Positions 1 to 64,000 of a stretch of 64,000 bases of DNA are shown in pieces (positions within the stretch are counted from its first letter, which is position 1; every line of letters starts with the position of its first letter). A program made the translations under genes and the position numbers. Origin of the DNA: Candidatus Oxydemutatoraceae bacterium (GTDB lineage Bacteria > Pseudomonadota > Gammaproteobacteria > Poriferisulfidales > Oxydemutatoraceae); the NCBI GenBank assembly GCA_965237985.1, contig OZ250161.1:1615012-1679011 (forward strand), written 5' to 3'. The notes beneath the pieces are model-generated. The model had not been told where the DNA came from, made no database searches, and saw only the letters and a program-made list of their open reading frames with translations.

Positions 1-1
1 G

Positions 2-673
2 CGGGTATTGAGTATGGGGGATTTTTCCATAGAGTTTTGCGGCGGCACGCATGTCGCGCGTACCGGCGACATCGGAATGTTCAAAATCGTTTCCGATTCG
101 GCCATTGCCGCTGGAGTCAGGCGCATAGAAGCACTGAGCGGGGAAGTTGCCTGTCGCTATTGCAGTGAAGTTGAGCAACAGTTGAAAGCACTGTCGGCAT
201 TGTTGAAAACAGAACGCCCCCTGCTATTGGAAAAAATCAGGCAGTTGCTGGCTGAACGTCGGGATTTGACACAGAGTTTGGACAAAGAACGAGCCACGAA
301 GGCTTTGGGTTCGGGGGATTCCCTGGCGCGAGAAGCGGTGGATGTCAACGGGGTCAAGGTTTTGGCGGCACAGCTGCCGAGAATGGATCGCAAAAGCCTG
401 CGCTTGGTCCTAGACCGTCTGAAAAGTGATTTAGGTCGCGCGGTGATTGTGCTTGCGAGCGAAGAAAACGGCAAAGTGCGCTTGGTGGCAGGGGTGACGA
501 AAGATACGGTCGGGCAAATCCACGCTGGTGAACTGGCTTCCAATGTGGCAGCGAAACTGGGTGGCAAAGGAGGCGGTCGTGCCGATCTGGCGGAAGCCGG
601 CGGCAACAATCCGGATGCGATTGAAGATGTGCTTTCCCAGGTGCCAGGCTGGGTGCGCACCCGGATTTCCTGA
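2..673 (+). CDS. alaS: Alanyl-tRNA synthetase, C-terminal part (5' end lies outside the window)
   Basis: The 221-aa translation matches the AlaRS C-terminal editing/DHHA1 region ('FCGGTHVARTGDIGMFKIV...GGGRADLAEAGGNNPDAIEDVL'). The ORF is open to the window edge. The alaS-lysC order is as in Pseudomonas. Confidence 0.85.
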   Translation, partial: RVLSMGDFSIEFCGGTHVARTGDIGMFKIVSDSAIAAGVRRIEALSGEVACRYCSEVEQQLKALSALLKTERPLLLEKIRQLLAERRDLTQSLDKERATKALGSGDSLAREAVDVNGVKVLAAQLPRMDRKSLRLVLDRLKSDLGRAVIVLASEENGKVRLVAGVTKDTVGQIHAGELASNVAAKLGGKGGGRADLAEAGGNNPDAIEDVLSQVPGWVRTRIS

Positions 674-714
674 ACGCCCCGTTCGGGCTCCTTTCCTGAT
701 TTCAGAACTGCGTA

Positions 715-1932
715 GTGGAAATTGTTGTCCATAAATACGGCGGGTCTTCGCTTGCCACGCTGGAAGACATGGAATTTGTCGCCGCCAAAATTGCCAGGGC
801 CCACCATGCCGAAGAAAAAATCGTGGTGGTGGTGTCCGCGATGGGCAACGAAACCGATCGTTTGTTGGCTTTGGCGAAAGGGGCAGATCGCAATTGTGGC
901 GGCCGCGAACTGGATACCATACTGGCCTCCGGCGAACAGGTCAGTGCAGCAATTCTGGCGACGATATTGCTGAAAAACCGTGTCAACGCGGTTTCTTTCA
1001 GTGGCCGTCAGGCGGGCATCGTGACGGAAAACAGACATAATCGAGCGCGCATCAAAAGTATTGATTGCAGTGCGATAAAAGCGTGTCTGCATGCCGGGAA
1101 AGTCGTGATAGCATCCGGATTTCAGGGAACCAACGAAGCCGGAGAGATCACGACTTTGGGACGGGGTGGTTCCGATACCACGGCCGTTGCCTTGGCAGTC
1201 GTCCTCCAGGCCAGAGAGTGCCGGATTTATACGGATGTGGACGGGGTGTATACGACCGATCCACGAATCGAAGCGAAAGCCAGAAGGCTGTCCCAGATTA
1301 CGTTTGAAGAAATGCTGGAAATGGCCAGTCTGGGCGCCAAGGTTTTACAGAACCGGGCAGTGCGGTTTGCCGGGGAGTACAATGTCCCCCTGCGAGTGCT
1401 TGCCACCTTCGGCACAGGAGAAGGAACTTTGATTGTTCAAAAGGAAGAAGATTTGGAAAAAGCCAGAATAGTCGGCATTGCAGCCAACCAGGATGAAGCG
1501 CAGCTGACCGTTACCCGAGTCAAGGACCAGCCTGGCGTTGCAGCGAAGATATTGGAGGCCATTGCCGCGCAAGACATTGAAGTGGACATGATCGTGCAAA
1601 ACGTGGGGATCAGCAGCCAGCTGGCGGATTTTACATTCACAGTACATCGCCGTGACTACGCGCAGGCCATGTCTTGCTTGAAAGACATGGCCAAGGAATT
1701 GGGGGCGGGATCAGTTTTCGGCGATGACGACATTGTGAAGATTTCACTGGTCGGTGCCGGAATGCGTTCCCACGCCGGGATTGCCGCAAAAATGTTTGCC
1801 GCCATTGCCAAGACCGGCATCAATATCAAAATGATTTCCACTTCCGAAATTAAAATATCCGTGGTGGTGGAAACGCAACATATGAAGACAGTAGTGCGTA
1901 CCCTGCACGAGGCCTTCGACCTCGCAGGTTGA
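715..1932 (+). CDS. lysC: Aspartate kinase (AAK domain plus two ACT domains)
   Basis: N-terminal motif 'KYGGSSL', 'VVVVSAMGNETDRL', and C-terminal ACT repeats ('ISLVGAGM', 'ISTSEIKISVVV'). Length is 405 aa. Confidence 0.9.
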   Translation: MEIVVHKYGGSSLATLEDMEFVAAKIARAHHAEEKIVVVVSAMGNETDRLLALAKGADRNCGGRELDTILASGEQVSAAILATILLKNRVNAVSFSGRQAGIVTENRHNRARIKSIDCSAIKACLHAGKVVIASGFQGTNEAGEITTLGRGGSDTTAVALAVVLQARECRIYTDVDGVYTTDPRIEAKARRLSQITFEEMLEMASLGAKVLQNRAVRFAGEYNVPLRVLATFGTGEGTLIVQKEEDLEKARIVGIAANQDEAQLTVTRVKDQPGVAAKILEAIAAQDIEVDMIVQNVGISSQLADFTFTVHRRDYAQAMSCLKDMAKELGAGSVFGDDDIVKISLVGAGMRSHAGIAAKMFAAIAKTGINIKMISTSEIKISVVVETQHMKTVVRTLHEAFDLAG

Positions 1933-2411
1933 GGGAGATTTTCAACGGGTCTTTGTGTTACGGCATGCTGACGGTTTTGAATGCAGCGGGTTTTTGGACC
2001 TGTCGCGAAACTTGGCGGCGCAGCGCTTACAACACGATGTGGTGTTTGATTGGTTGTTCGACGGGTGACCTGGGCACCATATTGTTTTTTCAATGGTCAG
2101 GAATTCAGTGGGCGGTCCTGCTTGTCATGGGTCTGGCTATGGTCAATGGACTGGTCACCAGCGTGATGCTTGAGACGGTGATTTTGCGGTATGGCGGGAT
2201 GGATCTCAGCACGGCTTTCAAAACCGCTTTTGGAATGAGTTTTGTTTCCATGCTCGCTATGGAAGCCGTCATGAATGCAACCGATTTTTTTCTTGTCGGC
2301 GGCGCAAAAATCGTTTTCTGGGCGTTGCCGTTCATTTTTTTGGCCGGCTTTGTTGCCCCTTGGCCGTACAACTACTGGCGGTTGAGAAAATACGGCAAAG
2401 CCTGCCACTGA
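1929..2411 (+). CDS. Hypothetical integral membrane protein
   Basis: 160-aa ORF with 4-5 hydrophobic helices. It has a TTG start overlapping the lysC stop. No family was recognised. The start is uncertain; an alternative Met lies at 1965. Confidence 0.4.
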   Translation: MREIFNGSLCYGMLTVLNAAGFWTCRETWRRSAYNTMWCLIGCSTGDLGTILFFQWSGIQWAVLLVMGLAMVNGLVTSVMLETVILRYGGMDLSTAFKTAFGMSFVSMLAMEAVMNATDFFLVGGAKIVFWALPFIFLAGFVAPWPYNYWRLRKYGKACH

Positions 2412-2513
2412 ATGGTGCGACAAACGAACCGCTAATCCTGCACGGAAGTCAGGGGCGGCCGGATTGTCAGCAAGATTATTCTCGCTTGCGCGAGGCCGAT
2501 TGAATGGCAGCCG

Positions 2514-3068
2514 CTACCATCCAGACAGTAGCAGGCCGGTACGTTCACGAACAATAAAGTCTGCGATGGCGGCGCTGTCATTGAGTGGCAACACGGGGAT
2601 CGTGATGTTTTCAGGCGCGTCCCCATCGCTTGCAAAAGCAATGACGCTGGGGTCATGTGTGTACAAGGGGGGCCGTTCCAAGGCAACCCGGTGCAATTCT
2701 ATTTTTGGAAAAAGATCTTTTTTAAATCCTTCCACCAGTACCAGATCGAGCGACTGAAGATCCAGTTTTGGCAACAGTTCCTGCAACCTCGGTTCGCGTG
2801 TGTTCCTTGGCAATTCCGTAACCAGGGCATGGCGCCTGCTGGAAGAGACCAGCACTTGTGCCGCGCCTGAGTGGCGCAGTTCATAGCTGTCCTTGCCAGG
2901 CAGATCGGTATCAAAACCATGGTGGGCATGTTTGATGACCGCTGTGCGCAGTTTTCTGGCGCACAGCAACGGCAGCAGTTTTTTCAAAAGTGTGGTTTTG
3001 CCGGTGCCGCTGGTGGCGCAAAAACCGACAATAGAGAAAACTGGGGCGTGGGGTTTCCCAGGCATCAT
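2514..3068 (-). CDS. mobB: Molybdopterin-guanine dinucleotide biosynthesis adaptor protein MobB
   Basis: P-loop 'GFCATSGTGKTTLL' near the N-terminus. Size (184 aa) and position next to mobA are typical. Confidence 0.8.
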   Translation of the reverse strand: MMPGKPHAPVFSIVGFCATSGTGKTTLLKKLLPLLCARKLRTAVIKHAHHGFDTDLPGKDSYELRHSGAAQVLVSSSRRHALVTELPRNTREPRLQELLPKLDLQSLDLVLVEGFKKDLFPKIELHRVALERPPLYTHDPSVIAFASDGDAPENITIPVLPLNDSAAIADFIVRERTGLLLSGW

Positions 3069-3664
3069 GTCACCAGAAAGCGCGTGATGGTTTTCAAGGA
3101 ATCCGGGTCGTTGATGTTTGCAAAGCGCTGATCCCCACCTTCGTAAATGGCTTCAGCGACCCGGATTCCCAGAAACCATTGATCAATTTTCCGCTGTCCG
3201 CTCTGCAAAAACGCTTCCAGGGAATCGAGCAGGGTTTTGTGCATCAGACAAAACACCGGATGCAGTCTTTCTCCTTCCCGCACTGTGACCAAGTCTGCTT
3301 TTGCCCGGGACAATTCTGCACATTGGCGGGACACTAGATCAGGTGGAGGCGCTGGACAATCGCAGGGAAAAGTAGCCAACAGCGGAGTTTCGCAGTGATT
3401 GAGGGCGGTTGCCATTCCCGCAAGTGGCCCCTGGAAGTTTTCAAGAGTGTCGCTGCACACGGGGAAACCATAACTTTCGTAGCGCCGGATATTCCGGTTG
3501 GCATTGATCATCATGCGATCCACCTGGCCTGACATGACAGCCAGAACATGTTCCACAGCTGGCTTGCCAGCCAGTTCCATCAAACCTTTGTCGCACAGCC
3601 CCATGCGCCTGCCTCTGCCGCCGCACAAAACCACTCCGGTGATTTCTTTGCCATTGCAGCTCAT
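3065..3664 (-). CDS. mobA: Molybdenum cofactor guanylyltransferase MobA
   Basis: 'ITGVVLCGGRGRRMG...DKGL' is the MobA nucleotide-binding signature. I trimmed the long ORF (3065..4144) to the internal Met at 3664 (MSCNGKEITGVV). The stop overlaps the mobB start. Confidence 0.8.
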   Translation of the reverse strand: MSCNGKEITGVVLCGGRGRRMGLCDKGLMELAGKPAVEHVLAVMSGQVDRMMINANRNIRRYESYGFPVCSDTLENFQGPLAGMATALNHCETPLLATFPCDCPAPPPDLVSRQCAELSRAKADLVTVREGERLHPVFCLMHKTLLDSLEAFLQSGQRKIDQWFLGIRVAEAIYEGGDQRFANINDPDSLKTITRFLVT

Positions 3665-3813
3665 GAAAAAAAAGGTTTCAGGAGAAGGAGTGTTATCGGT
3701 GTTCGCTGCGGCTTGCTGAGGAACTGCGGGTAGAATGGCATGGGCTGCATTTTGTACCCACCCCCGGGGGCAAGTGGAAACAAGCCGTGAATTATAGATT
3801 GGGAGGATTAAGA

Positions 3814-4119
3814 ATGCCGGATGAAACCAAAGCGCAACAGCTTCTTCGCATTGAATCAGCGGTTTTTCAGCGGCTGGTCGAGCATTTGCGAGAACGTGCG
3901 GATGTTCAAAACATTGACTTGATGACGCTTGCTGACTTTTGTCGAAACTGTCTTGCAAAATGGTACGTGGCAGCGGCGAAAAACGAAGGTCTTTCTGTAG
4001 ACTATGAGCAGGCTCGCGAGCGGATTTACGGAATGCCGTATCGACAGTGGAAAGAAAAACACCAGACCCCGATGACTCCGGAACAGGAAAAAGCATTTGC
4101 CGCCCGTGAAAAACAATAA
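3814..4119 (+). CDS. Small conserved protein, DUF1244-like ('FCRNCLAKWY' motif)
   Basis: 101 aa, starting from ATG 3814. GGGAGG lies 7 nt upstream (3801-3806). The six-frame ORF begins at a GTG at 3787. It is antisense to the over-long mobA ORF. The family assignment is from memory of the FCRNCL motif. Confidence 0.55.
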   Translation: MPDETKAQQLLRIESAVFQRLVEHLRERADVQNIDLMTLADFCRNCLAKWYVAAAKNEGLSVDYEQARERIYGMPYRQWKEKHQTPMTPEQEKAFAAREKQ

Positions 4120-4904
4120 TGCCTGAAGCTGATTTCAGCAACACGCAGCTGCTGCGTTACAGCCGCCAGCTCATGCTTCCTGAAATTGGCTTGCAAGGAC
4201 AGCATACCCTGCAGGATTCCTGCGTTTTGATCATTGGCATGGGAGGACTGGGCATTCCTCTGGCGACCTACCTTGCCACCAGCGGCGTCGGCAAACTGAT
4301 TCTGGTTGACGGAGATCGGATTGAACTCGCCAATCTTCACCGCCAGCCCCTGTATCGTGAAAGTGATGTCGGGGCGGAAAAAGTCACCGTGGTTGCGGAG
4401 CGCTTGGCGGCATTGAATTCGGAAATTGAAATACAGACGTTCGGCCAGCGCGCCGATGAAGACATGGTCAGCGATCTGGCGATCGGGGCGCAAGTGGTGG
4501 CCGACAGCTCGGACAACTTTCAGACCCGTTTTGCCGTGAATCGCGCCTGCTGGAAAAGCACCAGGCCCTTGGTGAGCGCCGCAGTCATTCGTATGGAAGG
4601 GCAACTCACGGTTTTTGATTCCAGGAACCCGGAAAGCCCGTGCTACGCCTGCCTGTATCCGGAACGGGTGTCGGGACAACAGGAGGAAAGTTGCGTGGAA
4701 AGCGGCATAGTCGCGCCTTTGGCCGGAATGATGGGCTGTGCCCAGGCACTGGAAGTTACCAAACTACTGCTGGATATTGGTACCTCTTTGACTGGTCGGT
4801 TTTTGATGCTGGATGCCCGTCTGATGGAATGGCGTGAAATCCGCCTTCGGAAAAGTCCGGGCTGCACGGTGTGCGGGCCTGCGAACCAGGGTGCCCGTGA
4901 CTGA
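4119..4904 (+). CDS. moeB: Molybdopterin-synthase adenylyltransferase MoeB (ThiF/HesA family)
   Basis: 'LIIGMGGLGIPLATYLATSGVGKLILVDGDRIELANLHRQ', plus C-terminal CxxC pairs (CYAC...CTVCG). Its last ~50 nt form part of the downstream 125-bp repeat. Confidence 0.85.
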   Translation: MPEADFSNTQLLRYSRQLMLPEIGLQGQHTLQDSCVLIIGMGGLGIPLATYLATSGVGKLILVDGDRIELANLHRQPLYRESDVGAEKVTVVAERLAALNSEIEIQTFGQRADEDMVSDLAIGAQVVADSSDNFQTRFAVNRACWKSTRPLVSAAVIRMEGQLTVFDSRNPESPCYACLYPERVSGQQEESCVESGIVAPLAGMMGCAQALEVTKLLLDIGTSLTGRFLMLDARLMEWREIRLRKSPGCTVCGPANQGARD

Positions 4905-6390
4905 AACAGACACCCTGCTGACCCTGGAGATTACTGGTACCAGACTGGACATCCCGGGAACCGCACATGTTTCCAGGAAGTCCGGACTGCACGGTGTGCG
5001 GGCCTGCGAACCAGGGTGCCCGTGACTGAAACAGACACCCTGCTGACCCTGGAGATTACTGGTACCAGACTGGACATCCCGGGAACCGCACATGTTTCCA
5101 GGAAGTCCGGGCTGCACGGTGTGCACCTGCGAACCAGGGTGCCCGTGACTGAAACAGACACCCCGCTGACCCTGGAGATTACTGGTACCAGACTGGACAT
5201 CTTGGGAACCGCCTGCGAACCAGGGTGCCCGTGACTGAAACAGACACCCCGCTGACCCTGGAGATTACTGGTACCAGACTGGACATCCCGGGAACCGCAC
5301 ATGTTTCCAGGAAGTCCGGGCTGCACGGTGTGCGGGCCTGCGAACCAGGGTGAAACAGACACCCCGTGACTGAAACAGACACCCAGGAAGTCCGGGCTGC
5401 ACGGTGTGCGGACCTGCGAACCAGGGTGCCCGTGACTGAAACAGACACCCCGCTGACCCTGGAGATTACTGGTACCAGACTGGACATCCCGGGAACCGCA
5501 CATGTTTCCAGGAAGTCCGGGCTGCACGGTGTGCGGACCTGCGAACCAGGGTGCCCGTGACTGAAACAGACACCCCGCTGACCCTGGAGATTACTGGTAC
5601 CAGACTGGACATCCGGGAACCGCACATGTTTCCAGGAAGTCTGGGCTGCACGGTGTGCGGGCCTGCGAACCAGGGTGTACCCGTGACTGAAACAGACACC
5701 CTGCTGACCCTGGAGATTACTGGTACCAGACTGGACATCTTGGGAACCGCACATGTTTCCAGGAAGTCCGGGCTGCACGGTGTGCGGACCTGTGAACCAG
5801 GGTGCCCGTGACTGAAACAGACACCCCGCTGACCCTGGGATTACTGGTACCAGACTGGACATCTTGGGAACCGCACATGTTTCCAGGAAGTCCGGGCTGC
5901 ACGGTGTGCGGGCCTGCGAACCAGGGTGCCCGTGACTGAAACAGACACCCCGCTGACCCTGGAGATTACTGGTACCAGACTGGACATCTTGGGAACCGCA
6001 CATGTTTCCAGGAAGTCCGGGCTGCACGGTGTGCGGGCCTGTGAACCAGGGTGCCCGTGACTGAAACAGACACCCTGCTGACCCTGGAGATTACTGGTAC
6101 CAGACTGGACATCCCGGGAACCGCACATGTTTCCAGGAAGTCCAGGCTGCACGGTGTGCGGACCTGCGAACCAGGGTGCCCGTGACTGAAACAGATACCC
6201 TGCTGACCCTGGAGATTACTGGTACCAGACTGGACATCCCGGGAACCGCACATGTTTCCAGGAAGTCCGGGCTGCACGGTGTGCGGACCTGCGAACCAGG
6301 GTGCCCGTGACTGAAACAGACACCCCGCTGACCCTGGAGATTACTGGTACCAGACTGGACATCTTGGGAACCGCACATGTTTCCAGTATC
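4850..6390. repeat. Tandem array of ~125-bp units, about 12 copies, each copying the moeB 3' end plus the TraB-family gene 5' end
   Basis: The motif 'cccgtgactgaaacagacacc' recurs at 4893, 5018, 5141, 5225, 5430, 5553, 5680, 5807, 5930, 6052, 6180 and 6303. Each unit encodes '...PGCTVCGPANQGARD*' (moeB tail) and 'MPVTETDTxLTLEITGTRLDIxGTAHVS' (TraB head). The period is not a multiple of 3. Confidence 0.9.
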
Positions 6391-7497
6391 AGTCACCAGA
6401 CAGTCATGGAATTGGTTGGCAGCAGGACCTACGACTCAGTTGCGGTCGAGTTGTGCGCGCAGCGCGTACGCATGATTTTCGATGAAGAGAAATACTCCGA
6501 AACCGACATCTGGCAATTGATTAAAAAAAAGCAGATGGCGGCTTTTGCGACCGGCTTGCTTTTCAGTGCTTTTCAACGACGGGTTGCTGAACAAATAGGA
6601 GTGGAACCCGGCTCCGAATTGAAAGCAGCTGTGCGTTTGAGCCGGGAACAATCCATCACTCCGCTTTTGGTGGACCGAGATATTGGCATCACTTTCAAAC
6701 GCCTGCATCGGAGCTTGTCCTTCTGGACCCGACTTTCCATTCCTTCCCTGGTTTTTTTCAGCCTGTTTTCGCGTCAGAAAGTGTCAGCGGAAGAAATAGA
6801 GGCACTGAAAAAAGGCGATGTAGTTGCTTCTCTCTTTGAACAACTGGAACTGGGACACAAAGAAATTTATCAGGTTCTGATCAAGGAACGGGACTGTTAT
6901 ATGGCAACAAAACTTGTGGAATATATCCGCGCCCACAAGCCTTCCAGAATGTTGCTGGTGGTCGGTGCCGGGCATGTTCCCGGGTTGCTGCGGGAAATCC
7001 CTGTTGTCGGGACGGAACCGCAGACCACGCTACATGACCTTGAGGTCATCCCGCAGTCGGCAAGGTGGTTGAAGTATATTCCCTGGGTGATTGTGGCGGT
7101 AATCCTCGCTGGGTTTGCCGTCGGGTTCAGCAGGGATGTGGAACTCGGTTTCAGTCTGGTGCGCGACTGGGTGCTGATTAATGGTGGTCTGGCGGCTCTC
7201 GGGGCCCTGCTGGCGGGCGGGCACCCGCTTACGGTGGTTACCGCGTTCGTGGCGGCACCCCTGACTTCGATCAACCCGACGATCGGTGCCGGCATGGTGA
7301 CGGCGGCAGCCGAAATCTATTTACGCAAGCCACGTGTGAGTGACTTCAAGTCACTGAGAGAAAGTACGAACAGCCTTTTTGGCTGGCGAAAAAACCGCGT
7401 GGCACGAACGGTGTTGATTTTTTTTCTGAGCACTTTCGGTTCGATAGTGGGTACCTGGCTTGGTGGCCTGTGGATTTACGAAAGCCTGAGCGGGTGA
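6301..7497 (+). CDS. TraB/GumN family protein (pheromone-shutdown TraB-like)
   Basis: N-terminal 'ITGTRLDILGTAHVS' motif typical of TraB/GumN, and a C-terminal membrane segment. GTG start at 6301 in the last repeat unit. The length of the 5' overlap with moeB was not re-derived and may vary with repeat number. Confidence 0.7.
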   Translation: MPVTETDTPLTLEITGTRLDILGTAHVSSISHQTVMELVGSRTYDSVAVELCAQRVRMIFDEEKYSETDIWQLIKKKQMAAFATGLLFSAFQRRVAEQIGVEPGSELKAAVRLSREQSITPLLVDRDIGITFKRLHRSLSFWTRLSIPSLVFFSLFSRQKVSAEEIEALKKGDVVASLFEQLELGHKEIYQVLIKERDCYMATKLVEYIRAHKPSRMLLVVGAGHVPGLLREIPVVGTEPQTTLHDLEVIPQSARWLKYIPWVIVAVILAGFAVGFSRDVELGFSLVRDWVLINGGLAALGALLAGGHPLTVVTAFVAAPLTSINPTIGAGMVTAAAEIYLRKPRVSDFKSLRESTNSLFGWRKNRVARTVLIFFLSTFGSIVGTWLGGLWIYESLSG

Positions 7498-7672
7498 TTT
7501 TGTCGTCTTGACGGCAAGATTTTCTGGCTGCTTCCGGAGAATCAGAAGTGGCTGACCGCTGACTGAGATTGAGACGCAGGCAACAGTTCAGAAATATCTG
7601 GCTGAAAATCCAGAATCTGCTTTGCGGATGATCCTGCCCGGTCAGCTTGGGTCAAATAGGAGGCATTGAATT

Positions 7673-8016
7673 CAAGCGGCCAGTCGGTCTATAAGCCGGG
7701 TTCTGTGATCGATAGTCATCCATCTGCGGTGTACGTCACCGCACACCTCTTGCGGCCCACCCGAACCTTGGCGCGGGCTACGCGGTTCTAAATTTGGCCT
7801 TGCTCCAAGTGAGGTTTACCCCGCCGCGCATGTTGCCATCCGCGCGGTGCGCTCTTACCGCACCTTTTCACCCTTACCCGCAATAAAGCGGGCGGTATAT
7901 TTTCTGTGGCACTTTCTGTAGGCTCGCGCCCCCCAGGTGTTACCTGGCACTCTGCCCTGTGGAGCCCGGACTTTCCTCTGCTCGAAGGCAGCGACTATCC
8001 GACCGACTCGCCGATT
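7673..8016 (-). ncRNA. rnpB: RNase P RNA, bacterial type A
   Basis: Minus-strand sequence contains 'AGGAAAGTCCGGGCTCCACAGGGCAGAGTGCCAGGTAACACCTGGGGGG', 'GGTAAGGGTGAAAAGGTGCGGTAAGAGCGCACCGCGCGG', 'GGTAAACCTCACTTGGAGCAAGGCCAAAT' and 'ACAGAACCCGGCTTATAGACCGACTGGCC'. These are collinear with E. coli M1 RNA. The P1 helix pairs ggcgagtcggtc with gaccgactggcc. Confidence 0.85.
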
Positions 8017-8236
8017 GCAGTTTACTCTTTCCCGACGGCCTGAAGGGGCATCCAGGCGACGGGCTGTCCAAGCAGTCCTTGTCGCTGAATTACAGGAAGC
8101 AGAGCAGATGTCGGGAAAGGAAAGCGGAAACAGCGGCCGCAACAGACGGGAGGTTTGCTACTTTCTTTTGCCTGTCCGACAAGCGAATGTTGCTTCAGGT
8201 TCTCCCGCAGATCAGCAAATGTTCCCCGTAGACCAA

Positions 8237-11200
8237 TGGCAAGACCCGTTTCAGTCAGGCTTTGCCTGCTCACCCATGGTGGTGTCGTAACTCTGTAACC
8301 TCAGGCGATGCATGGTGTCCCGTGCCTGTTCCTGTTGATGTGTATAAGGCCCGAGCAATACTTGGAATCATGTCTGGAACCGTTTGTTGTCGTTCGCAGG
8401 GACAGCATCGGTGCGGACTTCGAAGCCCAGTTCGACTACGGTTTTTTCCAGTTTCAAAGCAAGACCCGTTTCAGTCAGGATTTGCCTGCTCACCCATGGT
8501 GGTGTCGTAACTCTGTAACCTCAGGCGATGCATGGTGTCCCGCGCCTGTTTCTGTTGATGTGTATAAGGCCCGAGCAATACTTGGAATCATGTCTGGAAC
8601 CGTTTGTTGCCGTTCGCAGGGACAGCATTGGTGCGGACTTCAAAGCCTGGTTCGACTACGGTTTTTTCCAGTTTCAAAGCAAGACCCGTTTCAGTCAGGC
8701 TTTGCCTGCTCACCCATGGTGGTGTCGTAACTCTGTAACCTCAGGCGATGCATGGTGTCCCGCGCCTGTTTCTGTTGATGTGTATAAGGCCCGAGCAATA
8801 CTTGGAATCATGTCTGGAACCGTTTGTTGCCGTTCGCAGGGACAGCATCGGTGCGGACTTCAAAGCCTGGTTCGACTACGGTTTTTTCCAGTTTCAAAGC
8901 AAGACCCGTTTCAGTCAGGATTTGCCTGCTCACCCATGGTGGTTGTCGTAACCCTGTAGTCTGAGGCGATGCATGGTGTCCCGCGCCTGTTTCTGTTGAT
9001 GTGTATAAGGCCCGAGCAATACTTGGAATCATGTCTGGAACTGTTTCTTGTCGTTCCCAAGGACAGCATTGGTGCGGGCTTCAAAGCCCAGTTCGACTAC
9101 GGTTTTTTCCAGTTTCAAAGCAAGACCCGTTTCAATCGGGATTTGCCTGCTCACCCATGGTGGTGTCGTAACCCTGTAACCTCAGGCGATGCATGGTGTC
9201 CCGCGCCTGTTTCTGTTGATGTGTATAAGGCCCGAGCAATACCTGGAATCATGTCTGGAACCGTTTGTTGCCGTTCGCAGGGACAGCATCGGTGCGGACT
9301 TCAAAGCCTGGTTCGGCTACGGTTTTTTCCCGTTTCAAAGCAAGACCCGTTTCAATCGGGATTTGCCTGCTCACCCATGGTGGTGTCGTAACCCTGTAAC
9401 CTCAGGCGATGCATGGTGTCCCGCGCCTGCATCCTGTTGATGTGTATAAGGCCCGAGCAATACTTGGAATCATGTCTGGAACTGTTTCTTGTCGTTCGCA
9501 AGGACAGCATTGGTGCGGGCTTCAAAGCCCAGTTCGACTACGGTTTTTTCCAGTTTCAAAGCAAGACCCGTTTCAGTCAGGATTTGCCTGCTCACCCATG
9601 GTGGTGTCGTAACCCTGTAGTCTGAGGCGATGCATGGTGTCCCGCGCCTGTTTCTGTTGATGTGTATAAGGCCCGAGCAATACTTGGAATCATGTCTGGA
9701 ACTGTTTCTTGTCGTTCGCAAGGACAGCATTGGTGCGGGCTTCAAAGCCCAGTTCGACTACGGTTTTTTCCAGTTTCAAAGTAAGACCCGTTTCAGTCAG
9801 GCTTTGCCTGCTCACCCATGGTGGTGTCGTAACCCTGTAACCTCAGGCGGTGCATGGTGTCCCGCGCCTGTTCCTGTTGATGTGTATAAGGCCCGAGCAA
9901 TACTTGGAACTGTTTTTTGTCGTTCGCAAGGACGGCATGGTGCGGGTTTCGAAGTCTGGTTCGGCTACGGTTTTTTCCAGTTTCAAAGCAAGACCCGTTT
10001 CAATCGGGATTTGCCTGCTCACCCATGGTGGTGTCGTAACCCTGTAGTCTGAGGCGATGCATGGTGTCCCGCGCCTGTTCCTGTTGATGTGTATAAGGCC
10101 CGAGCAATACTTGGAATCATGTCTGGAACCGTTTGTTGCCGTTCGCAGGGACAGCATCGGTGCGGACTTCAAAGCCTGGTTCGGCTACGGTTTTTTCCAG
10201 TTTCAAAGCAAGACCCGTTTCAATCGGGATTTGCCTGCTCACCCATGGTGGTGTCGTAACCCTGTAACCTCAGGCGATGCATGGTGTCCCGCGCCTGTTC
10301 CTGTTGATGTGTATAAGGCCCGAGCAATACTTGGAATCATGTCTGGAACCGTTTGTTGTCGTTCGCAAGGACAGCATGGTGCGGGCTTCAAAGCCTGGTT
10401 CGACTACGGTTTTTTCCAGTTTCAAAGCAAGACCCGTTTCAATCGGGATTTGCCTGCTCACCCATGGTGGTGTCGTAACCCTGTAACCTCAGGCGATGCA
10501 TGGTGTCCCGCGCCTGTTCCTGTTGATGTGTATAAGGCCCGAGCAATACTTGGAACTGTTGGAACCGTTTGTGTCGTTCGCAAGGACAGCATGGTGCGGG
10601 TTTCGAAGCCTGGTTCGGCTACGGTTTTTTCCAGTTTCAAAGCAAGACCCGTTTCAGTCAGGATTTGCCTGCTCACCCATGGTGGTGTCGTAACTCTGTA
10701 ACCTCAGGCGATGCATGGTGTCCCGTGCCTGTTTCTGTTGATGTGTATAAGGCCCGAGCAATACTTGGAATCATGTCTGGAACTGTTTCTTGTCGTTCGC
10801 AAGGACAGCATTGGTGCGGGCTTCAAAGCCCAGTTCGACTACGGTTTTTTCCAGTTTCAAAGCAAGACCCGTTTCAATCGGGATTTGCCTGCTCACCCAT
10901 GGTGGTGTCGTAACCCTGTAACCTCAGGCGATGCATGGTGTCCCGCGCCTGTTTCTGTTGATGTGTATAAGGCCCGTTTCAAAGCAAGACCCGTTTCAAT
11001 CGGGATTTCCCTGCTCACCCATGGTGGTGTCGTAACTCTGTAACCTCAGGCGATGCATGGTGTCCCGCGCCTGTTTCTGTTGATGTGTATAAGGCCCGAG
11101 CAATACTTGGAATCATGTCTGGAACCGTTTGTTGCCGTTCGCAGGGACAGCATGGTGCGGGTTTCGAAGTCTGGTTCGGCTACGGTTTTTTCCAGTTTCA

Positions 11201-12010
11201 AAGCAAGACCTGTTTCAATCGGGATTTGCCTGCTCACCCATGGTGGTGTCGTAACCCTGTAACCTCAGGCGACGCATGGTGTCCCGTGCCTGTTTCTGTT
11301 GATGTGTATAAGGCCCGAGCAATACTTGGAACTGTTTTTTGTCGTTCGCAAGGACGGCATGGTGCGGGTTTCGAAGTCTGGTTCGGCTACGGTTTTTTCC
11401 AGTTTCAAAGCAAGACCCGTTTCAGTCAGGATTTGCCTGCTCACCCATGGTGGTGTCGTAACCCTGTAACCTCAGGCGATGCATGGTGTCCCGCGCCTGT
11501 TTCTGTTGATGTGTATAAGGCCCGAGCAATACTTGGAATCATGTCTGGAACCGTTTGTTGTCGTTCGCAGGGACAGCATCGGTGCGGACTTCAAAGCCCA
11601 GTTCGGCTACGGTTTTTTCCAGTTTCAAAGCAAGACCCGTTTCAATCGGGATTTGCCTGCTCACCCATGGTGGTGTCGTAACTCTGTAACCTCAGGCGAT
11701 GCATGGTGTCCCGCGCCTGTTTCTGTTGATGTGTATAAGGCCCGAGCAATACTTGGAATCATGTCTGGAACCGTTTGTTGCCGTTCGCAAGGACAGCATC
11801 GGTGCGGACTTCAAAGCCTGGTTCGACTACGGTTTTTTCCAGTTTCAAAGCAAGACCCGTTTCAATCGGGATTTGCCTGCTCACCCATGGTGGTGTCGTA
11901 ACCCTGTAACCTCAGGCGATGCATGGTGTCCCGTGCCTGCTGGTTGGTATAAGGCCCGAGCAATACTTGGAACTGTTTCTTGTCGTTCGCAAGGACAGCA
12001 TTGGTGCGGG
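8237..12010. repeat. Tandem array of ~220-bp units, about 17 copies, degenerate copies of the 3' end of the SPOR-domain gene
   Basis: 'gcgatgcatggtgtcc' recurs at 8306, 8526, 8746, 8966, 9187, 9407 and onward, every 220 bp. Minus-strand translation of each unit gives 'KLEKTVVELGFEARTNAVLANDKKQFQ', matching the C-terminus of the gene at 11862..12380. Confidence 0.9.
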
Positions 12011-12380
12011 CTTCAAAGCCCAGTTCGACTACGGTTTTTTTCAGTTTCTCCGCATCGCTGTGCAGGGCAAAAACGCGCGATTGCAAGTGGTATATTTTTG
12101 CCGAACTCGGGTGGTTGTCAGAGTCCCCGGTGACCAGTTTTTGACGATCCTTGAGCAAAGTGAAATAAGTGTAGCGGGCCTGTTGCACTTCGTTGTCTGC
12201 CACTATCGGTTTTTTTGCTGATGGAACGGGTGGCGTTGCCGGATTTCTGTCTGCGTTTACCTGATAGAGGTAGATGGTCAACACCACGAAGCCGACAAGC
12301 CCGGCGAACAGCACCCACCGTGTGGGTTTTTTCTGTGCTGTTTCCAGTTCGTGGGCCCGGTGTTTGTAGTCCTTGATCAT
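11862..12380 (-). CDS. SPOR-domain protein (N-terminal TM anchor, C-terminal SPOR peptidoglycan-binding domain)
   Basis: Membrane helix 'WVLFAGLVGFVVLTIYLY'. C-terminal 'VVELGFEARTNAVLANDKKQFQVLLGPYTNQQARDTMHRLRLQGYD' fits the SPOR fold. It lies downstream of argS, as with SPOR genes in other gammaproteobacteria. Confidence 0.7.
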   Translation of the reverse strand: MIKDYKHRAHELETAQKKPTRWVLFAGLVGFVVLTIYLYQVNADRNPATPPVPSAKKPIVADNEVQQARYTYFTLLKDRQKLVTGDSDNHPSSAKIYHLQSRVFALHSDAEKLKKTVVELGFEARTNAVLANDKKQFQVLLGPYTNQQARDTMHRLRLQGYDTTMGEQANPD

Positions 12381-12498
12381 GACGTTTACGGTTTGGCAAC
12401 TGCTAAAACTGCAAGGGAATTTCTGCCCGCATCATCTGCCTATTTTCTTTGGGTTTTGTTACTTCCGGAAGTGGCACTCATAAAAAACATCACCTCCT

Positions 12499-14280
12499 TC
12501 ACATCCTGACCGGTGCTGTGATGCCACAAATGCCCAAACCATTTTCCAGTACCCGCGCCGTGGCCAAGAACAATCGCAATCTCGCTTTACGCAGGTGTGG
12601 ATCGTCGACAAGTACTTGGTGTCGGTTATAGCAACTGTGCAGTTTCGCCGCCAGATCCCGAAGATATACCAGAACATGGTGTGGTTCGTGGGCACGAAAT
12701 GCAATGTTCAAGGTATGAGAATAGAGGTGCAAATGATTGATTAAATCGACTTCTTCTTTTTCTCGCAACAAATGAAGTTGGTCGGATTTCCCTGTTGTAT
12801 CCGGGTACAGATCTTTAGCTTTGGCGGATACGCTGCGAATGCGGGCATGCGCGTACTGGATATAGAAGACCGGGTTTTTTTCGTTGCGGGATTTTGCCAA
12901 GTCGATGTCAAAGTCCAAATGCTGGCTCGGTTTTCTGAACAGGAAAAAGAAGCGCGCTGCTTCGACACCGACTTCTTCATACAAATCGCGCAGTGTCACA
13001 AAACTTCCGGCACGCGTAGACATGGGTTCCTTCTGGCCGTCACGCAGCAATGTCACGAACTGCACAAAGACGGTGTGCAATTTCTGCTTTTCATAGCCCA
13101 TGGCAGAGAGTGCGGCGCGCAAACGAGTTTCGTAGCCGTGGTGGTCAGCACCCCAGACATTGATGAATCGGTCGTAGGGGCGCCCTTCCCGGTCTCTGCG
13201 GTCAAATTTGTCTTTGTGATAGGCAATGTCTGAAGCGAAGTAAGTAAAGCGGCCGTCGCTACGTTGCACGACATGATCTTTTACATCACCAAAATGTGTG
13301 GAACGAAACCAGAGTGCCCCGTCATGGCGATAAGTATGTTCTCTTTCCCTGAGAATCTTGAGGACTTCTTCGATTTTTTTCTGTTCTATCAACTCCCGTT
13401 CCGATTGCCAGTGACGAAAGGTCACTTTGAAATCTTTTAGGTCACGTTTTATGTCTTGCTTGATTTTCGCGAGCGCAAATTTCCGGATCCGAGCGGTATC
13501 CGCTTCCCCGATCGCGAGATTTTGGAAAACGATGAGCTCGTCTATCCGTTTTTCTGCATCGTTTGTCGTCGCAGTCCACTCCGGCTGATCGCTTGGTGTG
13601 GGAACAAATTTGTCACCATACTCATCCCTCAGCTCATCTGCCCGATCCCTGATGTAACTGCCCTGGTATGCCGAGAGCGGGAATGGAATCGTTTTGCGGG
13701 CTTTTGCACCCTCAAGGTAGCGGAGCCAGACCGAAAGGCCCAGGACATCGACCTGCCTGCCGGCGTCGTTGACGTAGTATTCATGTTCTACATGGTGGCC
13801 GAAGCGCTTGTTCAAGTCAGCCAGTGCGCTTCCGTATGCCGCCCCCCGGCCATGACCAACATGCAGAGGACCGGTCGGGTTGGCAGAAACATATTCAACG
13901 AGCACCCGCTCGCGTGTAGTTTCCAGTTCTGGAAATTGACTCCCGGTTTTCAATATGCGTTCAATTATGGTTTCCGCCCCGGCAATATAAAAATTTATAA
14001 AGCCCGGGCCCATTGGCTCGATTTTTTTCAGTCCGCCGGGGCCGGGGCACTGCATTTTGGCAATGATTTCCCTGGCAACTTCCATTGCCGGTTTTTCCAC
14101 CTGACGTGATAAAACCATGGCTACATTGGTGGTGTAGTCTCCGTACACCGCCACTCGGCAAGGTTCTACTTTGGGGGCCACCCTGTCCACAAGCTCTTTG
14201 TCAAACAAAGCCAGCAGGGCGTTTTTGAGATCCTTCTGGATTTCCAGGGCTCTGTTTTCAGTTGTCAAATGGGGATCCAC
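12499..14280 (-). CDS. argS: Arginyl-tRNA synthetase
   Basis: Full-length class I aaRS with a HIGH-like 'PTGPLHVGHGRGA' motif and a DALR anticodon-binding domain. I placed the start at GTG 14280, giving 593 aa. The ORF runs on to ATG 14391, which would add a 37-aa non-homologous extension. Confidence 0.85.
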   Translation of the reverse strand: MDPHLTTENRALEIQKDLKNALLALFDKELVDRVAPKVEPCRVAVYGDYTTNVAMVLSRQVEKPAMEVAREIIAKMQCPGPGGLKKIEPMGPGFINFYIAGAETIIERILKTGSQFPELETTRERVLVEYVSANPTGPLHVGHGRGAAYGSALADLNKRFGHHVEHEYYVNDAGRQVDVLGLSVWLRYLEGAKARKTIPFPLSAYQGSYIRDRADELRDEYGDKFVPTPSDQPEWTATTNDAEKRIDELIVFQNLAIGEADTARIRKFALAKIKQDIKRDLKDFKVTFRHWQSERELIEQKKIEEVLKILREREHTYRHDGALWFRSTHFGDVKDHVVQRSDGRFTYFASDIAYHKDKFDRRDREGRPYDRFINVWGADHHGYETRLRAALSAMGYEKQKLHTVFVQFVTLLRDGQKEPMSTRAGSFVTLRDLYEEVGVEAARFFFLFRKPSQHLDFDIDLAKSRNEKNPVFYIQYAHARIRSVSAKAKDLYPDTTGKSDQLHLLREKEEVDLINHLHLYSHTLNIAFRAHEPHHVLVYLRDLAAKLHSCYNRHQVLVDDPHLRKARLRLFLATARVLENGLGICGITAPVRM

Positions 14281-15103
14281 CGTTGCCAGGAATAAAGCAT
14301 GACCGGCATCAGCCAGGCACGGGGGGCGTAAAGATCGGGTTCCTGAAGTCGTTCGGTGAACTGAACAGGTAGCCGGTGCCTGCTGCGACATTTTTCATTT
14401 CTGGTCTGCGAGTTGTATCGTGCGAGGCGTTGCCTGCATTTCTGGAACACGAGGGCGACACCAGGCAGTACCCGTTGTCGAGTCTGGCAAGCTTCGACAT
14501 TACCATGGCCAGTACTTGGACCACCATGAACAAGTATCTGATTTCCTCCTTTTTTTTCAATCCAGATTTTGACATGAATACCGTGAATCAGTACGTGCGG
14601 GCACTTGCTGCATGTTGTATGTGCCCCACCGGCAAGCGTGAAAGAATTCCCATCAATTCCCACAAGGCCGGCCCGAGGAGATGATCAAGTTTGCCGCTCA
14701 CTCAAGGCAGACCCGGCACCGGTTTGTGTCAAAGCCGAGATTCCGCACAACGGAATAGCTGGAAAAGCGTGCGTGCATTGTTGCCAGAAAGAATTCCCAC
14801 GTTTGGCAACCACCCGAAGCATCATGCTCTGGTGTCAGTCTTGTGGCGAATTCTGCGAGTCACCGTCGCTTCGAAAACCAGCCGCCAAGATGGATTTCTC
14901 AGTGCCGACATCGTGCCGGGCATCAAGAAGAGACAGTTCATTCACGAAACCGACCGCGCGGAGCCTGTGGTTCAGAGTCCCGCCCGTTTGTAGTGGTCAT
15001 TTGACGATTCGGGCTTCCTTTTCAGCGAAGTCCATTCCTCGTACAAAGTCGCCGATGTGGGCTACGAACTGACCGACCCTCTTTTTCTTTTTCTCCCACC
15101 GTC

Positions 15104-16033
15104 TCAGACCTCGTGGGGTTCTGCGCCCTCCTTTTTCACCGGTGCCATGTCTTTTTGTGTGATCCCGAACGTCAGCAGACAAGAACCGGCTATATAGATT
15201 GACGAATAGGTGCCGACAACCACGCCGACAATCATGGCAATGGTGAATCCCCGGATCACGGAGCCACCCAGCACCAACAGGGCGATCAGCACCAGAAGCG
15301 TCGTCAATGAAGTCACGAAGGTGCGCGACAGGGTCTGATTGATCGACCGGTTAATGATCCGGATGGTTTCCATGCGCCGTGAGGCAACAAGATTTTCCCG
15401 CACACGGTCATAGACCACTATGGTGTCGTTCAGAGAGTAACCAACTACCGCGAGCAAAGCTGCCAGCACGGTCAAATCACTCTCAATCCCGGTAAGGGAA
15501 AAAAAGCCGATGGTCAGCAGCACATCGTGCACCAAAGCAATCACGGCGCCAAAAGCAAAGCGGTATTCAAAGCGAAACGCAACATAAATGAGGATGCCAA
15601 GCAACGCGTAAAGCAGTGCCAGGCCGCCATCTTCACGCAGTTCCTCCCCGACTTTAGGACCGACATATTCGACTCGCCGTATTTCCAGCTCGCCGAGACC
15701 TTCCAGTGCCGCGATGATTTGCGAACTGATTTCCGCACGCGCGGTTTCGGTGCGCAAAGGAATGCGCAGAAGTAATCCTCTGGCGGTGCCGAAATACTGT
15801 ACTTTCGTGTCCGAAAATTCCGTTTCCACCAGTACGCGGCGCACGTCGTCGAGCAACACCGGTTGAGCGTACTCGACTTCAACCAGCGTGCCACCAGTAA
15901 AGTCAATGCCAAAATTCATTCCCCGGGCGGCCAGTGAAGCCAATGCAATCAAGATCAGCAAAGCAGACGCGCCGACCGCCAGCTTACGCTGTTTCATGAA
16001 ATCAAAACGGACGCTTTTGAAAAGGCTGATCAT
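15104..16033 (-). CDS. secF: Protein translocase subunit SecF
   Basis: 'MNFGIDFTGGTLVEVEY', 'GYSLNDTIVVYDRVREN'. Start at 'MISLFKSVRFDFMKQRK'. ATGA overlap with the secD stop. Confidence 0.9.
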   Translation of the reverse strand: MISLFKSVRFDFMKQRKLAVGASALLILIALASLAARGMNFGIDFTGGTLVEVEYAQPVLLDDVRRVLVETEFSDTKVQYFGTARGLLLRIPLRTETARAEISSQIIAALEGLGELEIRRVEYVGPKVGEELREDGGLALLYALLGILIYVAFRFEYRFAFGAVIALVHDVLLTIGFFSLTGIESDLTVLAALLAVVGYSLNDTIVVYDRVRENLVASRRMETIRIINRSINQTLSRTFVTSLTTLLVLIALLVLGGSVIRGFTIAMIVGVVVGTYSSIYIAGSCLLTFGITQKDMAPVKKEGAEPHEV

Positions 16034-17892
16034 ATTGCCAGGCGGGCTTCTTTTTTCCCGCCGTAAATCAGGTTGGCAATGGCGCGCGTGCCTATAATGG
16101 CTGTGAACATGGAGCACAGAATGCCAATGGACAACGTCACGGCAAAACCCTTGATAGGGCCAGTGCCAAAAGTGAAAAGCACCACTGCCGCAATCAGAGT
16201 AGTCACATTTGCGTCGGCAATCGTTGACAAAGCCTGTCGGTAGCCGGAATCGATGCTGACTTGCGTTGAGTTACCCTGTTTCAGATGTTCGCGGATGCGC
16301 TCGAAAATCAAGACATTGGCATCCACCGCCATACCCACTGTCAAAACGATTCCGACGATGCCGGGCAAAGTCAAGGTGGCTCCAGGTATCAGGGACATTA
16401 TGGCAACGATGAGCACGAGATTGGCAATCAAAGCAAGATTTGCCAGCATGCCGAAGGTTCGGTAATAAATCCCCATGAACAGCACGACCAGCAGGAAAGC
16501 CAAGAGAACAGAGCGCTTTCCCTGGTCGATGTTGTCCTGCCCCAGGCTCGGCCCTACGGTGCGCTCTTCCACGATCTGCATCGGGGCTGCCAGAGCTCCT
16601 GAGCGCAACAGCAAAGAAAGTTTGCGGGCCTCGCGAGTGTCGTCCAGCCCGGTAATCTGGAAGCGCTTGCCGAGCTGTTCCTGGATGCGGGCAACGTTGA
16701 TGACTTCTTCCACGGTACGCAAGCGCCGCTTCGTTTCTCCGGTCAGGCTTTTTACTTTTTCGCTTTTGTTTTCAATGAATACCACCGCCATCAATCGCTT
16801 GACATTTTCACCGGTTACTTTGCTGAACAGCCGTGCTCCTTTTCCGTCCAAAGTGATGTGCACCGCCGGCCGGCCGGTTTCGGAATCTATGCCGGAAGAC
16901 GCGCTCGTGATGTATTCCCCGCTTAGCATCACACGGCGTTTGAGCAATATCGGATCGCCATTGCGTTCGTAATACAGTTTGGTGCCACGCGGTATCCCGC
17001 CCGTTCTGGCCGCACGCTGTGGGTCTTCATTTTCCGCCACCAAGCGAAACTCCAATGTCGCGGTGGCGCCCAGGATGTCTTTCGCCCGCGCTGTGTCCTG
17101 CACTCCCGGCAATTGCACCACGATGCGATCGCGACCTTGCCGGGTAACGGTCGGCTCGGCGACTCCCAATTCGTTCACGCGCTTGCGCAAAGTCACGATG
17201 TTTTGCTGCACCGCGAAATCCGACAGTTCCTTGACCGCATTCTCGGTCAGTTGAAAAAACGCCTGCAATGGGTCTGGATTTTCTTCCTTGGCCACAAGCG
17301 CGTTCGGGCTTTCTTTTTTCACCAGCTCCACGGCCCGGTCTCTTTCCTCCTGATTGGCGAAAGAAAAAGCGATCGCGTCCGCGGCTATTCTGGTTTTTCG
17401 ATAGCGTATCTTTTCCTTGCGAAACAAGGCGCGAAGTTCATTGTGATACCCCAACAATGCTTTATCTCTGGCCGCATCGACATCGACTTCCAACAAAAAA
17501 TGGACGCCGCCCCGCAAGTCCAGGCCCAGGTTCATGGGTGCTGCGTTGAGCGAACGTAGCCACTCCGGAGTGGTTGCCGCCAAGTTCAATGCCACGATGT
17601 AGCCAGGAGGAGCCCAGTCTCTCAACAGCCCAGAGGCCAGCAGCTGCGAATCCGTGTTGTGGAAACGGATCAGCAGTCCCTGAGGAGTCTTGTCCATGGA
17701 CTTCCATGACACTGTCTCCTTGGCGAGCGTTTCTGTAATCTGGTCGCTGATGGTGTCGCCGATGATGCCGTCAACCACGTTGGAAATCTGTACCGCCGGA
17801 TCATCGGGATAAATGTTTGGTAATGCGTAAACGGTTGCTGCCAGCAACACGAACACAATCAGGACGTGTTTCCAGACGGGATAATGGTTCAT
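16030..17892 (-). CDS. secD: Protein translocase subunit SecD
   Basis: 620 aa with N-terminal TM helix, periplasmic domain and C-terminal 6-TM core ('GIVLTVGMAVDANVLIFERIRE'). yajC-secD-secF operon. Confidence 0.9.
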   Translation of the reverse strand: MNHYPVWKHVLIVFVLLAATVYALPNIYPDDPAVQISNVVDGIIGDTISDQITETLAKETVSWKSMDKTPQGLLIRFHNTDSQLLASGLLRDWAPPGYIVALNLAATTPEWLRSLNAAPMNLGLDLRGGVHFLLEVDVDAARDKALLGYHNELRALFRKEKIRYRKTRIAADAIAFSFANQEERDRAVELVKKESPNALVAKEENPDPLQAFFQLTENAVKELSDFAVQQNIVTLRKRVNELGVAEPTVTRQGRDRIVVQLPGVQDTARAKDILGATATLEFRLVAENEDPQRAARTGGIPRGTKLYYERNGDPILLKRRVMLSGEYITSASSGIDSETGRPAVHITLDGKGARLFSKVTGENVKRLMAVVFIENKSEKVKSLTGETKRRLRTVEEVINVARIQEQLGKRFQITGLDDTREARKLSLLLRSGALAAPMQIVEERTVGPSLGQDNIDQGKRSVLLAFLLVVLFMGIYYRTFGMLANLALIANLVLIVAIMSLIPGATLTLPGIVGIVLTVGMAVDANVLIFERIREHLKQGNSTQVSIDSGYRQALSTIADANVTTLIAAVVLFTFGTGPIKGFAVTLSIGILCSMFTAIIGTRAIANLIYGGKKEARLAI

Positions 17893-17898
17893 GGGTGT

Positions 17899-18225
17899 TT
17901 AGTCTTTCAAAGTCCCTTTCGGCATCAGTTGTGCCACTGCCTGTTTTTGGACTTTCACGATCATGTTGTTGGACACTTCAAGTTTTACGAAAGTTTCGCC
18001 AACTTCCACCACGCGACCGAGCAACCCACCGTTGGTGACTATCTCATCGTTGCGCGACAGGGAGGCGATCATTTGCTTGTGTTCCTTGTTGCGCTTGCTT
18101 TGGGGGCGGATAACCAGCAGGTAGAGAATGAGGAAAAACGCCCCAAGCAAAACCAGAGTTTCAATGCCGCCACTCGAGGAGGGGTTTGGTGTTTGCGCCA
18201 TGGCATTTTGAATAAAAATTTCCAT
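17899..18225 (-). CDS. yajC: Preprotein translocase subunit YajC
   Basis: 108 aa with single TM 'LVLLGAFFLILYLLVIRPQSKR' and 'GGLLGRVVEV'. Immediately upstream of secD. Confidence 0.9.
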   Translation of the reverse strand: MEIFIQNAMAQTPNPSSSGGIETLVLLGAFFLILYLLVIRPQSKRNKEHKQMIASLSRNDEIVTNGGLLGRVVEVGETFVKLEVSNNMIVKVQKQAVAQLMPKGTLKD

Positions 18226-18391
18226 CAGTATTTCCTACCTCTTCTGTGAAGATTCTGGGCTTTCCAAGTGTCTTTATGCCGTTCCCGGGTTTTCACCTTG
18301 GATGCGCGGCTGCGATAGAACCTAGGGCCGTAAGATTATGGCACAACTCGGCTGTCGCCAAACGCCGGCCAGTGGAGCAAAAACAAGGTTT

Positions 18392-19380
18392 ATCTGGAGG
18401 GGGTTGGTGTGTGCGCCATGGCATTTTGAATAAAAATTTCCACCAGTATTTCCTACCTCTTCTGTGAAGATTCTGGGCTTTCCAAGTGTCTTTATGCCGT
18501 TCCTTGGTTTTTCACCTTCCGCTAAAGCTGGGGTCGCGCCCAAGTTGCCGTCCGTTGCCGTTTTCGGCAAAGACTTTTTGCCTGGTCTACCAAGTTGCCG
18601 CGCCCCTTTGCCAGTCTGAGCATAACGGTTTCGTGGCTGTCTCTCTGCCTGTTGCCAGCTGCGTCCCGAGGAAAGTCGACGTGTCGACATCGGCCCGGAA
18701 TTTTCCACCATCCGGCATGAACTCCCCGTCACCAGCCGCCACTCACCATCAAGTCTCCACGTCCTGTTCATTGGAAGCTTCTTCCGCTAAAGCTGGGGTC
18801 GCGCCCAAGTTGCCGTCCGTTGCTGTTTTCGGCAAAGACTTTTTGCCCTGTATGCCCAACTCTTCCAGTTTTTTTGCCTGGTCTACCAAGTTGCCGCGCC
18901 CCTTTGCCAGTCTGAGCATAACGGTTTCGTGGCTTTCTCTCTGCCTGTTGCCAGCTGCGTCCCGAGGAAAGTCGACGTGTCGCCATCGGCCCGGAATTTT
19001 CCATCATCCGGCATGAACTCCCCGTCACCAGCCGCCACTCACCATCAAGTCGCCACGTCCTGTTCATTGGAAGCTTCTTCCGCTAAAGCTGGGGTCGCGT
19101 CCAAGTTGCCGTCCGTTGCCGTTTTCGGCAAAGACTTTTTGCCCTGTATGCCCAACTCTTCCAGTTTTTTTTGGCCTGGCCTACATAAGTTGCCGCGCCC
19201 CTTTGCCAGTCTGAGCATAACGGTTTCGTGGCTTTCTCTCTGCCTGTTGCCAGCTGCGTCCCGAGGAAAGTCGACGTGTCGCCATCGGCCCGGAATTTTC
19301 CACCATCCGGCATGAACTCCCCGTCACCAGCCGCCACTCACCATCAAGTCTCCACGTCCTGTTCATTGGAAGCTTCTTCC
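18392..19380. repeat. Composite repeat: a duplicate of the yajC 5' end and upstream region (18392-18520 copies 18175-18300), plus three extra ~299-bp tandem copies of the rmuC 3' end
   Basis: 'ttccgctaaagctggggtcgcg.ccaagttgccgtccgttgc' occurs at 18517, 18780, 19078 and 19378 (the last within rmuC). Minus-strand units encode 'GRPGKKSLPKTATDGNLGATPALAE', the rmuC C-terminus. 'ttctgtgaagattctgggctttccaagtgtctttatgccgttcc' occurs at 18243 and 18460. Confidence 0.85.
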
Positions 19381-20651
19381 GCTAAAGCTGGGGTCGCGCC
19401 CAAGTTGCCGTCCGTTGCTGTTTTCGGCAAAGACTTTTTGCCCTGTATGCCCAACTCTTCCAGTTTTTTTGCCTGGCCTACTAAGTTGCCGCGCCCCTTT
19501 GCCAGTCTGAGCATAACGGTTTCGTGGCTTTTGCAGGCCCGTTCCAGGTTTTTCCCCAAGTCTTTCGCAGACTCCAGGACGCCACTTACTTTATTGTAGA
19601 AAGACGCAGCCTGTCGCACAATTTTCTGGGTGTTCTCTTGCTGCTTGTGAGAGCGCCAGAGGTTTTCAATGATGCGTAAAGTCGGCATCAAGGTATTGAG
19701 CGTCACGAGTCCGACGCGCATTCGCAAAGACTCATCGAATAACGAGGAGTCTTCGTTCAGTGCCGCCGCCAGCGCGTTCTCCAAGGGCACAAACATGAGA
19801 ACGAAATCCAGCGAGTGGACCTGCGGCAGGTCTTGGTAGTTTTTCGCGGCCAGGTCTTTGATATGTTTGCGCATGGCTGCCAGGTGTGCTTTCAGGCATT
19901 TGCTTTTGGCCTCCTCGTTTTTTGCCTCCTGGGCGTTCAGGTAGTCGACCATATTCAGTTTTGAATCGATGATGACCTGGCGGTCAGTCGGCAATTCAAT
20001 CACTATGTCTGGGCGTAACAGGGTGCCGTCTTCGTTGCGATAGCTTTTCTGGGCGTGATAATCCACGCCTTCCTGCAGCCCTGCGGCTTCAAGGATGCGT
20101 CCCAGCTGCACTTCCCCCCAACTGCCTCGTACCTGCGGTGACCGACGCAAGGCGCTTACCAGCTCCTGCGCTTCGTGCGCCAGGGATTCATTTATTTCAC
20201 GTACGTTTTTCAAACCTTCAACCAGCGTGGTGCGCTCCCGGGTAGTTTCATGTCCTTGTCGTTCCAGTTGTTCGCGAAACTGCTGAAACGCTTCCTGAAG
20301 TGGTTTTACGGTGGCATTGAGTTCGCTTTTCCCACGTTCGGCGTAACGGCTGTCAAGCACCTTCATGCTTTTCAAAGTCGCCTGTTCGAGCCGCGCGTCG
20401 AGGGACTGTTCATGTTCTTGGTAAATTTGCGTGCGGCTTTCCAGTCGTGCGCACTCTTCACGTTGCAACTGATGCGCTGCACGTTCTTTTTCCAGTTCCG
20501 ATTGCTCGTGGCGAAGCTGCGTTTCCTGTTCCCGACACAAGGTCTCCACCTGCTTGCGTTTCTGTTGTTCCATTTTGTGTTTGTGCACGAAAAACATTGC
20601 CCCGATAGCGCCCCCCGCACCAGCGCCGAGCAATAAATAGATCACTTCCAC
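19344..20651 (-). CDS. rmuC: DNA recombination protein RmuC
   Basis: N-terminal TM, long coiled-coil region, C-terminal RmuC nuclease-like domain ('DFVLMFVPLENA'). 435 aa. Confidence 0.85.
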   Translation of the reverse strand: MEVIYLLLGAGAGGAIGAMFFVHKHKMEQQKRKQVETLCREQETQLRHEQSELEKERAAHQLQREECARLESRTQIYQEHEQSLDARLEQATLKSMKVLDSRYAERGKSELNATVKPLQEAFQQFREQLERQGHETTRERTTLVEGLKNVREINESLAHEAQELVSALRRSPQVRGSWGEVQLGRILEAAGLQEGVDYHAQKSYRNEDGTLLRPDIVIELPTDRQVIIDSKLNMVDYLNAQEAKNEEAKSKCLKAHLAAMRKHIKDLAAKNYQDLPQVHSLDFVLMFVPLENALAAALNEDSSLFDESLRMRVGLVTLNTLMPTLRIIENLWRSHKQQENTQKIVRQAASFYNKVSGVLESAKDLGKNLERACKSHETVMLRLAKGRGNLVGQAKKLEELGIQGKKSLPKTATDGNLGATPALAEEASNEQDVET

Positions 20652-20850
20652 TGTCGTCCTCCCGAAACAGAAAATATCAAGTATTCTGCATTTTATGCCG
20701 AGCTTTGCTTGTCCGCCGGGCAGGAATCCTACAGAGACACTCTCTGTTCAAAGCGGCCAGCATGGTCGCGCGCAGCTGCCGCGCCCCTCCGCCGGCAACA
20801 GTATTCAGGATGGTGCGGTTATGGTCATCCGGATACGTCACGCCAGCTCA

Positions 20851-22089
20851 CTAGGGTTCTTGCCGACTTTCCCCGGTAGGCTTCATCGGCGGCAGGGTCT
20901 GCTTCCCTCTCGTGTGCTCGCTCTGCCTGAGTAGTGCCCAGCGGACGTGCTCGCGCACCAAGGGTGAGGAGTGGTTCGTTCTACTGCGCAACGCCTGAGC
21001 CACCTTTTTGCTGCGCGGCGCGTTGCCGAGCCCCACGGCAAGATTGCGCAGCCAGCGTTCGTAACCCAGTCGGCGCAAAGTGCTGCCACGCGTCCGGGCA
21101 GCAAAGTCTTTTTCATCCCAGTCCCAGAGAGACAGCAAAGTCGCAGCGTCCAGTCCCTTGCGCACCTGGAAAGCAGTTTCTTCGCTGGTTTTCGCAAAAC
21201 GGTTCCAAGGGCAGATGGTCTGGCAATCGTCGCAGCCGAAAATACGATTGCCGATCAACGGTCTCAGTGTTTCCGGGATAGTCCCTTTGTGCTCGATAGT
21301 GAGGTAAGCGATGCAACGACTTGCGTCCAACCGGTATGGTGCGATGATGGCACGGGTCGGACACACATCCAAGCAGCGTCGGCAACTGCCACAGTGGTTT
21401 TTTGCGGGACGGGAAACGGGGAGCGGGAGGTTGGTGTAGAGCTCGCCGAGAAAAAACCACGAACCCACACGGCGATTGAGCACCAAGGTGTTTTTCCCAA
21501 TCCAGCCCAAACCCGCTTGTTCGGCAATGGCTTTTTCCATGACCGGGGCACTGTCGCAAAAAGCTCGGTAATGAAAAGTTCCGGCGGCCTGAGTAATTTT
21601 GTCAGCGAGTTTCTGCAAACGTTTGCGTATCAGTTTGTGGTAATCACCACCAAGTGCGTAGCGGGCAATCTGTGCCAGGTCGGAAGCGTCTTCGTCGAGG
21701 CCATGACCGGCAACCCCGGGCGGCAAATAATTCATCCGTACTGAAATGATGGTTAGGGTTCCGGGCATCAGTTGTGCCGGACGCGTACGCTTGGTGCCAT
21801 GTTTTTCCATGAATGCCATGTCGCCGTGCATGCCATCGCGCAACCAATTCAGCAGGCGACTTTCGTGTTCGCCGATGTCTGCGTGACTGATTCCGGTCGC
21901 CTGAAAGCCCAGCTCGCTTGCCCACCGCTTGATTCGTTGCACCAGTCTTCGCAGCTTCGTTGTAGCAAGCGAGGTGTCGCCTGACACGCTGGTTTGGTGA
22001 GTTGGCGAACCGCGGGTTTTCACGCTGGCCTGGTTGGTTAGCGGGTCGCGGGCTTTCACGCTGACCTGTGGCAAGTCATGGGCTTTCAT
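20851..22089 (-). CDS. queG: Epoxyqueuosine reductase QueG (start uncertain; N-terminus overlaps an in-frame 66-bp repeat)
   Basis: 'RIKRWASELGF', 4Fe-4S ferredoxin cysteines 'CGSCRRCLDVCP' and 'CDDCQTICPWN', HEAT-like C-terminus. The conserved part begins near 'TTKLRRLVQRIKRW'. The upstream 50 aa are repeat-encoded. Confidence 0.8.
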   Translation of the reverse strand: MKAHDLPQVSVKARDPLTNQASVKTRGSPTHQTSVSGDTSLATTKLRRLVQRIKRWASELGFQATGISHADIGEHESRLLNWLRDGMHGDMAFMEKHGTKRTRPAQLMPGTLTIISVRMNYLPPGVAGHGLDEDASDLAQIARYALGGDYHKLIRKRLQKLADKITQAAGTFHYRAFCDSAPVMEKAIAEQAGLGWIGKNTLVLNRRVGSWFFLGELYTNLPLPVSRPAKNHCGSCRRCLDVCPTRAIIAPYRLDASRCIAYLTIEHKGTIPETLRPLIGNRIFGCDDCQTICPWNRFAKTSEETAFQVRKGLDAATLLSLWDWDEKDFAARTRGSTLRRLGYERWLRNLAVGLGNAPRSKKVAQALRSRTNHSSPLVREHVRWALLRQSEHTRGKQTLPPMKPTGESRQEP

Positions 22090-22520
22090 GCTGTTTGGTT
22101 GGCGAACCGCGGGCTTTCACGCTGACCTGCGGCGAGTCATGGGCTTTCATGCTGGTTTGGTTGGTTAGCGAACCGCGGGCTTTCATGCTGGCCTGGTTTG
22201 GTTGGTTGTGGCAAGTCATGGGCTTTTGCTGGTTTGGTTGGTTAGCGAACCGCGGGCTTTCACGCTGACCTGTGGCAAGTCATGGGCTTTCATGCTGACC
22301 TGTTGGTTAGCGAACCGCGGGCTTTCATGCTGGCCTGTGGCAAGTCATGGGCTTTCATGCTGGCCTGGTTGGTTAGCGGGTCGCGGGCACTCATGCTGAC
22401 CTGTGGCAAGTCATGGGCTTTCATGCTGACTTGCGGGGAGTCATGGGCTTTCATGCTGGCCTGGTTGGTTAGCGGGGCGCGGGCTTTCACGCTGGCCTGC
22501 GGCGAGTCATGAGTTTTCAC
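21960..22520. repeat. Tandem 66-bp repeat, about 8 units, in frame with queG on the minus strand, encoding (MKAHDLPQVSVKARDPLTNQAS)n
   Basis: Alternating 'gacctgtggcaagtcatgggctttcatgctg' and 'gcctggttggttagcgggtcgcgggctttcacgct' units between 22021 and 22520. Every unit carries an in-frame ATG on the minus strand. Confidence 0.85.
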
Positions 22521-22703
22521 ACGGTGCCAAAAAATTGTCTGTCAAACCGGGAGCGGGTAACGGGGAATGATGTTTGTGGCAGTAGCTGCATTGGAGAATT
22601 TTACAGATTTCGGGGCTCCGGCGGCATCCAGAATGTTTTTTGCACAAAGCAAAAATCACAGCGTCTGGTTTGACCCTTTCCTGAGGGGCGTTATTATCAT
22701 TGC

Positions 22704-24203
22704 ATGCTTCCCCTGTACACCTCTCGGCAAAGCAAAAAGCTTGACGAGATCATTATTGGTACCGGCCTGATCAGTGGTGCCGAATTGATGAGCCGCGCCG
22801 CCCATGCGTGCTTCGATGAAATCGTGAAACGTTGGTCGGAAGCCAGAGAAATCACGATTTTCGCAGGTCCTGGCAACAACGGAGGGGACGGATATTTGCT
22901 GGGTGCCTTGTTGTTGCTTGAAGACAGGTACGACGTAAAACTGGTGGCGTGCGCAGCAGGGAGGACTTTGTCGAGGGATGCCTCTGCGGCGCGGGAACAA
23001 TTTTTGGCAGGAGGAGGTTCGGAGTTTCCAGCAGGGACTCTGCTGCGCGGAGATTTGCTGGTCGACGCCATGTTCGGTACCGGCCTGAAACGGCCTCTGG
23101 ATGCCGATACATTATCGATAGTGGGCCATATCAATGACGCGCAATGCACCGTGCTGGCCGTGGATGTGCCAAGCGGGCTGAACTCGGATACCGGAGCCAT
23201 GATGCCGCAGGCCGTGCGAGCGGATGCAACCGTTACATTCATTGTCCGCAAACAGGGACTGTACACCGCTCAAGGTCGCGATTGTTGCGGAGAAATCGTT
23301 TTTGCCTCCCTGGGGGAGTGGCAAGAAGTACTCGCCGAGGAACCGGCAGCGGCGCAGTTGCTTTCCTACCGCGATGTCTGTGGACATCTGTCGCCCTGTC
23401 GCCGTGATGTTCATAAAGGTGATCTGGGTCACGTCTTAGTCATCGGCGGCAACCATGGCACGGCCGGTGCGGCGCGGCTTTGTGCCGAGGCGGCATTGCG
23501 CAGTGGTGCCGGATTGGTGAGCGTCGCCACACGTCCTGAGCACGTGGCAACAATCGCCGCCGATTGTCCGCCCCTGATGGTGCATGCCGTGTCCGGCGCG
23601 AAAGAAGCACTGCCGCTGACAGCCCGTGCCGATATTGTGGCCGTGGGGCCGGGGCTGGGGCAAGATGACTGGGCGATGGAGATGATGTCGGTGGCTCTGG
23701 ATGCGAAACAATGGCGGGTTGTGGATGCCGACGCGCTGAATTTGCTCGCCATCGAACCGTGCCGTTCGCAACGCTGGGTGCTGACGCCGCACCCTGGCGA
23801 GGCAGGACGGATGCTGGGGATTTCCAGTGCCGAGGTGCAAAAAGACCGCTTTCTGGCGTTGGCACAGCTGCGCGAACGCTATGGTGGGGTGTGCGTCCTC
23901 AAAGGTTCCGGCACACTGCTTGCGGCACATGACATGCCTTGCCCCACCGTCGTCCTGCCCGGTAATCCCGGGATGGCGACAGCGGGTGCCGGTGATGTCT
24001 TGACCGGCGTGGTGGCGGGTTTGCTCGCCCAAGGCTTGAAGCCGGAGGTGGCCGCACAAACTGCGGTGTGTGTGCACGCGCAGGCCGGAGATGATGCCGC
24101 GCAGAGTGGTGAGCGCGGCCTGCTGGCGACGGACATTCTGGCGGCCTTGCGCAGACGAGTGAACCCTGGCATGGATGCGAATGACGAAAAGGCTGTTTGT
24201 TGA
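22704..24203 (+). CDS. nnr: Bifunctional NAD(P)H-hydrate repair enzyme Nnr (YjeF_N epimerase plus YjeF_C ADP-dependent dehydratase)
   Basis: N-terminal 'IFAGPGNNGGDGYL', C-terminal 'VIGGNHGTAGAARL...GPGLG...GNPGMATAGAGDVLTG'. nnr-tsaE-amidase order matches E. coli yjeF-yjeE-amiB. Confidence 0.85.
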   Translation: MLPLYTSRQSKKLDEIIIGTGLISGAELMSRAAHACFDEIVKRWSEAREITIFAGPGNNGGDGYLLGALLLLEDRYDVKLVACAAGRTLSRDASAAREQFLAGGGSEFPAGTLLRGDLLVDAMFGTGLKRPLDADTLSIVGHINDAQCTVLAVDVPSGLNSDTGAMMPQAVRADATVTFIVRKQGLYTAQGRDCCGEIVFASLGEWQEVLAEEPAAAQLLSYRDVCGHLSPCRRDVHKGDLGHVLVIGGNHGTAGAARLCAEAALRSGAGLVSVATRPEHVATIAADCPPLMVHAVSGAKEALPLTARADIVAVGPGLGQDDWAMEMMSVALDAKQWRVVDADALNLLAIEPCRSQRWVLTPHPGEAGRMLGISSAEVQKDRFLALAQLRERYGGVCVLKGSGTLLAAHDMPCPTVVLPGNPGMATAGAGDVLTGVVAGLLAQGLKPEVAAQTAVCVHAQAGDDAAQSGERGLLATDILAALRRRVNPGMDANDEKAVC

Positions 24204-24705
24204 AACGCGCCGAGGCGAAGAAACCGAAGCCTTGGCAGGTGCCCTCGCCGACAAGGTCGGCGAGGCCGAAAGCATATGGCTGCTCGGCGAAATCGGCAGC
24301 GGTAAAACAACATTTTGTCGCGGCTTCATTCGTGCCCTCGGTTATTCGGGAAACGTGAAAAGCCCGACCTTTACGCTCATTGAACGCTATCCGGAATGTC
24401 TGCCGCAAATCACCCATTTTGACTGTTACCGGTTGCACAACGCCCATGAATTTACAGTACTGGGTGCGGAAACGTATTTTGATGACAGTCTCTGCCTCAT
24501 AGAGTGGCCCGAACAGGTTGTCGCCGCATTGCCCCCCCCGGCACTGAAGATTTTCTTTGCGCATCTTGAAGTGGGCAGGCAATTACGACTCGAAGCGCAA
24601 AATAACCGCTGGCAGAAATGCCTCGCCAGCCTGACAGACGAAATGGCCCAACCCCGCACCGCACACCGGAACCGCCACCTGCCGACCCCAACCCGTCCGA
24701 CTTAA
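24175..24705 (+). CDS. tsaE: tRNA threonylcarbamoyladenosine biosynthesis protein TsaE
   Basis: Walker A 'GEIGSGKTTFCRG', 'SPTFTLIERY'. It overlaps the nnr 3' end. It carries a ~20-aa proline/arginine-rich C-terminal tail beyond typical TsaE length. Confidence 0.8.
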   Translation: MRMTKRLFVETRRGEETEALAGALADKVGEAESIWLLGEIGSGKTTFCRGFIRALGYSGNVKSPTFTLIERYPECLPQITHFDCYRLHNAHEFTVLGAETYFDDSLCLIEWPEQVVAALPPPALKIFFAHLEVGRQLRLEAQNNRWQKCLASLTDEMAQPRTAHRNRHLPTPTRPT

Positions 24706-26051
24706 AAACAGCTCTGACCACGTTTCCCTCCGCACATCAGGACAAAAAATGGTTCGCCCTGGTGGTGTGCCTGTTCGTGTTTTGTTGGTCAAGCCAGGTA
24801 CAGGCGCAGGCGTCTATTGAAAAGATAGAGGTGCGGGACCTGCCCGACATGACCGAAGTCACGATTGCCCTGGATGCCCCTTTCCGCTATCAGTTCTTTG
24901 CGCTGAACTCTCCGGACAGGTTGGTTGTTGACCTGTTCGACAGCGCGCCCGAAGCTCCGCGCAAGCTCGTGCCACCTTATACAAGCCAGCGGGTAAAGAA
25001 CGTGCGCCATGCTTGGCGGGGACAAAACCACTACCGCGTGGTGTTCGATCTGTCAGGACCGGCAAGTTTTCAAAAGCACACCCGCGCCGACCAGTCGATG
25101 CACTTGCTGGTCATTGCCATCAAAAGCCAGGTGGCAGCGCAGAAACGAACCAGGAAACCAGACTTGCGAGCCGTAGTCGTGGTCATTGATCCGGGCCACG
25201 GCGGAAAAGACCCGGGCGCGGTGGGGATCGCCAATGCCCAGGAAAAAAACGTGGTTCTGGGGGTCGCGAAAGCCCTGTATGCGATGTTGCTGAAAGACTT
25301 CGGGATACGACCAGTGTTGACGCGAAGCCATGATGTTTACGTGTCGCTGCGCAACCGCCTGCGGCACTCACGGAACAATCGGGCGGACGCGGTGTTCTCC
25401 CTGCACGTCGACGCAGTGCCACAGCGCTATGTGGAAGGGGTCTCGGTCTATACACTCTCTGAAAAAGGGGCGACAAACGAAGCGGCGCGCTTGCTTGAAA
25501 AACGCGAAAATCTGTACAGCCACGATGAAGATGTCAGCCTCGCTGAAATCGATAAAGACGTGTCCAGCATCATCATTGACATGTCACAAACCTCCATGAA
25601 AACTCACAGCCTCAAGTTGGCCAAAAAGCTCCTGGCAGCATTGCTCAAAGTAGCTCCGGCACGTACCAGTGAAATACAGTATGGCAACTTCGCCGTGCTG
25701 AAGGCACCGGATTCTCCTTCGGTCCTGGTGGAGCTCGGATACATATCAAACCCTACAGAGGAAGCGGCACTGAAAACCAAGTCGTACCAGCGGCAACTCG
25801 CCGGTGCTTTACGCGCCGGCCTGCTCGCCTATTTTGAACGGAATGCCAGGCGCGACACCCTGCTCGGAAACTATCGCCTGCGGGATTATGTGGTGCGCAG
25901 AGGCGACACGCTTTCCGGTATCGCCTGGCGTATGAGGTCCAGCGTCGCAATGATTACTACGGCATCAGGACTGAAGTCGCAAAGAATTTACGTCGGCCAG
26001 CGACTGATGATCCCCACCCTCAAAATCCGGACTGAGGAGGGCTCTCGGTGA
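24618..26051 (+). CDS. amiC: N-acetylmuramoyl-L-alanine amidase (AmiB/AmiC type) with C-terminal LysM domain
   Basis: AMIN-like N-terminal domain, Amidase_3 core ('VVIDPGHGGKDPGAVG', 'HVDA', 'VLVELGYISNPTEE'), and LysM ('YVVRRGDTLSGIA'). Signal-peptide-like 'KKWFALVVCLFVFCWSSQVQAQA' starts about 40 aa into the ORF. The only in-frame ATG is at 24618, inside tsaE. The true start is unresolved. Confidence 0.8.
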   Translation: MPRQPDRRNGPTPHRTPEPPPADPNPSDLKTALTTFPSAHQDKKWFALVVCLFVFCWSSQVQAQASIEKIEVRDLPDMTEVTIALDAPFRYQFFALNSPDRLVVDLFDSAPEAPRKLVPPYTSQRVKNVRHAWRGQNHYRVVFDLSGPASFQKHTRADQSMHLLVIAIKSQVAAQKRTRKPDLRAVVVVIDPGHGGKDPGAVGIANAQEKNVVLGVAKALYAMLLKDFGIRPVLTRSHDVYVSLRNRLRHSRNNRADAVFSLHVDAVPQRYVEGVSVYTLSEKGATNEAARLLEKRENLYSHDEDVSLAEIDKDVSSIIIDMSQTSMKTHSLKLAKKLLAALLKVAPARTSEIQYGNFAVLKAPDSPSVLVELGYISNPTEEAALKTKSYQRQLAGALRAGLLAYFERNARRDTLLGNYRLRDYVVRRGDTLSGIAWRMRSSVAMITTASGLKSQRIYVGQRLMIPTLKIRTEEGSR

Positions 26052-26155
26052 ACTCCCAATAGTTTTTACGAGAACAGATTTTTAGGTCCTTAAACAGGAC
26101 GGAGCGAGAGTATCCGTTATCGATCCGACAAGCGCTCTGCTAAGAACAGCATGGC

Positions 26156-26341
26156 GTGTCAGTGCAAAGTATCTTGTGCTGGAAACCTGGTTACGGTGGC
26201 GGCACGGAAAATTCGCATTTCGGGCAACCGAAAATGACGACAGCAGAAAATGCCAGGCTGAAAAATTTGTTGGCTGACATTTCACTGGAAAAAGTAGTGC
26301 TGGGGGATGTGCCGGGGGATGTGCTGGGGGAAAAGCGGTAA
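26156..26341 (+). pseudogene. Remnant of an IS3-family (IS2/IS407-group) transposase OrfA C-terminus
   Basis: 'TAENARLKNLLADISLEKVVLGDV...EKR*' matches the conserved OrfA ending (ENxRLKxLVAxLSLDKxxL). No intact orfB or inverted repeats follow. It sits at the left edge of the accessory island. Confidence 0.5.
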
Positions 26342-26639
26342 CGCTGGATGAGCGACGCCAGCCAGCGGTTCAATGTTCAAGGAGACCTCATCAACGTTGT
26401 CCGTCGCACGACCGGACCTGGATGCCTGCGGTCACTGTGCTTGTTCTAAAATAGGCTTGCTGTGCCTGTGGGATGAGCAAACCTTCGCAGTGCTTCAGAG
26501 GAGACAGTCAGCCTGTGTCAACACATTTGCTTTCCACTGAGTTTATGGAACGGAACAAGTCGGTCATTCCCGAAGAGCTGCGCCGTGTGGTGGCAGAGGG
26601 CCTGCTCCGCAAGAAGGTTGTGCCGACCAAGGATTTTGG

Positions 26640-29600
26640 ATGAAGAAACAGGAAAAGATTGGGATCCGTTCACGTTTGCAGAAACTTTCGACCCTCAATG
26701 GCGAGGATGAAATCCGTTCGGAAGTTGGTGAATTGTTCGAGCTTCTCGGGCTGCCGGACAAGAGCCTTCAACACCGGGTTGGCAGATGGTTCGCAGATCT
26801 GGTTTTTTACTCTGCTCGTTTGGTCATTGAGACCAAAGCCCGTGGCAAAGTAAATCCTGAGGATAGAGGGAGCGGACTTGACGAGACCCAGAAAGGGCAG
26901 CTGGCACGCTATCTTGAGAAACTGACTGCAAAAGAAATTTCTCCCTCTGACCAGCCATGGCGCGGCGTCTTGACCGACGGGGAAACCTGGCATGTCTACG
27001 AATGGAACACAAAGTCCCATCCGGGCCGTGAGAAGAGTGGGCCTCGTTCCTCTCGCGTTGCCGAACCTAGGCCGTCTTTGTATGGGTGGAATGATGAACG
27101 GATGCGCGAGATTCGTCCAAAATTTCAGTTTCAAGCCAAGCATAACGGGCGTGCCGAGAGCTTCATTGAATTTTTTCGCCAATACCTTGCTCCTGAAAAA
27201 CGCCGGGGAAAACCTGCTCCCCCGTCGGATTTGGGGACCTCGGTGCTCCAGCCTTTTTTTCATGATTTAGCACAACTTGCTGAGAACGCCGAAGGAGATC
27301 CGCATTTCAACACGAAGTTTCGGGTTTGGAAAAGCGTCCTGAAGGGGGCCGGGCTGTTGCCGCCGGAGGGCATGGTCTCACGTACCCGCAGGTTGTTCCG
27401 GGAACATACGGCACTGGTCGTTACAGCCAGGGGCATTCTCAATGCGATGGGAAAAACAACTCAGCGTGATGCCGGCTTGGACCGAGACTTGAACAGTGGC
27501 TTTGTGTCTTGGTTGCAGGAGGTCACTGGGGGGGCAGAACGTACCCGGCAGTTGTTTCAGGATCTCGAAAAGTACGAATGGCGCGGTACCACCAGAGATG
27601 TGATGCGCACCGCCTACGAGCAATTGATCAAGGCAGAAGATCGCAAGGAATTCGGCGAATACTACACTCCAGATTGGCTGGCTACTGCCGTCTGCGAGGA
27701 CGTTTTGGATGTGGACTGGTTGAACCACGCCTTGGCCGCTGCCCGGCAGGCGCTCACGAGCCGAAGAGCCAGAGAATCTCGGATAGAACCCCTGCTGGGG
27801 ATCGGTGTGTTGGATCCGGCTTGTGGTTCGGGAACCTTTCTGTTCCATGCGGCGCGCCGAATTGTAGACCATGCAGTTCGGGAACGTGGGTTTTCCCCTA
27901 AAGAAGCTTGCCATGCTGCAGCCATTCTGGTTCATGGCATGGATATCCACCCGGTAGCGGTGGAAATGTCACGGGCGGTTTTGCGCACTGCCCTGCCCGA
28001 CCTGGACGATCAGGATGCAGAGCACTTGTCGGTTTACGTTGGCGATTCCCTGCAGACTGACGAGTTTCAGAGTGGAACCCTTTTGGGCAAAGATACAGTC
28101 TATGTTCAGTCCACAAAAGATCATTCCATTGAAATTCCACGTGATCTGTTGAGCCGACCGGATTTTTCCGTGCTCATTGAATGCCTGGTCGGTGCCGCGT
28201 TAGAAAAAGAACCGCTGAACTTGTGCGAATTTGAGATGGACAAGAGTCTGGAAAAGAAATTGCAGATTGCCTATCGGGCGCTCAAGAAAATTTGTCGGGA
28301 CGAGGGCAATCATGTTTGGGCTTGGAAAATTCGGAATACAGCGAAACCGCTGCAATTGACTGGATCAGGAGTTGACCGTCTGATTGGGAATCCTCCCTGG
28401 ATTGTGTCGAACGATACCCCGGAAGGAGTACGCAAGCAGGCGTTCAAGGAAATGACAAAGGGCTATGGACTTCGAGACCCGAAGCTGCACAGAAGTTCCG
28501 CGAAAGGCGATCTGGCAGCTTTATTTGCGGTGCGTGCCATTGATTTGTATTTGGCGTCGGGTGACGGTCGCAAGGGCGGAGGCGGGGTAGCGAAGCGTTT
28601 TGCCTTTGTTTTGCCTGGTTCTGCCCTGATCAACCAAGTATGGAGACCTTTTCGCACTGGGAACTGGCAAGGAAAGCAACACAGAGTGGAAGCGACTCTG
28701 GAAACTCCGTGGGATTTGGGAGGGGTCAAAGAAGCACCTTTTCCACATGCGCCGAACCAGGCGTGCGTGGTTCGGGGGTACTTGGGGGCAGCGCAACAAC
28801 TTCCCAAGGCGATTTTCTGGAAGGCAAGCGACGTGGAACTTGAGCAAGACTGGGAGACTGCGCGCAGACTTATCCGACAAAGTTCCGGATCTGAAGCCTT
28901 CCCTGAGCCGAAGGCAAGCCTGTATGTGCGCGAATTTCATCTCGGTGTGATGTTGAGGCCACTGTGCCTGGGACTGACGACCGATTGGGAAAGCCGTGGA
29001 GATCTGATCCGATTCACCACTTACCGTTCCACGAAGGGACCTTGGAAAGGGAAACAGTACAGAGGCGAAATGGAAGCAGAAGCGACACATTCACTGTTGC
29101 GTTCCCAAACGCTTCGCGCTTTTCGTGCTCTCCCGGACGCATTGCTGCTCGCTCCGTTGCGCGACGAGTCCATCGCGGATTTGGAAACCTGGCCCAAGGC
29201 TTGGTTGCCCAAGGCCCGCAAGTGGTTTCGGGAACATGAAAAAGTCTTCCAGAAATATCGTAGTTCGAAGTCTGCTCCTTCGCTACTGGGGAATATTAAT
29301 TGGAAGAACACCTTCACACGGCAGTATCTACGAGCTTTGAAATCGCCCAAGGCACTGCGCAAAGTTGTTTATAACGCGTCAGGGAGCTCGCTTCGTGCCG
29401 CGCGTGTTGTACTTGGTTTGGCGGTCAATGCGAAGTGTTACTACGCAATACTGACAAGCGAGAAAGCAGCAGCTTACCTTGTGGCCACATTGAACGCACC
29501 GTGTCTATTGCCGGCTTGGAACCATTACAAGACAAGCAGGCTGGATTACGATTTGAACCCTTTGCGAAGCGTGCCGGTTCCTGTTTTTGACAAAACTGAC

Positions 29601-29747
29601 GAACTGCACCTGGATTTGGTGGGAGCCTGCCTGGCAGCCGAACAGGCGGTGGCCCAAAGCAACTCGGCCAAAGATGAGATCCCTCATGAGATACTTGAGC
29701 GGATTGACCGTTGTGTGCGTAGCTTGCTCAAGGAATATGTTCAGTGA
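26640..29747 (+). CDS. Type IIL/IIG restriction-modification enzyme, MmeI family (endonuclease plus gamma-class N6-adenine methyltransferase plus target-recognition domain, one polypeptide)
   Basis: N-terminal 'FADLVFYSARLVIETKARGK' matches the MmeI nuclease motif (D-x10-E-x-K, compare MmeI 'FVDLFWPGILLIEMKSRGK'). MTase motif X 'FGEYYTPDWLA', motif I 'VLDPACGSGTFLFHAARRI', motif IV 'LIGNPPWIV'. Followed by about 450 aa of TRD. 1035 aa. Confidence 0.8.
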   Translation: MKKQEKIGIRSRLQKLSTLNGEDEIRSEVGELFELLGLPDKSLQHRVGRWFADLVFYSARLVIETKARGKVNPEDRGSGLDETQKGQLARYLEKLTAKEISPSDQPWRGVLTDGETWHVYEWNTKSHPGREKSGPRSSRVAEPRPSLYGWNDERMREIRPKFQFQAKHNGRAESFIEFFRQYLAPEKRRGKPAPPSDLGTSVLQPFFHDLAQLAENAEGDPHFNTKFRVWKSVLKGAGLLPPEGMVSRTRRLFREHTALVVTARGILNAMGKTTQRDAGLDRDLNSGFVSWLQEVTGGAERTRQLFQDLEKYEWRGTTRDVMRTAYEQLIKAEDRKEFGEYYTPDWLATAVCEDVLDVDWLNHALAAARQALTSRRARESRIEPLLGIGVLDPACGSGTFLFHAARRIVDHAVRERGFSPKEACHAAAILVHGMDIHPVAVEMSRAVLRTALPDLDDQDAEHLSVYVGDSLQTDEFQSGTLLGKDTVYVQSTKDHSIEIPRDLLSRPDFSVLIECLVGAALEKEPLNLCEFEMDKSLEKKLQIAYRALKKICRDEGNHVWAWKIRNTAKPLQLTGSGVDRLIGNPPWIVSNDTPEGVRKQAFKEMTKGYGLRDPKLHRSSAKGDLAALFAVRAIDLYLASGDGRKGGGGVAKRFAFVLPGSALINQVWRPFRTGNWQGKQHRVEATLETPWDLGGVKEAPFPHAPNQACVVRGYLGAAQQLPKAIFWKASDVELEQDWETARRLIRQSSGSEAFPEPKASLYVREFHLGVMLRPLCLGLTTDWESRGDLIRFTTYRSTKGPWKGKQYRGEMEAEATHSLLRSQTLRAFRALPDALLLAPLRDESIADLETWPKAWLPKARKWFREHEKVFQKYRSSKSAPSLLGNINWKNTFTRQYLRALKSPKALRKVVYNASGSSLRAARVVLGLAVNAKCYYAILTSEKAAAYLVATLNAPCLLPAWNHYKTSRLDYDLNPLRSVPVPVFDKTDELHLDLVGACLAAEQAVAQSNSAKDEIPHEILERIDRCVRSLLKEYVQ

Positions 29748-30099
29748 ATATCGTCGGTGACACAGTCTCCCCATGACATGTTTTCGTATTGTTTAGAGCG
29801 AGGAAAGCAATCTCCACAAGAACCAGAAATGGTTCCCCACCGTGCTTCGGAACAAGATCTTTTTTTATGACATGGTTTTCAAAAAGTATCCCTCAAATAA
29901 GATACATTTGAGGGTATCCGCAGGGGAGTGAGGCATTTTTTGTTTTTGGACATCCCTGCGGCTGCTTGAAGAGTTTTGCAGTTCCGGTATCGCTCAGGTC
30001 AAGTCTCAGGGCAATGCACTTCAATGTCGCCTCGCCCATCTCCCAGCTCGAAGCTCCTAAGCCGCCACGCTGAAAAATTTCTTGCGACCGCCAGTCATC

Positions 30100-30205
30100 G
30101 GTCTCGCCTGTTCAGGGGCCACGAAATTGGGTGGCTTGTTCCCCAATGTCTACGTGCCTGCCTGTTCAGGGGCCACGAAATTGGGTGGCTTGTTCCCCAA
30201 TGCTC
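30100..30205. repeat. Direct repeat, two copies, 54-bp period ('cctgttcaggggccacgaaattgggtggcttgttccccaatg')
   Basis: Exact 42-nt copies at 30107-30148 and 30161-30202, in the 850-bp spacer between the RM gene and the ImmA-like gene. Confidence 0.8.
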
Positions 30206-30605
30206 AAGATATTCAGACCCCAGTCATTTGTGGTACTTTCGGTTGCCCAACTCCGAAAACTGCGCGCTTCCGTCAACCCCCTCGGTTTCCTGGTGTGTTT
30301 TGACTAGACGGCTTGTTATTTGAAGCGAATGTTCCCGCAAACCAGTGCAGAACATGTACGTCTGGCTCAGGGTTTCTCAGTTTTGTTGCATCAGTATGCT
30401 ACAGTTCGTGCGTCCAATTTACCTTCCAGTTTGCCTATGCTTTTATATAGGTTTGTTAGTTTTCCCATCTCTAGTTTTGTGCTCTTTTATCCCTTCCGCG
30501 CCAGCGTCCACTTTCGTGTCAAGACTTCCCAGATAGAACACCCCCCCTCCCAGAACCACCAAAATTCCAAGTGCCTTTTATGTGTAATTCCCATTGTTTT
30601 AGAGC

Positions 30606-31844
30606 GTGACAATGCCTCGGATTCTTGAAAAAATTTCGCCGTGCACCATGAAATGGGCGAGAGTAGATGCAGGCTATCGGACTATCGAGAGAGCCGCCAA
30701 AAAATTATGCCAAGCTGCGGAAAGAATCAGAGGATGGGAAGAGGGGAAGAAGCTTCCTACGGCAGCTCAGCTCAGAGAAGTCGCCAAGACGTACCACCGG
30801 CCGATTTGCTTCTTTTATCTAAAAGAAGTTCCTGAACAGTTCAAGATTCAAAGGCCCGTGGACTTTCGACACCTGTCTTCGGATGTTCACGAACGCTGGA
30901 CTCCCAACCTGATGTTGATGATCAGACAGGCACATGACCGGCAGGACTGGGCGCGCGAACTGTTGGGTGATGAAGCGGGAAGCCAGAATTGGGTCGCCTC
31001 CGTCGACGAAGGAAGCGATCCTAAAGCACTCGCTAAAAAAATACGAAATTGGCTGGGGATCTCTGAACAGAAACAGCGAGGGTTTTCCAATCCGGGGGGT
31101 TTTCTCAATGAACTGGTCCGCCTTGCCGAAAACAGGGGAGTCTTTGTTTCTCGTCATCGGCCCGACCAGAACAGATACCGGTCTATTGAGCCCGAAATAT
31201 TCAGAGGAATCGCGCTCAAAGATGCTGTCGCTCCTTTGGTGGTGATTAATCCAAAAGATGCAATCAGAGGGCAAATTTTCACTCTGCTTCATGAGCTGGC
31301 GCATTTGTGGATGGATGCACCCGGGCTGTCAAATCGAGAACCAGATAAACGAGAAGATACTAGAAACAGAAGAATTGAAGTTGCCTGCAACCGCATTGCC
31401 GCGCAGGTCTTGATGCCAAAGAACTGGTTTCTGGCCGAGTGGAAAAAGTGTTCCGGCCTCTCGGATGATGCTATGAGAATAAAGGAGGTTGCTGGAGTTT
31501 TTTCAGTCAGCAGAGAAAGTGTTGCACGGCGGCGGCTTGACGAGGGTGAAATTACTTGGAATCAGTACATTGAATTTCGTAAAAGGTACCAGGAGGATTG
31601 GCGAGCAGAAAAAGCGAGAAAAAAAGAGCAGGCTTCTCAGAAGTCAAGATTTGGAGGTATGGCGAGCGGGTTGCGCATCTGTTTGGAAAACGGGAAAAAG
31701 CTGGCCCGTCTGGCTTTGGAGAACTATCAAGATCAGGAAATAAGCGCCATCGAGGTTTCTCGAGCACTGAACATGAAAGTCGCACATCTTGGGAAGCTTG
31801 CAAAAGCGGTTGACATTGATCTGCCTGACTGGCGGGATGTATGA
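30606..31844 (+). CDS. HTH_XRE-family regulator fused to an ImmA/IrrE (DUF955, COG2856) zinc metallopeptidase domain
   Basis: N-terminal HTH ('AAKKLCQAAERIRGWEEGKKLPTAAQLREVAKTYHRPICFFYL'). HExxH motif 'LLHELAHLWMD' about 220 aa in. 4-nt ATGA overlap with the next gene. Confidence 0.8.
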   Translation: MTMPRILEKISPCTMKWARVDAGYRTIERAAKKLCQAAERIRGWEEGKKLPTAAQLREVAKTYHRPICFFYLKEVPEQFKIQRPVDFRHLSSDVHERWTPNLMLMIRQAHDRQDWARELLGDEAGSQNWVASVDEGSDPKALAKKIRNWLGISEQKQRGFSNPGGFLNELVRLAENRGVFVSRHRPDQNRYRSIEPEIFRGIALKDAVAPLVVINPKDAIRGQIFTLLHELAHLWMDAPGLSNREPDKREDTRNRRIEVACNRIAAQVLMPKNWFLAEWKKCSGLSDDAMRIKEVAGVFSVSRESVARRRLDEGEITWNQYIEFRKRYQEDWRAEKARKKEQASQKSRFGGMASGLRICLENGKKLARLALENYQDQEISAIEVSRALNMKVAHLGKLAKAVDIDLPDWRDV

Positions 31845-32365
31845 CTGAAGAAGGCTTAGAAACAGAGGAGCCAGTTTATTGCATTGATTCATCAAGCCTG
31901 ATAGCTATGTGGAAAGAGAGATATCCGAAAGAGGTTTTTCCTTCCTTGTGGGAGAACAAGCTAAGAGGGCTCGTGAAATGCAGGCTTGGGGTGTGCAAAC
32001 AAGTGTGGCAGGAAATTGACCACCCGGACTTAAAAGAGTCTCTTTCCAAGATGGGGTTGGACGAAGGACATCTCTTGCCTGAATGCCAAGACCTAAAAAA
32101 CAGGGTCGCGGAAATTATAAACAAGCATCCCGCATGGGCCAAGGGAGATGGGGGAAGAGAAGTGGCTGACCCGTATATCATTGCCTTTGCAAAAGAGCAG
32201 GGTATGGTGGTTGTAACAGAAGAGTTGCCCTTTGATAAAACAAAGCCAGGGGCGGAGAGGAAAAGAAGAAGTTCTGGCCCCAAGATTCCTGATGTCTGCA
32301 AAGAAATGGGTGTTGAGTATATGACCCTGCTGAGTTTGTTCAGAAACGAGAGGTGGAAATTTTAG
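31841..32365 (+). CDS. DUF4411-family protein (predicted PIN-like nuclease fold), second gene of a two-gene module with the ImmA/IrrE gene
   Basis: 174 aa. Acidic residues placed like PIN catalytic positions ('YCIDSSSLI', 'VWQEIDH', 'VADPYIIAFA', 'VVTEE'). Translationally coupled to the upstream gene. The family name is from memory. Confidence 0.65.
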   Translation: MTEEGLETEEPVYCIDSSSLIAMWKERYPKEVFPSLWENKLRGLVKCRLGVCKQVWQEIDHPDLKESLSKMGLDEGHLLPECQDLKNRVAEIINKHPAWAKGDGGREVADPYIIAFAKEQGMVVVTEELPFDKTKPGAERKRRSSGPKIPDVCKEMGVEYMTLLSLFRNERWKF

Positions 32366-33149
32366 CCGGGCAGGAAGTGAGGTGTCCTTGGTTTTTGCTA
32401 CAGAACGTTATCCGAAAGGGTATTTCGAGTGCTTGTTAACGCCGCCTGATTCCTCCTGTTCAGTTCTTTATCCGACGGCTCGACAGCTTGGCCGGTCAGG
32501 TGGATTTTCTCAGGTCTCCAAGTAGCAAGTGATTGGCGGATGCTTTTGCTGTGAGTTTCACAGATGGATTCCAAACTGGCGAGAAAAGGTGGCTGAATGG
32601 CGTTTGATGACCTGCCAATGCCAGAGTACACGGAACAACTAGATGGCATAAATTCACTGGGCGAGATAGCGACATCAGCATTCACCGGGAAGCGAAAATG
32701 TCGCCAGGCTTTCGCACATTGAAGCAGGACTTGATTCAAAAAGCAGTTCAGTGTGGTGACCGGGTGCCGGGTTGTAGGCTTGTTGTTTGCTCCTGCTTGT
32801 TCATGGGTGGCGCCCCTGTTCGGTTGATGTTTGTTCCTGTCGTTATCAATGTCGGCTTCAGTGTGTCAGTAATGGGGGTTGAAGTTATGTTCACACAGAT
32901 TTTGACAGTTGCGTTTTCTCGCGTCATCTGTGTTATAGTCGGGAACCCGTTTTGGCGGCGAAGTGGTGAGGGTTGCGTCCGGGGGTTGGTTGGGTCTTTC
33001 GGTGTGGGGTCTCCCATGCTATGGGGGCTCGCTTTCAGGTTCACCGGTGGTGAGCCAAGGCGCACTCGAGGAACGGGTTTGCCGCAGTATGGACAGTGAA
33101 CGCTGGTCGGGGATGCGTTCGCTTACAGTTTATTCAACAGCGAGGTCTC

Positions 33150-33668
33150 GATATGTATGCAGTAGATCAATTGCTCAAGGAATTCGGAGAAGAGGTCGGG
33201 ATTCCAGAGCTGGTTTTTGATGAGGAAGGCTACTGTACGCTTTCCTTTGACGACACGATTGTCACGCTTTCTAAAAGGGAAAATCAGGAAAGGCTGGTTT
33301 TCTACGCCGACGTGGGGCTTTTGCCTACGCCTCCTCCCAAGGACATTCTGCTGGGATTGCTGGAAGCGAATGCATTGCACAGAGCTGTTGGTGATGGTGC
33401 CATCGGGATTCATACTGATGAAAGCCATAACATGACCATCGTGGTTTATTCCTTGTTATTGCGGGTCGCCAACATCGATAAGGCTGTTTTTGAATCCGCC
33501 CTGAAAGAGTTCATTGAAATTTCTGAAGTTTGGACAAAACACTTGGCGGATGCCGACAAGAAATATATTTCAAAAGATGAGGAAGACAAGAAATCCGGTG
33601 GTGGGAAGGGAGATGCCGTCGAAAGTACCGGTGGTGCTGCCCCAGGTGGCGGCGGAATGAGAGTTTGA
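33150..33668 (+). CDS. Type III secretion chaperone-like / YbjN-family protein with a Gly-rich acidic C-terminal tail
   Basis: 'MYAVDQLLKEFGEEVGIPELVFDEEGYCTLSFDDTIVTLSKRENQERLVFYADVGLLP' has the class I T3SS chaperone/YbjN pattern. Start at the internal Met 33150 rather than 33096. Confidence 0.55.
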   Translation, partial: DMYAVDQLLKEFGEEVGIPELVFDEEGYCTLSFDDTIVTLSKRENQERLVFYADVGLLPTPPPKDILLGLLEANALHRAVGDGAIGIHTDESHNMTIVVYSLLLRVANIDKAVFESALKEFIEISEVWTKHLADADKKYISKDEEDKKSGGGKGDAVESTGGAAPGGGGMRV

Positions 33669-33769
33669 GGTTTTGTTTGCCTAGGGCTTTTGGGTTTTTA
33701 GCTGAGGAGCCGATAGCACTTTAGATTGTTTCCCTCAGGTGGGTTCGATGGTGTTTTCGTTCCCTACGT

Positions 33770-34165
33770 TGGGGCTGGGGCAGGGATGGTTACTGCCTGA
33801 GAAAGGCATGGTCTGGTCCTTGGTGCGAAGGGGCGCGTTAGGACCCGCGCTGCTCTGCTGATTTATCGGCATTCCTTTGTCCCCCGTAAATCCTGTTTCG
33901 TGCCGGCAACCTTTATGGCCCTGCGGTCTGGTGAGTTCCCTCGACTTTGACAATGAACGTTTTGTTCACTGGCTGGGGCAGGGATGGTTACTGCCTGAGA
34001 AAGGCATGGTCTGGTCCCCGGTGCGAAGGGGCGCGTTAGGACCCGCGTTGCTCTGCTGATTTGTCGGCATTCCTTTGTCCTCCGTAAATCCTGTTTTTGT
34101 GCCGGCAACCTTTGCGGCCCTGCGGCCTGGCGGGTTCCCTCGACTTTGCCAGTGAATGTTTTGTT
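33770..34165. repeat. Two tandem ~197-bp units resembling the 3' end and downstream region of the minus-strand AmmeMemo gene
   Basis: 33770-33965 closely matches 33965-34165. Both resemble 34238-34330 (compare 'ccagtgaatgttttgttcactg...tttgtcctccgtaaatcctgtttt' with 'ccagtgaattgaactgaagcg...tttgtccgtaaagctggcacg'). Confidence 0.7.
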
Positions 34166-34237
34166 CACTGACTGACGCAACTCGCCACCTCAGCCACCTG
34201 GCTTCAGGTACAGGGATATTTTGTGGCCCCAGTTCCC

Positions 34238-35644
34238 CTAGGCCAGTTCTTCATCGCTCCAGTGAATTGAACTGAAGCGCCTGACCGTTTGTTTTTGTCC
34301 GTAAAGCTGGCACGTGATGCCGGCTTTGATTTTCAAGTGTGCGAGAAAGTCTTCCGGTTCAGGCAGTGTCTCCCAGACTTCCGGAAGGAAAGTGCCGCTT
34401 TGTGGGGGGGCTCCCAGGACTAGGCCATCAATGCCTGGTCTGATTTTTTTCAAAAGCTCCGCTTCATCACGGTAAGGAACTTTTTCAAGGTCTGAAAGAA
34501 CGGATATGGAAATAGACAGTTGGTCAAGCTCCTCCCTGACCAAGGGCGTGAATCGACTATCCCGGAAGGCTGCGCTTACAGCATTACCTGCTATTGATGA
34601 CACCAGTGGGCGAGTGGCGTTGATGGTGCCCACACAGCCGCGGAGTTGGCCTTGGTTTTTCAAAGTCACGAAACAGGCGGCTTTTTTGCGCAGTGCTTCG
34701 GAATGGCTGGCAACGTCAACGGCAATTTCAGAGCCGTACTCAAGTTGGTGGTCAATGGCGTTGCGAGCCAGTGTGCACAGCAACTTTTTTTCAGCCTGCG
34801 AGAAAGGTTGTGTCTCGTACATGGTGAAAGCCGCGTAGCCCACAACTCTGCTTTTGTCACCGCTGACATCGCCAGAATTGATCTGCGCAATTTTTTCCAC
34901 TTCCATGCTCTTTTGGCGAGCGACTTGGAGCAGCCCGCCCAGCAGAATCTGTCCGCAAGCCTGTGTTTCACTGATTTCTTCGGGTTGCAGCCTTAAAACA
35001 GAATCTACCGCCGAGTTGTCAAGGGTGTAGGCGGTATCGTAGTCATGGTAGTGACTGAGGTCGGTGCTGATGATCACGAGCGTTTCATCGCCACCCCAGA
35101 AATGATTGATCAACAGGGCCGCCTGTTCGTAACTTGCTCCACTGGTTACGAAGGGTAAAAGAACAAACTCTTCCAGAACCTGCTGCAAAAAAGGCAACTG
35201 TACTTCAATGCTGTGCTCTCGCACGTGCGCAGGGTCGTTGTATTCCACAAAAGGCAAGGTGGCAACCGCATCTGCAATGCCTGCCTGGTCGATGGAAACG
35301 TCCCCCAAGGGTGTGCGATATGCCGTGGCCGTGGGAGCACACAGTTTGGCGGTTGGAACGTAATGTGCGGGCCCGAGCAGGACTACTTTTTTAATGTTGT
35401 GCGACACATCGGCAAGCATTGCGTAGGCATGGGCGGCAATCTTTCCCGAGTACATATATCCGGCATGGGGGGCAACCAGTGCTTTCGGTGATTTTCTATT
35501 CTCTTTTGGTAAAGAGGTTTGTGCGACCTCTGCGAGCAAGTGCTCCACTTCGGTCTTCAGAGCGCCCGATTCGTCGGGATAAAAAAGACCTGCAACTGCT
35601 GCCTGCCTGACACGATTTTCAAGTGGCTTTGTAATGTCTACCAT
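34238..35644 (-). CDS. AmmeMemoRadiSam system fusion: protein B (MEMO1-like, N-terminal) plus protein A (AMMECR1 domain, C-terminal)
   Basis: N-terminal 'AGLFYP...LVAPHAGYMYSG...LGPAHY' (Memo-like). C-terminal 'ACFVTLKNQGQLRGCVGT' (AMMECR1 signature). 468 aa. No radical-SAM partner gene is adjacent. Confidence 0.8.
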   Translation of the reverse strand: MVDITKPLENRVRQAAVAGLFYPDESGALKTEVEHLLAEVAQTSLPKENRKSPKALVAPHAGYMYSGKIAAHAYAMLADVSHNIKKVVLLGPAHYVPTAKLCAPTATAYRTPLGDVSIDQAGIADAVATLPFVEYNDPAHVREHSIEVQLPFLQQVLEEFVLLPFVTSGASYEQAALLINHFWGGDETLVIISTDLSHYHDYDTAYTLDNSAVDSVLRLQPEEISETQACGQILLGGLLQVARQKSMEVEKIAQINSGDVSGDKSRVVGYAAFTMYETQPFSQAEKKLLCTLARNAIDHQLEYGSEIAVDVASHSEALRKKAACFVTLKNQGQLRGCVGTINATRPLVSSIAGNAVSAAFRDSRFTPLVREELDQLSISISVLSDLEKVPYRDEAELLKKIRPGIDGLVLGAPPQSGTFLPEVWETLPEPEDFLAHLKIKAGITCQLYGQKQTVRRFSSIHWSDEELA

Positions 35645-35876
35645 GCCGAGTCTTCTTAGTTTGGTACCTTCGTCGGCCGATTCTGCATGAAACCGTGTTC
35701 ATTGTCACCTCTTTGCCTCCCGTGACGCGATTGCCTCCAGATTTCAGGGGGAGGATTAGAGCGGGCACTTTTTCGGCGAAAGCGTTGCCGCCGTTGCCTG
35801 CCAGAACTGCCGAGCAGTGGCCAAGGTGGGGCCGGTGGCAGGCAGGATGCAAAAACGGCTGGTTTGGTAAAAAGAC

Positions 35877-36983
35877 TCACAGTATTCGTGTGTTTTGTTG
35901 GTGTTCGAATTCGAAAATGCAGTCAGTCAAGGTCTGGCTTTTGATGGCGTTGCGGACGGTTTTCAGCAGATTTTGGTAATAGTGCAGATTGTGAAAAGTA
36001 TTCAGTATGGGGCCGAGCATTTCGTTGCTGTGGTCGAGGTGGTTCAAATAGGCGCGGCTGAAATGCTTGCAGGTATAGCAGGCGCAGTCAAGGTCAACGG
36101 GGCGCAGGTCTTTCCGGTATGCGGCATTGCCGATTTTCAATATGCCGCGACTGGTGTACAGGAACCCGGTTCGGGCGTTTCGAGTTGGAATGACGCAATC
36201 AAACAGATCCACACCATGACGTATTGCGGTTAGCAGGTCTTCGGGCCGGCCGATGCCCATCAGGTAGCGCGGCTGGTTTTCTGGCAGCAAAGGCAAGGTG
36301 TCGGCGAGCACCTGCACTCGTGTTTCGGCGTCTTCGCCGACTGAAAGGCCGCCGATCGCATATCCGTCAAAAGCCATATCGCACAGCATTGCCGCTGAAG
36401 TAGCGCGCAGGTCGGTGTACATGCCGCCCTGCACAATGCCAAAGATTGCCGAATCGACGCCGGCATGTGCTGCTTTGGATCGGGCTGCCCAGCGCATGGA
36501 ACGCTGCATGGAAGCTTCCGCGACTGCTTTGCTGACGGGATGCGCAGTACACTCGTCGAATGCCATGGTGACATCGCTGCCAAGTGCTATCTGTACGGCG
36601 ACGGAACGTTCCGCATCCAGCAGAAATTCCTGGCCATTCAACGGCGAGCGGAAACAGGCACCACGCTCAGTAACCCGGCAATGTTTCCCGAGACTGAAAA
36701 CCTGATAGCCGCCCGAATCAGTCAGAATCGGCCCGTCCCAGCCCATGAATGCATGCAGGCCACCGGCATCACGGATAATGTTTTCGCCCGGGCGCAACAT
36801 GAGGTGGTAGGCGTTTGCCAGGATCATGCGCGCTCCGCTTTCGACCATCATTCTGGGAGTCAGCCCCTTGACGGTAGCCTGTGTTCCCACCGGCATGAAA
36901 GCAGGCGTCGGGACGGTGCCGCGCGGGAAACGCAATTCCCCGGCGCGCGCCTGACCGCAGTGACTGTCAACGTGAAACTGCAT
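35877..36983 (-). CDS. tgt: Queuine tRNA-ribosyltransferase (tRNA-guanine transglycosylase)
   Basis: 'RGTVPTPAFMPVGTQATVKG', 'LTDSGGYQVFSL', zinc site 'CACYTCKHFSRAYLNHL'. Start at 'MQFHV', Met 5 of the ORF. Confidence 0.9.
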   Translation of the reverse strand: MQFHVDSHCGQARAGELRFPRGTVPTPAFMPVGTQATVKGLTPRMMVESGARMILANAYHLMLRPGENIIRDAGGLHAFMGWDGPILTDSGGYQVFSLGKHCRVTERGACFRSPLNGQEFLLDAERSVAVQIALGSDVTMAFDECTAHPVSKAVAEASMQRSMRWAARSKAAHAGVDSAIFGIVQGGMYTDLRATSAAMLCDMAFDGYAIGGLSVGEDAETRVQVLADTLPLLPENQPRYLMGIGRPEDLLTAIRHGVDLFDCVIPTRNARTGFLYTSRGILKIGNAAYRKDLRPVDLDCACYTCKHFSRAYLNHLDHSNEMLGPILNTFHNLHYYQNLLKTVRNAIKSQTLTDCIFEFEHQQNTRIL

Positions 36984-37255
36984 GGTTTTTCTCAATTACA
37001 CGTGGTGTCTTTGAAATGGTAAAAGCAGCGTTCAAGCCTAAAGGTTTGTTGCGGTGTGTGCAGCGCAGGTGTTTGCCAGGATCATGCGCGCTCCGCTTTC
37101 GACCATCATTCTGGGCGTTAGCCCCTTGACGGTAGCCTGTGTTCCCACCGGTATGAAAGCAGGCGTCGGGACGGTGCCGCGCGGGAAACGCAATTCCCCG
37201 GCGCGCGCTTGGCCGCAGTGGCTGTCAACGTGAAACTGCATGGTTTTTCTCAATC
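36790..37255. repeat. Tandem duplication, two ~230-bp units, of the queA 3' end-tgt 5' end junction
   Basis: 36813-37020 is nearly identical to 37067-37275. The second copy yields the ORF 37038..37346, a tgt N-terminal fragment ('MQFHVDSHCGQARAGELRFPRGTVPTPAFIPVGTQATVKG...'). Confidence 0.85.
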
Positions 37256-38271
37256 CACATGGCGTCCCCGAAACTGTAAAAGCGATATAGGTTCGTAATG
37301 GCGTGTTCATAAGCCGCACGCATTTTTTGAAGGCCAGCAAACGCACAAACCAGCACGAAAAGCGTGCTGCGGGGCAAATGAAAATTGGTGATCAGTGCAT
37401 CCACAACTTTGAAAGCATAACCGGGGCGTATGAAGAGGTTGGTTTCACCGCTTTGTGGCAGCAGCTCTCCGGTGGTGTCGCAGGCAGCTTCCAATGTGCG
37501 CAAGGCAGTGCTCCCAACCGCGATGACTTTTCCTCCTCGAGCCCGACACGCGGCTATTTCCGCGCTGGTTTTGGCGTTCAGTATAAAGCGCTCACTGTGC
37601 AAGTGGAGCTGCGTCAGACTCTCGGACCGCAAAGGCTGAAAAGTTCCTGCACCGATGTGTAAAGTGATATTTGCCATGCGGATCTCGCGGTCGGCGAGTT
37701 TGCGGAGCAGCGCTTCGTCAAAGTGCAAACCGGCGGTCGGGGCTGCGACTGAACCGGGGTTCCGCGCATAAACAGTCTGATATCTTTCCCGATCCATACT
37801 GTCCGTGGCGCGTTTGATGTAGGGGGGCAACGGGACTTTTCCAGATTGGTTCAGAAGTGATTCCATGGTTTCATCAGCGGCGGTTTCGATCACGTAGAAT
37901 TGGCTTTTGCTCAGGGACACAACACGCAAATGGGCACCATTATTGAGTGTAAGGATGGTGTTTTCCCGTACCCGATTGCTGGCGGAAAGAGAACAGTTTG
38001 CCTGGCGGTCGTCGAGGATGCGTTCAATGAGAATTTCCACTTTCCCGCCGCTGCTTTTGTGTCCATGTAAACGTGCGGGGATGACTTTGCTGTCATTGAA
38101 CACCAGCAAATCGCCAGACGACAGGAGTTGTGTGACCTGATGGAAGCGAAGGTCGTGGAAAGTGTTGTTGCCTTCGGGAACGTGCAACAGACGGGCAGCG
38201 GTGCGCTGTTCGGCAGGATAGTATGCAATTCGCTTCTCTGGAAGCGTGTAATCGAAATCGCTGGTTTTCAT
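37225..38271 (-). CDS. queA: S-adenosylmethionine:tRNA ribosyltransferase-isomerase
   Basis: 'MKTSDFDYTLPEKRIA' N-terminus and 'GDAMW' C-terminus. I trimmed the ORF to Met 13. Confidence 0.9.
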   Translation of the reverse strand: MKTSDFDYTLPEKRIAYYPAEQRTAARLLHVPEGNNTFHDLRFHQVTQLLSSGDLLVFNDSKVIPARLHGHKSSGGKVEILIERILDDRQANCSLSASNRVRENTILTLNNGAHLRVVSLSKSQFYVIETAADETMESLLNQSGKVPLPPYIKRATDSMDRERYQTVYARNPGSVAAPTAGLHFDEALLRKLADREIRMANITLHIGAGTFQPLRSESLTQLHLHSERFILNAKTSAEIAACRARGGKVIAVGSTALRTLEAACDTTGELLPQSGETNLFIRPGYAFKVVDALITNFHLPRSTLFVLVCAFAGLQKMRAAYEHAITNLYRFYSFGDAMWIEKNHAVSR

Positions 38272-38309
38272 CCCGCGCTGGCAATGCTTCGGCTTAGCAC
38301 AAGACAAAA

Positions 38310-41300
38310 GAATTCATGGTGGAACGCAGCGGTGTCTGAGCGACCGGAAAGTATCGTTTCCCGTGGTCACGGCACAATGGGCTTGCGGTCATGCATATTC
38401 CGGAAGTCAGACCATCCGGTACCGAGTGGTTGCGCAAATCCGGCATCATACTTTTGACTGTCATCAGTTTCTTTTGGACATTGGCATTCATGGTGGAACG
38501 CAGCGGTGTCTGAGCGACCGGGAAATATCGTTTCCTGCGGTCACGGCATAATGGGTTTGCGGTCATGCGTATTCCGGAAGTCAGACCATCCGGTACCGAG
38601 AGGTTGCGCAAATCCGGCATCATACTTTCGGCAGCCATCAGTGTCTTTTGGACATTGGCATTCATGGTGGAACGCAGCGGTGTCTGAGCGTTCGGAAAGT
38701 ATCGTTTCCCGTGGTCACGGCATAATGGGTTTGCGGTCATGCATATTCCGGAAGTCAGGCCATCCAGTACCGAGAGGTTGCGCAAATCCAGCACTACATT
38801 TTCGGTAGTCATCAGTGTCTTTTGGACATTGGCATTCATGGTGGAACGCAGCGGTGTCTGAGCGACCGGAAAATATCGTTTCCCGTGGTCACGGCATAAT
38901 GGGCTTGCGGTCATGCATATTCCGGAAGTCAGACCATCCGGTACCGAGGGGTTGCGCAAATCCAGCACTACTTTTCGACTAGTCATCAGTTTCTTTTGGA
39001 CATTGGCATTCATGGTGGAACGCAGCGGTGTCTGTGAGCGACCGGAAAGTATCGTTTCCCGTGGTCACGGCATAATGGGTTTGCGGTCATGCATATTCCG
39101 GAAGTCAGACCATCCGGTACCGAGAGGTTGCGCAAATCCGGCATCATACTTTTCGACAGTCATCAGTTTCTTTTGGACATTGGCATTCATGGTGGAACGC
39201 AGCGGTGTCTGAGCGTTCGGAAAATATCGTTTCCTGCGGTCACGGCATAATGGGTTTGCGGTCATGCGTATTCCGGAAGTCAGACCATCCGGTACCGAGA
39301 GGGTTGCGCAAATCCAGCACTGCATTTTCGGCAGTCATTAGTGTCTTTTGGACATTGGCATTCATGGTGGAACGCAGCAGTGCCTGAGTGAGCGACCGGA
39401 AAATATCGTTTCCCGTGGTCACGGCATAATGGGCTTGCGGTCATGCGTATTCCGGAAGTCAGACCATCCGGTACCGAGGGGGTTGCGCAAATCCGGCACA
39501 TATTTTCGGCAGTCATCAGTGTCTTTTGGACATTGGCATTCATGGTGGAACGCAGCGGTGCCTGAGCGTTCGGAAAATATCGTTTCCGTGGTCACGGCAT
39601 AATGGGGTCGTGGTCATGCGTATTCCGGAAGTCAGACCATCCGGTACCGAGAGGTTGCGCAAATCCGGCATCATACTTTTGACTGTCATTAGTTTCTTTT
39701 GGACATTGGCATTCATGGTGGAACGCAGCGGTGTCTGAGCGACCGGAAAATATCGTTTCCTGCGGTCACGGCATAATGGGTTTGCGGTCATGCGTATTCC
39801 GGAAGTCAGACCATCCGGTCACCGAGAGGGTTGCGCAAATCCAGCATCATTTTCGGCAGTCATCAGTGTCTTTTGGACATTGGCATTCATGGTGGAACGC
39901 AGCGGTGTCTGAGCGTTCGGAAAATATCGTTTCCTGCGGTCACGGCATAATGGGTTTGCGGTCATGCATATTCCGGAAGTCAGACCATCCGGTACCGAGG
40001 GGGTTGCGCAAATCCGGCACTGCATTTTCGGCAGTCATCAGTGTCTTTTGGACATTGGCATTCATGGTGGAACGCAGCGGTGTCTGAGCGACCGGAAAGT
40101 ATCGTTTCCCGTGGTCACGGCATAATGGGTTGCGGTCATGCGTATTCCGGAAGTCAGACCATCCGGTACCGAGGGGTTGCGCAAATCCGGCACTGTATTT
40201 TCGGCAGTCATCAGTGTCTTTTGGACATTGGCATTCATGGTGGAACGCAGCGGTGTCTGAGCGACCGGAAAGTATCGTTTCCTGTGGTCACGGCATAATG
40301 GGTTTGCGGTCATGCGTATTCCGGAAGTCAGACCATCCGGCACCGAGAGGTTGCGCAAATCCAGCATCATACTTTCGACTGTCATCAGTTTCTTTTGGAC
40401 ATTGGCATTCATGGTGGAACGCAGCGGTGTCTGAGCGACCGGAAAGTATCGTTTCCTGCGGTCACGGCATAATGGGTTTGCGGTCATGCGTATTCCGGAA
40501 GTCAGGTCACCCTTCACAGAGGGGTTGCGCAAATCCGGCACTGTATTTTCGGCAGTCATCAGTGTCTTTTGGACATTGGCATTCATGGTGGAACGCAGCG
40601 GTGCCTGAGTGAGCGACCGGGAAATATCGTTTCCTGCGGTCACGGCATAATGGGCTTGCGGTCATGCTATTCCGGAAGTCAGGCCATCCGGTACCGAGGG
40701 GGTTGCGCAAATCCGGCATCATACTTTCGGCAGTCATCAGTGTCTTTTGGACATTGGCATTCATGGTGGAACGCTTGAGCGACCGGGAAATATCGTTTCC
40801 TTGGCACAATGGGTTTGCGGTCATGCGTATCACAGAGGGGTTGCGCAAATGGCACTATATTTTCAGCAGTGTCTTTTGGACATTGGCATTCATGGTGGAA
40901 CGCAGCGGTGTCTGTGCGACCGGAAAGTATCGTTTCCCGTGGTCACGGCATAATGGGCTTGCGGTCATGCGTATTCCGGAAGTCAGACCATCCGGTCCGA
41001 GAGGTTGCGCAAATCCGGGATTTTCAGGAGGCCAGGGGGTTGCGCAAATCCGGCATCATACTTTTGACTGTCATCAGTTTCTTTTGGACATTGGCATTCA
41101 TGGTGGAACGCAGCGGTGTCTGCGACCGGAAAGTATCGTTTCCTGCGGTCACGGCATAATGGGTTTGCGGTCATGCGTTTCCGGAAGTCAGGCCATCCGG
41201 TACCGAGAGGTTGCGCAAATCCAGCATCATACTTTTGACTGTAAGTTTCTTTTGGGCATTGGCATTCATGGTGGAACGCAGCGGTGCTGATGAGCGTCCG

Positions 41301-42950
41301 GAAAATAGGTCACGGCATAATGGGTTTGCGGTCATGCGTATTCCGGAACCGAGAGGGGGTTGCGCAAATCCAGCACTGTATTTTCGGCACTGTTGAACAT
41401 TGGCATTCATGATGGAACGCAGCGGTGTCTGAGTGATCGGAAAGTATCGTTTCCTGTGGTCACGGCATAATGGGTTTGCGGTCATGCGTATTCCGGGTCA
41501 GACCATTACCGATGATTGCGATACGCAGCATTAGTTTCTTTTGAACATTGGCATTCATGGTGGAACGCAGCGGTGTCTGTGCGACCGGAAAATATCGTTT
41601 CCCGCGGTCACGGCATAATGGGTTTGCGGTCATGCATATTCCGGAAGTCAGGCCATCCGGTACCGAGAGGTTGCGCAAATCCGGCACTATATTTTCGGCA
41701 GCCATTAGTTTCTTTTGGACATTGGCATTCATGGTGGAACGCAGCGGTGTCTGAGCGACCGGAAAGTATCGTTTCCTGCGGTCACGGCATAATGGGTTTG
41801 CGGTCATGCGTATTCCGGAAGTCAGGCCATCCGGTACCGAGAGGTTGCGCAAATCCGGCACTATATTTTCGGCAGCCATCAGTGTCTTTTGAACATTGGC
41901 ATTCATGGTGGAACGCAGCGGTGTCTGTGCGACCGGAAAGTATCGTTTCCTGCGGTCACGGCATAATGGGTTTGCGGTCATGCGTATTCCGGAAGTCAGG
42001 CCATCCCTTCACCGAGGGGTTGCGCAAATCCGGCACATATTTTCGGCAGCCATCAGTGTCTTTTGGACATTGGCATTCATGGTGGAACGCAGCAGTGCCT
42101 GAGTGAGCGTCCGGGAAATATCGTTTCCTGCGGTCACGGCATAATGGGCTTGCGGTCATGCGTATTCCGGAAGTCAGGTCATCCAGTACCGAGAGGTTGC
42201 GCAAATCCGGCATCATACTTTCGGCAGTCATCAGTGTCTTTTGGACATTGGCATTCATGGTGGAACGCAGCGGTGTCTGTGCGACCGGAAAGTATCGTTT
42301 CCTGCGGTCACGGCATAATGGGTTTGCGGTTATGCATATTCCGGAAGTCAGGCCATCCAGTACCGAGAGGTTGCGCAAATCCAGCACTACATTTTCGGTA
42401 GCCATCAGTGTCTTTTGGGCATTGGCATTTATGGTGGAACGCAGCGGTGTCTGAGCGACCGGAAAGTATCGTTTCCCGTGGTCACGGCATAATGGGTTTG
42501 CGGTAATGCGTATTCCGGAAGTCAGGTCACCCAGTACCGAGAGGTTGCGCAAATCCAGCACTACATTTTCGGTAGCCATCAGTTTCTTTTGGACATTGGC
42601 ATTCATGGTGGAACGCAGCGGTGCCTGAGCGACCGGAAAGTATCGTTTCCCGTGGTCACGGCATAATGGGTTTGCGGTCATGCATATTCCGGAAGTCAGG
42701 TCATCCGGTACCGAGGGGTTGCGCAAATCCGGCACTATATTTTCGGCAGTCATCAGTTTCTTTTGAACATTGGCATTCATGGTGGAACGCAGCGGTGTCT
42801 GAGCGTTCGGAAAATATCGTTTCCTGCGGTCACGGCATAATGGGTTTGCGGTAATGCGTATTCCGGAAGTCAGGTCACCCTTCACAGAGGGATTGCGCAA
42901 ATCTGGCACTACATTTTCGGTAGCCATCAGTTTCTTTTGGACATTTTGTT
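38310..42950. repeat. Tandem array of ~176-bp units, about 26 copies, each copying the murJ 5' end (about 90 nt) plus about 85 nt of upstream sequence
   Basis: 'ttttggacattggcattcatggtggaacgcagcggtg' recurs about every 176 bp from 38474 to 42945. The last unit diverges from genuine murJ immediately after 'ttttggacatt'. Plus-strand frames give '...RKSGTTFSVAISVFWTLAFMVERSGV*'. Confidence 0.9.
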
Positions 42951-44467
42951 CCCGAATACTTGGTTATCTGCGTGATATTGCAATTTTTCTGACTTTTGGA
43001 GCAACCGGGCTCACGGATATTTTCCTGGTGGCTTTTCGCCTGCCGAATTTTTTTCGTCGCCTGTTCGCCGAGGGGGCTTTCACTCAAGCTTTCGTTCCTG
43101 TGCTGACCACCATGTTGCACAAGTCTCCAGCTGGAGAAGTCCGAAATTTCATCAGTCGGACTTTTGGCTCCCTCGCGGTCGTGTTGTTTGTGGTAACCGC
43201 GATTGGGATGTTGCTGGCCCCCGTGCTGATTTTTCTGTTTGCTCCAGGTTTGTCCGAGCATGCCGGGCAACTGGAGTTGGCTTCGGAAATGCTCCGCATC
43301 ACCTTCCCCTATCTTATTTTCATTTCTCTGGCGGCTATGGCTACGGGGGTTCTCAACTGTTTCGGGGCTTTCGGCGTACCGGCTTTTACCCCGGTACTGC
43401 TCAATCTGTCGCTGATCGGTGCCGCCTTGTGGCTGGCGCCGCGTATGGAGGAACCGATTACCGCTTTGGCGTGGGGTGTTTTGGCAGGCGGGGCAGCCCA
43501 GCTTCTGGTACAACTGCCGTTTCTTGCCGGTCGACGGATGCTGAGCTGGCCACGCATCGGTTTTTCCAATCCGCAGGTGCGCAAGGTCTTGCAGTTGATG
43601 TCGCCAGCGATACTGGGTTCTTCTGTGGTACAGATCAATTTGCTGATCGATACCTTCATTGCTTCGTGGCTGATCAGCGGCAGCATCAGCTGGCTTTATT
43701 TGTCGGATCGTTTTGTCGAGTTTCCGGTCGGCTTGTTCGGCGTGACTTTGTCCATGATTCTTTTGCCGCGCATGGCCCTCAGCTTTGCCGAGCGGTCGCC
43801 GGCAAGATACAACGCGCTGCTGAACTGGGGAGGGGCGGTGGTTCTTTTGACTGCCCTGCCGAGTCTGGCGGGACTCGTGCTTTTATCCGCCCCGATTTTA
43901 AGCACCCTGGTTCAATACGGGGAGTTCACCGCACACGATGTTCGCATGACCGAATTGAGCCTCATGGCTTACGCCGTCGGGATTCCGGCTTTCATATCGG
44001 TGAAGGTGCTCAATGCTGCGTTTTTCGCGCGCCATGAAATGCGCCTGCCGGTCAAAATCGCAGTGGGGTGCGTGTTGGCAAATCTGGTTTTCAATGTCAG
44101 CTTCGTGCTCCTTTGGCAATACTTCAATGTCGCCGGAGTACACGCCGGTCTGGCGCTGGCAACGAGCCTGTCTTCCTGGTTGAATACAGCCCTGCTGTTC
44201 GGTGCTTTGTCGCGGCGCGACTTGCTGCACATTGATCCGCTGATTAAAAAGCTGTCGTTGCGTGTGGTCATCGCTTCCCTGACAATGATTGCGCTGCTTG
44301 TGGTTTTTTTGCCGGATGCGTCGGCATGGGGACCTTGGTCCGCTGGACAGAGAATGTTGGTTTTGGCCGAACTGGTGCTGGGTGGGGCAAGTGCCTATGT
44401 CGTGGTTTTGTATGTTTCCGGATTTCGCTGGCGAGACGTGAAAGTGTTGGAAAAAGGCAGGCCCTGA
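42854..44467 (+). CDS. murJ: Lipid II flippase MurJ (MviN)
   Basis: 'FGATGLTDIFLVAFRLPNFFRRLFAEGAFTQAFVPVL', about 14 TM helices, 537 aa. The start is ambiguous between ATG 42854 and TTG 42893 because the N-terminus is embedded in the repeat. Confidence 0.85.
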   Translation: MRIPEVRSPFTEGLRKSGTTFSVAISFFWTFCSRILGYLRDIAIFLTFGATGLTDIFLVAFRLPNFFRRLFAEGAFTQAFVPVLTTMLHKSPAGEVRNFISRTFGSLAVVLFVVTAIGMLLAPVLIFLFAPGLSEHAGQLELASEMLRITFPYLIFISLAAMATGVLNCFGAFGVPAFTPVLLNLSLIGAALWLAPRMEEPITALAWGVLAGGAAQLLVQLPFLAGRRMLSWPRIGFSNPQVRKVLQLMSPAILGSSVVQINLLIDTFIASWLISGSISWLYLSDRFVEFPVGLFGVTLSMILLPRMALSFAERSPARYNALLNWGGAVVLLTALPSLAGLVLLSAPILSTLVQYGEFTAHDVRMTELSLMAYAVGIPAFISVKVLNAAFFARHEMRLPVKIAVGCVLANLVFNVSFVLLWQYFNVAGVHAGLALATSLSSWLNTALLFGALSRRDLLHIDPLIKKLSLRVVIASLTMIALLVVFLPDASAWGPWSAGQRMLVLAELVLGGASAYVVVLYVSGFRWRDVKVLEKGRP

Positions 44468-44479
44468 GCAGCGACCAGT

Positions 44480-44701
44480 ATGAGCGTTCACGATGAACAA
44501 AAGCCTGATGTACCGCCTTCGCGGGGAGAATCGCTGGTTTTGCTGGGTACTGGCACGATGTTGGCAGCCATGGTCATCGTTGGCTTCTATCTCGGTTTTC
44601 TTCTTGACAACTGGCTTGATACAAAGCCGTTTTTCATGCTAGGATTCGCGGCACTGGGCTTGGTTGGCAGCCTCATCAAGCTTCATAAGTTGCTGGTTTG
44701 A
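44480..44701 (+). CDS. atpZ: AtpZ/AtpI-family small membrane protein preceding the atp operon
   Basis: 73 aa with two TM helices ('LVLLGTGTMLAAMVIVGFYLGFLLDNWL...FFMLGFAALGLVGSLI'), in the conserved position. Confidence 0.6.
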   Translation: MSVHDEQKPDVPPSRGESLVLLGTGTMLAAMVIVGFYLGFLLDNWLDTKPFFMLGFAALGLVGSLIKLHKLLV

Positions 44702-45087
44702 TTGGGCTCCCCAGGCAGGAAGCGGCGCTTTGGCGCCAGGTTTTTCTGCGTCAGGCGGCGTTTTTCGTCTTGGCGCTTGTCGGTGCCTACGTTGTGGTCG
44801 GTCCGGCCGGTGCAATCGCTGCGGCCTACGGTGGTGGTGCGGCGCTTTTACTGGCGTTGGTGCTGGCATGGCAGGTTCTGCGACTGAACAGCAGGTTGGT
44901 GGCTTCCGCCCCTCTTCCTGCCTGCGTGGCGTTGCTGATAGCGGGCTTTGCGGTGCGGCTGGTGCTGGTGGTTTCGCTCCTTGGCTTTGGTTTGGGTCAC
45001 TTGGAGCTTCAACCCTTGCCCCTGCTTGTTGCTTTTGCCTTGGTGTACCTGGGGTATTTTTTCAAACCCTCCAAACAGTCAGGATAG
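44698..45087 (+). CDS. atpI: ATP synthase protein I
   Basis: 129-aa hydrophobic protein immediately upstream of atpB. ATGA overlap with atpZ. Confidence 0.65.
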   Translation: MIGLPRQEAALWRQVFLRQAAFFVLALVGAYVVVGPAGAIAAAYGGGAALLLALVLAWQVLRLNSRLVASAPLPACVALLIAGFAVRLVLVVSLLGFGLGHLELQPLPLLVAFALVYLGYFFKPSKQSG

Positions 45088-45921
<834 letters not shown>

Positions 45922-45954
45922 TTTCGAAATCTAACTTTATATGGAGTACAAAAA

Positions 45955-46236
45955 ATGACCCCGGATATGGTTGCAAATCTTTATGGTTACACCGCAATTG
46001 GAGTGGGCGTGATCCTGGCCGCTGCCGGCATGGGTTCGGCAATAGGGTGGGGGTTGATATGTGCGAAAGCTCTGGAAGGAATCGCTCGCCAACCTGAATT
46101 ACGTCCGCAGTTGATGACCAACATGTTTATTTTTGCCGGATTGATGGAATCATTCCCTTTTATCATCCTGGCTTTTGCAATGTGGTTCCTGTTTGCCAAC
46201 CCATTCGTCGGGGCGTTGCAGGCGGCACTTTCCTGA
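45955..46236 (+). CDS. atpE: ATP synthase F0 subunit c
   Basis: Two TM hairpins with 'GIARQPEL' loop and conserved carboxylate helix ('FAGLMESFPFIILAFAMWFLFA'). Confidence 0.85.
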   Translation: MTPDMVANLYGYTAIGVGVILAAAGMGSAIGWGLICAKALEGIARQPELRPQLMTNMFIFAGLMESFPFIILAFAMWFLFANPFVGALQAALS

Positions 46237-46266
46237 CGGGTTTCCCTGACCGGGAGATAAGCGGCA

Positions 46267-46737
46267 ATGAACATTACAGCGACGCTGCTTGCACAAATCA
46301 CGGCTTTCCTGATTCTCATCTGGATGGTGAACAAGCTTTTGTCCAAGCCTTTGGGAGATGCCCTGGAAAAACGTCGGAGCCAGATCAGCGATGGCCTGGC
46401 CGCCGGGAAGAAAGGGAAGCAGATGCTGGCCGAAGCTGAGTCGCAAAGCCAGAATGTCGCCCGTGAAGCACACGCGAAAAGCGAACAGATTATCGCCGGT
46501 GCCCACGAACGGGCATCAGTGATTGTTGATGAAGCACGCACAGCCGCCGGTGAAGAAGCCGCGCGCATCAAAGCGGCCGCACGGGAAGAAATGGACCGAC
46601 AGCAGGCAACGGTACGCGAAGAGTTGCGCCTGCAGGTAGTGGAACTGGCGGTGGCTGGAACGGAACAGATACTGCGTCGGGAAGTGCACAAGAAAGACCA
46701 CAAAGACGCGCTGCAAGCGCTGCAGGAGCAAATTTAA
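46267..46737 (+). CDS. atpF: ATP synthase F0 subunit b
   Basis: N-terminal TM 'ITAFLILIWMVNKLL' then long charged coiled coil. 156 aa. Confidence 0.85.
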   Translation: MNITATLLAQITAFLILIWMVNKLLSKPLGDALEKRRSQISDGLAAGKKGKQMLAEAESQSQNVAREAHAKSEQIIAGAHERASVIVDEARTAAGEEAARIKAAAREEMDRQQATVREELRLQVVELAVAGTEQILRREVHKKDHKDALQALQEQI

Positions 46738-47277
46738 TTGGCGATTGAGCCGGGTACCACGGCGCGGCCCTACGCCAAAGCGGCTTACGAATACGCCGCC
46801 GGGCAGAAGGCCGAAGTGGAATGGTCGCGCAACCTGGCGGCGCTCAATGACTTGCTCGCGGAGCCACAGGTGGCGCGTTTGTGCCGGGATGTTCGTTGTC
46901 CGACCTCGGGACTTGCCGAGTTTGTGATTGCTGCTTTGGGCTTGTCGCTGAACGACGCTTTCGCCAACTTTGTACGGGTGTTGGCGGATAACCGGCGCCT
47001 GCAACTGGTGCGACTCATCGTGACTTTGTTTGAAGCACGCTGGGCGCGTGCCACGGGAAAAGTCAGAGTGCAGGTGATCGGTGCTGTCGAATTCAATCAG
47101 AACCAGCGCAGGTCTTTCACCGAGGCGCTGAAAAAGCGAGTCGGGCTGGGGGTGGTCCTGGATTGCACAGTGGATGAAACCTTGTTGGGTGGTGGCGTCG
47201 TGAGAATCGGCGATACCGTCATTGATGGTTCCCTGAAAGCACGCTTGGTCAACCTGCGCTCGGCAATGATTTCCTGA
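46738..47277 (+). CDS. atpH: ATP synthase F1 subunit delta (probable TTG start)
   Basis: 'TARPYAKAAYEYA' N-terminus and 'GGVVRIGDTVIDGSLKARL' C-terminus, matching E. coli delta. Confidence 0.85.
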   Translation: MAIEPGTTARPYAKAAYEYAAGQKAEVEWSRNLAALNDLLAEPQVARLCRDVRCPTSGLAEFVIAALGLSLNDAFANFVRVLADNRRLQLVRLIVTLFEARWARATGKVRVQVIGAVEFNQNQRRSFTEALKKRVGLGVVLDCTVDETLLGGGVVRIGDTVIDGSLKARLVNLRSAMIS

Positions 47278-47337
47278 TGTCTTTAGTCTGGCTGCATCTG
47301 GGTTGGAGCTTTCTTACACACAGGGTGAAAACATAAT

Positions 47338-48879
47338 ATGCAACTGAACGCGACTGAAATCAGCGAGCTGATCAAAGAGAAAATCCAGGATTTTGATGCG
47401 ACCCCGCAGGCGCGTACTGAAGGGGAAATCATCGCGTTGACCGACGGCATTGTGCGTATCCACGGCTTGCAGGACGTGATGTACGGGGAAATGATTGAGT
47501 TCAAAGGCGGCCTGTTTGGCATGGCGCTGAATCTGGAAAGAGACTCGGTTGGAGGAGTCGTGCTCGGTGATTACACCTCTCTTACCGAAGGTGACAAATG
47601 TTTTTGTACCGGGAACATTCTCCGGGTTCCAGTCGGCCCGGAACTGGAAGGGCGAGTCATCAATGCCCTGGGAGTTCCCATAGACGGGAAAGGCAACTTG
47701 GATGCCAAAGAAACCGCGCCGCTGGAAAAAGTCGCCCCCGGCGTCATCACCCGCCGCTCAGTCAACGAGCCGGTACAGACCGGTTTGAAATGTGTGGATT
47801 CCATGGTGCCCATTGGCAGAGGACAAAGAGAATTGATCATTGGTGATCGCCAGGTCGGGAAGACCTCATTGGCGATTGATACGATCATCAACCAGAAAGG
47901 CGGCAACTTGAAATGTATCTATGTGGCGGTGGGGCAAAAACAGTCGTCCGTCGCGACCGTGGTCAGAAAACTGGAAGACCATGGGGCCATGGAGCACACC
48001 ATCGTCGTGGCGGCGAGCGCTTCGGAACCGGCCCCCATGCAGTTCATTGCTCCTTTCGCCGGGTGTACGATGGGCGAGTACTACCGTGACAACGGTCAGG
48101 ATGCCCTGATTATTTACGATGACCTGACCAAGCAGGCGTGGGCCTACCGCCAGATTTCACTGCTTTTGCGTCGCCCGCCGGGTCGGGAAGCATACCCCGG
48201 CGACGTGTTTTATCTGCATTCCCGCCTCTTGGAACGCGCGGCCCGGGTCAACGAGAAATACGTGGAAAAATATACCAAAGGTCGCGTCAAGGGACGGACC
48301 GGTTCTCTGACCGCATTGCCGATTATTGAAACGCAGGCCGGCGACGTTTCGGCCTTTGTTCCCACCAACGTCATTTCCATCACCGACGGACAAATCTTCC
48401 TCGAAACCAATCTGTTCAATTCAGGATTGCGGCCGGCGCTTGACGCCGGACTGTCGGTGTCGCGGGTAGGAGGAGCGGCGCAAAGGGAAATCATTAAAAA
48501 GCTGGGCGGCGGCGTTCGTCTGGCGCTTGCTCAGTATCGCGAACTGGCTGCTTTTTCACAGTTCGCTTCGGATCTCGATGAACAGACCCGCAAGCACCTG
48601 GAGCGCGGGGAACGCATCATGGAATTGATGAAACAGAAACAGTACGCGCCGCTCAGCGTTGCGGAAATTGCGATTTCCCTGTTTGCGGTGGATGCCGGTT
48701 ACCTCGATGATCTGGCCGTAGAGAAAGTGACATCCTTTGAGTCCGAGTTGCACGCCTTCATGAAAAAGGGCTACGCGGAACTGCTGGCAGATATTAACGA
48801 GCGCGGTGAATACGACGATGAGATCAAATTGCAGTTCAGCAAGGCTCTTGACCAGTTCAAGTCACAAAGGTCTTGGTGA
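47338..48879 (+). CDS. atpA: ATP synthase F1 subunit alpha
   Basis: Walker A '[15 protein letters not shown]', 513 aa. Confidence 0.95.
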
Positions 48880-48914
48880 ATGAGGCTGGCCGCAAGCAAT
48901 AGGGAAAGCCGCTG

Positions 48915-49784
48915 ATGGCGAACGAAAAAGAAATCCGTTTGAAAATCGCCAGTGTTCAGAACACGCGCAAAATCACCAAAGCCATGGAGATGGTGGCGGC
49001 GAGTAAAATGCGCCGCGCACAAGACCTGATGTACGCCGGCCGCCCTTATGTAGAAAAATTAAGCGAAGTGGCGCAGCACCTGGCGACTTCTTCGCTGAAG
49101 CATCGGCATCCCTGGTTGATCGAGAGGGACAGGACCCAAAACGTGGGTCTCATCATTGTTTCCACTGACCGCGGCTTGTGCGGAGGACTGAATACCAATG
49201 TGTTCAAGCTCGCCGGCAAAGAAATTGCCAAGTGGTCCAGACAGAAGGTCGATGTCAGGCTTTGTGTGTTTGGCAAAAAGGGCGCCGGTTTTTTCAGACG
49301 ACTTTTTACGCTGGCGGCGACTGCCCGGCATTTGGGTGACCGGCCCGCCATGGAAGACATGATCGGTGCCATTCAGGTCATGCTCGACGCCTTCAACGGC
49401 AACGAAATAGACCGCCTGTTCATTGTCGAGAACCGCTTCGTGAATACCATGACGCAGATCCCCAGAGTCAGACCGTTGTTGCCGATTCCACAGCCACTGA
49501 ACGAGCAGGCAGCGGAATCCGGCAGAAGCTGGGATTACATTTACGAGCCAGACAATATGGGGTTGCCCGACACCGTTTTGAGGCGTTATGTGGAAGCCCT
49601 GATCTACCAGGCTGTTGTCGAGAACGTGGCATGTGAAATGGCAGCCAGGATGGTCGCCATGAAAAGCGCTTCGGACAACGCCAGCGACATGGTGGATGAA
49701 TTGCGCCTTGCGTATAACAAAGCGCGTCAGACATCCATCACTCAAGAAATTTCGGAGATCGTTGGCGGTGCCGCGGCGGTTTGA
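48915..49784 (+). CDS. atpG: ATP synthase F1 subunit gamma
   Basis: '[36 protein letters not shown]' N-terminus and '[14 protein letters not shown]' C-terminus. Confidence 0.95.
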
Positions 49785-49814
49785 ACGCAGCGGGCAACCG
49801 CGAAGCCACTTTAG

Positions 49815-51218
<1,404 letters not shown>

Positions 51219-51233
51219 ACACGAGACAAGACC

Positions 51234-51653
51234 ATGCAGACCATAGCAGTGCGCATAGTCAGCCAGAAGGGCGAGGTTTACAACGGTAAGGCAAACATAG
51301 TCAGCGCCGATGCCCACGACGGCGGAGTCGGGATATACCCTGGGCACGCCCCGTTCCTGACCTTGCTCCGACCAGGAGAAGTCAAAGTGCAGGTCGAAGG
51401 AAAAGAAGACCTGCGCTTTTTCGTGGCCGGTGGCATGCTCGAGGTTCAGCCCGACTTGGTGACAGTTCTGGCAGACACCATTGAGCGTAGCGAAGACCTG
51501 GACGAAGACCGCGCCGAAGCGGCAAAGAAACAGGCAGAAGCGCTGGCGCACAAAGGCGATCTAAGCCCTGAGGACAGAGCCAGAGCCATCGAACAACTCA
51601 CCGAAGCGGTTGCCCGCCTGCACATGATCGAAGAACTCCAGAAACGGCACTAA
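51234..51653 (+). CDS. atpC: ATP synthase F1 subunit epsilon
   Basis: N-terminal beta-sandwich ('VVSAD...GILPGHAP') plus C-terminal helical hairpin. 139 aa. Confidence 0.9.
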   Translation: MQTIAVRIVSQKGEVYNGKANIVSADAHDGGVGIYPGHAPFLTLLRPGEVKVQVEGKEDLRFFVAGGMLEVQPDLVTVLADTIERSEDLDEDRAEAAKKQAEALAHKGDLSPEDRARAIEQLTEAVARLHMIEELQKRH

Positions 51654-51659
51654 CACTAA

Positions 51660-52140
51660 CCCCACCCAAGACCCGCCATGCTCGAGGTTCAGCCCGACTT
51701 GGTGACGGTTCTGGCAGACACCGTTGAGCGTAGCGAAGACCTGGACAAAGACCGCGCCGAAGCGGCAAAGAAACAGGCAGAAGCGCTGGCGCACAAAGGC
51801 GATCTAAGCCCTGAGGCCAGAGCCAGAGCCATCGAACAACTCACCGAAGCCGTTGCCCGCCTGCACATAGATCGAAGAACTCCAGAAACGGCACTGACCC
51901 CACCCAAGACCCGCCATGCTCGAAGTTCAGCCCGACTTGGTGACGGTTCTGGCAGACACCGTTGAGCGTAGCGAAGACCTGGACAAAGATCGTGCCGAAG
52001 CGGCAAAGAAGCAGGCAGAAGCGCTGGCGCACAAAGGCGATCTAAGCCCTGAGGACAGAGCCAGAGCCATCGAACAACTCACCGAAGCCGTTGCCCGCCT
52101 GCACATAGATCGAAGAACTCCAGAAACGGCACTAACACTA
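51660..52140. repeat. Two additional ~238-bp tandem copies of the atpC 3' end, immediately downstream of atpC
   Basis: 'ccatgctcga.gttcagcccgacttggtgac.gttctggcagacacc' occurs at 51425 (in the gene), 51677 and 51915. The copies yield the pseudo-ORFs 51678..51965 and 51916..52266 ('MLEVQPDLVTVLADTVERSEDLD...'). Confidence 0.9.
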
Positions 52141-52604
52141 ACCCCACCCAAGACCTGTAAAGCACCAACAGCCCGCTGTCCGCACAACCCCTTCCCCGCG
52201 CGGCTCACTTTTACAGACAACACTCCCAACCTACAACGCGCCACCAGAAAATTCCCCAAAATCTAAAGCAAAGTGAGCGTATCCCCCGCCAAAGCCAGTC
52301 CGGGCCGTGGCAGGGGCTAATAAATCTGTCAGATGAGGAGGATGCCAGAGGCTGCCGATGCTGAGGAGGATGCCAGAGGCTGCCGATGCTAGAGACCGCT
52401 CCTGACAAAAATCGCCTTTCGGATTCTTTCAAATGTCACCTGATAGAGCTGCGGATTTTCCAGGTGCGTTGGTGTTGAGAAGCACGGACTGTGGTGTAGA
52501 GATGAGAGGTGATAAAAAAGGATTTCGTGTTGATAAATTGCAGATACAAAACACCTCAGCGGCATGTTTTTGGAAACCATTTTGGAATTCTTCCGATCAA
52601 CGTG

Positions 52605-52642
52605 AAAAAACCCTGTTCAAGAGGGAGAACAGGGTCTTTTCG
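52605..52642 (+). terminator. Rho-independent terminator-like hairpin (A-tract on the 5' side, so possibly bidirectional)
   Basis: 'aaaaaaCCCTGTTCaagagggaGAACAGGGtcttttcg': 8-bp GC-rich stem, 8-nt loop, T-run. It lies between the atp operon repeats and the type I RM cassette. Confidence 0.6.
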
Positions 52643-52852
52643 TGGGTAATGTCCGAGGGATATCCGAGCGACCTGGAATACACTTCGATACCGGCAGCGG
52701 TACTTATCCGATGTGTCAGACGAACATGAACTTTCGATCTGTATCGTTGGTGTTTTCACGGTGGGTGCAAAATCCGCAGATTAGTGACTAACAACCAAAA
52801 TCCTCGTATACTCCGGAACACATCATCGGGGGTTGCATATTTTGGCAAGAAA

Positions 52853-54574
52853 ATGGCGGAAAAACTAACTCTCCAACAACTCGAGTCCTTTCTCTGGGAA
52901 ACCGCAGACATTCTCCGTGGCAACATGGATGCGTCTGAGTTCAAGGACTACATCTTCGGCATGATGTTCCTGAAACGTCTCTCGGACTCGTTTGAGGAAG
53001 AGCAAGAAAAAGTCATTCAGTACTACGTCTCGTCAGGAAAGTCACGGAAGCAAGCAGAGCAACTCGCATCTGACGAGGATGAGTACGACAAAACGTTCTT
53101 TGTTCCCGAACCTGCGCGATGGCACCAACTCAAGGATCTCAAGCACGACATTGGTGCAGAACTGAACAAGGCGACAGAGACGATCGAGGAACACAACTCA
53201 AGTCTCGAAGGGGTGTTGGTTTCCGTCGACTTCAACATCAAGAACAAACTCTCAGACAAGAAACTTCAGGATCTCCTGTCTCATTTTTCTCGTCATCGAC
53301 TGAGGAATGAGGATTTCGAGAACCCCGACCTGATGGGAGGGGCATACGAATACCTCATCAAGCAGTTTGCAGACTCGGCGGGAAAGAAGGGTGGAGAGTT
53401 CTATACCCCGAGTGAAGTGGTGAAACTTCTGGTATCCCTCCTCAAACCTCGTGCGGGTATGAAGATATATGATCCAACGGTTGGTTCCGGTGGAATGTTA
53501 GTGACCACCAGGCACTACCTCATCGATCACGGAGAGGATAAGTCCAACCTGTCCCTGTATGGTCAGGAGATGAACCTGAACACGTGGGCGATCTGCAAGA
53601 TGAACATGTTCCTACATGGCGTGTTCAACGCAGATATACGCAAAGGTGACACTCTGAGAGATCCTCAGCACATCTCAGGTGGTGAGTTGCAGGTATTTGA
53701 TCGGGTGATCGCAAATCCACCGTTCTCTCTGAAGAAATGGGGGAAAGATGAAGCAGATAACGATGCGTATGGACGGTTTCCCTACGGAACACCTCCCAAG
53801 GGTGCAGGAGATCTTGCATTCATTCAGCATATGATTGCATCTCTGAACGCAGAGGGAGTGATGGGGGTGGTGGTTCCTCACGGCGTTCTGTTCCGTGGAG
53901 CGAGTGAGAAGGAAATTCGCAAGGGTATTCTTGAGGATGATCTACTCGAGGGAGTGGTTGGACTACCCTCGGGACTGTTCTACGGCACAGGAATTCCTGC
54001 TGCACTCCTGATCATTAACAAAAACAAACCCTCAGATCGAAAAGGGAAGGTATTCTTCATTAACGGTGAACTGGAGTTTGAAGAAGGTAAAAACCAGAAC
54101 AAACTCCGTGAGGAGGATATTCAGAGAATTCTCGCGACCTTCGATGGTTACGAGGACGAGAAGCGATACGCGAAGATCGTTTCCATCGAGGAGATCCGTA
54201 AGAACGACTACAACCTGAACATTCGCAGGTATGCAGACACTTCACCCCCACCAGAACAATTTGATGTCCGTGCGATCCTTCACGGTGGAATTCCCATCAG
54301 TGAGGTGGGGGACGAATATGTTCAGGAAACCCTGCAGGGAATGGATGTCGGTAGTGTGTTCGTTCGCAGGGACAACGAATACTACGAGTTCAAACCTGAG
54401 ATTGAGTCCAAGGAACAGATACGTGAGTTCCTGAACACGGATGAGCAGTCAACCATCAACCAATTCGAGAGGTGGTGGGACAAGTATCGTGTCTCCCTGC
54501 ACGAACTGGATGCAGAGGTGAAACAGTCGGAAGAAGTGATGTGGGGTTATCTGAAGGAAATTGGATATGAGTGA
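52853..54574 (+). CDS. hsdM: Type I restriction-modification system, methyltransferase subunit
   Basis: HsdM_N ('[32 protein letters not shown]'), motif I '[12 protein letters not shown]', motif IV 'IANPPF'. I took the start at 'MAEKL', Met 24 of the ORF. Confidence 0.9.
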
Positions 54575-55967
54575 TATCAGAACGGAAAAATCTTTTGAAA
54601 AGAGAAAACTTAAAGATATTTCTTCCATCAAACCCGGCATAAATGTTCCCGCGGAGATGAAAGGAACGATGAACGAGTTGTTGACCAAAGGGATCGGTCA
54701 CACAGAGTTCAAGGACAGTGAGTTGGGGAGAGTTCCTGAGGGTTGGGAGGAAATTACTCTAGAAACTTTAGTTTCAGTCGATAGCGATTCCTTGAAAGGA
54801 AATACAGACGCCAATTATAGGTTCAAATATATTGATATTTCGTGTGTCTCGACTGGAAAAGTGATGCCACCCGCCGAGAAAATTTTGTTTAAGGACGCAC
54901 CAAGCAGGGCAAAACGAGTTGTAAAGCGCGGCGATGTTTTAGTTGCCACAGTTCGCCCAAATTTAAAGGCATTCGCCCACTTTGATGAAGAGGGTGATGG
55001 TTGGGTGGCATCAACTGGTTTCGCAGTCCTTCGGCATAAGGAAAACTCTGATAGTCGGTTTATTTACAATATTATGCTGTCGGATGATGTCAGCAGGCAA
55101 ATAGATAGACTTGTTGCAGGGTCAAATTACCCAGCAATAAGTTCGTCTGATGTTAAAGAGTTAACTTTATTGTCCCCACCCCTCTCAGAACAAAAGAAAA
55201 TCGCATCCATTCTCACCTCCGTTGATGAGGTGATTGAGGAAACCCAATCGCAAATCGACAAACTCCAAGATCTGAAAAGAGGAACGATGAACGAGTTGCT
55301 GACCAAAGGGATTGGTCACACAGAGTTCAAAGACAGTGAGTTGGGGAGAATTCCGAAGAGTTGGGAAATTACCTCAATTTCCGAAATCACGAGTGATAAT
55401 TCCCTATTCTCTGACGGTGATTGGGTTGAAAGCAAAGATCAAGACCCGGGGGGGGCAAATAGACTTATCCAACTCGCAGATATTGGTGACGGAAGTTTTA
55501 TCGACAAATCCGTAAGGTTTATGAACGATGAGCAGTTCCGCCGCTTGAATTGCACCGCTCTTATGAAGGACGACATATTGGTTGCAAGAATGCCTGAACC
55601 GCTCGGGCGTGCATGTCTTTTCCAGAATACAAAACAAGACTGTGCAACTGTTGTCGATGTGGCGATCATCCGAACGCCGAACACGAATCCATATTGGTTA
55701 ATGTCAGTTATTAACTCTGCAAATTTCAGACGGAAAATTGAAATTAATGCGCGCGGTACAACTAGGACACGGATTAGTCGTTCTGCATTGTCAGATATAA
55801 AAATAAATCTCCCCTCCCTCTCAGAACAAAAGAAAATCGCATCCATTCTCACCTCCGTTGATGAGGTGATTGAGAAAATCCAATCGCAAATCGACAAACT
55901 CAAATCCCTCAAAAAATCCCTCATGCAGGATCTCCTGACGGGTAAAGTCAGAGTGTCGGTGAACTGA
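54561..55967 (+). CDS. hsdS: Type I restriction-modification system, specificity subunit with two TRDs
   Basis: Duplicated conserved spacer '[23 protein letters not shown]' (twice), '[19 protein letters not shown]' (twice), and C-terminal '[16 protein letters not shown]'. Confidence 0.9.
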
Positions 55968-55968
55968 C

Positions 55969-58950
55969 ATGTCCTCCGATGAATTCGACAAGGTAGAACT
56001 CCCTGCACTGGAACAACTCCAGTCACTGGGATGGTCATACCTTGAGGGTTCCCAACTTTCTCCCGATGAGTCGGATGCACGCACCTCCTACAAGGACGTG
56101 GTTCTCGAAAACCGTCTTGAGAAAGCGATCCAACGTATCAATCCGTGGATCAGCGATGACAACCTGCGCAGGGTGATCAGTGAATTCACCAGAGCGCAGT
56201 TTCCGAACCTGATCGAGGCGAACCAGTCTGTCTGGAACACCCTCACGCAATACACCTCGGTCATGCAGGATGTGGGTAAGGGTAACCGAGGACAGACGGT
56301 CAAGGTCATCGACTTCGACACCCCTGAGAACAACGAGTTCCTCTGCACCAACCAATTCAAAGTCTCAGGGGTGAACCAGACAATCATTCCTGACATCATC
56401 CTGTTCGTGAATGGACTTCCTCTCGCAGTGATGGAGTGCAAATCCCCCTACATCACCAATCCCATGGAATCTGGGATTGGTCAGTTGATGCGGTACGCAA
56501 ACCGCAGAAACCTGCAAGACGATGAAGGTGCAGAGAAACTCTTTCACTACAACCAACTGATGGTTTCGACCCATCTGGACAAGGCGAGAGTGGGAACTAT
56601 CACTGCAAGAATGGAACACTTTCTGGAGTGGAAGGATCCCTATCCCCTGTCGGTTGCAGACATCGGGGCAAACCCCCAATCACAGGATATTCTGATCTCG
56701 GGAATGTTCAGCAAGACGAACTTCCTTGATCTCATTCAGAATTTCACGGTGTTTGAACCTGCCGATGGACGCACCGTGAAGAAGATCGCACGATATCAGC
56801 AATTCCGTGCAGTCCACAAATCCATTGAACGCATCCAATCGGGAACCGATCGCAAGAGCAAAAGCGGAGTTATTTGGCACACGCAGGGATCTGGCAAGTC
56901 CCTGACGATGGTTTACTTGGTACTCAAAATCCGACGAGACGAAGCACTGAGGGGCTACAAACTCGTTTTCATTACCGATCGTACGCAACTGGACAACCAA
57001 CTCACCGCAACCTTTCAGAATACGCAGAACGAAACGGTGCACCGTGCGGACTCCATCCGTGATCTGAAGGGTCTTCTACAGAAGGATTCATCCGATATCG
57101 TGATGGCAATGGTGCAGAAGTTTCAGGTGAGTGCGAAAGAACTGGAGTTTCCTGTTTTGAATAAGTCCAAGAAGATCATTGTTCTCGCAGACGAGGCACA
57201 CAGAACCCAATATGGAACTCTGGGTGCAGCACTCAACGTGGGACTCCCGCAGGCACCCAAGATTGCGTTCACTGGAACCCCTCTCATCAAATCTGAAAAA
57301 ACCACCAACGAATTTGGTTCCTATATCGACACCTACACCATCGAGCAGTCGGTTGAGGACGGAGCGACTATCCCAATTCTCTATGAGGGACGCGAAGCAA
57401 GGGTGAACGTCACAGGAGACTCTCTCGATGGTCTGTTCGATGAGTATTTTGCAGATAAGACGGAGGAAGAAAAATCTGCAATTAGACGCAAATACGGCAC
57501 CACGAAAGCAGTTCTCGAGGCACCCCAGCGTATTCGCAGGGTTTGCATCGATATTCTCAAGCACTACCGCGAATTCATTCAGCCCAATGGGTTCAAGGCG
57601 ATGATTGTCACCTCATCGCGGAGTGCGGCAATCACCTACAAGGAAATGATGGATGAACTGGAGGCACCAGGGTCCGCAGTCATCATCTCAGGTAATCACA
57701 ATGACGAGGAACGATTTCGGCAATACACGGACGGCACCAAACAGAAGAACCAGATATTGGATTTCAAGAAACCTCTGGGTTCCGATGAGGGACAGTCCAA
57801 TCTCTCGTTCCTGATCGTCAGGGACATGTTGTTGACGGGTTTCGACGCACCCATCGCGCAGGTGATGTATCTCGACAATAAACTTACCGATCACAACCTT
57901 TTGCAGGCGATTGCGCGTGTCAATCGAACCAATAGAAACAAGTTTCGTGGGTATATCGTCGACTATTATGGATTGAGCGATTACCTGACGGAAGCATTGG
58001 AGATGTTCTCGACGGAGGATGTGGAAGGTGCGTTGCGAGATCTCAAAGACGAGATACCAAGACTGCAGAACGCACACACGCGAGTGATGCAGTGCTTCAT
58101 GGGCATGGATCTGGACGATCTCGATGAATGCATTTTCTCTCTCGAGGATGAAGTCCGACGACAGCAGTTTCAGTTAGATTTTCGAAAATTCTCCCAGCAG
58201 ATGGACGTGGTTTTACCTGCTCCAGCAGCAAGCCCGTTTGTGTCGGATTTGAGAAGACTGGGGAAAATATCTCATGGAGCACGGAACCGCTTCAGAGATG
58301 AGCAACTCTTTATCGCAGGAGCAGGCGAGAAGGTTCGCAAACTGATAGAGGATCACATCTATTCGACAGGGGTGGATCCTAAAATCGACCCCGTTTATCT
58401 CCTGGCAGCGGATTTCAAAGAAAAATTGAACCAGCACAAATCCAGCAGGGCGAAAGCATCCGAGATCGAGAATGCGATCAAGCATCACATAAAGATCAAA
58501 CTCGAGGATGATCCCGAATTCTACAAATCTCTCTCCGAGAAATTAGAGTCCATCATTCGGAAGCACGAAGAGAAGTGGGGTGAGTTGGTTCAATCACTCA
58601 TGGATTTTCGTGGCACCATCGAGGAAGGACCAGAAGCAAGGGCAAAAGAACTCGGCCTGACGGAAACGGAGTTCGCGTTTCACAACATCCTGAAGGCAGA
58701 AGTCACCAAGGCCGAAGGTGTGGAGACAATCGACGAGGGCATGCATCAGAAGGTGAAGGATGTCTCCCGGAAACTCGTCGCAATGATGGACGAAGCAACG
58801 AAGATCGTTGATTTCTTCGAGAAATGGGACGAGCGAAGGAGAGTGCGTCGGGATATCAAACGCGCAATCATCGCAGAGTTTGATGATGTCAGTTTGGTGA
58901 AACCGATCACTGACAGGTTCATGGAACTGGCAGAGCGAAAGTTCCGATGA
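55969..58950 (+). CDS. hsdR: Type I restriction-modification system, restriction subunit (helicase/endonuclease)
   Basis: 993 aa. N-terminal HsdR_N, SF2 helicase motifs ('HTQGSGKSLTM' Walker A, 'VLADEAHRTQ' DEAH box). Confidence 0.9.
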   Translation: MSSDEFDKVELPALEQLQSLGWSYLEGSQLSPDESDARTSYKDVVLENRLEKAIQRINPWISDDNLRRVISEFTRAQFPNLIEANQSVWNTLTQYTSVMQDVGKGNRGQTVKVIDFDTPENNEFLCTNQFKVSGVNQTIIPDIILFVNGLPLAVMECKSPYITNPMESGIGQLMRYANRRNLQDDEGAEKLFHYNQLMVSTHLDKARVGTITARMEHFLEWKDPYPLSVADIGANPQSQDILISGMFSKTNFLDLIQNFTVFEPADGRTVKKIARYQQFRAVHKSIERIQSGTDRKSKSGVIWHTQGSGKSLTMVYLVLKIRRDEALRGYKLVFITDRTQLDNQLTATFQNTQNETVHRADSIRDLKGLLQKDSSDIVMAMVQKFQVSAKELEFPVLNKSKKIIVLADEAHRTQYGTLGAALNVGLPQAPKIAFTGTPLIKSEKTTNEFGSYIDTYTIEQSVEDGATIPILYEGREARVNVTGDSLDGLFDEYFADKTEEEKSAIRRKYGTTKAVLEAPQRIRRVCIDILKHYREFIQPNGFKAMIVTSSRSAAITYKEMMDELEAPGSAVIISGNHNDEERFRQYTDGTKQKNQILDFKKPLGSDEGQSNLSFLIVRDMLLTGFDAPIAQVMYLDNKLTDHNLLQAIARVNRTNRNKFRGYIVDYYGLSDYLTEALEMFSTEDVEGALRDLKDEIPRLQNAHTRVMQCFMGMDLDDLDECIFSLEDEVRRQQFQLDFRKFSQQMDVVLPAPAASPFVSDLRRLGKISHGARNRFRDEQLFIAGAGEKVRKLIEDHIYSTGVDPKIDPVYLLAADFKEKLNQHKSSRAKASEIENAIKHHIKIKLEDDPEFYKSLSEKLESIIRKHEEKWGELVQSLMDFRGTIEEGPEARAKELGLTETEFAFHNILKAEVTKAEGVETIDEGMHQKVKDVSRKLVAMMDEATKIVDFFEKWDERRRVRRDIKRAIIAEFDDVSLVKPITDRFMELAERKFR

Positions 58951-59642
58951 ACCCAGAATTCGATAAGGATTTATCGATCGAGGTGGTTCGCACGAATAGG
59001 AAGAAGACTGCGTCCATCAAGATAGTCGATGGATCCGTTCAGGTGATCGTTCCCCGAAAACTCTCGAATGCGAGGGTTGCGGAACTCATTGAGAAACGAA
59101 CTCCGTGGATACGGCAGAAACTCCGTCAGCAGTCGGAAACGGTGGTCCTAAAACCCAAGGAATACGTGAGTGGAGAGAGTTTCACCCATCTGGGGCGGAA
59201 CTATCGTCTCAAACTTGTATCCGGTGGTTTGCGTGAGGTCAGACTCAAAGGTGGATACCTCGAACTTGGCGTCTCCAAGGGAACCAAGGATGGGGATATC
59301 CGAAATGCGTTGGTTCGTTGGTATGAGGAACACGCAATTGAGCGACTGACTGAGAAAACTGTGCGATATGCAAAGATTATGGATGTCGCACCTAACTCGA
59401 TCGTTGCGAGAGACTACAAATCACGATGGGGATCATGTTCCCCGCAGGGTGATATTTCCTACAACTGGAGGATCATCATCGCACCGCATCACATCGTGGA
59501 CTACGTGGTGGTTCATGAACTCTGTCATATGCAGCATCCAAACCACTCACCCGCATACTGGAATTCTGTAAAGCGAGTGATGCTCGACTACAAAGAGTCA
59601 CGGCAGTGGTTGAAGGATCATAGTGCGAGTTTGATTATTTGA
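58947..59642 (+). CDS. DUF45/YgjP-like M48-family metal-dependent hydrolase, commonly linked to type I RM operons
   Basis: C-terminal 'VVVHELCHMQHPNHSPAYW' HExxH motif. 231 aa. ATGA overlap with hsdR. Confidence 0.8.
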   Translation: MNPEFDKDLSIEVVRTNRKKTASIKIVDGSVQVIVPRKLSNARVAELIEKRTPWIRQKLRQQSETVVLKPKEYVSGESFTHLGRNYRLKLVSGGLREVRLKGGYLELGVSKGTKDGDIRNALVRWYEEHAIERLTEKTVRYAKIMDVAPNSIVARDYKSRWGSCSPQGDISYNWRIIIAPHHIVDYVVVHELCHMQHPNHSPAYWNSVKRVMLDYKESRQWLKDHSASLII

Positions 59643-59643
59643 T

Positions 59644-60006
59644 TTACTTCTGATTCTTCAGAATGATGTCCCGCACGTTTTTTGAGTAACCCTGAACATA
59701 GTTGTCGAAGTTCATAAAGACGTTGGTGGGGTCACTCTTAATCCGGGATAGGTCGAACTTTGATGTATTGAAGAAGGAAAGACCAACCTGTCTCAGGATC
59801 ACTGGAGAAGGATCAGAGAGTTGATCTTTGAATTTGTCGTAAAGTTCATACACCTCATCCTTCTGGGGTGCCAGGACACAATCCAGACGCCTCATGACCA
59901 CGAACGGAAGAATGACTCGACCGTATTCACTGGGTTTGAAGAGACCACGAAGGACGTCATCTGCTGACGACCAGATCAAGGATGACAGGCTGCTTGTACT
60001 GTTCAA
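59644..60006 (-). pseudogene. Truncated N-terminal fragment (120 aa) of a second HsdM/PglX-type N6-adenine methyltransferase, an HsdM_N domain only
   Basis: 'IWSSADDVLRGLFKPSEYGRVILPFVVMRRLDCVL...YNTSKFDL...FMNFDNYVQGYSKNVRDI' matches the HsdM N-terminal domain. The frame ends 2 nt from the end of the DUF45 gene, with no catalytic domain. Confidence 0.6.
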
Positions 60007-60093
60007 AAGATTGATTTCCCGACAAAAAGATTGAAAAGAACCGGATATTCCTGAATTATCAACGACGGCTAGGGGGTGTCCATGAAACGAAAA

Positions 60094-62490
60094 TCATTCC
60101 ACAGTGACGGATTTCGCCAGGTTACGGGGTTTGTCGACGTCGGTGCCTTTCAGCATGGCAGGGTAGGCGTTCACGAGTTCTTGTAGGCAAGCGCGAGTGG
60201 ACTGAACGGTCCCTTCTATGTTGTGTTCGGAAAACTCCTCTGTATTACCTAAGGCAAATTTCGGCAGGTCGTCAAACAGAAATCTGTATGGATCAGATGC
60301 GGATGAAACAATCCCACGAAGTTTTTGTGCGTCCCGACTTATGGTGGTGGTTCTCTGGGTCCAGACTGGCAGGCTGGTAACGACAGAAACCAAAATTCTG
60401 GCGACTTCAAGAGGAGTACCTTTCTCGTTGGCTTCAGCACCATAATATTCAGCCATAAAGTCTTGTATGCCCGCCAAAACCAGGGACCGAACTCTGTCAA
60501 GATTCATCCGGCGTATTTGGACCGCTTCAGGTTCTTGATGCATCCGATCAACAAACCATTCATCCAAGTATGGTCGGAATGTTCCATCCAGGTAGAGTGC
60601 CAATCGCTCCGTGCGAGACAACAGGTATGCAAGAGCCAGTACTGGTAACAATCCGGCACGAACACCATATGGTGCATCCGACCAAACGTCGAAAATATTG
60701 GCCAAAGATATTGGTTCAATTTTCGCGTCCTTTAGTAGCCTGTCGGCTGCTAGCCATAAATTTTTAAGGTTACACGGATCTTTGTCAGCTGGTTCTTGGA
60801 ATGCAAATCGGTTTCTTTCTTTATCGGTTGTTCGATACAAATTTGTCGCTTCCAGCACGCTTGTGAATAAGCCGGCCTCGGCAGGGAACCCGGTGAATCC
60901 TAATCGTTCTCTACCGTGTTCTTTGACCATTGCGCGCATCAGCAGACGGCGAGCCGCCACAGCAGTGCTTGACGGTTTGGCGCGGTTCAGCAACTCATTA
61001 CATATTCGTGGGGCGTATGGGTAGGTTTTTTCAGCAAGATCAGAAACGTAACGATGGATTGCCGCCAAGCCATTCAGTTTGATTTTGTGCCCTTCGCTGT
61101 ACCAAGAGGACACGGACAGGAAGGCATCATTCAGTGCGAATTCCAGTTTATGTCTGGTGGCATCAAGGCGTGTTTCGACTTCAAGTCGTGCTATGGCATC
61201 GCCACTCAATTCCGGACGCTTGCTACGAATTTGCTCCAGCACGGCAAGCTCTTGCATTAAATCAAGGAGCATGTTGCCGTTCGGAGCAAGCCCCGCCGTC
61301 ATATTCTTGTTTTTGTACTTTGAAACTTTGCAGAGTAACGCTATCGCTTCACGCTCCGACACATCCTTGGATGGAAGTGCGACGACGAAGATGCCGAATG
61401 ATCCCGTGTTTGGCTGGAACGTCTTCGCACGTGTATCAACTTTGTCTATCGTGAGGACATCGACATCAACCCAGCGCATTGCGCCTGTTTTATGGTAATG
61501 GCGTTTCGCCATGATTGGCCGTAGTGCTGCCAGTTTCTGAATAGTCGCAGAATCCAGGGCTATGGTTTGGTTGAGCTCTCTATCAATAGCCGCATCAATT
61601 TCAAAGTCGCTACCGGCATGTATAGCGAAGGCTGACAAGTGCCGCCGGTAGACAACGATGGACCACCGCATCAAATCCTTGAGCACCTTGTTGCGTGTGG
61701 TTCGTGCAATGGTAGGGGTGGCGATGTCCAATACTTCCCGTGAGGCATAAAACCCCGTGCGTTCTCGAAACAAGTCGATGAGGGCAATGGTTTTGGCTAT
61801 CACCAAATGGTCAGTCCTGCCACCGCGAGACTCGCAACGTTCGAAGGCTTCAAGTGCGGTTGACCAACGATGGCAGTCAGGGGATGCCAAAATAGATGGC
61901 TCGAAATTATCGTGCAAATAATCCCACAGCATTGCTGGTAAATAGGTATTTTCTTTAGTAGCTTGTCTTAGGAAATGCTGAAACGCATGAGGTTCCGAGG
62001 AATTCAAGAAACTAAAAATGCTACGCTGGTTCTGCCCAAATCGGCGACGAAAACATGGGCCAAGCAAGCAGGCAGTGACCGGATTAAGGGGCCAGCATCC
62101 TGCTAAATATACGCTCAGGTTCTTGTCGGTCGTGCCCTTGTTGTTATTGATGAGATTCGCGAGAGCACACGCTGCCGCCGGCGCTGTTTTCGGAGGCTTC
62201 TGTGTTTCAATGGAGCGGGCTAACAGGGCTAACTGCTCATTGGCGGTACTCGCCAGTGGCATATCTAGAAATCGGCCTTGCACCTTCATCCACTTGTCCT
62301 GGGTTTGGCGCGCCATGCGATTGGTATATTCGGCAAAGGCTTGGTGCAGGATCCCGACGACAATCAAGCGCCGATCACTACGTGAGGCAATTTCTGCGAG
62401 TTCCTGCAGAAAGTGAAGATCACCATTACCTTGTCCTGTTTCCTCAAGAATCTTGCCCATTTCATCAATAAAGATAATGGGTCCTGACAA
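60094..62490 (-). CDS. Large P-loop NTPase-like protein whose N-terminus is replaced by an IS1595 insertion; possible BrxC/PglY-like or other defence ATPase
   Basis: About 800 aa continuing in frame from the IS transposase remnant. Walker B-like 'IIFIDEMGK' immediately after the junction, then a long helical region. No Walker A remains. The family assignment is speculative. Confidence 0.45.
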   Translation of the reverse strand: MSGPIIFIDEMGKILEETGQGNGDLHFLQELAEIASRSDRRLIVVGILHQAFAEYTNRMARQTQDKWMKVQGRFLDMPLASTANEQLALLARSIETQKPPKTAPAAACALANLINNNKGTTDKNLSVYLAGCWPLNPVTACLLGPCFRRRFGQNQRSIFSFLNSSEPHAFQHFLRQATKENTYLPAMLWDYLHDNFEPSILASPDCHRWSTALEAFERCESRGGRTDHLVIAKTIALIDLFRERTGFYASREVLDIATPTIARTTRNKVLKDLMRWSIVVYRRHLSAFAIHAGSDFEIDAAIDRELNQTIALDSATIQKLAALRPIMAKRHYHKTGAMRWVDVDVLTIDKVDTRAKTFQPNTGSFGIFVVALPSKDVSEREAIALLCKVSKYKNKNMTAGLAPNGNMLLDLMQELAVLEQIRSKRPELSGDAIARLEVETRLDATRHKLEFALNDAFLSVSSWYSEGHKIKLNGLAAIHRYVSDLAEKTYPYAPRICNELLNRAKPSSTAVAARRLLMRAMVKEHGRERLGFTGFPAEAGLFTSVLEATNLYRTTDKERNRFAFQEPADKDPCNLKNLWLAADRLLKDAKIEPISLANIFDVWSDAPYGVRAGLLPVLALAYLLSRTERLALYLDGTFRPYLDEWFVDRMHQEPEAVQIRRMNLDRVRSLVLAGIQDFMAEYYGAEANEKGTPLEVARILVSVVTSLPVWTQRTTTISRDAQKLRGIVSSASDPYRFLFDDLPKFALGNTEEFSEHNIEGTVQSTRACLQELVNAYPAMLKGTDVDKPRNLAKSVTVE

Positions 62491-63260
62491 GTTAAGCGGC
62501 TCTTTTCTGAATATTCCAAGCAAAATCTTGTAAAGATTTTGCTTGCGATTGTTGAATCTAAATTCACATTCTTTAAGATGTAAATTGAATGTACTTTTGT
62601 CCATCCCTTTAAACTTTACCAACCTAGTTTTTGCATAACCCCAAAATGACTCTATGCCATTAATATGAGAATTTCCTCTGGCGAATTCATTCTCACCATG
62701 ATGAACTCTAAAGTGCTTCTTATAACCAAAATCTACTAAACCATTATACCCACGCCAGCCATCAGAATGAATAACACTATCTATACTTGTTTTACCTCTA
62801 ATTATCTTGGTTAAAGTCGCTGCAGTGCAATCTGGAACAATCTCAGTATAAACTTTATCACCGCGTTTTAATAAACCAAATACTTTGGTTTTACCTTTGG
62901 CGCCAAGACCACGCACACCTTTGACTCTTTTTGCCCCAAAGTAAGATTCATCAACTTCAATCTGTCCCACTAATAGGGCAGATTGGTTGGTTGAATCTCT
63001 GGCAATCTGCTTGCAAATTGCCTTTAAATATTGATTAATAGTTTGTCTACTTAACTTTGTTAATTATTGGATTTGAACGGTGTTCAAATCCAAAGAAAAA
63101 TAGCGAATAATTTCTCTAAATTTATGCTCAGAAATTCTTGAACGAATTACATATTTATTTTTCATTGTCATAACAATACTTTATCATGTTTTTAAACATG
63201 CTTAACTTGTCATAACCCTTATTTAATATCGCCCTCGAAATTAACCATCATGAGAGAGAT
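62480..63260 (-). mobile_element. IS1595-family (ISXO2-like) insertion sequence with a frameshifted transposase
   Basis: Minus-strand 'MTMKNKYVIRSRISEHKFREIIRYFSLDLNTVQIQ*' (63171 to about 63065), then after a frameshift 'LTKLSRQTINQYLK...GQIEVDESYFGAKRVKG...NGIESFWGYAKTRL...ECEFRFNNRKQNLYKILLGIFRKEPL'. The boundaries are approximate and the IRs were not identified. Confidence 0.7.
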
Positions 63261-63431
63261 GAACTGCTGAACGAACTAATCCATGACTATATTATGAACA
63301 CACTCACCAGTGACTCTAGCAATCTGTATCCGTGTGCTGATGCTATTGATAGAGTGAGTGACGTGTTTGATTCATAAAGCATTAGCACCACACATTATTT
63401 ACTACCGTGTCCGAGTGTTATAAATTCAATA

Positions 63432-63998
63432 TTATTTTGTAACTGTAACTATGATGGTTCTTCCAGTTAAACATTCAATAGAATTCATTTTATCTACATA
63501 TTGCTCATTATGCTTATCAATTGTTTTGAACTTCCTTTTTTCTTTCTTTGTAGTAAATACTGAAGTTAATTTAATAACTGGATATAAAAAAATTAACCAA
63601 ATCAATGAGGTTTTTTGCATTTTATCAATAGTTAATTCTATTTGAGAAAAACCAGCATCTAATAATGAATGAACCAAATAAAAATATGAAATAGGATTTA
63701 TATGACTCCCAGTTGAATGTATCTCACTTTCATTAACATGCAATGGTCCAAATAAATTATAAAACCCATACGTTAAAAACCTTACCCTTGATTTTAAATT
63801 TAAAATATTTGGAGTAGACATCACTAATACTCCACCTGACTTTATGACCCTATTAATCTCTTTAAGAATACCCCGATGATTTTCTAAATGCTCTATAACT
63901 TCTGTAAAAATAACTGCATCAAAAAAATTATCCTCATAAGGTAACTTACAATGATTCAAATCTACAACATCCACCTTCTGATTAGGCAAACCCATTAA
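63432..63998 (-). CDS. Class I SAM-dependent methyltransferase (Methyltransf_11-like), 5' end beyond the window; AT-rich
   Basis: 'DAVIFTEVIEHLENHRGILKEINRVIKSGGVLVMSTPN' is MTase post-motif II/III. GC content is markedly lower than in the core genome. Confidence 0.6.
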   Translation of the reverse strand, partial: LMGLPNQKVDVVDLNHCKLPYEDNFFDAVIFTEVIEHLENHRGILKEINRVIKSGGVLVMSTPNILNLKSRVRFLTYGFYNLFGPLHVNESEIHSTGSHINPISYFYLVHSLLDAGFSQIELTIDKMQKTSLIWLIFLYPVIKLTSVFTTKKEKRKFKTIDKHNEQYVDKMNSIECLTGRTIIVTVTK

Positions 63999-64000
63999 AG

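Follow-up and report, generated by a model that had tools for sequence, protein, structure and literature searches.

The amiB/Memo-AMMECR1 interval of Candidatus Oxydemutatoraceae bacterium: a Type IIG restriction-modification gene adjoining a clade-conserved HTH-M78, DUF4411 and CesT-like module

Gene content of the interval

In the window (the whole 64,000-nucleotide stretch of the Candidatus Oxydemutatoraceae bacterium genome analysed here), 8.2 kb separate the stop codon of an AmiB-like amidase gene (26051) from that of a Memo-AMMECR1 fusion gene (34238; 77% amino acid identity to the L012 orthologue). This is the interval of approximately 8 kb that the initial annotation interpreted as an accessory defence island, and the genes listed there are all present where it placed them (Table 1). 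The absence of mutL, miaA and hfq downstream of the amidase gene was borne out as well. The E. coli order is amiB-mutL-miaA-hfq; as a baseline, however, it is inapplicable to this lineage. Relatives further away (~40% amidase identity) have rimP-nusA-infB downstream of amiB. A second restriction-modification (RM) patch, of Type I, is located elsewhere in the window.

Table 1. Coordinates of the features in and around the interval, counted from the first nucleotide of the window
Feature	Position	Strand	Basis
AmiB-like N-acetylmuramoyl-L-alanine amidase (AMIN + Amidase_3 + LysM), left flank	24762..26051	+	Pfam; 429-aa product
Window-specific segment, 4.6 kb, in place of the ~230-bp amiB-M78 spacer	26026..30607		blastn breakpoints, junction alignments
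Decayed IS3-family OrfA-like remnant (HTH + leucine-zipper region, one in-frame stop)	26069..26338	+	translation, Pfam, tblastn
Solitary single-chain Type IIG/IIL RM enzyme, 1035 aa	26640..29747	+	PADLOC REase_MTase_IIG 1.6e-47
Non-coding right-hand tail of the insertion	29748..30607		six-frame translation, Pfam, repeat and Rfam searches
HTH_3 + Peptidase_M78 (ImmA/IrrE, DUF955), RmrA-like predicted antitoxin/regulator	30612..31844	+	Pfam, PADLOC
DUF4411 PIN-like nuclease, predicted toxin	31841..32365	+	Pfam 1.7e-24
113-codon ORF, TTG start, probably not a gene	32398..32739	-	no family match
CesT-family (T3SS-chaperone-like) small acidic protein	33153..33668	+	Pfam 3e-18; start set by orthologue comparison
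~198-bp tandem repeat in two copies, CesT-Memo spacer	33773..34179		repeat search; self-blastn 92% over 204 nt
Memo + AMMECR1 fusion gene, right flank, convergent with the module	34238..35644	-	Pfam

The RM enzyme is full-length by comparison with homologues of ~950-1035 aa and consists of an N-terminal PD-ExK nuclease, a helical linker, a gamma-class N6-adenine methyltransferase (Pfam N6_Mtase, 2.5e-8) and a target-recognition domain. The catalytic signatures are intact: DPACGSG (392-398) and NPPW (584-587) are invariant across 28 family members, as are E64 and K66 of the PD-ExK motif (D53...E64-T-K66), whose D53 is present in at least 90% of the 28 homologues. In a Foldseek search, the AF2 model (pLDDT 85.6, pTM 0.83) matched BrxX/PglX, CamA, M.BseCI, MmeI and DrdV at ~1e-13 (MmeI, 5HR4: E 3.8e-13, TMt 0.53). 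The earlier description of a complete MmeI-family enzyme is accurate with regard to completeness, but the family label is too strong, both MmeI Pfam models being sub-threshold (MmeI_N, E 2.6e-4 and 21.8 bits vs a cutoff of 27; MmeI_Mtase, E 1.9e-3 and 17.9 bits vs 27). A single-sequence search of the PDB with the enzyme found nothing; a profile of the enzyme family matches MmeI at 4e-7. Shared with the MmeI/DrdV-type enzymes are the single chain of ~1000 aa, the N-terminal PD-ExK domain, the gamma-class N6A motifs, the C-terminal target-recognition domain, the solitary gene and a predicted fold like those of MmeI (5HR4) and DrdV (7LO5). However, the structural alignment with MmeI shows ~11% sequence identity, and BrxX/PglX, CamA and M.BseCI match the fold equally well; judging by sequence, the enzyme is only a distant relative of MmeI. 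In other bacteria, homologues with 57% and 47% identity stand alone, flanked by housekeeping genes, the pattern expected of a self-contained mobile RM gene.

The IS3 OrfA remnant upstream of the RM gene was weakly confirmed: the translation is OrfA-like, the match to Pfam HTH_Tnp_1 (E=0.025) is below the cutoff, and the single tblastn match among plasmids is annotated as an IS3 transposase (E=1e-3). A PADLOC model labelled 'DrmC' also matches the remnant (5.4e-6). Six-frame translations of 26026-26660 and 29730-30630 gave no match to OrfB or rve at E≤1, no convincing inverted- or direct-repeat pair for an IS3 element was found, and self-comparison detected no further copy of the remnant within the window. 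Downstream of the RM gene, the six-frame translation of the right-hand tail has no Pfam match at E≤1, and the tail has no Rfam match; it contains a palindromic hairpin (29890-29914) and a perfect 43-nt repeat with a 54-nt spacing (30106-30148 and 30160-30202).

The pair of an HTH-ImmA/IrrE gene and a DUF4411 gene is readily recognized. The first product combines HTH_3 (6.5e-5) and Peptidase_M78 (1.1e-14) domains, the latter with an intact HExxH motif (HELAH), and matches the PADLOC models of RmrA (7e-13) and CapP (3e-13). The DUF4411 gene begins within the end of the M78 gene, start and stop sharing ATGA; the DUF4411 protein has no PADLOC match at E≤0.01, so no RmrT model matched. The gene described as T3SS-chaperone/YbjN-like belongs to the CesT family (66.5 bits vs a cutoff of 22, covering residues 25-146 of the 190-aa ORF translation); its NCBIfam SicP match (2e-8) is below the cutoff. 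The product shares the CesT domain, small size and acidic character with the CesT/SicP chaperones but differs in having a glycine-rich C-terminal tail and no type III secretion system nearby: apparatus or effector genes were found neither among the scanned window genes nor in the related loci. Distant CesT-like homologues (44-46% identity) are located in unrelated contexts.

The convergent ORF between the DUF4411 and CesT-like genes has no Pfam, PADLOC or NCBIfam match. Searching 1.84 billion proteins exhaustively with HMMER produced three matches, and both sequences that were read are translations of tandem-repeat DNA. With no real homologue and no conservation in sister genomes, this ORF, unannotated in the initial reading, is probably not a gene. 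Another ORF (33863-34180, minus strand) was rejected as an artefact inside the ~198-bp tandem repeat. At the same position of the CesT-Memo spacer, the 3' end of Memo is repeated in arrays in the relatives.

Comparison with related loci

The interval was compared with nine orthologous loci (L012, L013 = L024, L020-L023, L025 and L026) from the two nearest relatives (amidase identity 73-78%), all with the order amiB → HTH-M78 (+DUF4411) → CesT → Memo-AMMECR1 ← tgt ← queA. The flanks show unbroken homology to these loci (~80% nt, blastn) except at 26026-30607. On the left, homology ends at 26025, within the final amidase codons (blastn breakpoints 26015/26025); on the right, it restarts at 30608, 4 bases upstream of the HTH-M78 ATG (blastn breakpoints 30602/30608), and the breakpoints were also examined in junction alignments with the relatives. 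The segment thus delimited contains the IS3 OrfA-like remnant, which abuts the left breakpoint, the intact Type IIG gene and ~860 bp of non-coding DNA. The IS3 remnant and the Type IIG gene are absent from all nine loci, which makes 26026-30607 a true accessory segment specific to this lineage.

At the same junction, L012, L020, L022 and L026 have an 'empty' amiB-M78 spacer of 210-230 bp, and L021, L023 and L024 hold other cargo (~1.7 kb with a 295-aa unknown ORF); the different cargo in these three relatives indicates that the junction has been hit repeatedly. Divergent sister loci have retained the ~230-bp spacer, and further copies of it occur inside their tandem units, the M78 unit being amplified to 2-4 copies in the relatives. 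In these units, the M78 paralogues are intact whereas the DUF4411 copies are truncated, mostly leaving no intact toxin; DUF4411 is truncated in L012. All the relatives without the Type IIG block fall into a single sister clade, with dS of 0.21-0.41 among themselves and at least 0.65 to the window.

A clean insertion signature was not detected at the segment, there being no target-site duplication, IS inverted repeats or OrfB, and plasmid and phage collections yielded no match to 26026-30607. The only flank-like repeat is short and A/T-rich (21 nt, 19/21 match, 26252-26272 with 30064-30084). The amidase tail in the window (...IPTLKIRTEEGSR up to the stop codon) is longer than those of the sister (VPVPKTAQ) and outgroup (VPVRKK) proteins, and the M78 gene no longer has its native upstream region. 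The repeat search revealed no att-like direct repeats at 26.1 and 34.2 kb, where a search for them had been suggested, or at the inner boundaries. There is no tRNA gene in the window, and Pfam detected no integrase domain in the window genes or in six-frame translations of the two ends of the window-specific segment.

In the right half of the interval, by contrast, all nine loci are occupied. The M78 protein is 63-64% identical to its orthologues (dN/dS 0.22-0.26, dS 0.86-1.05), DUF4411 45-47% (vs ~80% for its neighbours; dN/dS 0.30-0.39, dS 1.06-1.34), and the CesT-like protein 85-87% (dN/dS 0.08-0.10, dS 0.78-0.85). The dN/dS ratios, in the range of 0.08 to 0.39, indicate purifying selection on all three genes. 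The flanking core genes have dS of 0.65-0.73 (amidase 0.66-0.71, Memo 0.66-0.69, YjeF 0.73); M78 and CesT are just above these values and DUF4411 is higher. Given their presence in all relatives, dS values that start near the flank range, and purifying selection, M78, DUF4411 and CesT are clade-core, vertically inherited genes. The claim of an 8-kb accessory island is thus partly supported: it holds for 26026-30607, for which an empty site is found in four relatives, and fails for 30.6-34.2 kb, where gene order is conserved. The supposed island apparently comprises a 4.6-kb lineage-specific insertion and adjoining vertically inherited genes.

Alternative histories of the interval

That the entire 26.1-34.2 kb region was acquired horizontally as one 8-kb defence island between amiB and Memo/tgt is highly improbable. 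Such an event would fit the absence of the interval from the more distant relatives with amiB-rimP-nusA-infB, the combination of an RM enzyme with a toxin-antitoxin (TA)-like pair, and GC3 (0.49-0.56) and codon-usage scores below those of most core neighbours. The composition is, however, only mildly atypical: of the nine nearest core genes, seven have GC3 of 0.59-0.66, the exceptions being Memo (0.55) and queA (0.58). Furthermore, the outgroups show a synteny breakpoint rather than an empty site, the outer borders have no att-like repeats, and three of the genes sit at the same position in all nine loci under purifying selection, with dS only just above the flanks for M78 and CesT. The defence-island composition proposed initially applies to the Type IIG enzyme and the TA-like pair but not to the CesT-like gene, whose conservation is the strongest in the neighbourhood. 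For 30.6-34.2 kb, the single-island model is already contradicted.

For the Type IIG block itself, a gain in the window lineage is, on presence and absence alone, no more and no less parsimonious than a loss in the ancestor of the sister clade, since each costs one event with two lineages sampled. The block could be ancestral and deleted to the ~230-bp spacer in the sister-clade ancestor, the window retaining the older state; the lack of a target-site duplication or an intact mobile element and the GC content of the enzyme gene (0.535, near the genome average of 0.526) are compatible with this scenario, which we nevertheless consider unlikely. The short sister-type amidase end fits the outgroup pattern, and the window tail, rewritten by the breakpoint, is elongated and derived; an IS3-like remnant lies exactly at that breakpoint; the spacer is conserved in divergent sister loci and copied in their tandem units; and the enzyme homologues occur as single-gene insertions dispersed over unrelated contexts. 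The codon-usage score of the enzyme gene is intermediate (0.044 vs ~0.10-0.15 for most core genes; Memo 0.043, queA 0.073). From the amidase tail, the remnant and the codon usage, we infer a gain rather than a loss.

The RM gene excepted, the M78/DUF4411/CesT genes might be a domesticated regulatory unit, with a protease-controlled repressor, a nuclease and a chaperone-like protein, rather than a defence or TA system. Long vertical retention under purifying selection (CesT dN/dS ~0.09), intact M78 paralogues in 2-4 tandem copies next to truncated DUF4411 copies, the lack of a PADLOC match for DUF4411 and the known regulatory roles of ImmA/IrrE proteins (PMC10440598) all point in this direction. 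We find it rather doubtful: the arrangement of the ATGA-coupled M78-PIN pair has repeatedly been predicted or validated to be that of a TA or anti-phage system, and the fast evolution of DUF4411, its truncation in L012 and the variable copy number are typical of addiction and defence modules.

A probable two-layer variable spot and its predicted functions

Our preferred reading, which we consider probable, is that the amiB/Memo-AMMECR1 junction of this uncultured gammaproteobacterial lineage (~2 Mb) is a site of variable content built up in two layers, one older than the other. As in defence islands and integration hotspots, variable content lies between two conserved convergent core genes, the junction being empty, holding the 295-aa ORF, or holding the IS remnant and RM gene depending on the genome; an RM enzyme adjoins a TA-like system, with the Type I patch also in the window. 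Unlike such islands, the junction is not accompanied by an integrase, a tRNA or att repeats, clade-core genes make up half of the 'island', and variation proceeds via spacer replacement and tandem duplication, not site-specific integration.

The older layer would be the translationally coupled HTH-M78 and DUF4411 pair followed by the CesT-like gene, vertically inherited. An HTH-DUF955 gene with DUF4411.1 downstream, the exact domain pairing observed here, was described as a predicted three-component TA system with DUF4411 as the predicted toxin (Matelska et al. 2017, PMC5499597), and RosmerTA, in which an M78 antitoxin is combined with varied toxins, is a validated anti-phage system (bioRxiv 10.1101/2022.05.11.491447; PMC10440598). 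The window pair shares with RosmerTA (RmrT/RmrA) an HTH and M78 zinc-peptidase protein with intact HExxH, encoded upstream of and overlapping a co-oriented small effector gene. It differs in that the candidate toxin is a PIN-like DUF4411 protein rather than a match to RmrT, the pair lies in the chromosome rather than on a mobile island, with conservation across the clade and vertical inheritance, and sister genomes amplify the unit in tandem, mostly without an intact toxin. The pair may thus represent a RosmerTA-type toxin-antitoxin or abortive-infection configuration, in which the HTH-metalloprotease would repress the operon and neutralise or control the toxic DUF4411 effector until phage infection or stress sets it free.

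The more recent layer, confined to the window lineage, would be the 4.6-kb segment in place of the ~230-bp spacer, whose arrival is likely to have clipped the final amiB codons, removed the native M78 upstream region and brought in the single-polypeptide Type IIG enzyme; either the vehicle or an IS behind the rearrangement probably left the decayed IS3 OrfA fragment. Both parts of the interval belong to ordinary, known kinds. By analogy with MmeI and DrdV, the C-terminal target-recognition domain of the enzyme would read an asymmetric site, methylation of an adenine in that site would mark self DNA, and the N-terminal PD-ExK nuclease would cut unmodified incoming DNA at a fixed distance, a predicted role in defence.

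Gene order and conservation between the amidase and Memo genes

The 8.2 kb between the stop codons of the amiB gene, which encodes an AmiB-like amidase (stop at 26051), and the Memo-AMMECR1 fusion gene (34238) contain all the genes named in the initial annotation, in which positions 26100 to 34230 were described as a single 8-kb accessory island. On the left, Pfam searches identify YjeF, TsaE and the amidase itself (AMIN-Amidase_3-LysM); on the right, on the other strand, are Memo-AMMECR1, tgt and queA. The predicted pair of an HTH_3-Peptidase_M78 (ImmA/IrrE) protein, denoted M78 here, and a DUF4411 protein is present, and the putative T3SS-chaperone-like gene belongs to the CesT family. No tRNA genes were detected within the window, and the single gathering-level Rfam match is RNase P, distant from the interval.

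Features of the window and of related loci (L numbers), with dS and dN/dS from codon-aligned Nei-Gojobori comparison of the window with its relatives
Feature	Position (strand)	Match or remark	dS	dN/dS
YjeF			0.73	0.14
AmiB-like amidase	24762-26051 (+)		0.66-0.71	0.19-0.23
Window-specific DNA	26026-30607	junction alignments
Methyltransferase-containing protein, 1035 aa	26640-29747	PADLOC Type IIG restriction-methyltransferase, 1.6e-47
HTH_3 + Peptidase_M78 protein	30612-31844	Pfam 1.1e-14	0.86-1.05	0.22-0.26
DUF4411 protein	31841-32365	Pfam 1.7e-24	1.06-1.34	0.30-0.39
CesT-family protein	33153-33668	Pfam 3e-18	0.78-0.85	0.08-0.10
Memo-AMMECR1	34238-35644 (-)		0.66-0.69	0.19-0.20
Type I RM system	52784-59642	HsdM, HsdS, HsdR, YgjP-like metallopeptidase
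958-aa ORF	60094-62970 (-)	N-terminus, ISXO2-like DDE transposase domain, 4e-22
Large tandem arrays	4853-6386, 8239-12048, 18575-19531, 22047-22519, 33773-34179, 38312-42945, 51434-52155	periods 125, 220, 296, 30/66, 198, 174, 238 bp
Tandem M78 units	L020 1-9000; L021 2160-9550; L022 3267-9180; L024 2312-9550; L026 1553-7410
294-295-aa ORF	L013 (same locus as L024) 11629-12516 (-); L021 2514-3401; L023 363-1247	no Pfam or PADLOC match

Apart from P0001, which is the product of the window itself and is encoded on a 2.0-Mb contig, the amidase protein search retrieved just two close relatives, with 73% (on a 1.9-Mb circular contig) and 78% identity, the next matches being at 42%; a scan of species-representative genomes with the amidase gave LysM-domain matches only, in Anaerolineae and Clostridia, and no synteny information. 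In both close relatives, the gene order is amiB -> HTH-M78 -> DUF4411 -> CesT -> Memo-AMMECR1 <- tgt <- queA. With the CesT-like protein as query, seven contigs from one sample were found to encode a protein 87% identical to it; the six contigs that reach upstream of CesT all show the amiB-to-queA order; the seventh (L025) starts just before CesT, where the downstream order alone is visible. Scans of JGI metagenomes with CesT and with an alignment of M78 yielded no relatives.

The Type IIG gene and the IS-like fragment are found in none of the related loci: in blastn comparisons, the alignment at about 80% nucleotide identity on both flanks stops at 26015-26025 and restarts at 30602-30608. In four loci (L012, L020, L022 and L026), the amiB-M78 spacer is only about 210-230 bp long and constitutes an empty site. 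Thus, an empty site does exist, as the proposed island requires, but it accounts for 4.6 kb rather than for the full 8 kb: the 30.6-34.2 kb portion retains the same gene order across the relatives and is not accessory. Three further loci (L021, L023 and L024) carry another insert of about 1.7 kb at the amiB-M78 junction, with the 294-295-aa ORF that matches no Pfam or PADLOC family; the site thus hosts two distinct cargoes in different genomes. In the sister contigs, a 113-bp fragment from inside the amidase gene comes after the ORF.

In more distant relatives (about 40% amidase identity), amiB is followed by rimP-nusA-infB-rbfA-truB; therefore, the Escherichia coli order, with mutL-miaA-hfq after the amidase, against which the interval had been judged, is not the appropriate baseline, and the amiB-Memo junction is a synteny breakpoint particular to this clade and does not represent a mutL operon that was interrupted. 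The substitution rates of M78, DUF4411 and CesT, compared with those of the adjoining genes, indicate that the three genes have been co-inherited with their neighbors since the split, under purifying selection. At 85-87% amino acid identity, CesT is better conserved than most of the adjoining housekeeping genes.

The Type IIG enzyme and the window-specific segment

The 1035-aa protein is full-length compared to its homologs (about 950-1035 aa) and retains the D53...E64xK66, DPACGSG and NPPW motifs, which vary little or not at all among 28 aligned members of the family. The AF2 model is confident (pLDDT 85.6), and its fold resembles about equally those of BrxX/PglX, CamA, M.BseCI, MmeI and DrdV (Foldseek, ~1e-13). 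With a family profile, MmeI is matched at 4e-7, the alignment being confined to the pre-methyltransferase and methyltransferase region, and the MmeI Pfam models stay below threshold. Hence the original description of a complete MmeI-family RM enzyme holds with respect to completeness but not to the family: by these comparisons, the protein is a Type IIG/IIL enzyme that shares the architecture of MmeI without being closely related to it. Identification as BREX PglX or DISARM DrmMI was rejected because the matches are weak (1e-11, and far under the NCBIfam cutoffs), the nuclease motif is conserved and partner genes are missing. Homologs with 57% and 47% identity stand alone between housekeeping genes in other bacteria.

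The left breakpoint is followed immediately by a stretch of 90 codons, interrupted by one in-frame stop, the translation of which reads '...EQHGVSVQSILCWKPGYGG...ENARLKNLLADISLEK...' and, in our reading, resembles an IS3 OrfA in its HTH and leucine-zipper parts. The decayed OrfA-like stretch noted at the outset is present, but the IS3 label is weakly backed (Pfam HTH_Tnp_1, E=0.025; a single match in a plasmid tblastn, to an annotated IS3 transposase, E=1e-3), and no OrfB, inverted repeats or second copy within the window were found. At the 3' end of the remnant, positions 26297-26331 hold 2.9 copies of a 12-bp unit (GTGCTGGGGGAT). The small ORF 26474-26643, which overlaps the start of the enzyme gene and has no counterpart among the loci retrieved, those of the 57% enzyme homolog included, was rejected as a gene. 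The last ~860 bp of the insert (29748-30607) contain a perfect 43-nt repeat at 54-nt spacing and show no Pfam match in any frame and no Rfam match.

The att-like direct repeats expected at 26.1 and 34.2 kb were searched for and none was found. At the revised borders, the only repeat is 21 nt long (19/21 matches, 26252 and 30064) and exceeds 200 shuffles; it is short and A/T-rich, and was rejected as a second IS remnant. Site-specific integration is not backed by any border repeat. The 4.6-kb insert has no DNA match in plasmid and phage collections, and viral contigs encode only distant (23-30%) methyltransferase relatives, so that the vehicle was not identified.

The amidase tail of the window is longer than, and non-homologous to, those of the sister genomes (the relatives without the Type IIG block) and of the outgroups; like the IS-like remnant and the enzyme gene's intermediate codon usage, this favors gain of the segment in the window lineage. 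The empty-site genomes all belong to one sister clade, so that loss is also compatible by parsimony.

The M78-DUF4411 pair and its amplification

HTH-DUF955 together with DUF4411 has been described by Matelska et al. as a predicted three-component TA system (PMC5499597), exactly the configuration of the ATGA-coupled pair in the window. The pair also fits the definition of RosmerTA, an M78 antitoxin (RmrA) with variable toxins (bioRxiv 10.1101/2022.05.11.491447; PMC10440598): the M78 protein, in which the HELAH motif is intact, matches RmrA (7e-13) and CapP in PADLOC, although no PADLOC model of the RmrT toxin matches DUF4411. The stretches 'YCIDSS', 'ADPYII' and 'VVTEE' are common to DUF4411 of the window and the full-length copy in L013, and, in our reading, acidic residues among them would form the PIN catalytic site.

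In the sister genomes, a unit of about 1.9 kb, comprising a 3' (LysM) fragment of amiB, the spacer, M78 and the first ~60 DUF4411 codons, is present 2-4 times in tandem. All M78 copies are intact and evolve under purifying selection (paralog dN/dS 0.21-0.41); the DUF4411 copies are mostly truncated, the last one alone being complete. CesT-like homologs at 44-46% identity occur in unrelated contexts, and the association of CesT with the pair may be coincidental. A more elaborate scenario, which we consider improbable, is that the amiB-Memo junction, rather than serving only as a passive insertion site, is the tip of a lineage-specific tandem-duplication process, encompassing the window arrays, several of which are made of gene ends, and the M78 amplification, that would yield orphan antitoxin or regulator arrays, possibly anti-addiction or anti-phage decoys, with CesT as a third partner.

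Tandem arrays, doubtful ORFs and general implications

Large tandem arrays of up to ~26 copies take up some 12.5 kb (around 20%) of the window, and their copy number varies between relatives at the same sites. At least two consist of gene ends: the start region of murJ falls within the 174-bp unit, and the 3' end of rmuC within the 296-bp unit. In L012 (8353-9500), which belongs to the relative with the 1.9-Mb contig, the 3' end of yjeF and the 5' end of tsaE lie in a ~115-bp unit that is repeated about 9 times and that gene callers render as a string of 34-69-aa ORFs; the unit is single-copy in the window. Derivation of the 198-bp repeat from the Memo 3' end of the window was rejected, whereas the arrays that relatives carry at this position do stem from the Memo 3' end; ORF 33863-34180 (-), within this two-copy repeat, is not supported as a gene.

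The convergent ORF 32398-32739 (-), initially listed among the island genes, falls within 670 bp that have no homologous counterpart in the relatives; an exhaustive search against 1.84 billion representatives gave three matches, of which the two whose sequence was read are tandem-repeat array translations, while the match to the third is likewise split into many repeated stretches. The ORF was therefore rejected as a gene. The spacer at 32.37-33.04 kb holds two ORFs without a Pfam match and has no Rfam match. In the public protein collection, P0249 (1798 aa) and P0250 (905 aa) are near-perfect ~97-aa tandem repeats, that is, translated DNA arrays, and, through matches summed over many stretches, reach inflated E-values (3e-22) with a short ORF to which they are unrelated; such translations are a trap for homology searches with repeat-rich genomes. 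Elsewhere in the window, a complete Type I system, its second RM locus, has low GC3 and a low codon-usage score. The remaining ~800 aa of the adjoining 958-aa ORF show no Pfam match at E<=0.001.

We regard the finding as real but ordinary: a polymorphic spacer received a solitary Type IIG RM gene, accompanied by an IS scar, and next to it stands a RosmerTA-like pair that was inherited vertically, together with a chaperone-like gene that is conserved. All components are of known kinds, the enzyme family and this M78/DUF4411 lineage being uncharacterized members, and what is most unusual, the tendency of these genomes towards tandem duplication, falls outside the finding itself. The general significance is small. 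The locus is a case in which reading of the sequence by itself fused a recent RM-gene insertion and an old inherited TA-like module into one apparent island, and in which the E. coli gene order proved a wrong baseline for the lineage. The enzyme represents a divergent Type IIG family without a characterized member, for which the window and the four empty-site relatives form a natural plus/minus pair; because the genomes are long-read assemblies, its recognition motif would be readable from methylation signals. The HTH-M78/DUF4411 pair and its amplification in the sister genomes provide a usable case for the persistence and expansion of a RosmerTA-like module in small genomes.

Follow-up and report, generated by a model that had tools for sequence, protein, structure and literature searches.

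A probable VapBC52-type toxin-antitoxin module with a DUF4411 PIN-domain toxin in the chromosome of a Candidatus Oxydemutatoraceae bacterium

We describe a two-gene locus found in a 64-kb stretch of DNA from a Candidatus Oxydemutatoraceae bacterium (the window, meaning the whole stretch that was analysed), which very probably constitutes a chromosomal, single-copy and intact type II toxin-antitoxin (TA) module of the VapBC52 / RosmerTA-like class. This assignment is based on full-length homology, the PIN fold of the toxin, the conservation of catalytic and cleavage-site residues, and the conserved pairing and coupling of both genes. The pair is an ordinary member of a widespread TA class that was already predicted and characterised. 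For annotation, the gain is that a VapBC52-type TA pair (HTH-M78 antitoxin / DUF4411 PIN toxin) replaces an "XRE regulator + DUF4411". The comparative results are of modest value, namely a near-universal pairing across phyla and the invariance of the FR arginine (R88) and of the zinc ligands. Additionally, the "cysteine switch" stressed in the 2026 VapB52 paper constitutes a minority feature, and caution is needed when generalising the activation model proposed there.

Organization of the locus

The leading gene (30612..31844, + strand) encodes the antitoxin, a VapB52-like protein of 410 aa that combines an HTH domain with an M78/ImmA-IrrE zinc peptidase. According to the ORF listing and the raw sequence, its mechanical frame (ORF A) runs from a GTG at 30606 to 31844 on the + strand and encodes 412 aa, and antitoxin residues are numbered here in that frame. 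The true start is most likely the ATG at 30612, since the database copy of the protein has 410 aa and this ATG aligns with that of all close relatives. The downstream gene (31841..32365, + strand) encodes the toxin, a VapC52-like PIN-domain nuclease of the DUF4411 family with 174 aa. In the raw sequence both genes overlap by an ATGA in which the antitoxin stop meets the toxin start (31841..31844, + strand), an arrangement already pointed out in the preliminary description and indicative of translational coupling. Both ORFs are full length, free of frameshifts and stops, and with all catalytic and motif residues intact. No further or remnant copies of the antitoxin or toxin genes were found elsewhere in the 64-kb window.

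The antitoxin protein

Pfam analysis of ORF A denotes a Peptidase_M78 domain at residues 208-309 (E=1.1e-14) and an HTH_3 domain at residues 16-68. The latter is a borderline match (23.3 bits for a cut-off of 23), and the HTH call holds because the fold model and the structure matches back it. The model displays, in this order, a five-helix N-terminal domain, a disordered linker with the DFR motif, the peptidase core bearing HExxH...E and, last, a C-terminal domain of four helices. The N-terminal domain (residues ~12-71; 30639..30818, + strand) is of the XRE type according to Pfam, the fold model and Foldseek, its helices span residues 12-21, 27-34, 38-46, 53-63 and 67-71, and its structural matches are the HTH domains of ImmR, C.BclI, C.Kpn2I and DdrO. 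The linker (residues 80-96, pLDDT <50) holds D86-F87-R88 (30861..30869, + strand), a motif recognised by alignment to VapB52 and by family conservation (D in 66/67 relatives, F in 59/67 and R in all 67). The HELAH zinc-binding and catalytic motif, with H229, E230 and H233, occupies residues 229-233 (31290..31304, + strand), and E258 (nt 31377-31379, + strand) is assigned as the third zinc ligand by alignment and family conservation; H229, E230, H233, E258 and R88 are invariant in the 67 relatives. The C-terminal domain (residues ~354-401; 31665..31808, + strand), delimited by the model and by alignment to VapB52, is formed by helices 354-362, 364-375, 381-387 and 392-401. Thus, the fusion of an HTH to a HELAH-type ImmA/IrrE protease that had been read from the letters is sustained by the Pfam match and the model. 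Structural neighbours of the whole protein include IrrE, PprI bound to ssDNA, PrpR and CapP (7t5t, 3dti and 8sln among the matches), the same set that was reported for VapB52 (PMC13273310).

The toxin protein

Residues 13-174 of ORF B match the DUF4411 profile (PF14367) from position 1 to 159 of 159 with E=1.7e-24 in Pfam. The AF2 model of this protein reaches a pLDDT of 91.3, and its top Foldseek matches are all VapC toxins or other PIN nucleases (3h87, 6a7v, 1v8p) with probability ~1.0, so the structural comparison with PIN/VapC that had been suggested as a check came out in favour of the PIN fold. The Foldseek PDB library is older than entries 9vzy/9vzz, and kinship with VapBC52 was therefore judged by sequence homology. 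The acidic residues proposed to be PIN-like in the preliminary description (within IDSS, QEI, ADPY and TEE) correspond to the candidate catalytic residues D16 (nt 31886-31888), E58, D110 and E128. In the family alignment (n=101 sequences) D16 and E128 are invariant while E58 and D110 are conserved in at least 90%. An exhaustive HMMER search provided the homologues, 1229 cluster representatives in total, while a word-indexed search returned the toxin itself only. No PADLOC model matches the toxin, even at E up to 10. The view of DUF4411 as an uncharacterised family with no demonstrated function is out of date, as such modules were predicted in 2009 and 2017 and VapBC52 was characterised in 2026 (PMC13273310).

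Homology to VapBC52 and the "cysteine switch" position

The VapB52/VapC52 pair of M. tuberculosis (Rv2515c/Rv2514c; PDB 9vzy/9vzz), for which Singh et al. (NAR 2026, PMC13273310) reported the structure, under these PDB entries, and the characterisation, aligns with both window proteins along their full length. VapB52 (9vzy_A) matches the antitoxin with E=1.7e-36 (residues 13-403 against 5-388 of 393), and VapC52 (9vzy_D) matches the toxin with a phmmer E of 4.7e-11. The DFRRL of VapB52, which holds its "FR" self-cleavage motif, aligns with DFRHL in the window, so that D86-F87-R88 is the equivalent. Zinc ligands H216, H220 and E245 of VapB52 have a spacing identical to that of H229, H233 and E258. 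Also, the N-terminal Asp of VapC52 (D6) aligns with D16 of the window toxin.

In an ungapped alignment from HExxH, Cys229 of VapB52, the zinc-capping "switch" residue, corresponds to Ser242 (nt 31329-31331, + strand). Among the homologues this position is Ser in 57/67 and Cys in only 1/67, and among the genome loci it is Ser in 60/80 and Cys in only 4/80. Judged from these alignments, the cysteine switch seems to be a trait of VapB52 and of a minority of its relatives and not one that defines the family; it is also absent from IrrE and some CapP homologues. Given the Ser in place of Cys, the logic of auto-inhibition and triggering put forward for VapB52 and CapP cannot hold unchanged here. If trigger or auto-inhibition differ in the Ser-type antitoxins, these could behave like IrrE, depend on zinc or redox state, or be constitutively primed. 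That most relatives, including the window copy, are regulated in a manner unlike VapB52 and CapP, with the locus of the host lineage being a fast-evolving hotspot, seems to us an unlikely scenario.

Gene pairing and arrays in relatives

A GTDB scan with the antitoxin, whose best match was 34% identical, was used to survey pairing. Of the 80 homologous antitoxin loci, 77 have a DUF4411 gene right behind the antitoxin gene and in the same orientation, and the paired loci span Planctomycetota, Bdellovibrionota, Acidobacteriota, Chloroflexota, Actinomycetota, Cyanobacteria, Bacillota and Pseudomonadota. This survey, which answers the call for a co-occurrence analysis of DUF4411 with ImmA/IrrE genes, was run from the antitoxin side, and pairing from the toxin side rests on Matelska 2017 (PMC5499597). 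In most of the 77 pairs toxin homology starts at or within ~30 nt of the antitoxin stop, and it starts further on when the toxin is split or the match to it is partial. Methylorubrum and Leptospira plasmids carry the antitoxin-DUF4411 pair as well, and both proteins match PHROG families. Taken with the PIN fold and the VapB52/VapC52 homology, this pairing upholds the core of the preliminary description, where a coupled HTH-ImmA/IrrE protein was thought to control a PIN-like DUF4411 effector as a TA or defence module.

In the closest relatives tandem units of an antitoxin and a truncated toxin occupy the syntenic site of the module. As assembled in ERZ25071281, these arrays have 3-4 units in which an antitoxin is joined by an N-terminal piece of the toxin, and they end in one complete toxin, which is retained in the last unit of each array. 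Units are mostly 80-99% identical to each other, with one outlier at 68-86%; the toxin fragments keep only residues 1 to ~65, and one toxin (L001) has an in-frame stop. Selection on the dosage or the diversity of antitoxin could lie behind such arrays, for instance to evade phage-encoded triggers or to neutralise incoming toxins. We regard the antitoxin arrays of these sister genomes as a curiosity.

Genomic neighbourhood and regulation

The search upstream of the module yielded no convincing candidate for a sigma-70 promoter or an operator. Scans of 29700-33200 for promoters, terminators and repeats gave nothing above shuffle expectation, and operator-like palindromes were not detected there. 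The region upstream of the module is unrelated to that of the closest relatives and cannot be aligned with it, and the Shine-Dalgarno sequence of the window copy is weaker than theirs. The poor promoter match and the weaker Shine-Dalgarno, together with the truncated or interrupted state of most toxin copies in the closest relatives, would fit a decaying or silent remnant in which the genes are intact by chance and expression or activity is lost. However, we consider this very unlikely, as both ORFs are whole and undisrupted with their catalytic and motif residues in place, the ATGA coupling is kept, and the last array unit of each relative still has a complete toxin.

The small ORFs that flank the module (29976-30628 and 32398-33099) have no Pfam match, and a third component was rejected for this reason. 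No integrase or phage genes are near the module. Further upstream, at 860 bp, there is a gene for a type IIG REase-MTase of 1035 aa (26640..29747, + strand; PADLOC REase_MTase_IIG, E=1.6e-47), a neighbour outside the module. The adjacent restriction-modification (RM) enzyme that had been noted is therefore real, but it does not belong to the system. Among the closest relatives the module sits at the same syntenic position and the RM gene is lacking, so a single system formed by both was rejected and, from this genomic context, the adjacency is incidental.

The same neighbourhood bears on whether the locus is a dedicated RosmerTA-like anti-phage Abi system forming a functional defence island with the type IIG RM, in which the protease antitoxin senses infection and frees the PIN toxin. 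This possibility overlaps with the TA explanation, and what it claims of its own is a primary role in defence and the link to RM. The antitoxin matches capP (E=3e-13) and 13 RmrA models of PADLOC (E ~1e-12, the best with E=7e-13), RosmerTA systems with ImmA-type antitoxins protect against phage, the RM gene is close, GC content dips over the module (0.48-0.50 vs 0.56-0.61 in the flanking housekeeping genes), and VapC52 cleaves tRNAs of phage D29. On the other hand, the closest relatives have no RM gene beside the module, co-expressed VapBC52 does not block D29, and the toxin has no PADLOC match. We hold this defence-island reading as a tentative possibility.

Another explanation is that the locus is a transcriptional switch and not a TA module, where the HTH-peptidase regulates neighbours such as the RM gene in the manner of ImmA/ImmR, IrrE/DdrO, CapP/CapH or a C protein, DUF4411 being a regulated cargo nuclease. 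The likeness of the N-domain to ImmR, DdrO, C.BclI and C.Kpn2I, a weak PADLOC "Control_protein" match (E=0.007), the IrrE- and CapP-like peptidase core and the three-component regulatory cascade proposed by Makarova 2009 (PMC2701414) are consistent with such a switch. Nevertheless, we give it very little credence: the locus lacks a stand-alone repressor gene, the peptidase protein itself contains the HTH and the F-R site, and the toxin-occluding C-domain of VapB52 is conserved in the window antitoxin. Furthermore, the crystal structure of the homologous pair displays direct 1:2 neutralisation, the pairing with DUF4411 is near universal while the RM neighbour is not conserved, and integrase and phage genes are absent nearby.

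Proposed mechanism

Rv2514c-Rv2515c is a functional TA according to Tandon et al. (JBC 2019), as cited in PMC13273310. VapC52 is a tRNase acting on anticodon and variable loops, and its growth inhibition is relieved by co-expression of VapB52 (PMC13273310). In the crystal structure VapB52 and VapC52 form a 1:2 complex in which the toxin active site is covered; the N-domain of VapB52 is critical for toxin binding, and its C-domain occludes the active site (PMC13273310). Self-cleavage of VapB52 is induced by ssDNA and depends on HExxH (PMC13273310). Overexpressed VapC52 alone, which cleaves the D29 tRNAs, provided protection against phage, while the co-expressed VapBC52 pair gave none against D29 (PMC13273310).

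From this characterised homologue we infer, by analogy, the tRNA targets, the 1:2 stoichiometry, the ssDNA trigger, the self-cleavage and the phage defence of the window module. The toxin would be a PIN-domain Mg2+-dependent ribonuclease that, like VapC52, cleaves tRNAs at the anticodon loop or the variable loop, arresting translation. Its RNA targets may differ from those of VapC52 because identity is low and the match is distant (E=4.7e-11). The N-terminal HTH and the C-terminal helical domains of the antitoxin would clamp a toxin dimer and block its active site as in VapBC52 (1:2), and the central M78/IrrE-type zinc peptidase may act as a built-in trigger. Activation would come from ssDNA generated by DNA damage or phage replication, as for VapB52, CapP and IrrE, upon which the antitoxin would cut its own linker at the F-R motif, lose its N-domain and free the toxin. 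The module would likely arrest growth or abort infection, stabilise the locus, or do both. For an intact system, the reference member included, a role in defence is putative.

Comparison with known systems

The window antitoxin shares with CapP/CapH and IrrE(PprI)/DdrO an M78 peptidase core that lies next to an HTH motif, and CapH is cleaved at an F-R site (F82-R83) comparable to the D-F-R of the window. Unlike in those systems, a single chain comprises both protease and substrate, and the output would be the release of a protein toxin instead of operon derepression. The CapP match is limited to the peptidase/HTH core (PADLOC residues 210-312; 192 aligned columns in Foldseek), and no match to the C-terminal GAF domain of the CapP type was seen in the window antitoxin. 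A CapP/CapH regulator was also considered and discarded, as no separate small HTH gene is adjacent and the HTH is fused into the peptidase.

RosmerTA (RmrT/RmrA) are anti-phage TA systems (Millman et al. 2022; Ernits et al. 2023, PMC10440598), those with ImmA-type antitoxins being known for phage defence; the toxins of this class are interchangeable, and an association of ImmA with PIN was noted (PMC10440598). The window antitoxin shares with them the ImmA-type zinc peptidase with an N-terminal HTH and many RmrA matches. However, these matches are moderate, the window toxin is outside the PADLOC models, and those RmrT toxins that are best characterised belong to other types, membrane-depolarising ones among them (PMC10440598). 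Judging by the profile matches, the pair is RosmerTA-like in logic, and the 2023 models would not call it RosmerTA.

With VapBC52 the window pair shares the order antitoxin then toxin and the tight coupling. Both antitoxins have ~400 aa and agree in their three domains, in the FR motif of the linker and in HExxH...E, and both toxins are DUF4411 PIN domains that share the four acidic residues, the C-terminal helix and the PKIPDVC region. The differences are that both sequence relationships are distant, that the basic insert before PKIPDVC (residues ~129-147) is longer in the window toxin, and that the window host, with a genome of ~2 Mb, is not an actinobacterium. The architecture itself was predicted by Makarova 2009 (PMC2701414), who named Rv2515c, and by Matelska 2017 (PMC5499597) as family DUF4411.1. 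In these predicted three-component DUF4411.1 / HTH-DUF955 (COG2856) TA systems, the DUF4411.1 PIN-like gene lies downstream of a fused COG2856-HTH gene exactly as here; there is no difference of substance, and the window pair is one more instance of them.

Gene organization and homology to VapBC52

Two co-directional genes make up the module at 30606-32365 on the forward strand: ORF A, an antitoxin gene (30606-31844, 412 aa from a GTG), and ORF B, a toxin gene (31841-32365, 174 aa), joined by an ATGA at 31841-31844 in which the TGA of the first overlaps the ATG of the second. The ATG at 30612 lines up with the start codon in all close relatives and is therefore the likely start of ORF A, giving 410 aa, the length of the database copy; residue numbers below follow the 412-aa frame. 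Pfam matches were Peptidase_M78 (E=1.1e-14) and, borderline, HTH_3 (23.3 bits vs a cut-off of 23) in ORF A, where HELAH occupies residues 229-233, and an end-to-end DUF4411 (E=1.7e-24) in ORF B. The preliminary description had reported an HTH-ImmA/IrrE gene coupled to a DUF4411 gene beside a restriction-modification (RM) enzyme, and the ORFs, the ATGA overlap, the domains, HELAH and the RM neighbour were all found; its interpretation, a protease-controlled PIN-like module, was accurate except on the function of DUF4411 and the role of the RM enzyme. Within the 64-kb window no further copies or remnants of the module genes were detected, the small ORFs flanking the module had no family match, and scans for its promoter, operator and terminator gave no credible call.

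In a PDB sequence search, residues 13-403 of ORF A matched residues 5-388 of 393 of 9vzy chain A (E=1.7e-36), a whole-length match to an entry named "HTH cro/C1-type domain-containing protein", and ORF B aligned end to end with the chains named "DUF4411 family protein" in 9vzy and 9vzz (E=4.7e-11). The two structures were reported in a NAR paper of June 2026 (PMC13273310), whose data-availability statement confirms the codes; they show the M. tuberculosis VapBC52 complex (Rv2515c/Rv2514c) and VapC52(D6A), the toxin. The view that DUF4411 has no demonstrated function is out of date, as VapC52 has been characterised (PMC13273310).

Toxin and antitoxin features

The toxin family comprises 1229 cluster representatives at E<=1e-3 in an exhaustive HMMER search. 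Across 101 aligned sequences, D16, E128 and P150 do not vary, and E58 and D110 are at least 90% conserved; D16, E58, D110 and E128 are the four acidic residues already flagged as PIN-like. The fold check bore out that claim: no non-nuclease fold appeared, and the confident AlphaFold2 model (pLDDT 91.3, pTM 0.86) resembles PIN nucleases in the PDB, both VapC toxins and others (Rv0301, VapC11, PAE2754, FitB and HARP RNase P among them; probability ~1.0).

In the antitoxin model (pLDDT 88.3) the peptidase core is flanked by an N-domain of five helices and a C-domain of four, the same layout as described for VapB52. Foldseek matched the core to IrrE (3dti), PprI with ssDNA (8sln), PrpR (6cz6/6d2s) and CapP (7t5t), and the N-domain to ImmR, DdrO and C.BclI, the same set of neighbours named for VapB52 by its authors (PMC13273310). 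Residues invariant among 67 homologues include R88, H229, E230, H233, E258 and C261. In the alignment to 9vzy, D86-F87-R88 corresponds to the VapB52 "FR" self-cleavage motif, and it lies within residues 80-96, the sole long low-confidence segment of the model. CapP cuts CapH at F82-R83 (preprint), which the FR site matches.

C229 of VapB52 is a "cysteine switch" that caps the zinc when the peptidase is inactive (PMC13273310), whereas Ser242 occupies this position in the window antitoxin, in an ungapped alignment. Serine is found there in 57 of the 67 homologues and in 60 of 80 genome loci, just four of which have Cys. The CapP preprint describes some CapP homologues as lacking the switch, and IrrE as lacking it and being under less tight control. 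Judged by sequence, the window antitoxin and most of its family are closer to IrrE in this respect, being like it without the cysteine. The VapB52 activation model would therefore not be transferable unchanged.

Conservation of the pair and its possible amplification and decay

A GTDB scan at one genome per species, with the antitoxin alignment as query, yielded 80 confirmed loci in many phyla, and HMMs from both alignments were run against their six-frame ORFs. DUF4411 lies directly downstream on the same strand in 77 of the 80, and one of the other three is truncated by a contig end. In most of the 77, no more than ~30 nt separate the antitoxin stop from the start of the toxin homology; the distance is greater where the toxin is matched in part or split. 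Methylorubrum and Leptospira plasmids carry the pair too, with the first gene annotated as "ImmA/IrrE family metallo-endopeptidase" or "XRE family regulator" and the second as "DUF4411 family protein". The proposed ImmA/IrrE-DUF4411 co-occurrence proved to be a conserved neighbourhood. Both proteins match PHROG families.

Toxin matches are partial or split in 16 of the 77 paired loci, which suggests frequent decay. In the single-copy relative L001 the toxin gene (11240-11731) is broken by an in-frame stop at 11363-11365 into fragments of 41 and 117 aa and is probably a pseudogene; the antitoxin is intact. Three other relatives carry, at the same syntenic site and as assembled, three to four tandem units of ~1.9 kb (L002 2237-9632; L003 2231-7765; L004 1767-7298). 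Each unit has a ~200-bp conserved upstream region, a full-length antitoxin gene and the first 60-70 toxin codons only; a full-length toxin is found only in the last unit of each array. Antitoxin copies within arrays are mostly 80-99% identical, the outlier L004a being 68-86%. These arrays may be an assembly artefact; taken as assembled, they would amount to amplification of the antitoxin with a single functional toxin.

Genomic context

A type IIG RM enzyme (26640-29747, forward strand, 1035 aa; PADLOC E=1.6e-47, weak MmeI_N and N6_Mtase matches) is encoded 860 bp upstream. The closest relatives in ENA metagenome assemblies, with antitoxins 64-66% identical, hold the module at the same site (amiB, module, CesT-family gene, then Memo/AMMECR1, tgt and queA), and none has the RM gene there. 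We therefore regard the adjacency as incidental, the module as autonomous and the RM gene as a recent insertion; to take the neighbour as part of the system was an over-reading. G+C dips to 0.48-0.50 over the module vs 0.56-0.61 in the flanking yjeF-tsaE-amiB genes. The spacer between RM gene and module contains a 43-nt perfect direct repeat (30106-30148 and 30160-30202, 54 nt start to start), and nothing matching it lies upstream of the module in the relatives. A short ORF upstream of the RM gene (26156-26341, ENARLKNLLADISLEKVVL) resembled an IS3-type transposase fragment but had no Pfam match. The CesT-family (type III secretion chaperone-like) gene directly downstream (33096-33668, forward strand), conserved in relatives, hints that this bacterium (genome ~2 Mb) is host-associated.

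Long tandem-repeat arrays are unusually abundant between the genes of the window: 4853-6386 (units of 125 nt), 8239-12048 (220), 18575-19531 (296), 22047-22519 (30/66), 38312-42945 (174) and 51434-52155 (238). The 174-nt array covers ~4.6 kb directly after queA, and similar repeats lie between yjeF and tsaE in L001. Between queA and tgt (35877-36995, reverse strand), a 102-aa ORF (37038-37346, reverse strand) is a near-exact copy of the N-terminal ~60 residues of tgt and looks like a partial duplication of its 5' end. A class A bacterial RNase P RNA was found at 7676-8010 (reverse strand, 303.8 bits).

Likely mechanism and comparison with known systems

VapC52 cleaves tRNAs in the anticodon or variable loop, and its dimer is bound by one VapB52, whose N-domain is essential for binding and whose C-domain blocks the active site. 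When ssDNA activates its M78 peptidase, VapB52 cleaves itself near the FR motif and loses the N-domain, which the authors propose raises free toxin. Cells over-expressing VapC52 alone were protected from phage D29, and those co-expressing both proteins were not (all PMC13273310). By analogy, the window pair would most likely work in the same way, as an antitoxin-masked tRNase freed by self-cleavage. The parts list, catalytic residues, linker motif and gene coupling are conserved; the RNA target, stoichiometry, trigger, self-cleavage and any role in phage defence we infer from the homologue.

COG2856-Xre fusions in operons with PIN toxins, Rv2515c among them, were described by Makarova et al. 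2009 (PMC2701414), and Matelska et al. 2017 (PMC5499597) placed DUF4411.1 among the predicted toxins of PIN-like type, encoded downstream of DUF955-HTH fusions. The name RosmerTA for Zn-peptidase-antitoxin systems, and the demonstration that they protect against phage, come from Millman et al. 2022; the association of ImmA with PIN was pointed out by Ernits et al. 2023 (PMC10440598). Rv2514c-Rv2515c is a functional toxin-antitoxin pair according to Tandon et al. 2019, as cited by Singh et al. 2026, who solved its structure and characterised it (PMC13273310). In PADLOC (2023), capP and RmrA models pick up the antitoxin but no model matches the toxin, so automated defence finders of the same age would overlook the module. 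The window pair is a further member of this already known VapBC52-type class, to which our analysis adds two points: the Ser-for-Cys at the switch position, dominant in the antitoxin family, and the tandem arrays of antitoxin and truncated toxin units in sister genomes.

Follow-up and report, generated by a model that had tools for sequence, protein, structure and literature searches.

Why should an essential gene stand behind 26 truncated copies of its own start? This question is raised by murJ in the 64-kb stretch of DNA analysed here (hereafter the window), where a tandem array separates the gene from the divergent queA. In this work, we argue that the array is probably a real, lineage-specific and partly decayed by-product of a duplication-prone and weakly purged symbiont genome, filtered by selection, rather than a device that serves murJ. 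The fallback offered in the preliminary description of this locus, an extreme slippage product, comes close to what the evidence supports, with the mechanism itself being something that we infer.

Anatomy of the murJ array

Positions 38312-42945 of the window form a 4.6-kb head-to-tail array with a period of 174 nt (58 codons). Tandem Repeats Finder (TRF) reports this period, and also one of 348 nt, with 26.6 copies, 82-92% matches and a score of up to 5976, and a direct-repeat finder gives start-to-start spacings of 174. When unit starts are anchored on the junction 'CATTGGCATTCATGGTGGAACG', 27 of them can be placed from 38312 to 42775, i.e. the genuine murJ start and 26 extra copies. These three lines of evidence bear out the preliminary description of an array that copies the murJ start between the divergent queA and murJ. 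Its '26 x 176-bp units' agree with our 26 extra copies, whereas the period is 174 nt and the starts number 27 with the genuine murJ included. Similarly, its '~30 codons' agree with the 31 codons that we find, but the upstream part measures 79 nt and not ~85 nt.

Each unit is made of the 79 nt upstream of murJ and murJ codons 1-31, with the murJ ATG at unit position 80. An ATG is kept at this position in all 27 units. As previously described, murJ leaves the repeat unit after '...TTTTGGACATT', at 42945. The last unit, u27, is the only one that runs on into the murJ body, and the complete gene exists in that copy alone. The TIGR01695 match begins at MurJ residue 24 (model position 7), therefore canonical MurJ is confined to roughly the final 14 codons of each unit, and the first ~17 belong to an N-terminal extension. 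On the other side of the array, the queA start was set at the Met of 'MKTSDFDY...', while the longest open reading frame (ORF) reaches 38307.

The features of the region are listed in Table 1. Full-length units (173-178 nt) make up 22 of the 27, and the central units u15-u19 (40759-41552) range from 129 to 208 nt as a result of internal deletions and one insertion. Outside this degenerate core the spacing is 173-178 nt, and the units meet at 26 junctions without any spacers. The most homogeneous part of the array is u20-u26. The genuine unit matches the other full-length ones at 82-92% identity, and shares the rare variant 'GGTCACCCTTCACAGAG' with u13 alone.

Table 1. Features of the queA-murJ region and units of the other tandem duplications in the window
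Feature	Position	Strand	Evidence and remarks
tgt (Tgt)	35877-36995	-	NCBIfam
queA	37225-38271	-	NCBIfam QueA equivalog NF001140, 449 bits, residues 1-343; ORF list; divergent from murJ
Unique spacer between queA start and first unit	38272-38311		40 nt, the sole unique spacer there; contains 'caagacaaaaga'; sequence compared with L001 7593-7632
Distal block u01-u14	38312-40758	+	14 full-length units of 173-178 nt each; truncated murJ-start copies; pairwise identities 84-98%
Degenerate core u15-u19	40759-41552	+	129, 208, 168, 141 and 148 nt; unit alignment; identity to other units 52-91%
Proximal block u20-u26	41553-42774	+	7 full-length units; TRF row 41525-42945, 92% matches
Genuine unit u27	42775-42945	+	79 nt directly 5' of murJ and codons 1-31; repeat end after 'TTTTGGACATT'
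murJ, intact, 537 aa	42854-44467	+	NCBIfam TIGR01695 murJ_mviN, 402 bits, residues 24-524
Duplication unit			thiF 3' end and traB-like 5' start
Duplication unit			SPOR-gene 3' end
Duplication unit			rmuC 3' end
Duplication unit			queG 5' start
Duplication unit			queA stop/tgt start
Duplication unit			atpC 3' half

The head-to-tail, spacer-free arrangement and the constant period are those of a minisatellite-like variable-number tandem repeat (VNTR). The directly abutting units rule out a CRISPR array. Dispersed elements of the REP, BIME or MITE type are ruled out as well, as no copy of the unit is found elsewhere in the 64-kb window and the unit folds no better than shuffled sequences.

Unit variation and the age of the array

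The units differ from each other by 2-12% in a mosaic, gene-conversion-like pattern. Divergence is ~8% on average and 2-8% between nearest pairs, and each of the 22 full-length units is 92-98% identical to its best partner. There are no identical pairs, nor the near-identical units that continuing slippage or homogenisation of a VNTR would leave, which indicates an old array with gene conversion and without rapid turnover. The unit alignment has 34 shared segregating columns versus 13 singletons, all four gametes are seen in 230 of 378 site pairs and transitions outnumber transversions by 22:6. The variation therefore looks recombinational. We find no clear higher-order (multi-unit) periodicity; despite the 348-nt TRF row, mean identity stays level (0.89-0.93) whatever the lag between units.

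Diversity is unevenly distributed along the unit, with a pi of 0.006 in the first 15 nt versus 0.25 at positions 136-150, and is lower in the upstream-derived part (0.056) than in the murJ-derived part (0.100). This is not what pure neutral decay predicts. Possible causes are local conversion tracts, two old haplotypes, or a constraint that acts on the junction or the upstream part. As a conjecture that draws on a resemblance of a few bases, the two divergent haplotypes within the variable block (…CATCATACTTTTGAC… vs …CACTACATTTTCGG…) may descend from the two ancestral units found in the relative described below.

Among sequenced relatives, the closest is L001 (OZ243039.1), a Candidatus Oxydemutatoraceae MAG whose MurJ is 83-84% identical at the amino acid level. 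Its queA-murJ spacer holds exactly two diverged units with the same 'cattGGCattcatg' junction, thus the initial duplication goes back to a common ancestor and the expansion is specific to the source lineage. Copy number in the orthologous spacer is 27 here versus 2 in L001, so that it differs between related genomes as in a VNTR, in this case between species and with one close relative compared. The sequence 'caagacaaaaga' of the 40-nt queA-side spacer is conserved in L001; no such conservation is seen for the 5' half of the unit that precedes the genuine murJ. No other tandem repeats occur in the 17.5 kb of L001 that were compared. Four-fold sites differ by 32-36% between the source organism and L001, and the unit divergence of ~8% therefore places the expansion after the split, yet not recently. 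Two further genomes (L002 and L003, MurJ identity 58-59%) are uninformative on the spacer, as different genes (dsbD-like and thioredoxin-like) lie upstream of their murJ. A metagenome scan with the junction 26-mer gave no match, and one based on MurJ gave relatives of at most 50% identity. As a counterpoint, it is surprising under the deletion bias of bacteria that a 4.6-kb array has lived long enough to reach ~8% divergence; the relatives of this lineage have genomes of just ~1.9 Mb.

These data also bear on the idea that an assembler over-expanded a short duplication, which we consider very improbable. An artefact of this kind is at odds with the lack of identical units, with a degenerate core that carries unit-specific deletions, and with differences that are mostly shared substitutions in mosaic combinations, whose 22:6 ratio is unlike read-error noise. 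Furthermore, an independently assembled relative shares the junction in two copies, and the window holds six other arrays with different unit sequences and ages.

Coding, RNA and regulatory readings of the units

The preliminary description noted a conserved mini-ORF in each unit. This mini-ORF, ATGGTGGAACGCAGCGGTGTCTGA, exists, but it lies in the murJ frame. The truncated murJ frame continues over the junction (...FFWTLAFMVERSGV*) and so forms a single ORF of 40 aa in each unit, thus the mini-ORF is the in-frame read-through tail of a truncated murJ ORF and not an independent conserved element. It is absent from the units of L001. Of the 26 extra units, 14 retain an intact 40-aa ORF and 12 have lost it, and most of the pseudo-ORFs of u15-u19 are broken. 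Nine of the 26 spacings between units cannot be divided by 3, and variable sites are spread over the codon positions of the murJ frame as 12/8/12 and over the phases of the entire unit as 19/16/12. Taken together, these losses, spacings and site counts indicate that there is no coding constraint.

Could the array itself encode a product, either a repeat protein from the - strand ORFs (173-323 aa) or a series of tandem structured RNAs? The consensus unit is free of stops in two frames (+2 and -0), and with a period of 174 = 58 x 3 this gives long ORFs. However, these frames are open because the period is a multiple of 3, and they are broken wherever the spacing is 173, 175, 178 etc. The array has neither the continuous frame nor the codon-position bias of a repeat-protein gene, and no NCBIfam family was found for the 323-aa ORF or the 40-aa peptide. 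We reject the - strand ORFs as genes on these grounds, together with the lack of phase bias. The evidence for structured RNA is equally negative. Rfam has no match inside the array (the only match in the window is RNase P, 7676-8010), RNAalifold gives a covariation term of -1 with one compensatory pair of 48, and the single-sequence folding z-score of -0.20 is no better than that of shuffled sequences. The units thus resemble no known structured RNA family. An encoded product is already largely refuted, and we give it next to no credence. For annotation the array is a hazard, as it is full of spurious ORFs, the longest of 323 aa, and offers 26 false starts for murJ.

A regulatory role was the lead idea of the preliminary description, in which 26 potential promoter and RBS copies could strongly affect murJ expression. 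Since the 4.6 kb upstream of murJ consist of array throughout, and are followed by the divergent queA, the predicted murJ promoter almost certainly lies within the repeat unit and is hence multi-copy. No terminator-like sites were found to recur in the units, nor are terminators enriched, therefore extra transcription into murJ is possible, and up to 14 small hydrophobic 40-aa peptides may be translated. One could imagine that the promoters and ribosome-binding sites of the units are read through into murJ, so that array length sets the expression of the flippase, or that the array insulates murJ from queA. The ATG kept in every unit, and an upstream-derived half that varies less than the coding-derived half, would fit this idea. 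However, a crude scan found no sigma-70 consensus on the + strand of the array, and promoter-like matches over the region number 4 versus a shuffled mean of 5.1, i.e. fewer than in shuffled sequence. The unit sequence before the genuine murJ has diverged in L001, where two units suffice, and here large deletions mark five units and 12 of the 26 extra units have a broken pseudo-ORF. In addition, analogous arrays occur at six unrelated genes of the window, several of them at 3' ends where a promoter rationale fails. We therefore judge a multi-promoter, dosage-setting or insulating function to be unlikely.

The units can also be compared with the pilS loci of Neisseria, where silent partial-gene cassettes, i.e. 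truncated variant copies near an expressed copy, take part in mosaic exchange. The murJ array shares the multiple truncated copies near an expressed gene and the mosaic exchange. Conversion could then move variant N-termini into the expressed murJ, e.g. to escape a MurJ-targeting phage lysis protein or toxin. Variation does peak in a 15-nt block of the murJ-derived part (codons ~19-24) with conserved flanks, recombination among the units is pervasive, and a rare segment of the expressed unit (codons 8-11, 'SPFT') is otherwise found only in the distant u13. Unlike pilS cassettes, though, the murJ copies extend over the start codon into the upstream region, are decaying through frameshifts and show no selection for the peptide they encode. 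Nor are they partial, promoterless versions of a surface domain that varies; what is copied comes from a housekeeping flippase, as a cytoplasmic or TM1 segment that covers the N-terminal extension and the first half of TM1. No codon position shows an excess of variable sites, many copies contain frameshifts or stops, and the same architecture is found at the 3' ends of housekeeping genes (atpC, rmuC). In our view this makes a cassette function highly improbable.

Tandem duplications across the window

The murJ array is one of seven long-period tandem duplications in the 64-kb window. The units of these arrays are 66-296 nt long, with up to 27 copies, and together the seven cover 19-20% of the window. 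In comparison, such duplications make up 0.24% of 92 other murJ loci (pooled, 1.29 Mb), and 86 of the 92 have none. A gene terminus lies within the unit in all seven cases, with a chance of ~1e-5 under random placement, and in each the gene end is duplicated with its flank while a single complete copy of the gene is kept. We looked for a motif common to the seven units, as a possible sign of a site-specific mechanism, and found nothing above the null; BLAST found no dispersed copies of the arrays elsewhere in the window. With six analogous duplications at unrelated genes, a regulatory purpose specific to murJ is unlikely.

Long-period repeats of this kind have precedents. Ehrlichia ruminantium, a host-associated bacterium with a small genome, has many noncoding head-to-tail long-period repeats (PMC10710844, PMC3287509), whose growth and shrinkage are ascribed to slipped-strand mispairing, a process that inflates its intergenic regions (Collins et al. 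2005 and Frutos et al. 2006, via PMC10710844 and PMC3287509). They have a mean period of 139 bp and up to 65 copies, and 6.3% of the genome falls in TRF rows, a tandem-repeat content that no other reported bacterium exceeded as of 2012. Duplications in E. ruminantium also create truncated gene fragments. The arrays here are likewise long-period, noncoding and head-to-tail, and also occur in a host-associated bacterium with a small genome, but this one is of a gammaproteobacterial, sponge-symbiont-like lineage, and their load of ~19% is local to a 64-kb window, whereas the 6.3% is genome-wide. Furthermore, E. ruminantium units are nearly identical, while the 2-12% divergence of the murJ units makes this array look old and no longer rapidly turning over.

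The Wolbachia repeats VNTR-141 and VNTR-105 are intergenic, with periods of 105-141 nt, some internally deleted units and 0.8 to 7.3 copies across related strains, and are explained by slippage and mispairing (PMC3287509). The murJ array resembles them in its intergenic position, its internally deleted units and a copy number that differs between relatives. However, the Wolbachia periods are 98-99% identical, contain hairpins and are present in far fewer copies, and they are not reported as gene-start copies in that study (PMC3287509), which the murJ units are. In Portiera aleyrodidarum BT, tandem repeats and intergenic length have risen in one lineage while its sister remains compact, with gene conversion at work; in that study a connection is suggested with relaxed deletion bias and with the loss of replication and repair genes (dnaQ, mutL, ruvC and others) (PMC3673631). 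A lineage-specific expansion in a symbiont, a compact relative and gene conversion are common to both cases, but the Portiera repeats are mainly 7-bp microsatellites (PMC3673631), in contrast to units of 66-296 nt with gene termini.

Returning to the by-product reading, we propose the following history. A segment of ~174 nt straddling the murJ start would have been duplicated in tandem before the split from the nearest sequenced relative, and later amplified to 27 copies in the source lineage, presumably by unequal recombination between sister chromosomes and/or by replication slippage. Gene conversion among the units would still continue. The array may be tolerated because of its position: with the last unit fused to the murJ body, one complete gene and its proximal upstream sequence would be preserved, and the 40 unique nt beside queA would be left untouched. 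The 26 extra copies would then be pseudo-starts, free of detectable constraint, already decaying and apparently close to neutral. The same process would act elsewhere in the genome, as suggested by seven terminus-containing duplications over about a fifth of the window, and selection may act as a filter, with the survivors being sites where one intact gene copy remains.

A bolder extension is an as yet undescribed 'tandem-duplication-prone' regime, with terminus arrays chromosome-wide at a density several-fold above the 6.3% of E. ruminantium, and with a compact closest relative (~82% nucleotide identity). We find this doubtful at present but worth entertaining. If it is true, the cause would probably be that specific replication or recombination functions were lost or altered, and 5'-end arrays, such as that of murJ with its 27 promoter-bearing copies, could be heritable expression elements that are tunable by copy number.

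Taken alone, the murJ array is a curiosity, in which 26 fossil copies of a gene start precede the essential gene itself. Should promoters in the units prove active, one could study here, in a natural setting, how the expression of an essential gene depends on copy number. What makes the array valuable is that it marks a genome-wide process, in a lineage related to sponge-symbiont genomes of ~1.9 Mb that seems to accumulate long tandem arrays rather than purge them. The arrays reveal which duplications selection tolerates, namely only those that contain gene ends, and this bears on how symbiont genomes are shaped by deletion bias, drift and the loss of repair genes.

Anatomy of the murJ array

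The array between the divergent queA (−) and murJ (+) genes is recovered by Tandem Repeats Finder (TRF) as a single feature with a period of 174 nt (348 is also reported), 26.6 copies, a match level of 82-92% and a top score of 5976. A direct-repeat finder gives the same spacing, and anchoring on the junction sequence yields 27 unit starts, from 38312 to 42775. These approaches agree with the preliminary description that the array consists of tandem copies of the murJ start. One unit holds 79 nt of upstream sequence, 31 murJ codons (the ATG is at unit position 80) and a 3-nt 'GGC' at the junction. The earlier account of the unit as murJ start plus upstream sequence therefore stands, although its period of 176 nt and its upstream part of about 85 nt do not. 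The last unit, u27, is the genuine murJ start and runs on beyond '...TTTTGGACATT' (42945) into the murJ body, at the point of departure already described.

Aligning the 27 units with MAFFT shows a three-part layout (see table). The flanking genes are supported by NCBIfam: MurJ (TIGR01695, 402 bits), QueA (449 bits) and Tgt. Alignment to the MurJ model begins at residue 24 (model position 7), so ~17 of the 31 unit codons encode an N-terminal extension and ~14 canonical MurJ.

Tandem arrays and other features (window positions unless a contig is named; arrays as unit length in nt x copies)
Feature	Position	Genes in unit	Observations
Array, 125 x 12	4853-6386	thiF 3' end, traB/gumN-like 5' start	Higher-order rows of 250 and 375 nt at 95-96%
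RNase P RNA gene (−)	7676-8010		Adjoins 220-nt array
Array, 220 x ~17	8239-12048	SPOR-domain gene 3' end	90-94% matches; many spurious 140-aa ORFs, + strand
SPOR-domain gene (−)	11862-12380		
Array, 296 x 3	18575-19531	rmuC 3' end	97%; young
Composite array, ~66-nt period	22047-22519	queG 5' start	Periods 30, 36, 66, 96 nt; 66-89% matches
Duplication, 258 x 2	36809-37254	Overlapping queA stop and tgt start	188 nt of the 258 at 96%
Array, 174 x 27	38312-42945	murJ 5' start	Array under study
Full-length units u01-u14			First part of murJ array
Post-junction segment, first instance	38312-38341		ATTCATGGTGGAACGCAGCGGTG
Degenerate units u15-u19	40759-41552		129-208 nt
Full-length units u20-u27			Most homogeneous part; 92% matches in TRF
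Array, 238 x 3	51434-52155	atpC 3' half	94%; young; copies 2 and 3 frameshifted
Two restriction-modification systems, transposase ORF, low-GC end	26640-29747, 52784-58950, 60094-62970, 62001-64000		
Duplication, 246 x 2	OZ245010.1, 14597-15104	atpG-like 3' end	91%
Poly-C run, 26 nt	OZ243040.1, 7654-7679		3' end of ORF just upstream of murJ

Reading frames, RNA and promoters

The mini-ORF ATGGTGGAACGCAGCGGTGTCTGA, previously noted as conserved, shares its frame with the murJ start, with 58 codons to a period and 75 nt between the two ATGs. Reading of the truncated murJ frame continues across the junction as far as the first stop, giving one 40-aa ORF per unit (MRIPEV...FFWTLAFMVERSGV*). Of the 26 extra units, 14 keep this ORF intact; the remainder carry frameshifts, premature stops or read-through. 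The mini-ORF is thus no independent conserved element but the in-frame tail of this ORF, and the units of the closest relative differ in sequence at its position. Variable sites fall on murJ codon positions 1, 2 and 3 in the ratio 12/8/12, and by phase across the whole unit 19/16/12; coding constraint is absent in every frame on both strands. Long − strand ORFs (up to 323 aa), which owe their existence solely to a period (174) divisible by 3 and to two stop-free frames in the consensus, were rejected as genes: their frames are broken at spacings of 173, 175 or 178 nt and they have no family match. A coding reading of the array is unlikely.

An RNA reading is likewise unlikely. There are no Rfam matches inside the array, and the units show neither covariation (term -1; compensatory pairs 1/48) nor excess folding energy (z = -0.20). 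The array is decaying without coding or RNA constraint.

By logic the murJ promoter should lie in the unit, because nothing else is found upstream before the divergent queA, so several copies may initiate transcription. The array has no recurring terminators, and such transcripts could run on into murJ. The promoter scan found no sigma-70-like site on the + strand of the array and gives no support for a canonical promoter in the unit; promoter and terminator totals are below those of shuffled controls. A murJ-specific regulatory role, as had been suggested, is possible but unsupported.

Variation among units and relatives

No two units are identical: full-length units share 82-98% identity, 92-98% with their best partners, irrespective of distance along the array. 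That the array is an assembly artefact is unlikely. Among 47 segregating columns, 34 are common to several units and 13 are singletons. The ratio of transitions to transversions is 22:6. All four combinations occur for 230 of the 378 biallelic site pairs; recombination or gene conversion has thus reshuffled the variants and made the units mosaics of one another. Diversity ranges from 0.006 in the first 15 nt to 0.25 at positions 136-150, and the part derived from murJ is more diverse (0.100) than that from upstream (0.056). The 15-30 nt following each junction are nearly invariant in every unit (pi 0.006). Uniform decay does not account for this ~40-fold contrast inside a unit that is supposed to be neutral.

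Among species-representative genomes scanned with MurJ, those nearest to the window are Candidatus Oxydemutatoraceae MAGs, complete chromosomes of ~1.9 Mb. The family is gammaproteobacterial, and its type species lives in symbiosis with the sponge Stylissa. The best relative is OZ243039.1 (MurJ identity 83-84%); junction and MurJ-based scans of the metagenome collection found none closer. Its tgt-queA/murJ-atp arrangement is the same, and TRF finds no arrays in its 17.5-kb locus. Two diverged full-length units nevertheless make up the 316 nt between queA and murJ, and the junction between them is again 'cattGGCattcatg'. The first duplication is thus older than the split, and only the window's lineage went on to expand 2 units to 27. 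The two organisms are 32-36% different at four-fold degenerate sites, against ~8% among the array units, which dates the expansion to well after the split, though not to the recent past. The tgt and atpC duplications are absent from this relative.

In the two more distant loci, other genes lie upstream of murJ. The duplication in OZ245010.1, a more distant Oxydemutatoraceae MAG, has a consensus that resembles the ATP synthase gamma C-terminal region, so terminus-type duplications do arise now and then elsewhere in the family. The poly-C run in OZ243040.1 encodes a poly-proline tail; it may mark homopolymer slippage or be an artefact of long reads.

Arrays at gene termini and their persistence

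The array is not special to murJ. TRF on the whole window, the direct-repeat finder, Pfam on flanking ORFs and probe searches show many events of this kind, each of them at a gene terminus. Seven arrays jointly occupy 19-20% of the window. Across the murJ loci of 92 other bacteria (1.29 Mb) the share of long-period repeats is 0.24%, and 86 of these loci have none; the highest tandem-repeat content of any bacterium, as cited in 2012, was the 6.3% (by TRF) of E. ruminantium. On an approximate gene map with arrays collapsed, random segments of each unit's length contain a gene terminus 8-31% of the time, and the chance that all seven units do so is ~1e-5. The units share no common motif and have no dispersed copies in the rest of the window. 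Array identities from ~66% to 97% (TRF, whole window) indicate that the process acted repeatedly over time.

Individual arrays have further peculiarities. The 125-nt unit, with its thiF-family and TraB/GumN-family ends, spans a whole short intergenic spacer, and the composite array separates queG from a divergently oriented nnr (YjeF) gene. At the queA/tgt overlap, queA keeps its normal C-terminus, and a truncated pseudo-tgt start precedes the intact tgt; between the copies lie 70 nt that resemble a far more diverged copy of the queA 3' end. This overlap is unduplicated in OZ243039.1. Copy 1 of the atpC array retains the correct C-terminus (…RLHMIEELQKRH*). A tandem duplication abuts each of the window's three queuosine genes (tgt, queA and queG), probably by coincidence. 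The window also hosts an MmeI-like 1035-aa methylase/endonuclease candidate, a type I hsdM-hsdS-hsdR set and a 958-aa ORF with an IS1595-type transposase domain. Over its final 10 kb the GC content drops from ~0.53 to 0.36-0.50, suggestive of a region that is mobile or was acquired.

The murJ array originated as a terminus-straddling duplication, present ancestrally in two copies and expanded in the window's lineage. Unequal recombination between sister chromosomes, replication slippage or both would have amplified it, as is usually proposed for arrays of this type (PMC10710844, PMC3287509, PMC3673631). Selection would remove gene-internal duplications, so that only terminus-containing ones survive. 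The genome is ~85% coding after array collapse (approximate gene map). Weak purging, whether from drift or from a relaxed deletion bias, may explain the persistence, perhaps together with changes in replication or repair functions, as proposed for Portiera BT (PMC3673631).

The array resembles the tandem repeats of E. ruminantium, with their long period and variable copy number, and the VNTR loci of Wolbachia (PMC3287509), and fits the lineage-specific intergenic inflation of Portiera BT (PMC3673631). It differs in host and lineage, in having diverged (old) rather than near-identical units, in comprising 27 copies of a unit containing an essential gene's start, and in the very high local density of such arrays. 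The more interesting question is a genome-wide one: why does this lineage accumulate terminus-straddling arrays at all?

Follow-up and report, generated by a model that had tools for sequence, protein, structure and literature searches.

Downstream of the ATP synthase operon of a sponge-associated gammaproteobacterium, whose nearest genomes are those of Ca. Oxydemutatoraceae and Ca. Porisulfidus, a complete restriction-modification operon stands beside fragments of several other genes, and the question that this locus raises is how such a region was put together. An earlier note on the window, the 64,000-nucleotide stretch of DNA analysed here, had described a low-GC type I cassette nested inside decayed defence genes and had read the whole as successive replacement of defence systems at one hotspot. 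The identities of the genes, the junctions, the GC content and the differences among haplotypes instead point to a mosaic defence island downstream of atpC, which we regard as the best explanation of the region as a whole and a likely one. The evidence supports the view that the DNA directly 3′ of atpC is a compositionally foreign, variable defence region and that the intact type I system, the only complete one in the island, is accompanied by the remains of two or more others, represented by a second type I hsdM and by an Ssp module. The features are collected in Table 1; L001, L002 and L003 denote sister contigs, or haplotypes, from one metagenome, and L004 and L005 denote relatives.

Table 1. 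Features of the atpC-downstream island, in window coordinates.
Feature	Position	Strand	Evidence or remark
atpC	51234..51653	+	ORF and Pfam ATP-synt_DE; ends the atpIBEFHAGDC operon and anchors the island on the left
Two extra atpC 3′-end copies, head-to-tail	51654..52129	+	Repeat analysis
Left spacer	52130..52852	.	No detectable homologue
hsdM, type I m6A DNA methyltransferase, intact	52853..54574	+	Pfam HsdM_N and N6_Mtase (E 1e-108)
hsdS, specificity subunit	54561/54567-55967	+	Pfam Methylase_S in 2 stretches; intact 468-aa ORF
hsdR, restriction/translocase subunit, intact	55969..58950	+	HSDR_N, SWI2_SNF2, ResIII, T1R_D3-like and T1RH-like_C domains
ygjP-like (DUF45) HExxH metallopeptidase gene	58947..59642	+	Pfam YgjP-like, E 3e-61; HELCH motif
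hsdM′, first 120 codons	59644..60006	-	HsdM_N 1-108/135; PADLOC MTase_I PDLC03029 4-118/661
87-nt spacer, glmS′ stop to hsdM′ start	60007..60093	-	Best sigma-70-like match of the region (60082-60055)
glmS′, last 17 codons and stop (GTDVDKPRNLAKSVTVE, then stop)	60094..60147	-	NCBIfam TIGR01135 577-607/607
sspC′, codons about 167-944 of 1129	60148..62478	-	PADLOC SspC PDLC02780 162-933/1045, E about 1e-276
IS1595-family element, 740 bp	62479..63218	-	PF12762 (DDE_Tnp_IS1595); NF033547 1-215/215
AT-rich fragment, last 52 codons of a plus-strand ORF	63219..63431	+	Deleted in L002
Class I SAM-dependent methyltransferase gene, 3′ part	63432..64000	-	Methyltransf_11/UbiE-like; 27.5% GC

The Left Flank

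AtpC, the product of the anchoring gene, is 85% identical to its counterparts in Ca. Oxydemutatoraceae and Ca. Porisulfidus genomes, and the 3′ end of the gene is followed by further copies of itself. The repeat unit comprises codons 67–139, the stop codon and about 25 nt (238–244 nt), and each extra copy has a 1-nt insertion near its end; the window carries two extra copies, L003 three and L001 at least four, and the repeat was not found in L004 or L005. Between this array and hsdM lies a spacer with a 28-nt sequence repeated twice in tandem (52334–52389), a terminator-like hairpin (52610–52635) and a promoter-like site just upstream of hsdM (52784–52812). No decayed genes were found in these 0.7 kb, which are without detectable homology (52130–52852). 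The description of the cassette as nested therefore fails, since the relics occupy the right flank only.

The Type I Cassette

The claim of an intact hsdM-hsdS-hsdR set followed by a DUF45 gene was borne out: the four genes form a tight plus-strand operon (52853–59642) with full-length Pfam, PADLOC and NCBIfam matches and with catalytic motifs in place. HsdM (TIGR00497 score 264.6, cut-off 242.75; PADLOC MTase_I PDLC03031) has the DPTVGSG and NPPF motifs of a type I methyltransferase; HsdS has the two target-recognition domains (TRDs), separated by conserved regions, of a type I specificity subunit, and its conserved spacer repeats are duplicated (54662–54748/55280–55366 and 55175–55303/55811–55939); HsdR (TIGR00348 score 572) has PD..ECK, GSGKS and DEAH, the motifs of a nuclease joined to an SF2 translocase. 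The start of ygjP overlaps the hsdR stop by 4 nt. From what is known of the family, the operon is predicted to methylate a bipartite sequence specified by the pair of HsdS TRDs and to cut unmodified DNA after ATP-driven translocation. The system looks to be a working one, and it is from sequence that we infer its specificity, expression and activity.

The visibly lower GC content ascribed to the cassette was confirmed by a GC-content comparison, with 48.4% against 54.0% for the rest of the window (1–52129); no stretch of the same size within 1–52129 is as low as the cassette, the lowest being at 50.7% or above, and the dip is deepest in hsdS (43.6%). Within the one metagenome, the haplotypes differ in their hsdS TRDs, in the presence of the insertion sequence, in a deletion adjacent to it and in atpC-repeat copy number. 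The TRDs differ in all four haplotypes (27–45% amino acid identity), and hsdM and hsdR are more than 99% identical; hsdS is frameshifted in two sister contigs, which may reflect long-read error or real inactivation.

Relatives of HsdR fall into more than 120 clusters at 71% identity or above, spread across several phyla, with the best at 89, 85 and 84%. Copies that are 81–89% identical occur in unrelated contexts, among them a site after glmS, an element with a serine recombinase and a contig that resembles a plasmid. In L024 the order is glmU-glmS, then hsdMSR-ygjP, then fba, with a host GC of 60–63% and a cassette GC of 46.5%; in L025 (HsdR 85%) the element that carries the cassette encodes a large serine recombinase, and the edge of the contig holds the 3′ end of a glmS gene; in L028 it shares a contig with Replicase, ParA and RepA_C. 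glmS is present in two of the five closest cassette contexts examined. The gene ygjP lies 3′ of hsdR in L004, L005 and L024–L028 and was not called in L029, the sole exception among the cassette contexts examined. Because such close HsdR relatives occur in unrelated contexts, and because cassette GC stays at about 46–49% irrespective of host GC, a horizontal origin is supported for this low-GC cassette of roughly 6.8 kb, which we regard as a circulating module.

It does not follow that the cassette arrived last. In the nearest genomes, L004 and L005, hsdR-ygjP lies near atpC in inverted orientation (67% and 51% identity). The same cassette architecture is thus already found near atpC in relatives, and so this cassette type is not obviously the newest arrival. 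With the same architecture in the same neighbourhood in relatives, long residence near atpC with allelic exchange may be the history of the cassette, and the order of arrival is not readable from the junction between ygjP and hsdM′.

Relics to the Right of the Cassette

The cassette does end 2 nt from a truncated HsdM_N-like fragment, as had been noticed: the ygjP stop codon ends at 59642 and the hsdM′ ORF at 59644, with 1 nt between them. The fragment is only 28% identical to the N-terminus of the intact HsdM and belongs to a different type I family. Upstream of it, the layout of the spacer resembles that of L024 (glmS, 121 nt, then hsdM), and glmS′ shares 81.7–82.8% nucleotide identity with the genuine glmS 3′ ends of L024 and L025. 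Since hsdM′ is continuous with this glmS tail and promoter spacer, the 0.5-kb piece looks imported or translocated and not like something left behind in situ; taken together, hsdM′ and the 54-nt glmS tail look like part of a locus in which a type I system follows glmS, as in L024.

The glmS tail is in turn fused in frame to sspC′, exactly after residue 944 of the latter, a junction that was set by comparison with an intact SspC (P0363). This is the large NTPase of the earlier note, and it is clearly SspC, of the phosphorothioate (PT) DNA-modification system. Its ORF (60094–62970, minus strand) begins inside the IS1595-family element, and the claimed loss of its N-terminus is real, because L001, which lacks the element, has an intact N-terminus; the gene is in addition truncated at its other end, where about 182 residues are lost and the ORF runs out in the last 17 glmS codons. 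These C-terminal 182 residues are missing from the island SspC in all haplotypes. Starting at about residue 167, after GGGKS (alignment to P0123), the window copy is without the Walker A region, and thus has neither the intact Walker A/B core nor the full length (about 1115–1145 aa) of an SspC. No SspA, SspB or SspD was found in 52200–64000. In L001, SspC is preceded by SspB (DUF4007) and SspA (a cysteine desulfurase), and SspD was not found there; SspE had no match in the window island or in L001. A GmrSD_C protein of L002 was considered as SspE and rejected: it begins with a hydrophobic leader, contains a YHYH domain and drew no match from PADLOC. Lacking the Walker A region as well as SspB and SspD, the Ssp relic in the island cannot function.

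Whether Ssp was thereby lost to the organism is another matter. The 2.0-Mb (2,000,500-nt) contig from which the window comes was checked for SspA, SspB and SspC and encodes all three, its SspC (P0363) being full-length and differing from the relic at 1 of 777 residues. The relic would accordingly seem to be a recent duplicate, a near-identical partial copy of an sspC that is intact elsewhere on the chromosome, and the presence of that gene on the same contig makes it doubtful that one defence system has successively replaced another here.

The Insertion Sequence and the AT-Rich End

The element that interrupts sspC is of the IS1595 family, as had been proposed (NF033547 score 161, cut-off 75), and we take it to be of the short IS1016-like subgroup. 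The frameshift that had been attributed to it was not found; its transposase begins with an ATG at 63165, is broken by a single in-frame TAA (63066–63064) and reads out of the element into sspC′. The inverted repeats are 19 nt long and 89% complementary (62479–62497 and 63200–63218). No target-site duplication surrounds them, the flanks being AAGATAAT on one side and TTATTTAA on the other, so the element, which has neither the uninterrupted transposase ORF nor the duplication of an active simple insertion, marks a deletion or rearrangement junction. It is present once in the window, absent from L001, and present with the same TAA in L002, where a further 367 nt beside it are missing.

The AT-rich gene at the end of the window, which the earlier note had listed among the defence genes, does encode a methyltransferase, and the sequence beyond 64000 completes it at 246 codons on the source contig. 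It matches only class I small-molecule families (Methyltransf_11/23/31 and UbiE), and a member of its cluster was named UbiE by JGI. Neither a DNA-methyltransferase domain (N6/N4/C5) nor a partner restriction gene was found for it; it was therefore rejected as a DNA methyltransferase and is not a recognisable defence gene.

How the Island May Have Been Assembled

As to the order of events, we infer that the right side of the island is a scrapyard, built by illegitimate joins and one insertion sequence. The IS1595-family element, now with a nonsense codon, would have removed the N-terminus of sspC together with sspB and sspA in the window strain and would have joined the sspC remnant to a very AT-rich foreign segment encoding the UbiE-like methyltransferase, and recombination between the relic and the intact copy may have produced the arrangement in L001.

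Other histories can be envisioned. The site may once have held an older type I system along with further defence genes, until the low-GC cassette integrated within the old hsdM and took the place of most of it, so that the relics would represent lost systems. The single nucleotide between the ygjP stop and the truncated hsdM′ ORF, the membership of hsdM′ in another type I family and the demonstrable mobility of the cassette between hosts all fit such an insertion, but the left flank holds no counterpart from the old system, such as an hsdR or hsdS 3′ end. The imported look of the 0.5-kb fragment, the continued presence of SspA, SspB and full-length SspC elsewhere on the contig, and the same cassette type near atpC in relatives argue against it as well, and we consider it unlikely. 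Alternatively, the cassette may be an old, vertically inherited neighbour of atpC with an intrinsically low GC content, and everything from hsdM′ to the methyltransferase may have been added later between ygjP and a Sigma70_r4 gene. L004 and L005 have hsdR-ygjP and a Sigma70_r4 gene less than 10 kb from atpC and show the same GC deficit (hsdR 48–49%, atp genes 54%), and a simple inversion of the L004 order yields that of the window lineage (atpC, type I system, ..., sig on the minus strand). However, HsdR shares only 67% identity with the copies of these relatives and 71–89% with those that occur in unrelated taxa and on mobile DNA, whereas AtpD (94%) and AtpC (85%) are far closer to the same relatives; the cassette orientation also differs, and simple vertical descent is, in our estimate, somewhat less probable again.

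It could also be that the glmS tail came in with the cassette, the two forming the end of an integrative element of the L025 type that targets glmS, with glmS′ as the remnant of an attachment site. L025 shows the relative order and orientation of the window, in that the cassette reads on the plus strand and the 3′ end of a minus-strand glmS follows on its right, and the far end of the element encodes a large serine recombinase; in L024 the cassette directly follows glmS. This would be the least expected of the three histories, given that the island and its surroundings contain no recombinase, either in the window or in L001–L003, that the similarity to L024 and L025 does not extend past the gene borders, the spacer after glmS being unrelated, that an hsdM′ of another family separates ygjP from glmS′, and that three other close contexts are without glmS. 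The mosaic assembled by illegitimate joins and one insertion sequence remains the preferred account.

Comparison with Known Systems

With type I restriction-modification systems the cassette shares the hsdM-hsdS-hsdR operon, all domains and catalytic motifs, and an HsdS whose two TRDs are separated by conserved repeats. Typical of the family, too, are the exchange of TRDs from strain to strain, a low GC content and horizontal spread. It differs in having a YgjP-like (DUF45) metallopeptidase gene translationally coupled to hsdR, and an hsdS in which the central conserved repeat occurs once more near the N-terminus. The closest solved structure to HsdR is that of EcoR124I (type IC), but the similarity (E 1e-36), confined to residues 106–564, is too distant to place the system firmly in the type IC subfamily.

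SspABCD-SspE and SspFGH constitute PT-based defence (PMC9646914, PMC8092258). L001, where SspB and SspA precede SspC, resembles these described systems; the island SspC differs in being a fragment, and a duplicate of a gene that is intact at another place; no gene for SspD or SspE was called in the regions covered, and the window strain is also without the Walker A region, SspB and SspA. In the closest intact islands, SspABCD and SspE are found together with PbeA/PbeC-like genes and a gene for a Sigma70_r4 protein, in the order sspA, sspBCD, pbeA, pbeC, the Sigma70_r4 gene, sspE. The insertion sequence, for its part, is like its family in having a single DDE_Tnp_IS1595 transposase that fills the 740-bp element and 19-nt terminal inverted repeats, and unlike it in the in-frame TAA, the missing target-site duplication and the two unrelated flanks.

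The succession of a glmS 3′ end and a type I gene recalls the glmS-downstream hotspot (attTn7) and mirrors the insertion beside glmS in L024. The hotspot in the window, in contrast, follows atpC, and its glmS is a 54-nt tail without the glmS body; of a Tn7-like element with tnsABC(D), Tn7 ends and an intact glmS upstream, this tail is all that was found, there being no tns genes or recombinase in the window island and no transposition genes besides those of the unrelated IS1595-family element. What the region shares with defence islands and hotspots in general is the clustering of defence modules and mobile-element debris beside a conserved housekeeping operon. Overall, this pattern is ordinary, and the locus is one of an ordinary kind with some instructive detail.

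An Intact Type I Cassette in a Variable Defence Region

The stretch that follows the atp operon, here called the island, is a defence region that is variable and of foreign composition and that holds relics of other systems, as an earlier note on this DNA had proposed. It carries an hsdM-hsdS-hsdR-ygjP operon (the cassette) whose genes abut or overlap, as expected of a translationally coupled operon. The note had called these four genes intact and lower in GC than the core, and both statements are borne out by full-length matches, by the presence of every expected catalytic motif in the cassette proteins and by a GC content of 48.4% versus 54.0% for positions 1-52129. The minimum lies in hsdS (43.6%), and none of the same-size windows in 1-52129 has a GC content below 50.7%. 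Uniform GC and conserved synteny in relatives had been named as what would speak against the note; the outcome is mixed, in that GC is not uniform, in its favour, and synteny is partial and inverted. The nearest solved structure to the window HsdR is EcoR124I HsdR.

A look-up of the YgjP protein led to three contigs of one metagenome assembly, ERZ25766962, which are sister haplotypes of the window (L001, L002 and L003). The HsdS TRDs differ across all four haplotypes (27-45% identity); HsdM and HsdR are >99% identical. In the window hsdS, the central conserved repeat has an additional copy on the N-terminal side (54662-54748, matching 55280-55366). The hsdS genes of L001 and L003 carry frameshifts that are either genuine or due to long-read error.

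Coordinates of features in the window, in sister haplotypes and in related loci
Feature	Location	Strand	Remark
atpC	51234-51653	+	last gene of the atp operon
hsdM	52853-54574	+	full-length Pfam, PADLOC and NCBIfam matches
hsdS	54561/54567-55967	+	full-length Pfam, PADLOC and NCBIfam matches
hsdR	55969-58950	+	full-length Pfam, PADLOC and NCBIfam matches
ygjP/DUF45 gene	58947-59642	+	full-length Pfam, PADLOC and NCBIfam matches
hsdM′	59644-60006	minus	first 120 codons of hsdM, other family
IS1595-family element	62479-63218		740 bp, 19-nt inverted repeats
hsdS loci compared	window 54561-55967; L001:3713-4928; L002:1-842; L003:5704-7021
atpC 3′ repeats in sisters	L001:1-1330; L003:2304-3321
sig′::atpD′ joint	L003:1960-2100		junction ~2028/2029, = window 51108
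Sigma70_r4 protein	L002:12557-14326	minus
Sigma70_r4 proteins	L004:11270-13015; L005:10567-12312, 14652-16364; L022:19332-21506
glmS-flank cassettes	L024:4104-13668; L025:5683-18391		HsdR 81-85% identical
Ssp/SbcCD-like proteins on the same chromosome	P0363, P0367, P0369, P0371, P0373

The Left Flank and the atpC Repeats

A scan of a genome collection with AtpC returned two close relatives, Ca. Oxydemutatoraceae OZ243039 (L004) and Ca. Porisulfidus OZ244118 (L005), both sponge-type metagenome-assembled chromosomes with 94% (AtpD) and 85% (AtpC) identity to the window. In the window, the 3′ end of atpC (codons 67-139, that is the last 73 codons, with the stop codon and ~25 nt) is repeated head-to-tail at 51654-52129 in units of 238-244 nt. 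The number of extra copies, which carry a 1-nt insertion, varies among the co-occurring haplotypes: two in the window, three in L003 and at least four in L001. These copies might be taken for attachment sites of an integrase-borne island, but they are strictly head-to-tail with nothing in between, no integrase is present, the repeat is absent from both related genomes and its copy number varies; tandem duplication fits better.

The earlier note had described the cassette as nested inside decayed defence genes, and this does not hold on the left, where a search of all small ORFs in 52130-52944 against Pfam at E up to 1 gave no relic and tblastx against every fetched locus gave no match except the sister haplotypes. 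The spacer between the atpC repeats and hsdM contains a perfect tandem repeat of two 28-nt units (TGAGGAGGATGCCAGAGGCTGCCGATGC; 52334-52389). Rfam gave no match over 51-64 kb.

Relics to the Right of the Cassette

On the right, the truncated HsdM_N-like fragment that had been noticed beside ygjP is there: the hsdM′ ORF ends 1 nt from the ygjP stop codon. Its PADLOC match is PDLC03029, that of the intact hsdM is PDLC03031, and identity between the two N-termini is 28%. The 5′ end of hsdM′, an 87-nt spacer holding the region's best promoter-like site and a 54-nt glmS tail (glmS′) form one continuous piece; glmS′ has 81.7-82.8% nucleotide identity to the 3′ ends of real glmS genes, and the layout equals the glmS-spacer-hsdM arrangement of L024, a locus with a related cassette. 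The piece would be a fragment of a locus of the type "glmS then type I system", from the same genome or foreign, that illegitimate recombination would have placed between sspC and the ygjP end. Homologues of hsdM′ are mostly fragments, and the contexts viewed (a frameshifted type I operon in L016, IS21-truncated genes in L017-L020) contain no glmS. Tn7 with its attTn7 site was ruled out, there being no tns genes.

The ORF at 60094-62970 (minus strand) is a three-part chimera that starts with ~160 codons of the C-terminal part of an IS1595-family transposase, continues with SspC codons 167-944 (PADLOC E about 1e-276) and ends in 17 codons, GTDVDKPRNLAKSVTVE and a stop, that correspond to the GlmS C-terminus (NCBIfam TIGR01135 positions 577-607/607). 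SspC is the ATPase of the SspABCD phosphorothioate (PT) modification system. An identity as BrxC of BREX was rejected for this ATPase, because the SspC models score far higher (919 bits, against 294 for BrxC) and because SspB and SspA adjoin it in L001. Full-length SspC relatives have 1115-1145 aa, and the window gene aligns to P0123 up to residue 944 only, and therefore ~182 C-terminal residues are missing. Neither sspD nor any effector was found beside the island sspC′. By contrast, the nearest intact Ssp islands (L021-L023) comprise sspA, sspB, sspC, sspD, pbeA-like and pbeC-like genes, followed by genes for a dnd-associated protein and a Sigma70_r4 protein and by sspE.

The SspC 90% cluster has four members, from L001 (961 aa), from L002 (958 aa), the window fusion (958 aa) and a full-length protein of 1129 aa (P0363), and the last two lie on the same 2.0-Mb contig (2,000,500 nt). 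A protein recorded on this contig is identical to the window HsdR, so that the contig is the likely source genome of the window. Relic and full-length SspC differ at 1/777 positions (168-944); after "...AYPAMLK" the full-length protein continues TLDALLL... and the relic switches to the glmS tail. The same contig also encodes an SspB identical to that of L001, SspA, SbcC-like and SbcD-like proteins and a 246-aa methyltransferase. Because all three are on this contig, SspA, SspB and SspC have not been lost from the genome, and the island sspC′ is, on its sequence, a recent partial copy of sspC.

The IS Element and the Far End of the Island

According to the earlier note, a frameshifted IS1595 element had replaced the N-terminus of a large NTPase. 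An IS does lie at the junction, but it is not frameshifted: the transposase runs in one frame from an ATG at 63165 to the IS end, the sole interruption is a nonsense codon (TAA, 63066-63064), and the NF033547 match spans this stop. The note's inference that the IS marks a deletion or rearrangement stands, because there is no target-site duplication and the flanks, sspC and a 37% GC fragment, are unrelated to each other. The window has no other IS copies. In L001, which is without the IS, the sspC N-terminus is intact and the same glmS′ tail and hsdM′ are retained. In L002 the IS interrupts sspC at the same position as in the window and contains the same TAA, the two IS copies differing at ~1% of positions; L002 is without the 367 nt (window 63219-63585) that adjoin the IS right end (L002:8093/8094). 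Its methyltransferase gene has thereby lost the 3′ end, in what looks like a deletion next to the IS.

The AT-rich gene beyond the IS is a methyltransferase, as had been noted, and has 27.5% GC, but it is not a recognisable defence gene: the product belongs with the Methyltransf_11/UbiE-like class I SAM methyltransferases and has no DNA-methyltransferase domain (on the source contig the gene has 246 codons). Beyond the window end, L002 continues with the rest of this gene, an rve_3 fragment, a GmrSD_C/YHYH protein whose N-terminus is a hydrophobic leader, a 414-aa protein and a Sigma70_r4 protein of 589 aa. The length of the AT-rich stretch is only ~1.5-2 kb.

Sigma70_r4 proteins of this kind have 570-724 aa and 48-57% identity over their full length, and are recognisable only by the Sigma70_r4 helix-turn-helix. 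They adjoin atpC in both relatives (with two copies in L005), stand at the far end of the window island and, in the intact Ssp islands nearest to it, separate the Pbe-like genes from sspE; they look like an uncharacterised companion of defence islands. In L003, read without its first 5.9 kb, the 3′ end of the Sigma70_r4 gene is fused to atpD codon 427 (GGGGGCCGCATC joined to TTTCGCGAGATT), a novel joint. The 17,158 nt of this contig come close to one period of the island (~17.0-17.1 kb from the hsdM′-glmS′ spacer back to glmS′), which suggests that the entire island may have been amplified in tandem, or may exist as a circle, without the action of a recombinase. At the glmS′ junction the final 26 nt of L003 diverge; they were judged to be contig-end noise, as the sequence comes back into register.

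Relatives of the Cassette and the Order of Events

In L004 and L005, the gene after atpC, on the same strand, encodes a Sigma70_r4 protein of 581 aa, 57% identical to that of L002, and within 4-7 kb T5orf172/PDC-S57, ygjP and hsdR follow on the opposite strand; the gene order is an inversion of that in the window lineage. HsdR is 67% and YgjP 51% identical to the window proteins, and hsdR shows the same GC deficit. Since both relatives carry hsdR-ygjP near atpC, the cassette architecture is present there in the genome group of the window. Further afield, an HsdR search gave >120 clusters at >= 71% identity, in Opitutales, Porticoccaceae, Planktomarina, alphaproteobacteria and others, with top matches of 89, 85 and 84%; among cultured plasmids (PLSDB) the top HsdR identity is only 54%, with no close named relatives. 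The L024 cassette (46.5% GC) directly follows glmU-glmS on a 1.58-Mb contig of 60-63% GC, that of L025 belongs to an element that encodes a large serine recombinase, on a contig whose edge holds the 3′ end of a glmS gene, that of L028 is on a plasmid-like contig, and L026, L027 and L029 are in other contexts. Because these contexts differ widely and the homology of L024 and L025 to the window ends at the cassette gene borders, the cassette appears to be a circulating module, for which the glmS flank is a recurring landing site.

The earlier note had read the region as a successive replacement of defence systems at one hotspot, and this is an overstatement. The junction carries no direction, the relatives have this cassette type as well, the Ssp relic is a second copy of a gene that is still intact, and the AT-rich methyltransferase gene is not a recognisable defence gene. 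The window copy of the cassette may have replaced an older resident copy or may have arrived independently.

If sspC′ is a direct repeat of the intact gene, recombination between the two would delete in one step everything between them, including the intact SspC C-terminus. We infer that L001, where sspC(1-944)::glmS′ is adjoined directly by sspB, sspA and SbcCD-like genes, has the arrangement expected of such an event. That the relics, rather than being inert debris, serve as substrates for recombination and so remodel the set of defence systems in a symbiont population is a tentative and on balance unlikely reading.

Other Features of the Window

The window also contains the core genes argS, secD, murJ and rnpB and a complete atpIBEFHAGDC operon (plus strand). 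At 8239-12048, ~230 nt from the RNase P RNA gene (7676-8010, minus strand), lies a tandem array of ~17.5 copies of a 220-nt unit (90-94% matches), with a period not divisible by three and a strongly negative AT skew; the 140-aa ORFs inside it have no Pfam match. Another island upstream (26640-31844) encodes a protein with HTH and ImmA/IrrE (Peptidase_M78) domains and a 1035-aa protein with an N6_Mtase domain, possibly a fused restriction-modification enzyme.

Comparison with Known Systems

The locus is of use chiefly as a caution. The presence of a truncated defence gene in an island does not by itself show that the system has been lost, because the relic here is a recent partial copy of a gene that is still intact, and a low-GC cassette that abuts a gene fragment leaves the order of arrival unfixed. 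The locus also gives a well-resolved picture of strain-level defence variation in one sponge microbiome, in hsdS TRDs, IS-driven deletion and repeat copy number, and it shows how widely the hsdMSR-ygjP cassette is shared, with recurrences after glmS, on an element that bears a recombinase and on a contig that resembles a plasmid. New in detail are the in-frame sspC::glmS′ join, the relic paralogous to a live gene and the co-existing structural variants. All the components, however new the instance, are of known kinds, namely type I restriction-modification, Ssp, an IS1595-family element and a defence island; nothing in the locus is surprising to a specialist, and the accepted working of these systems is unchanged by it.
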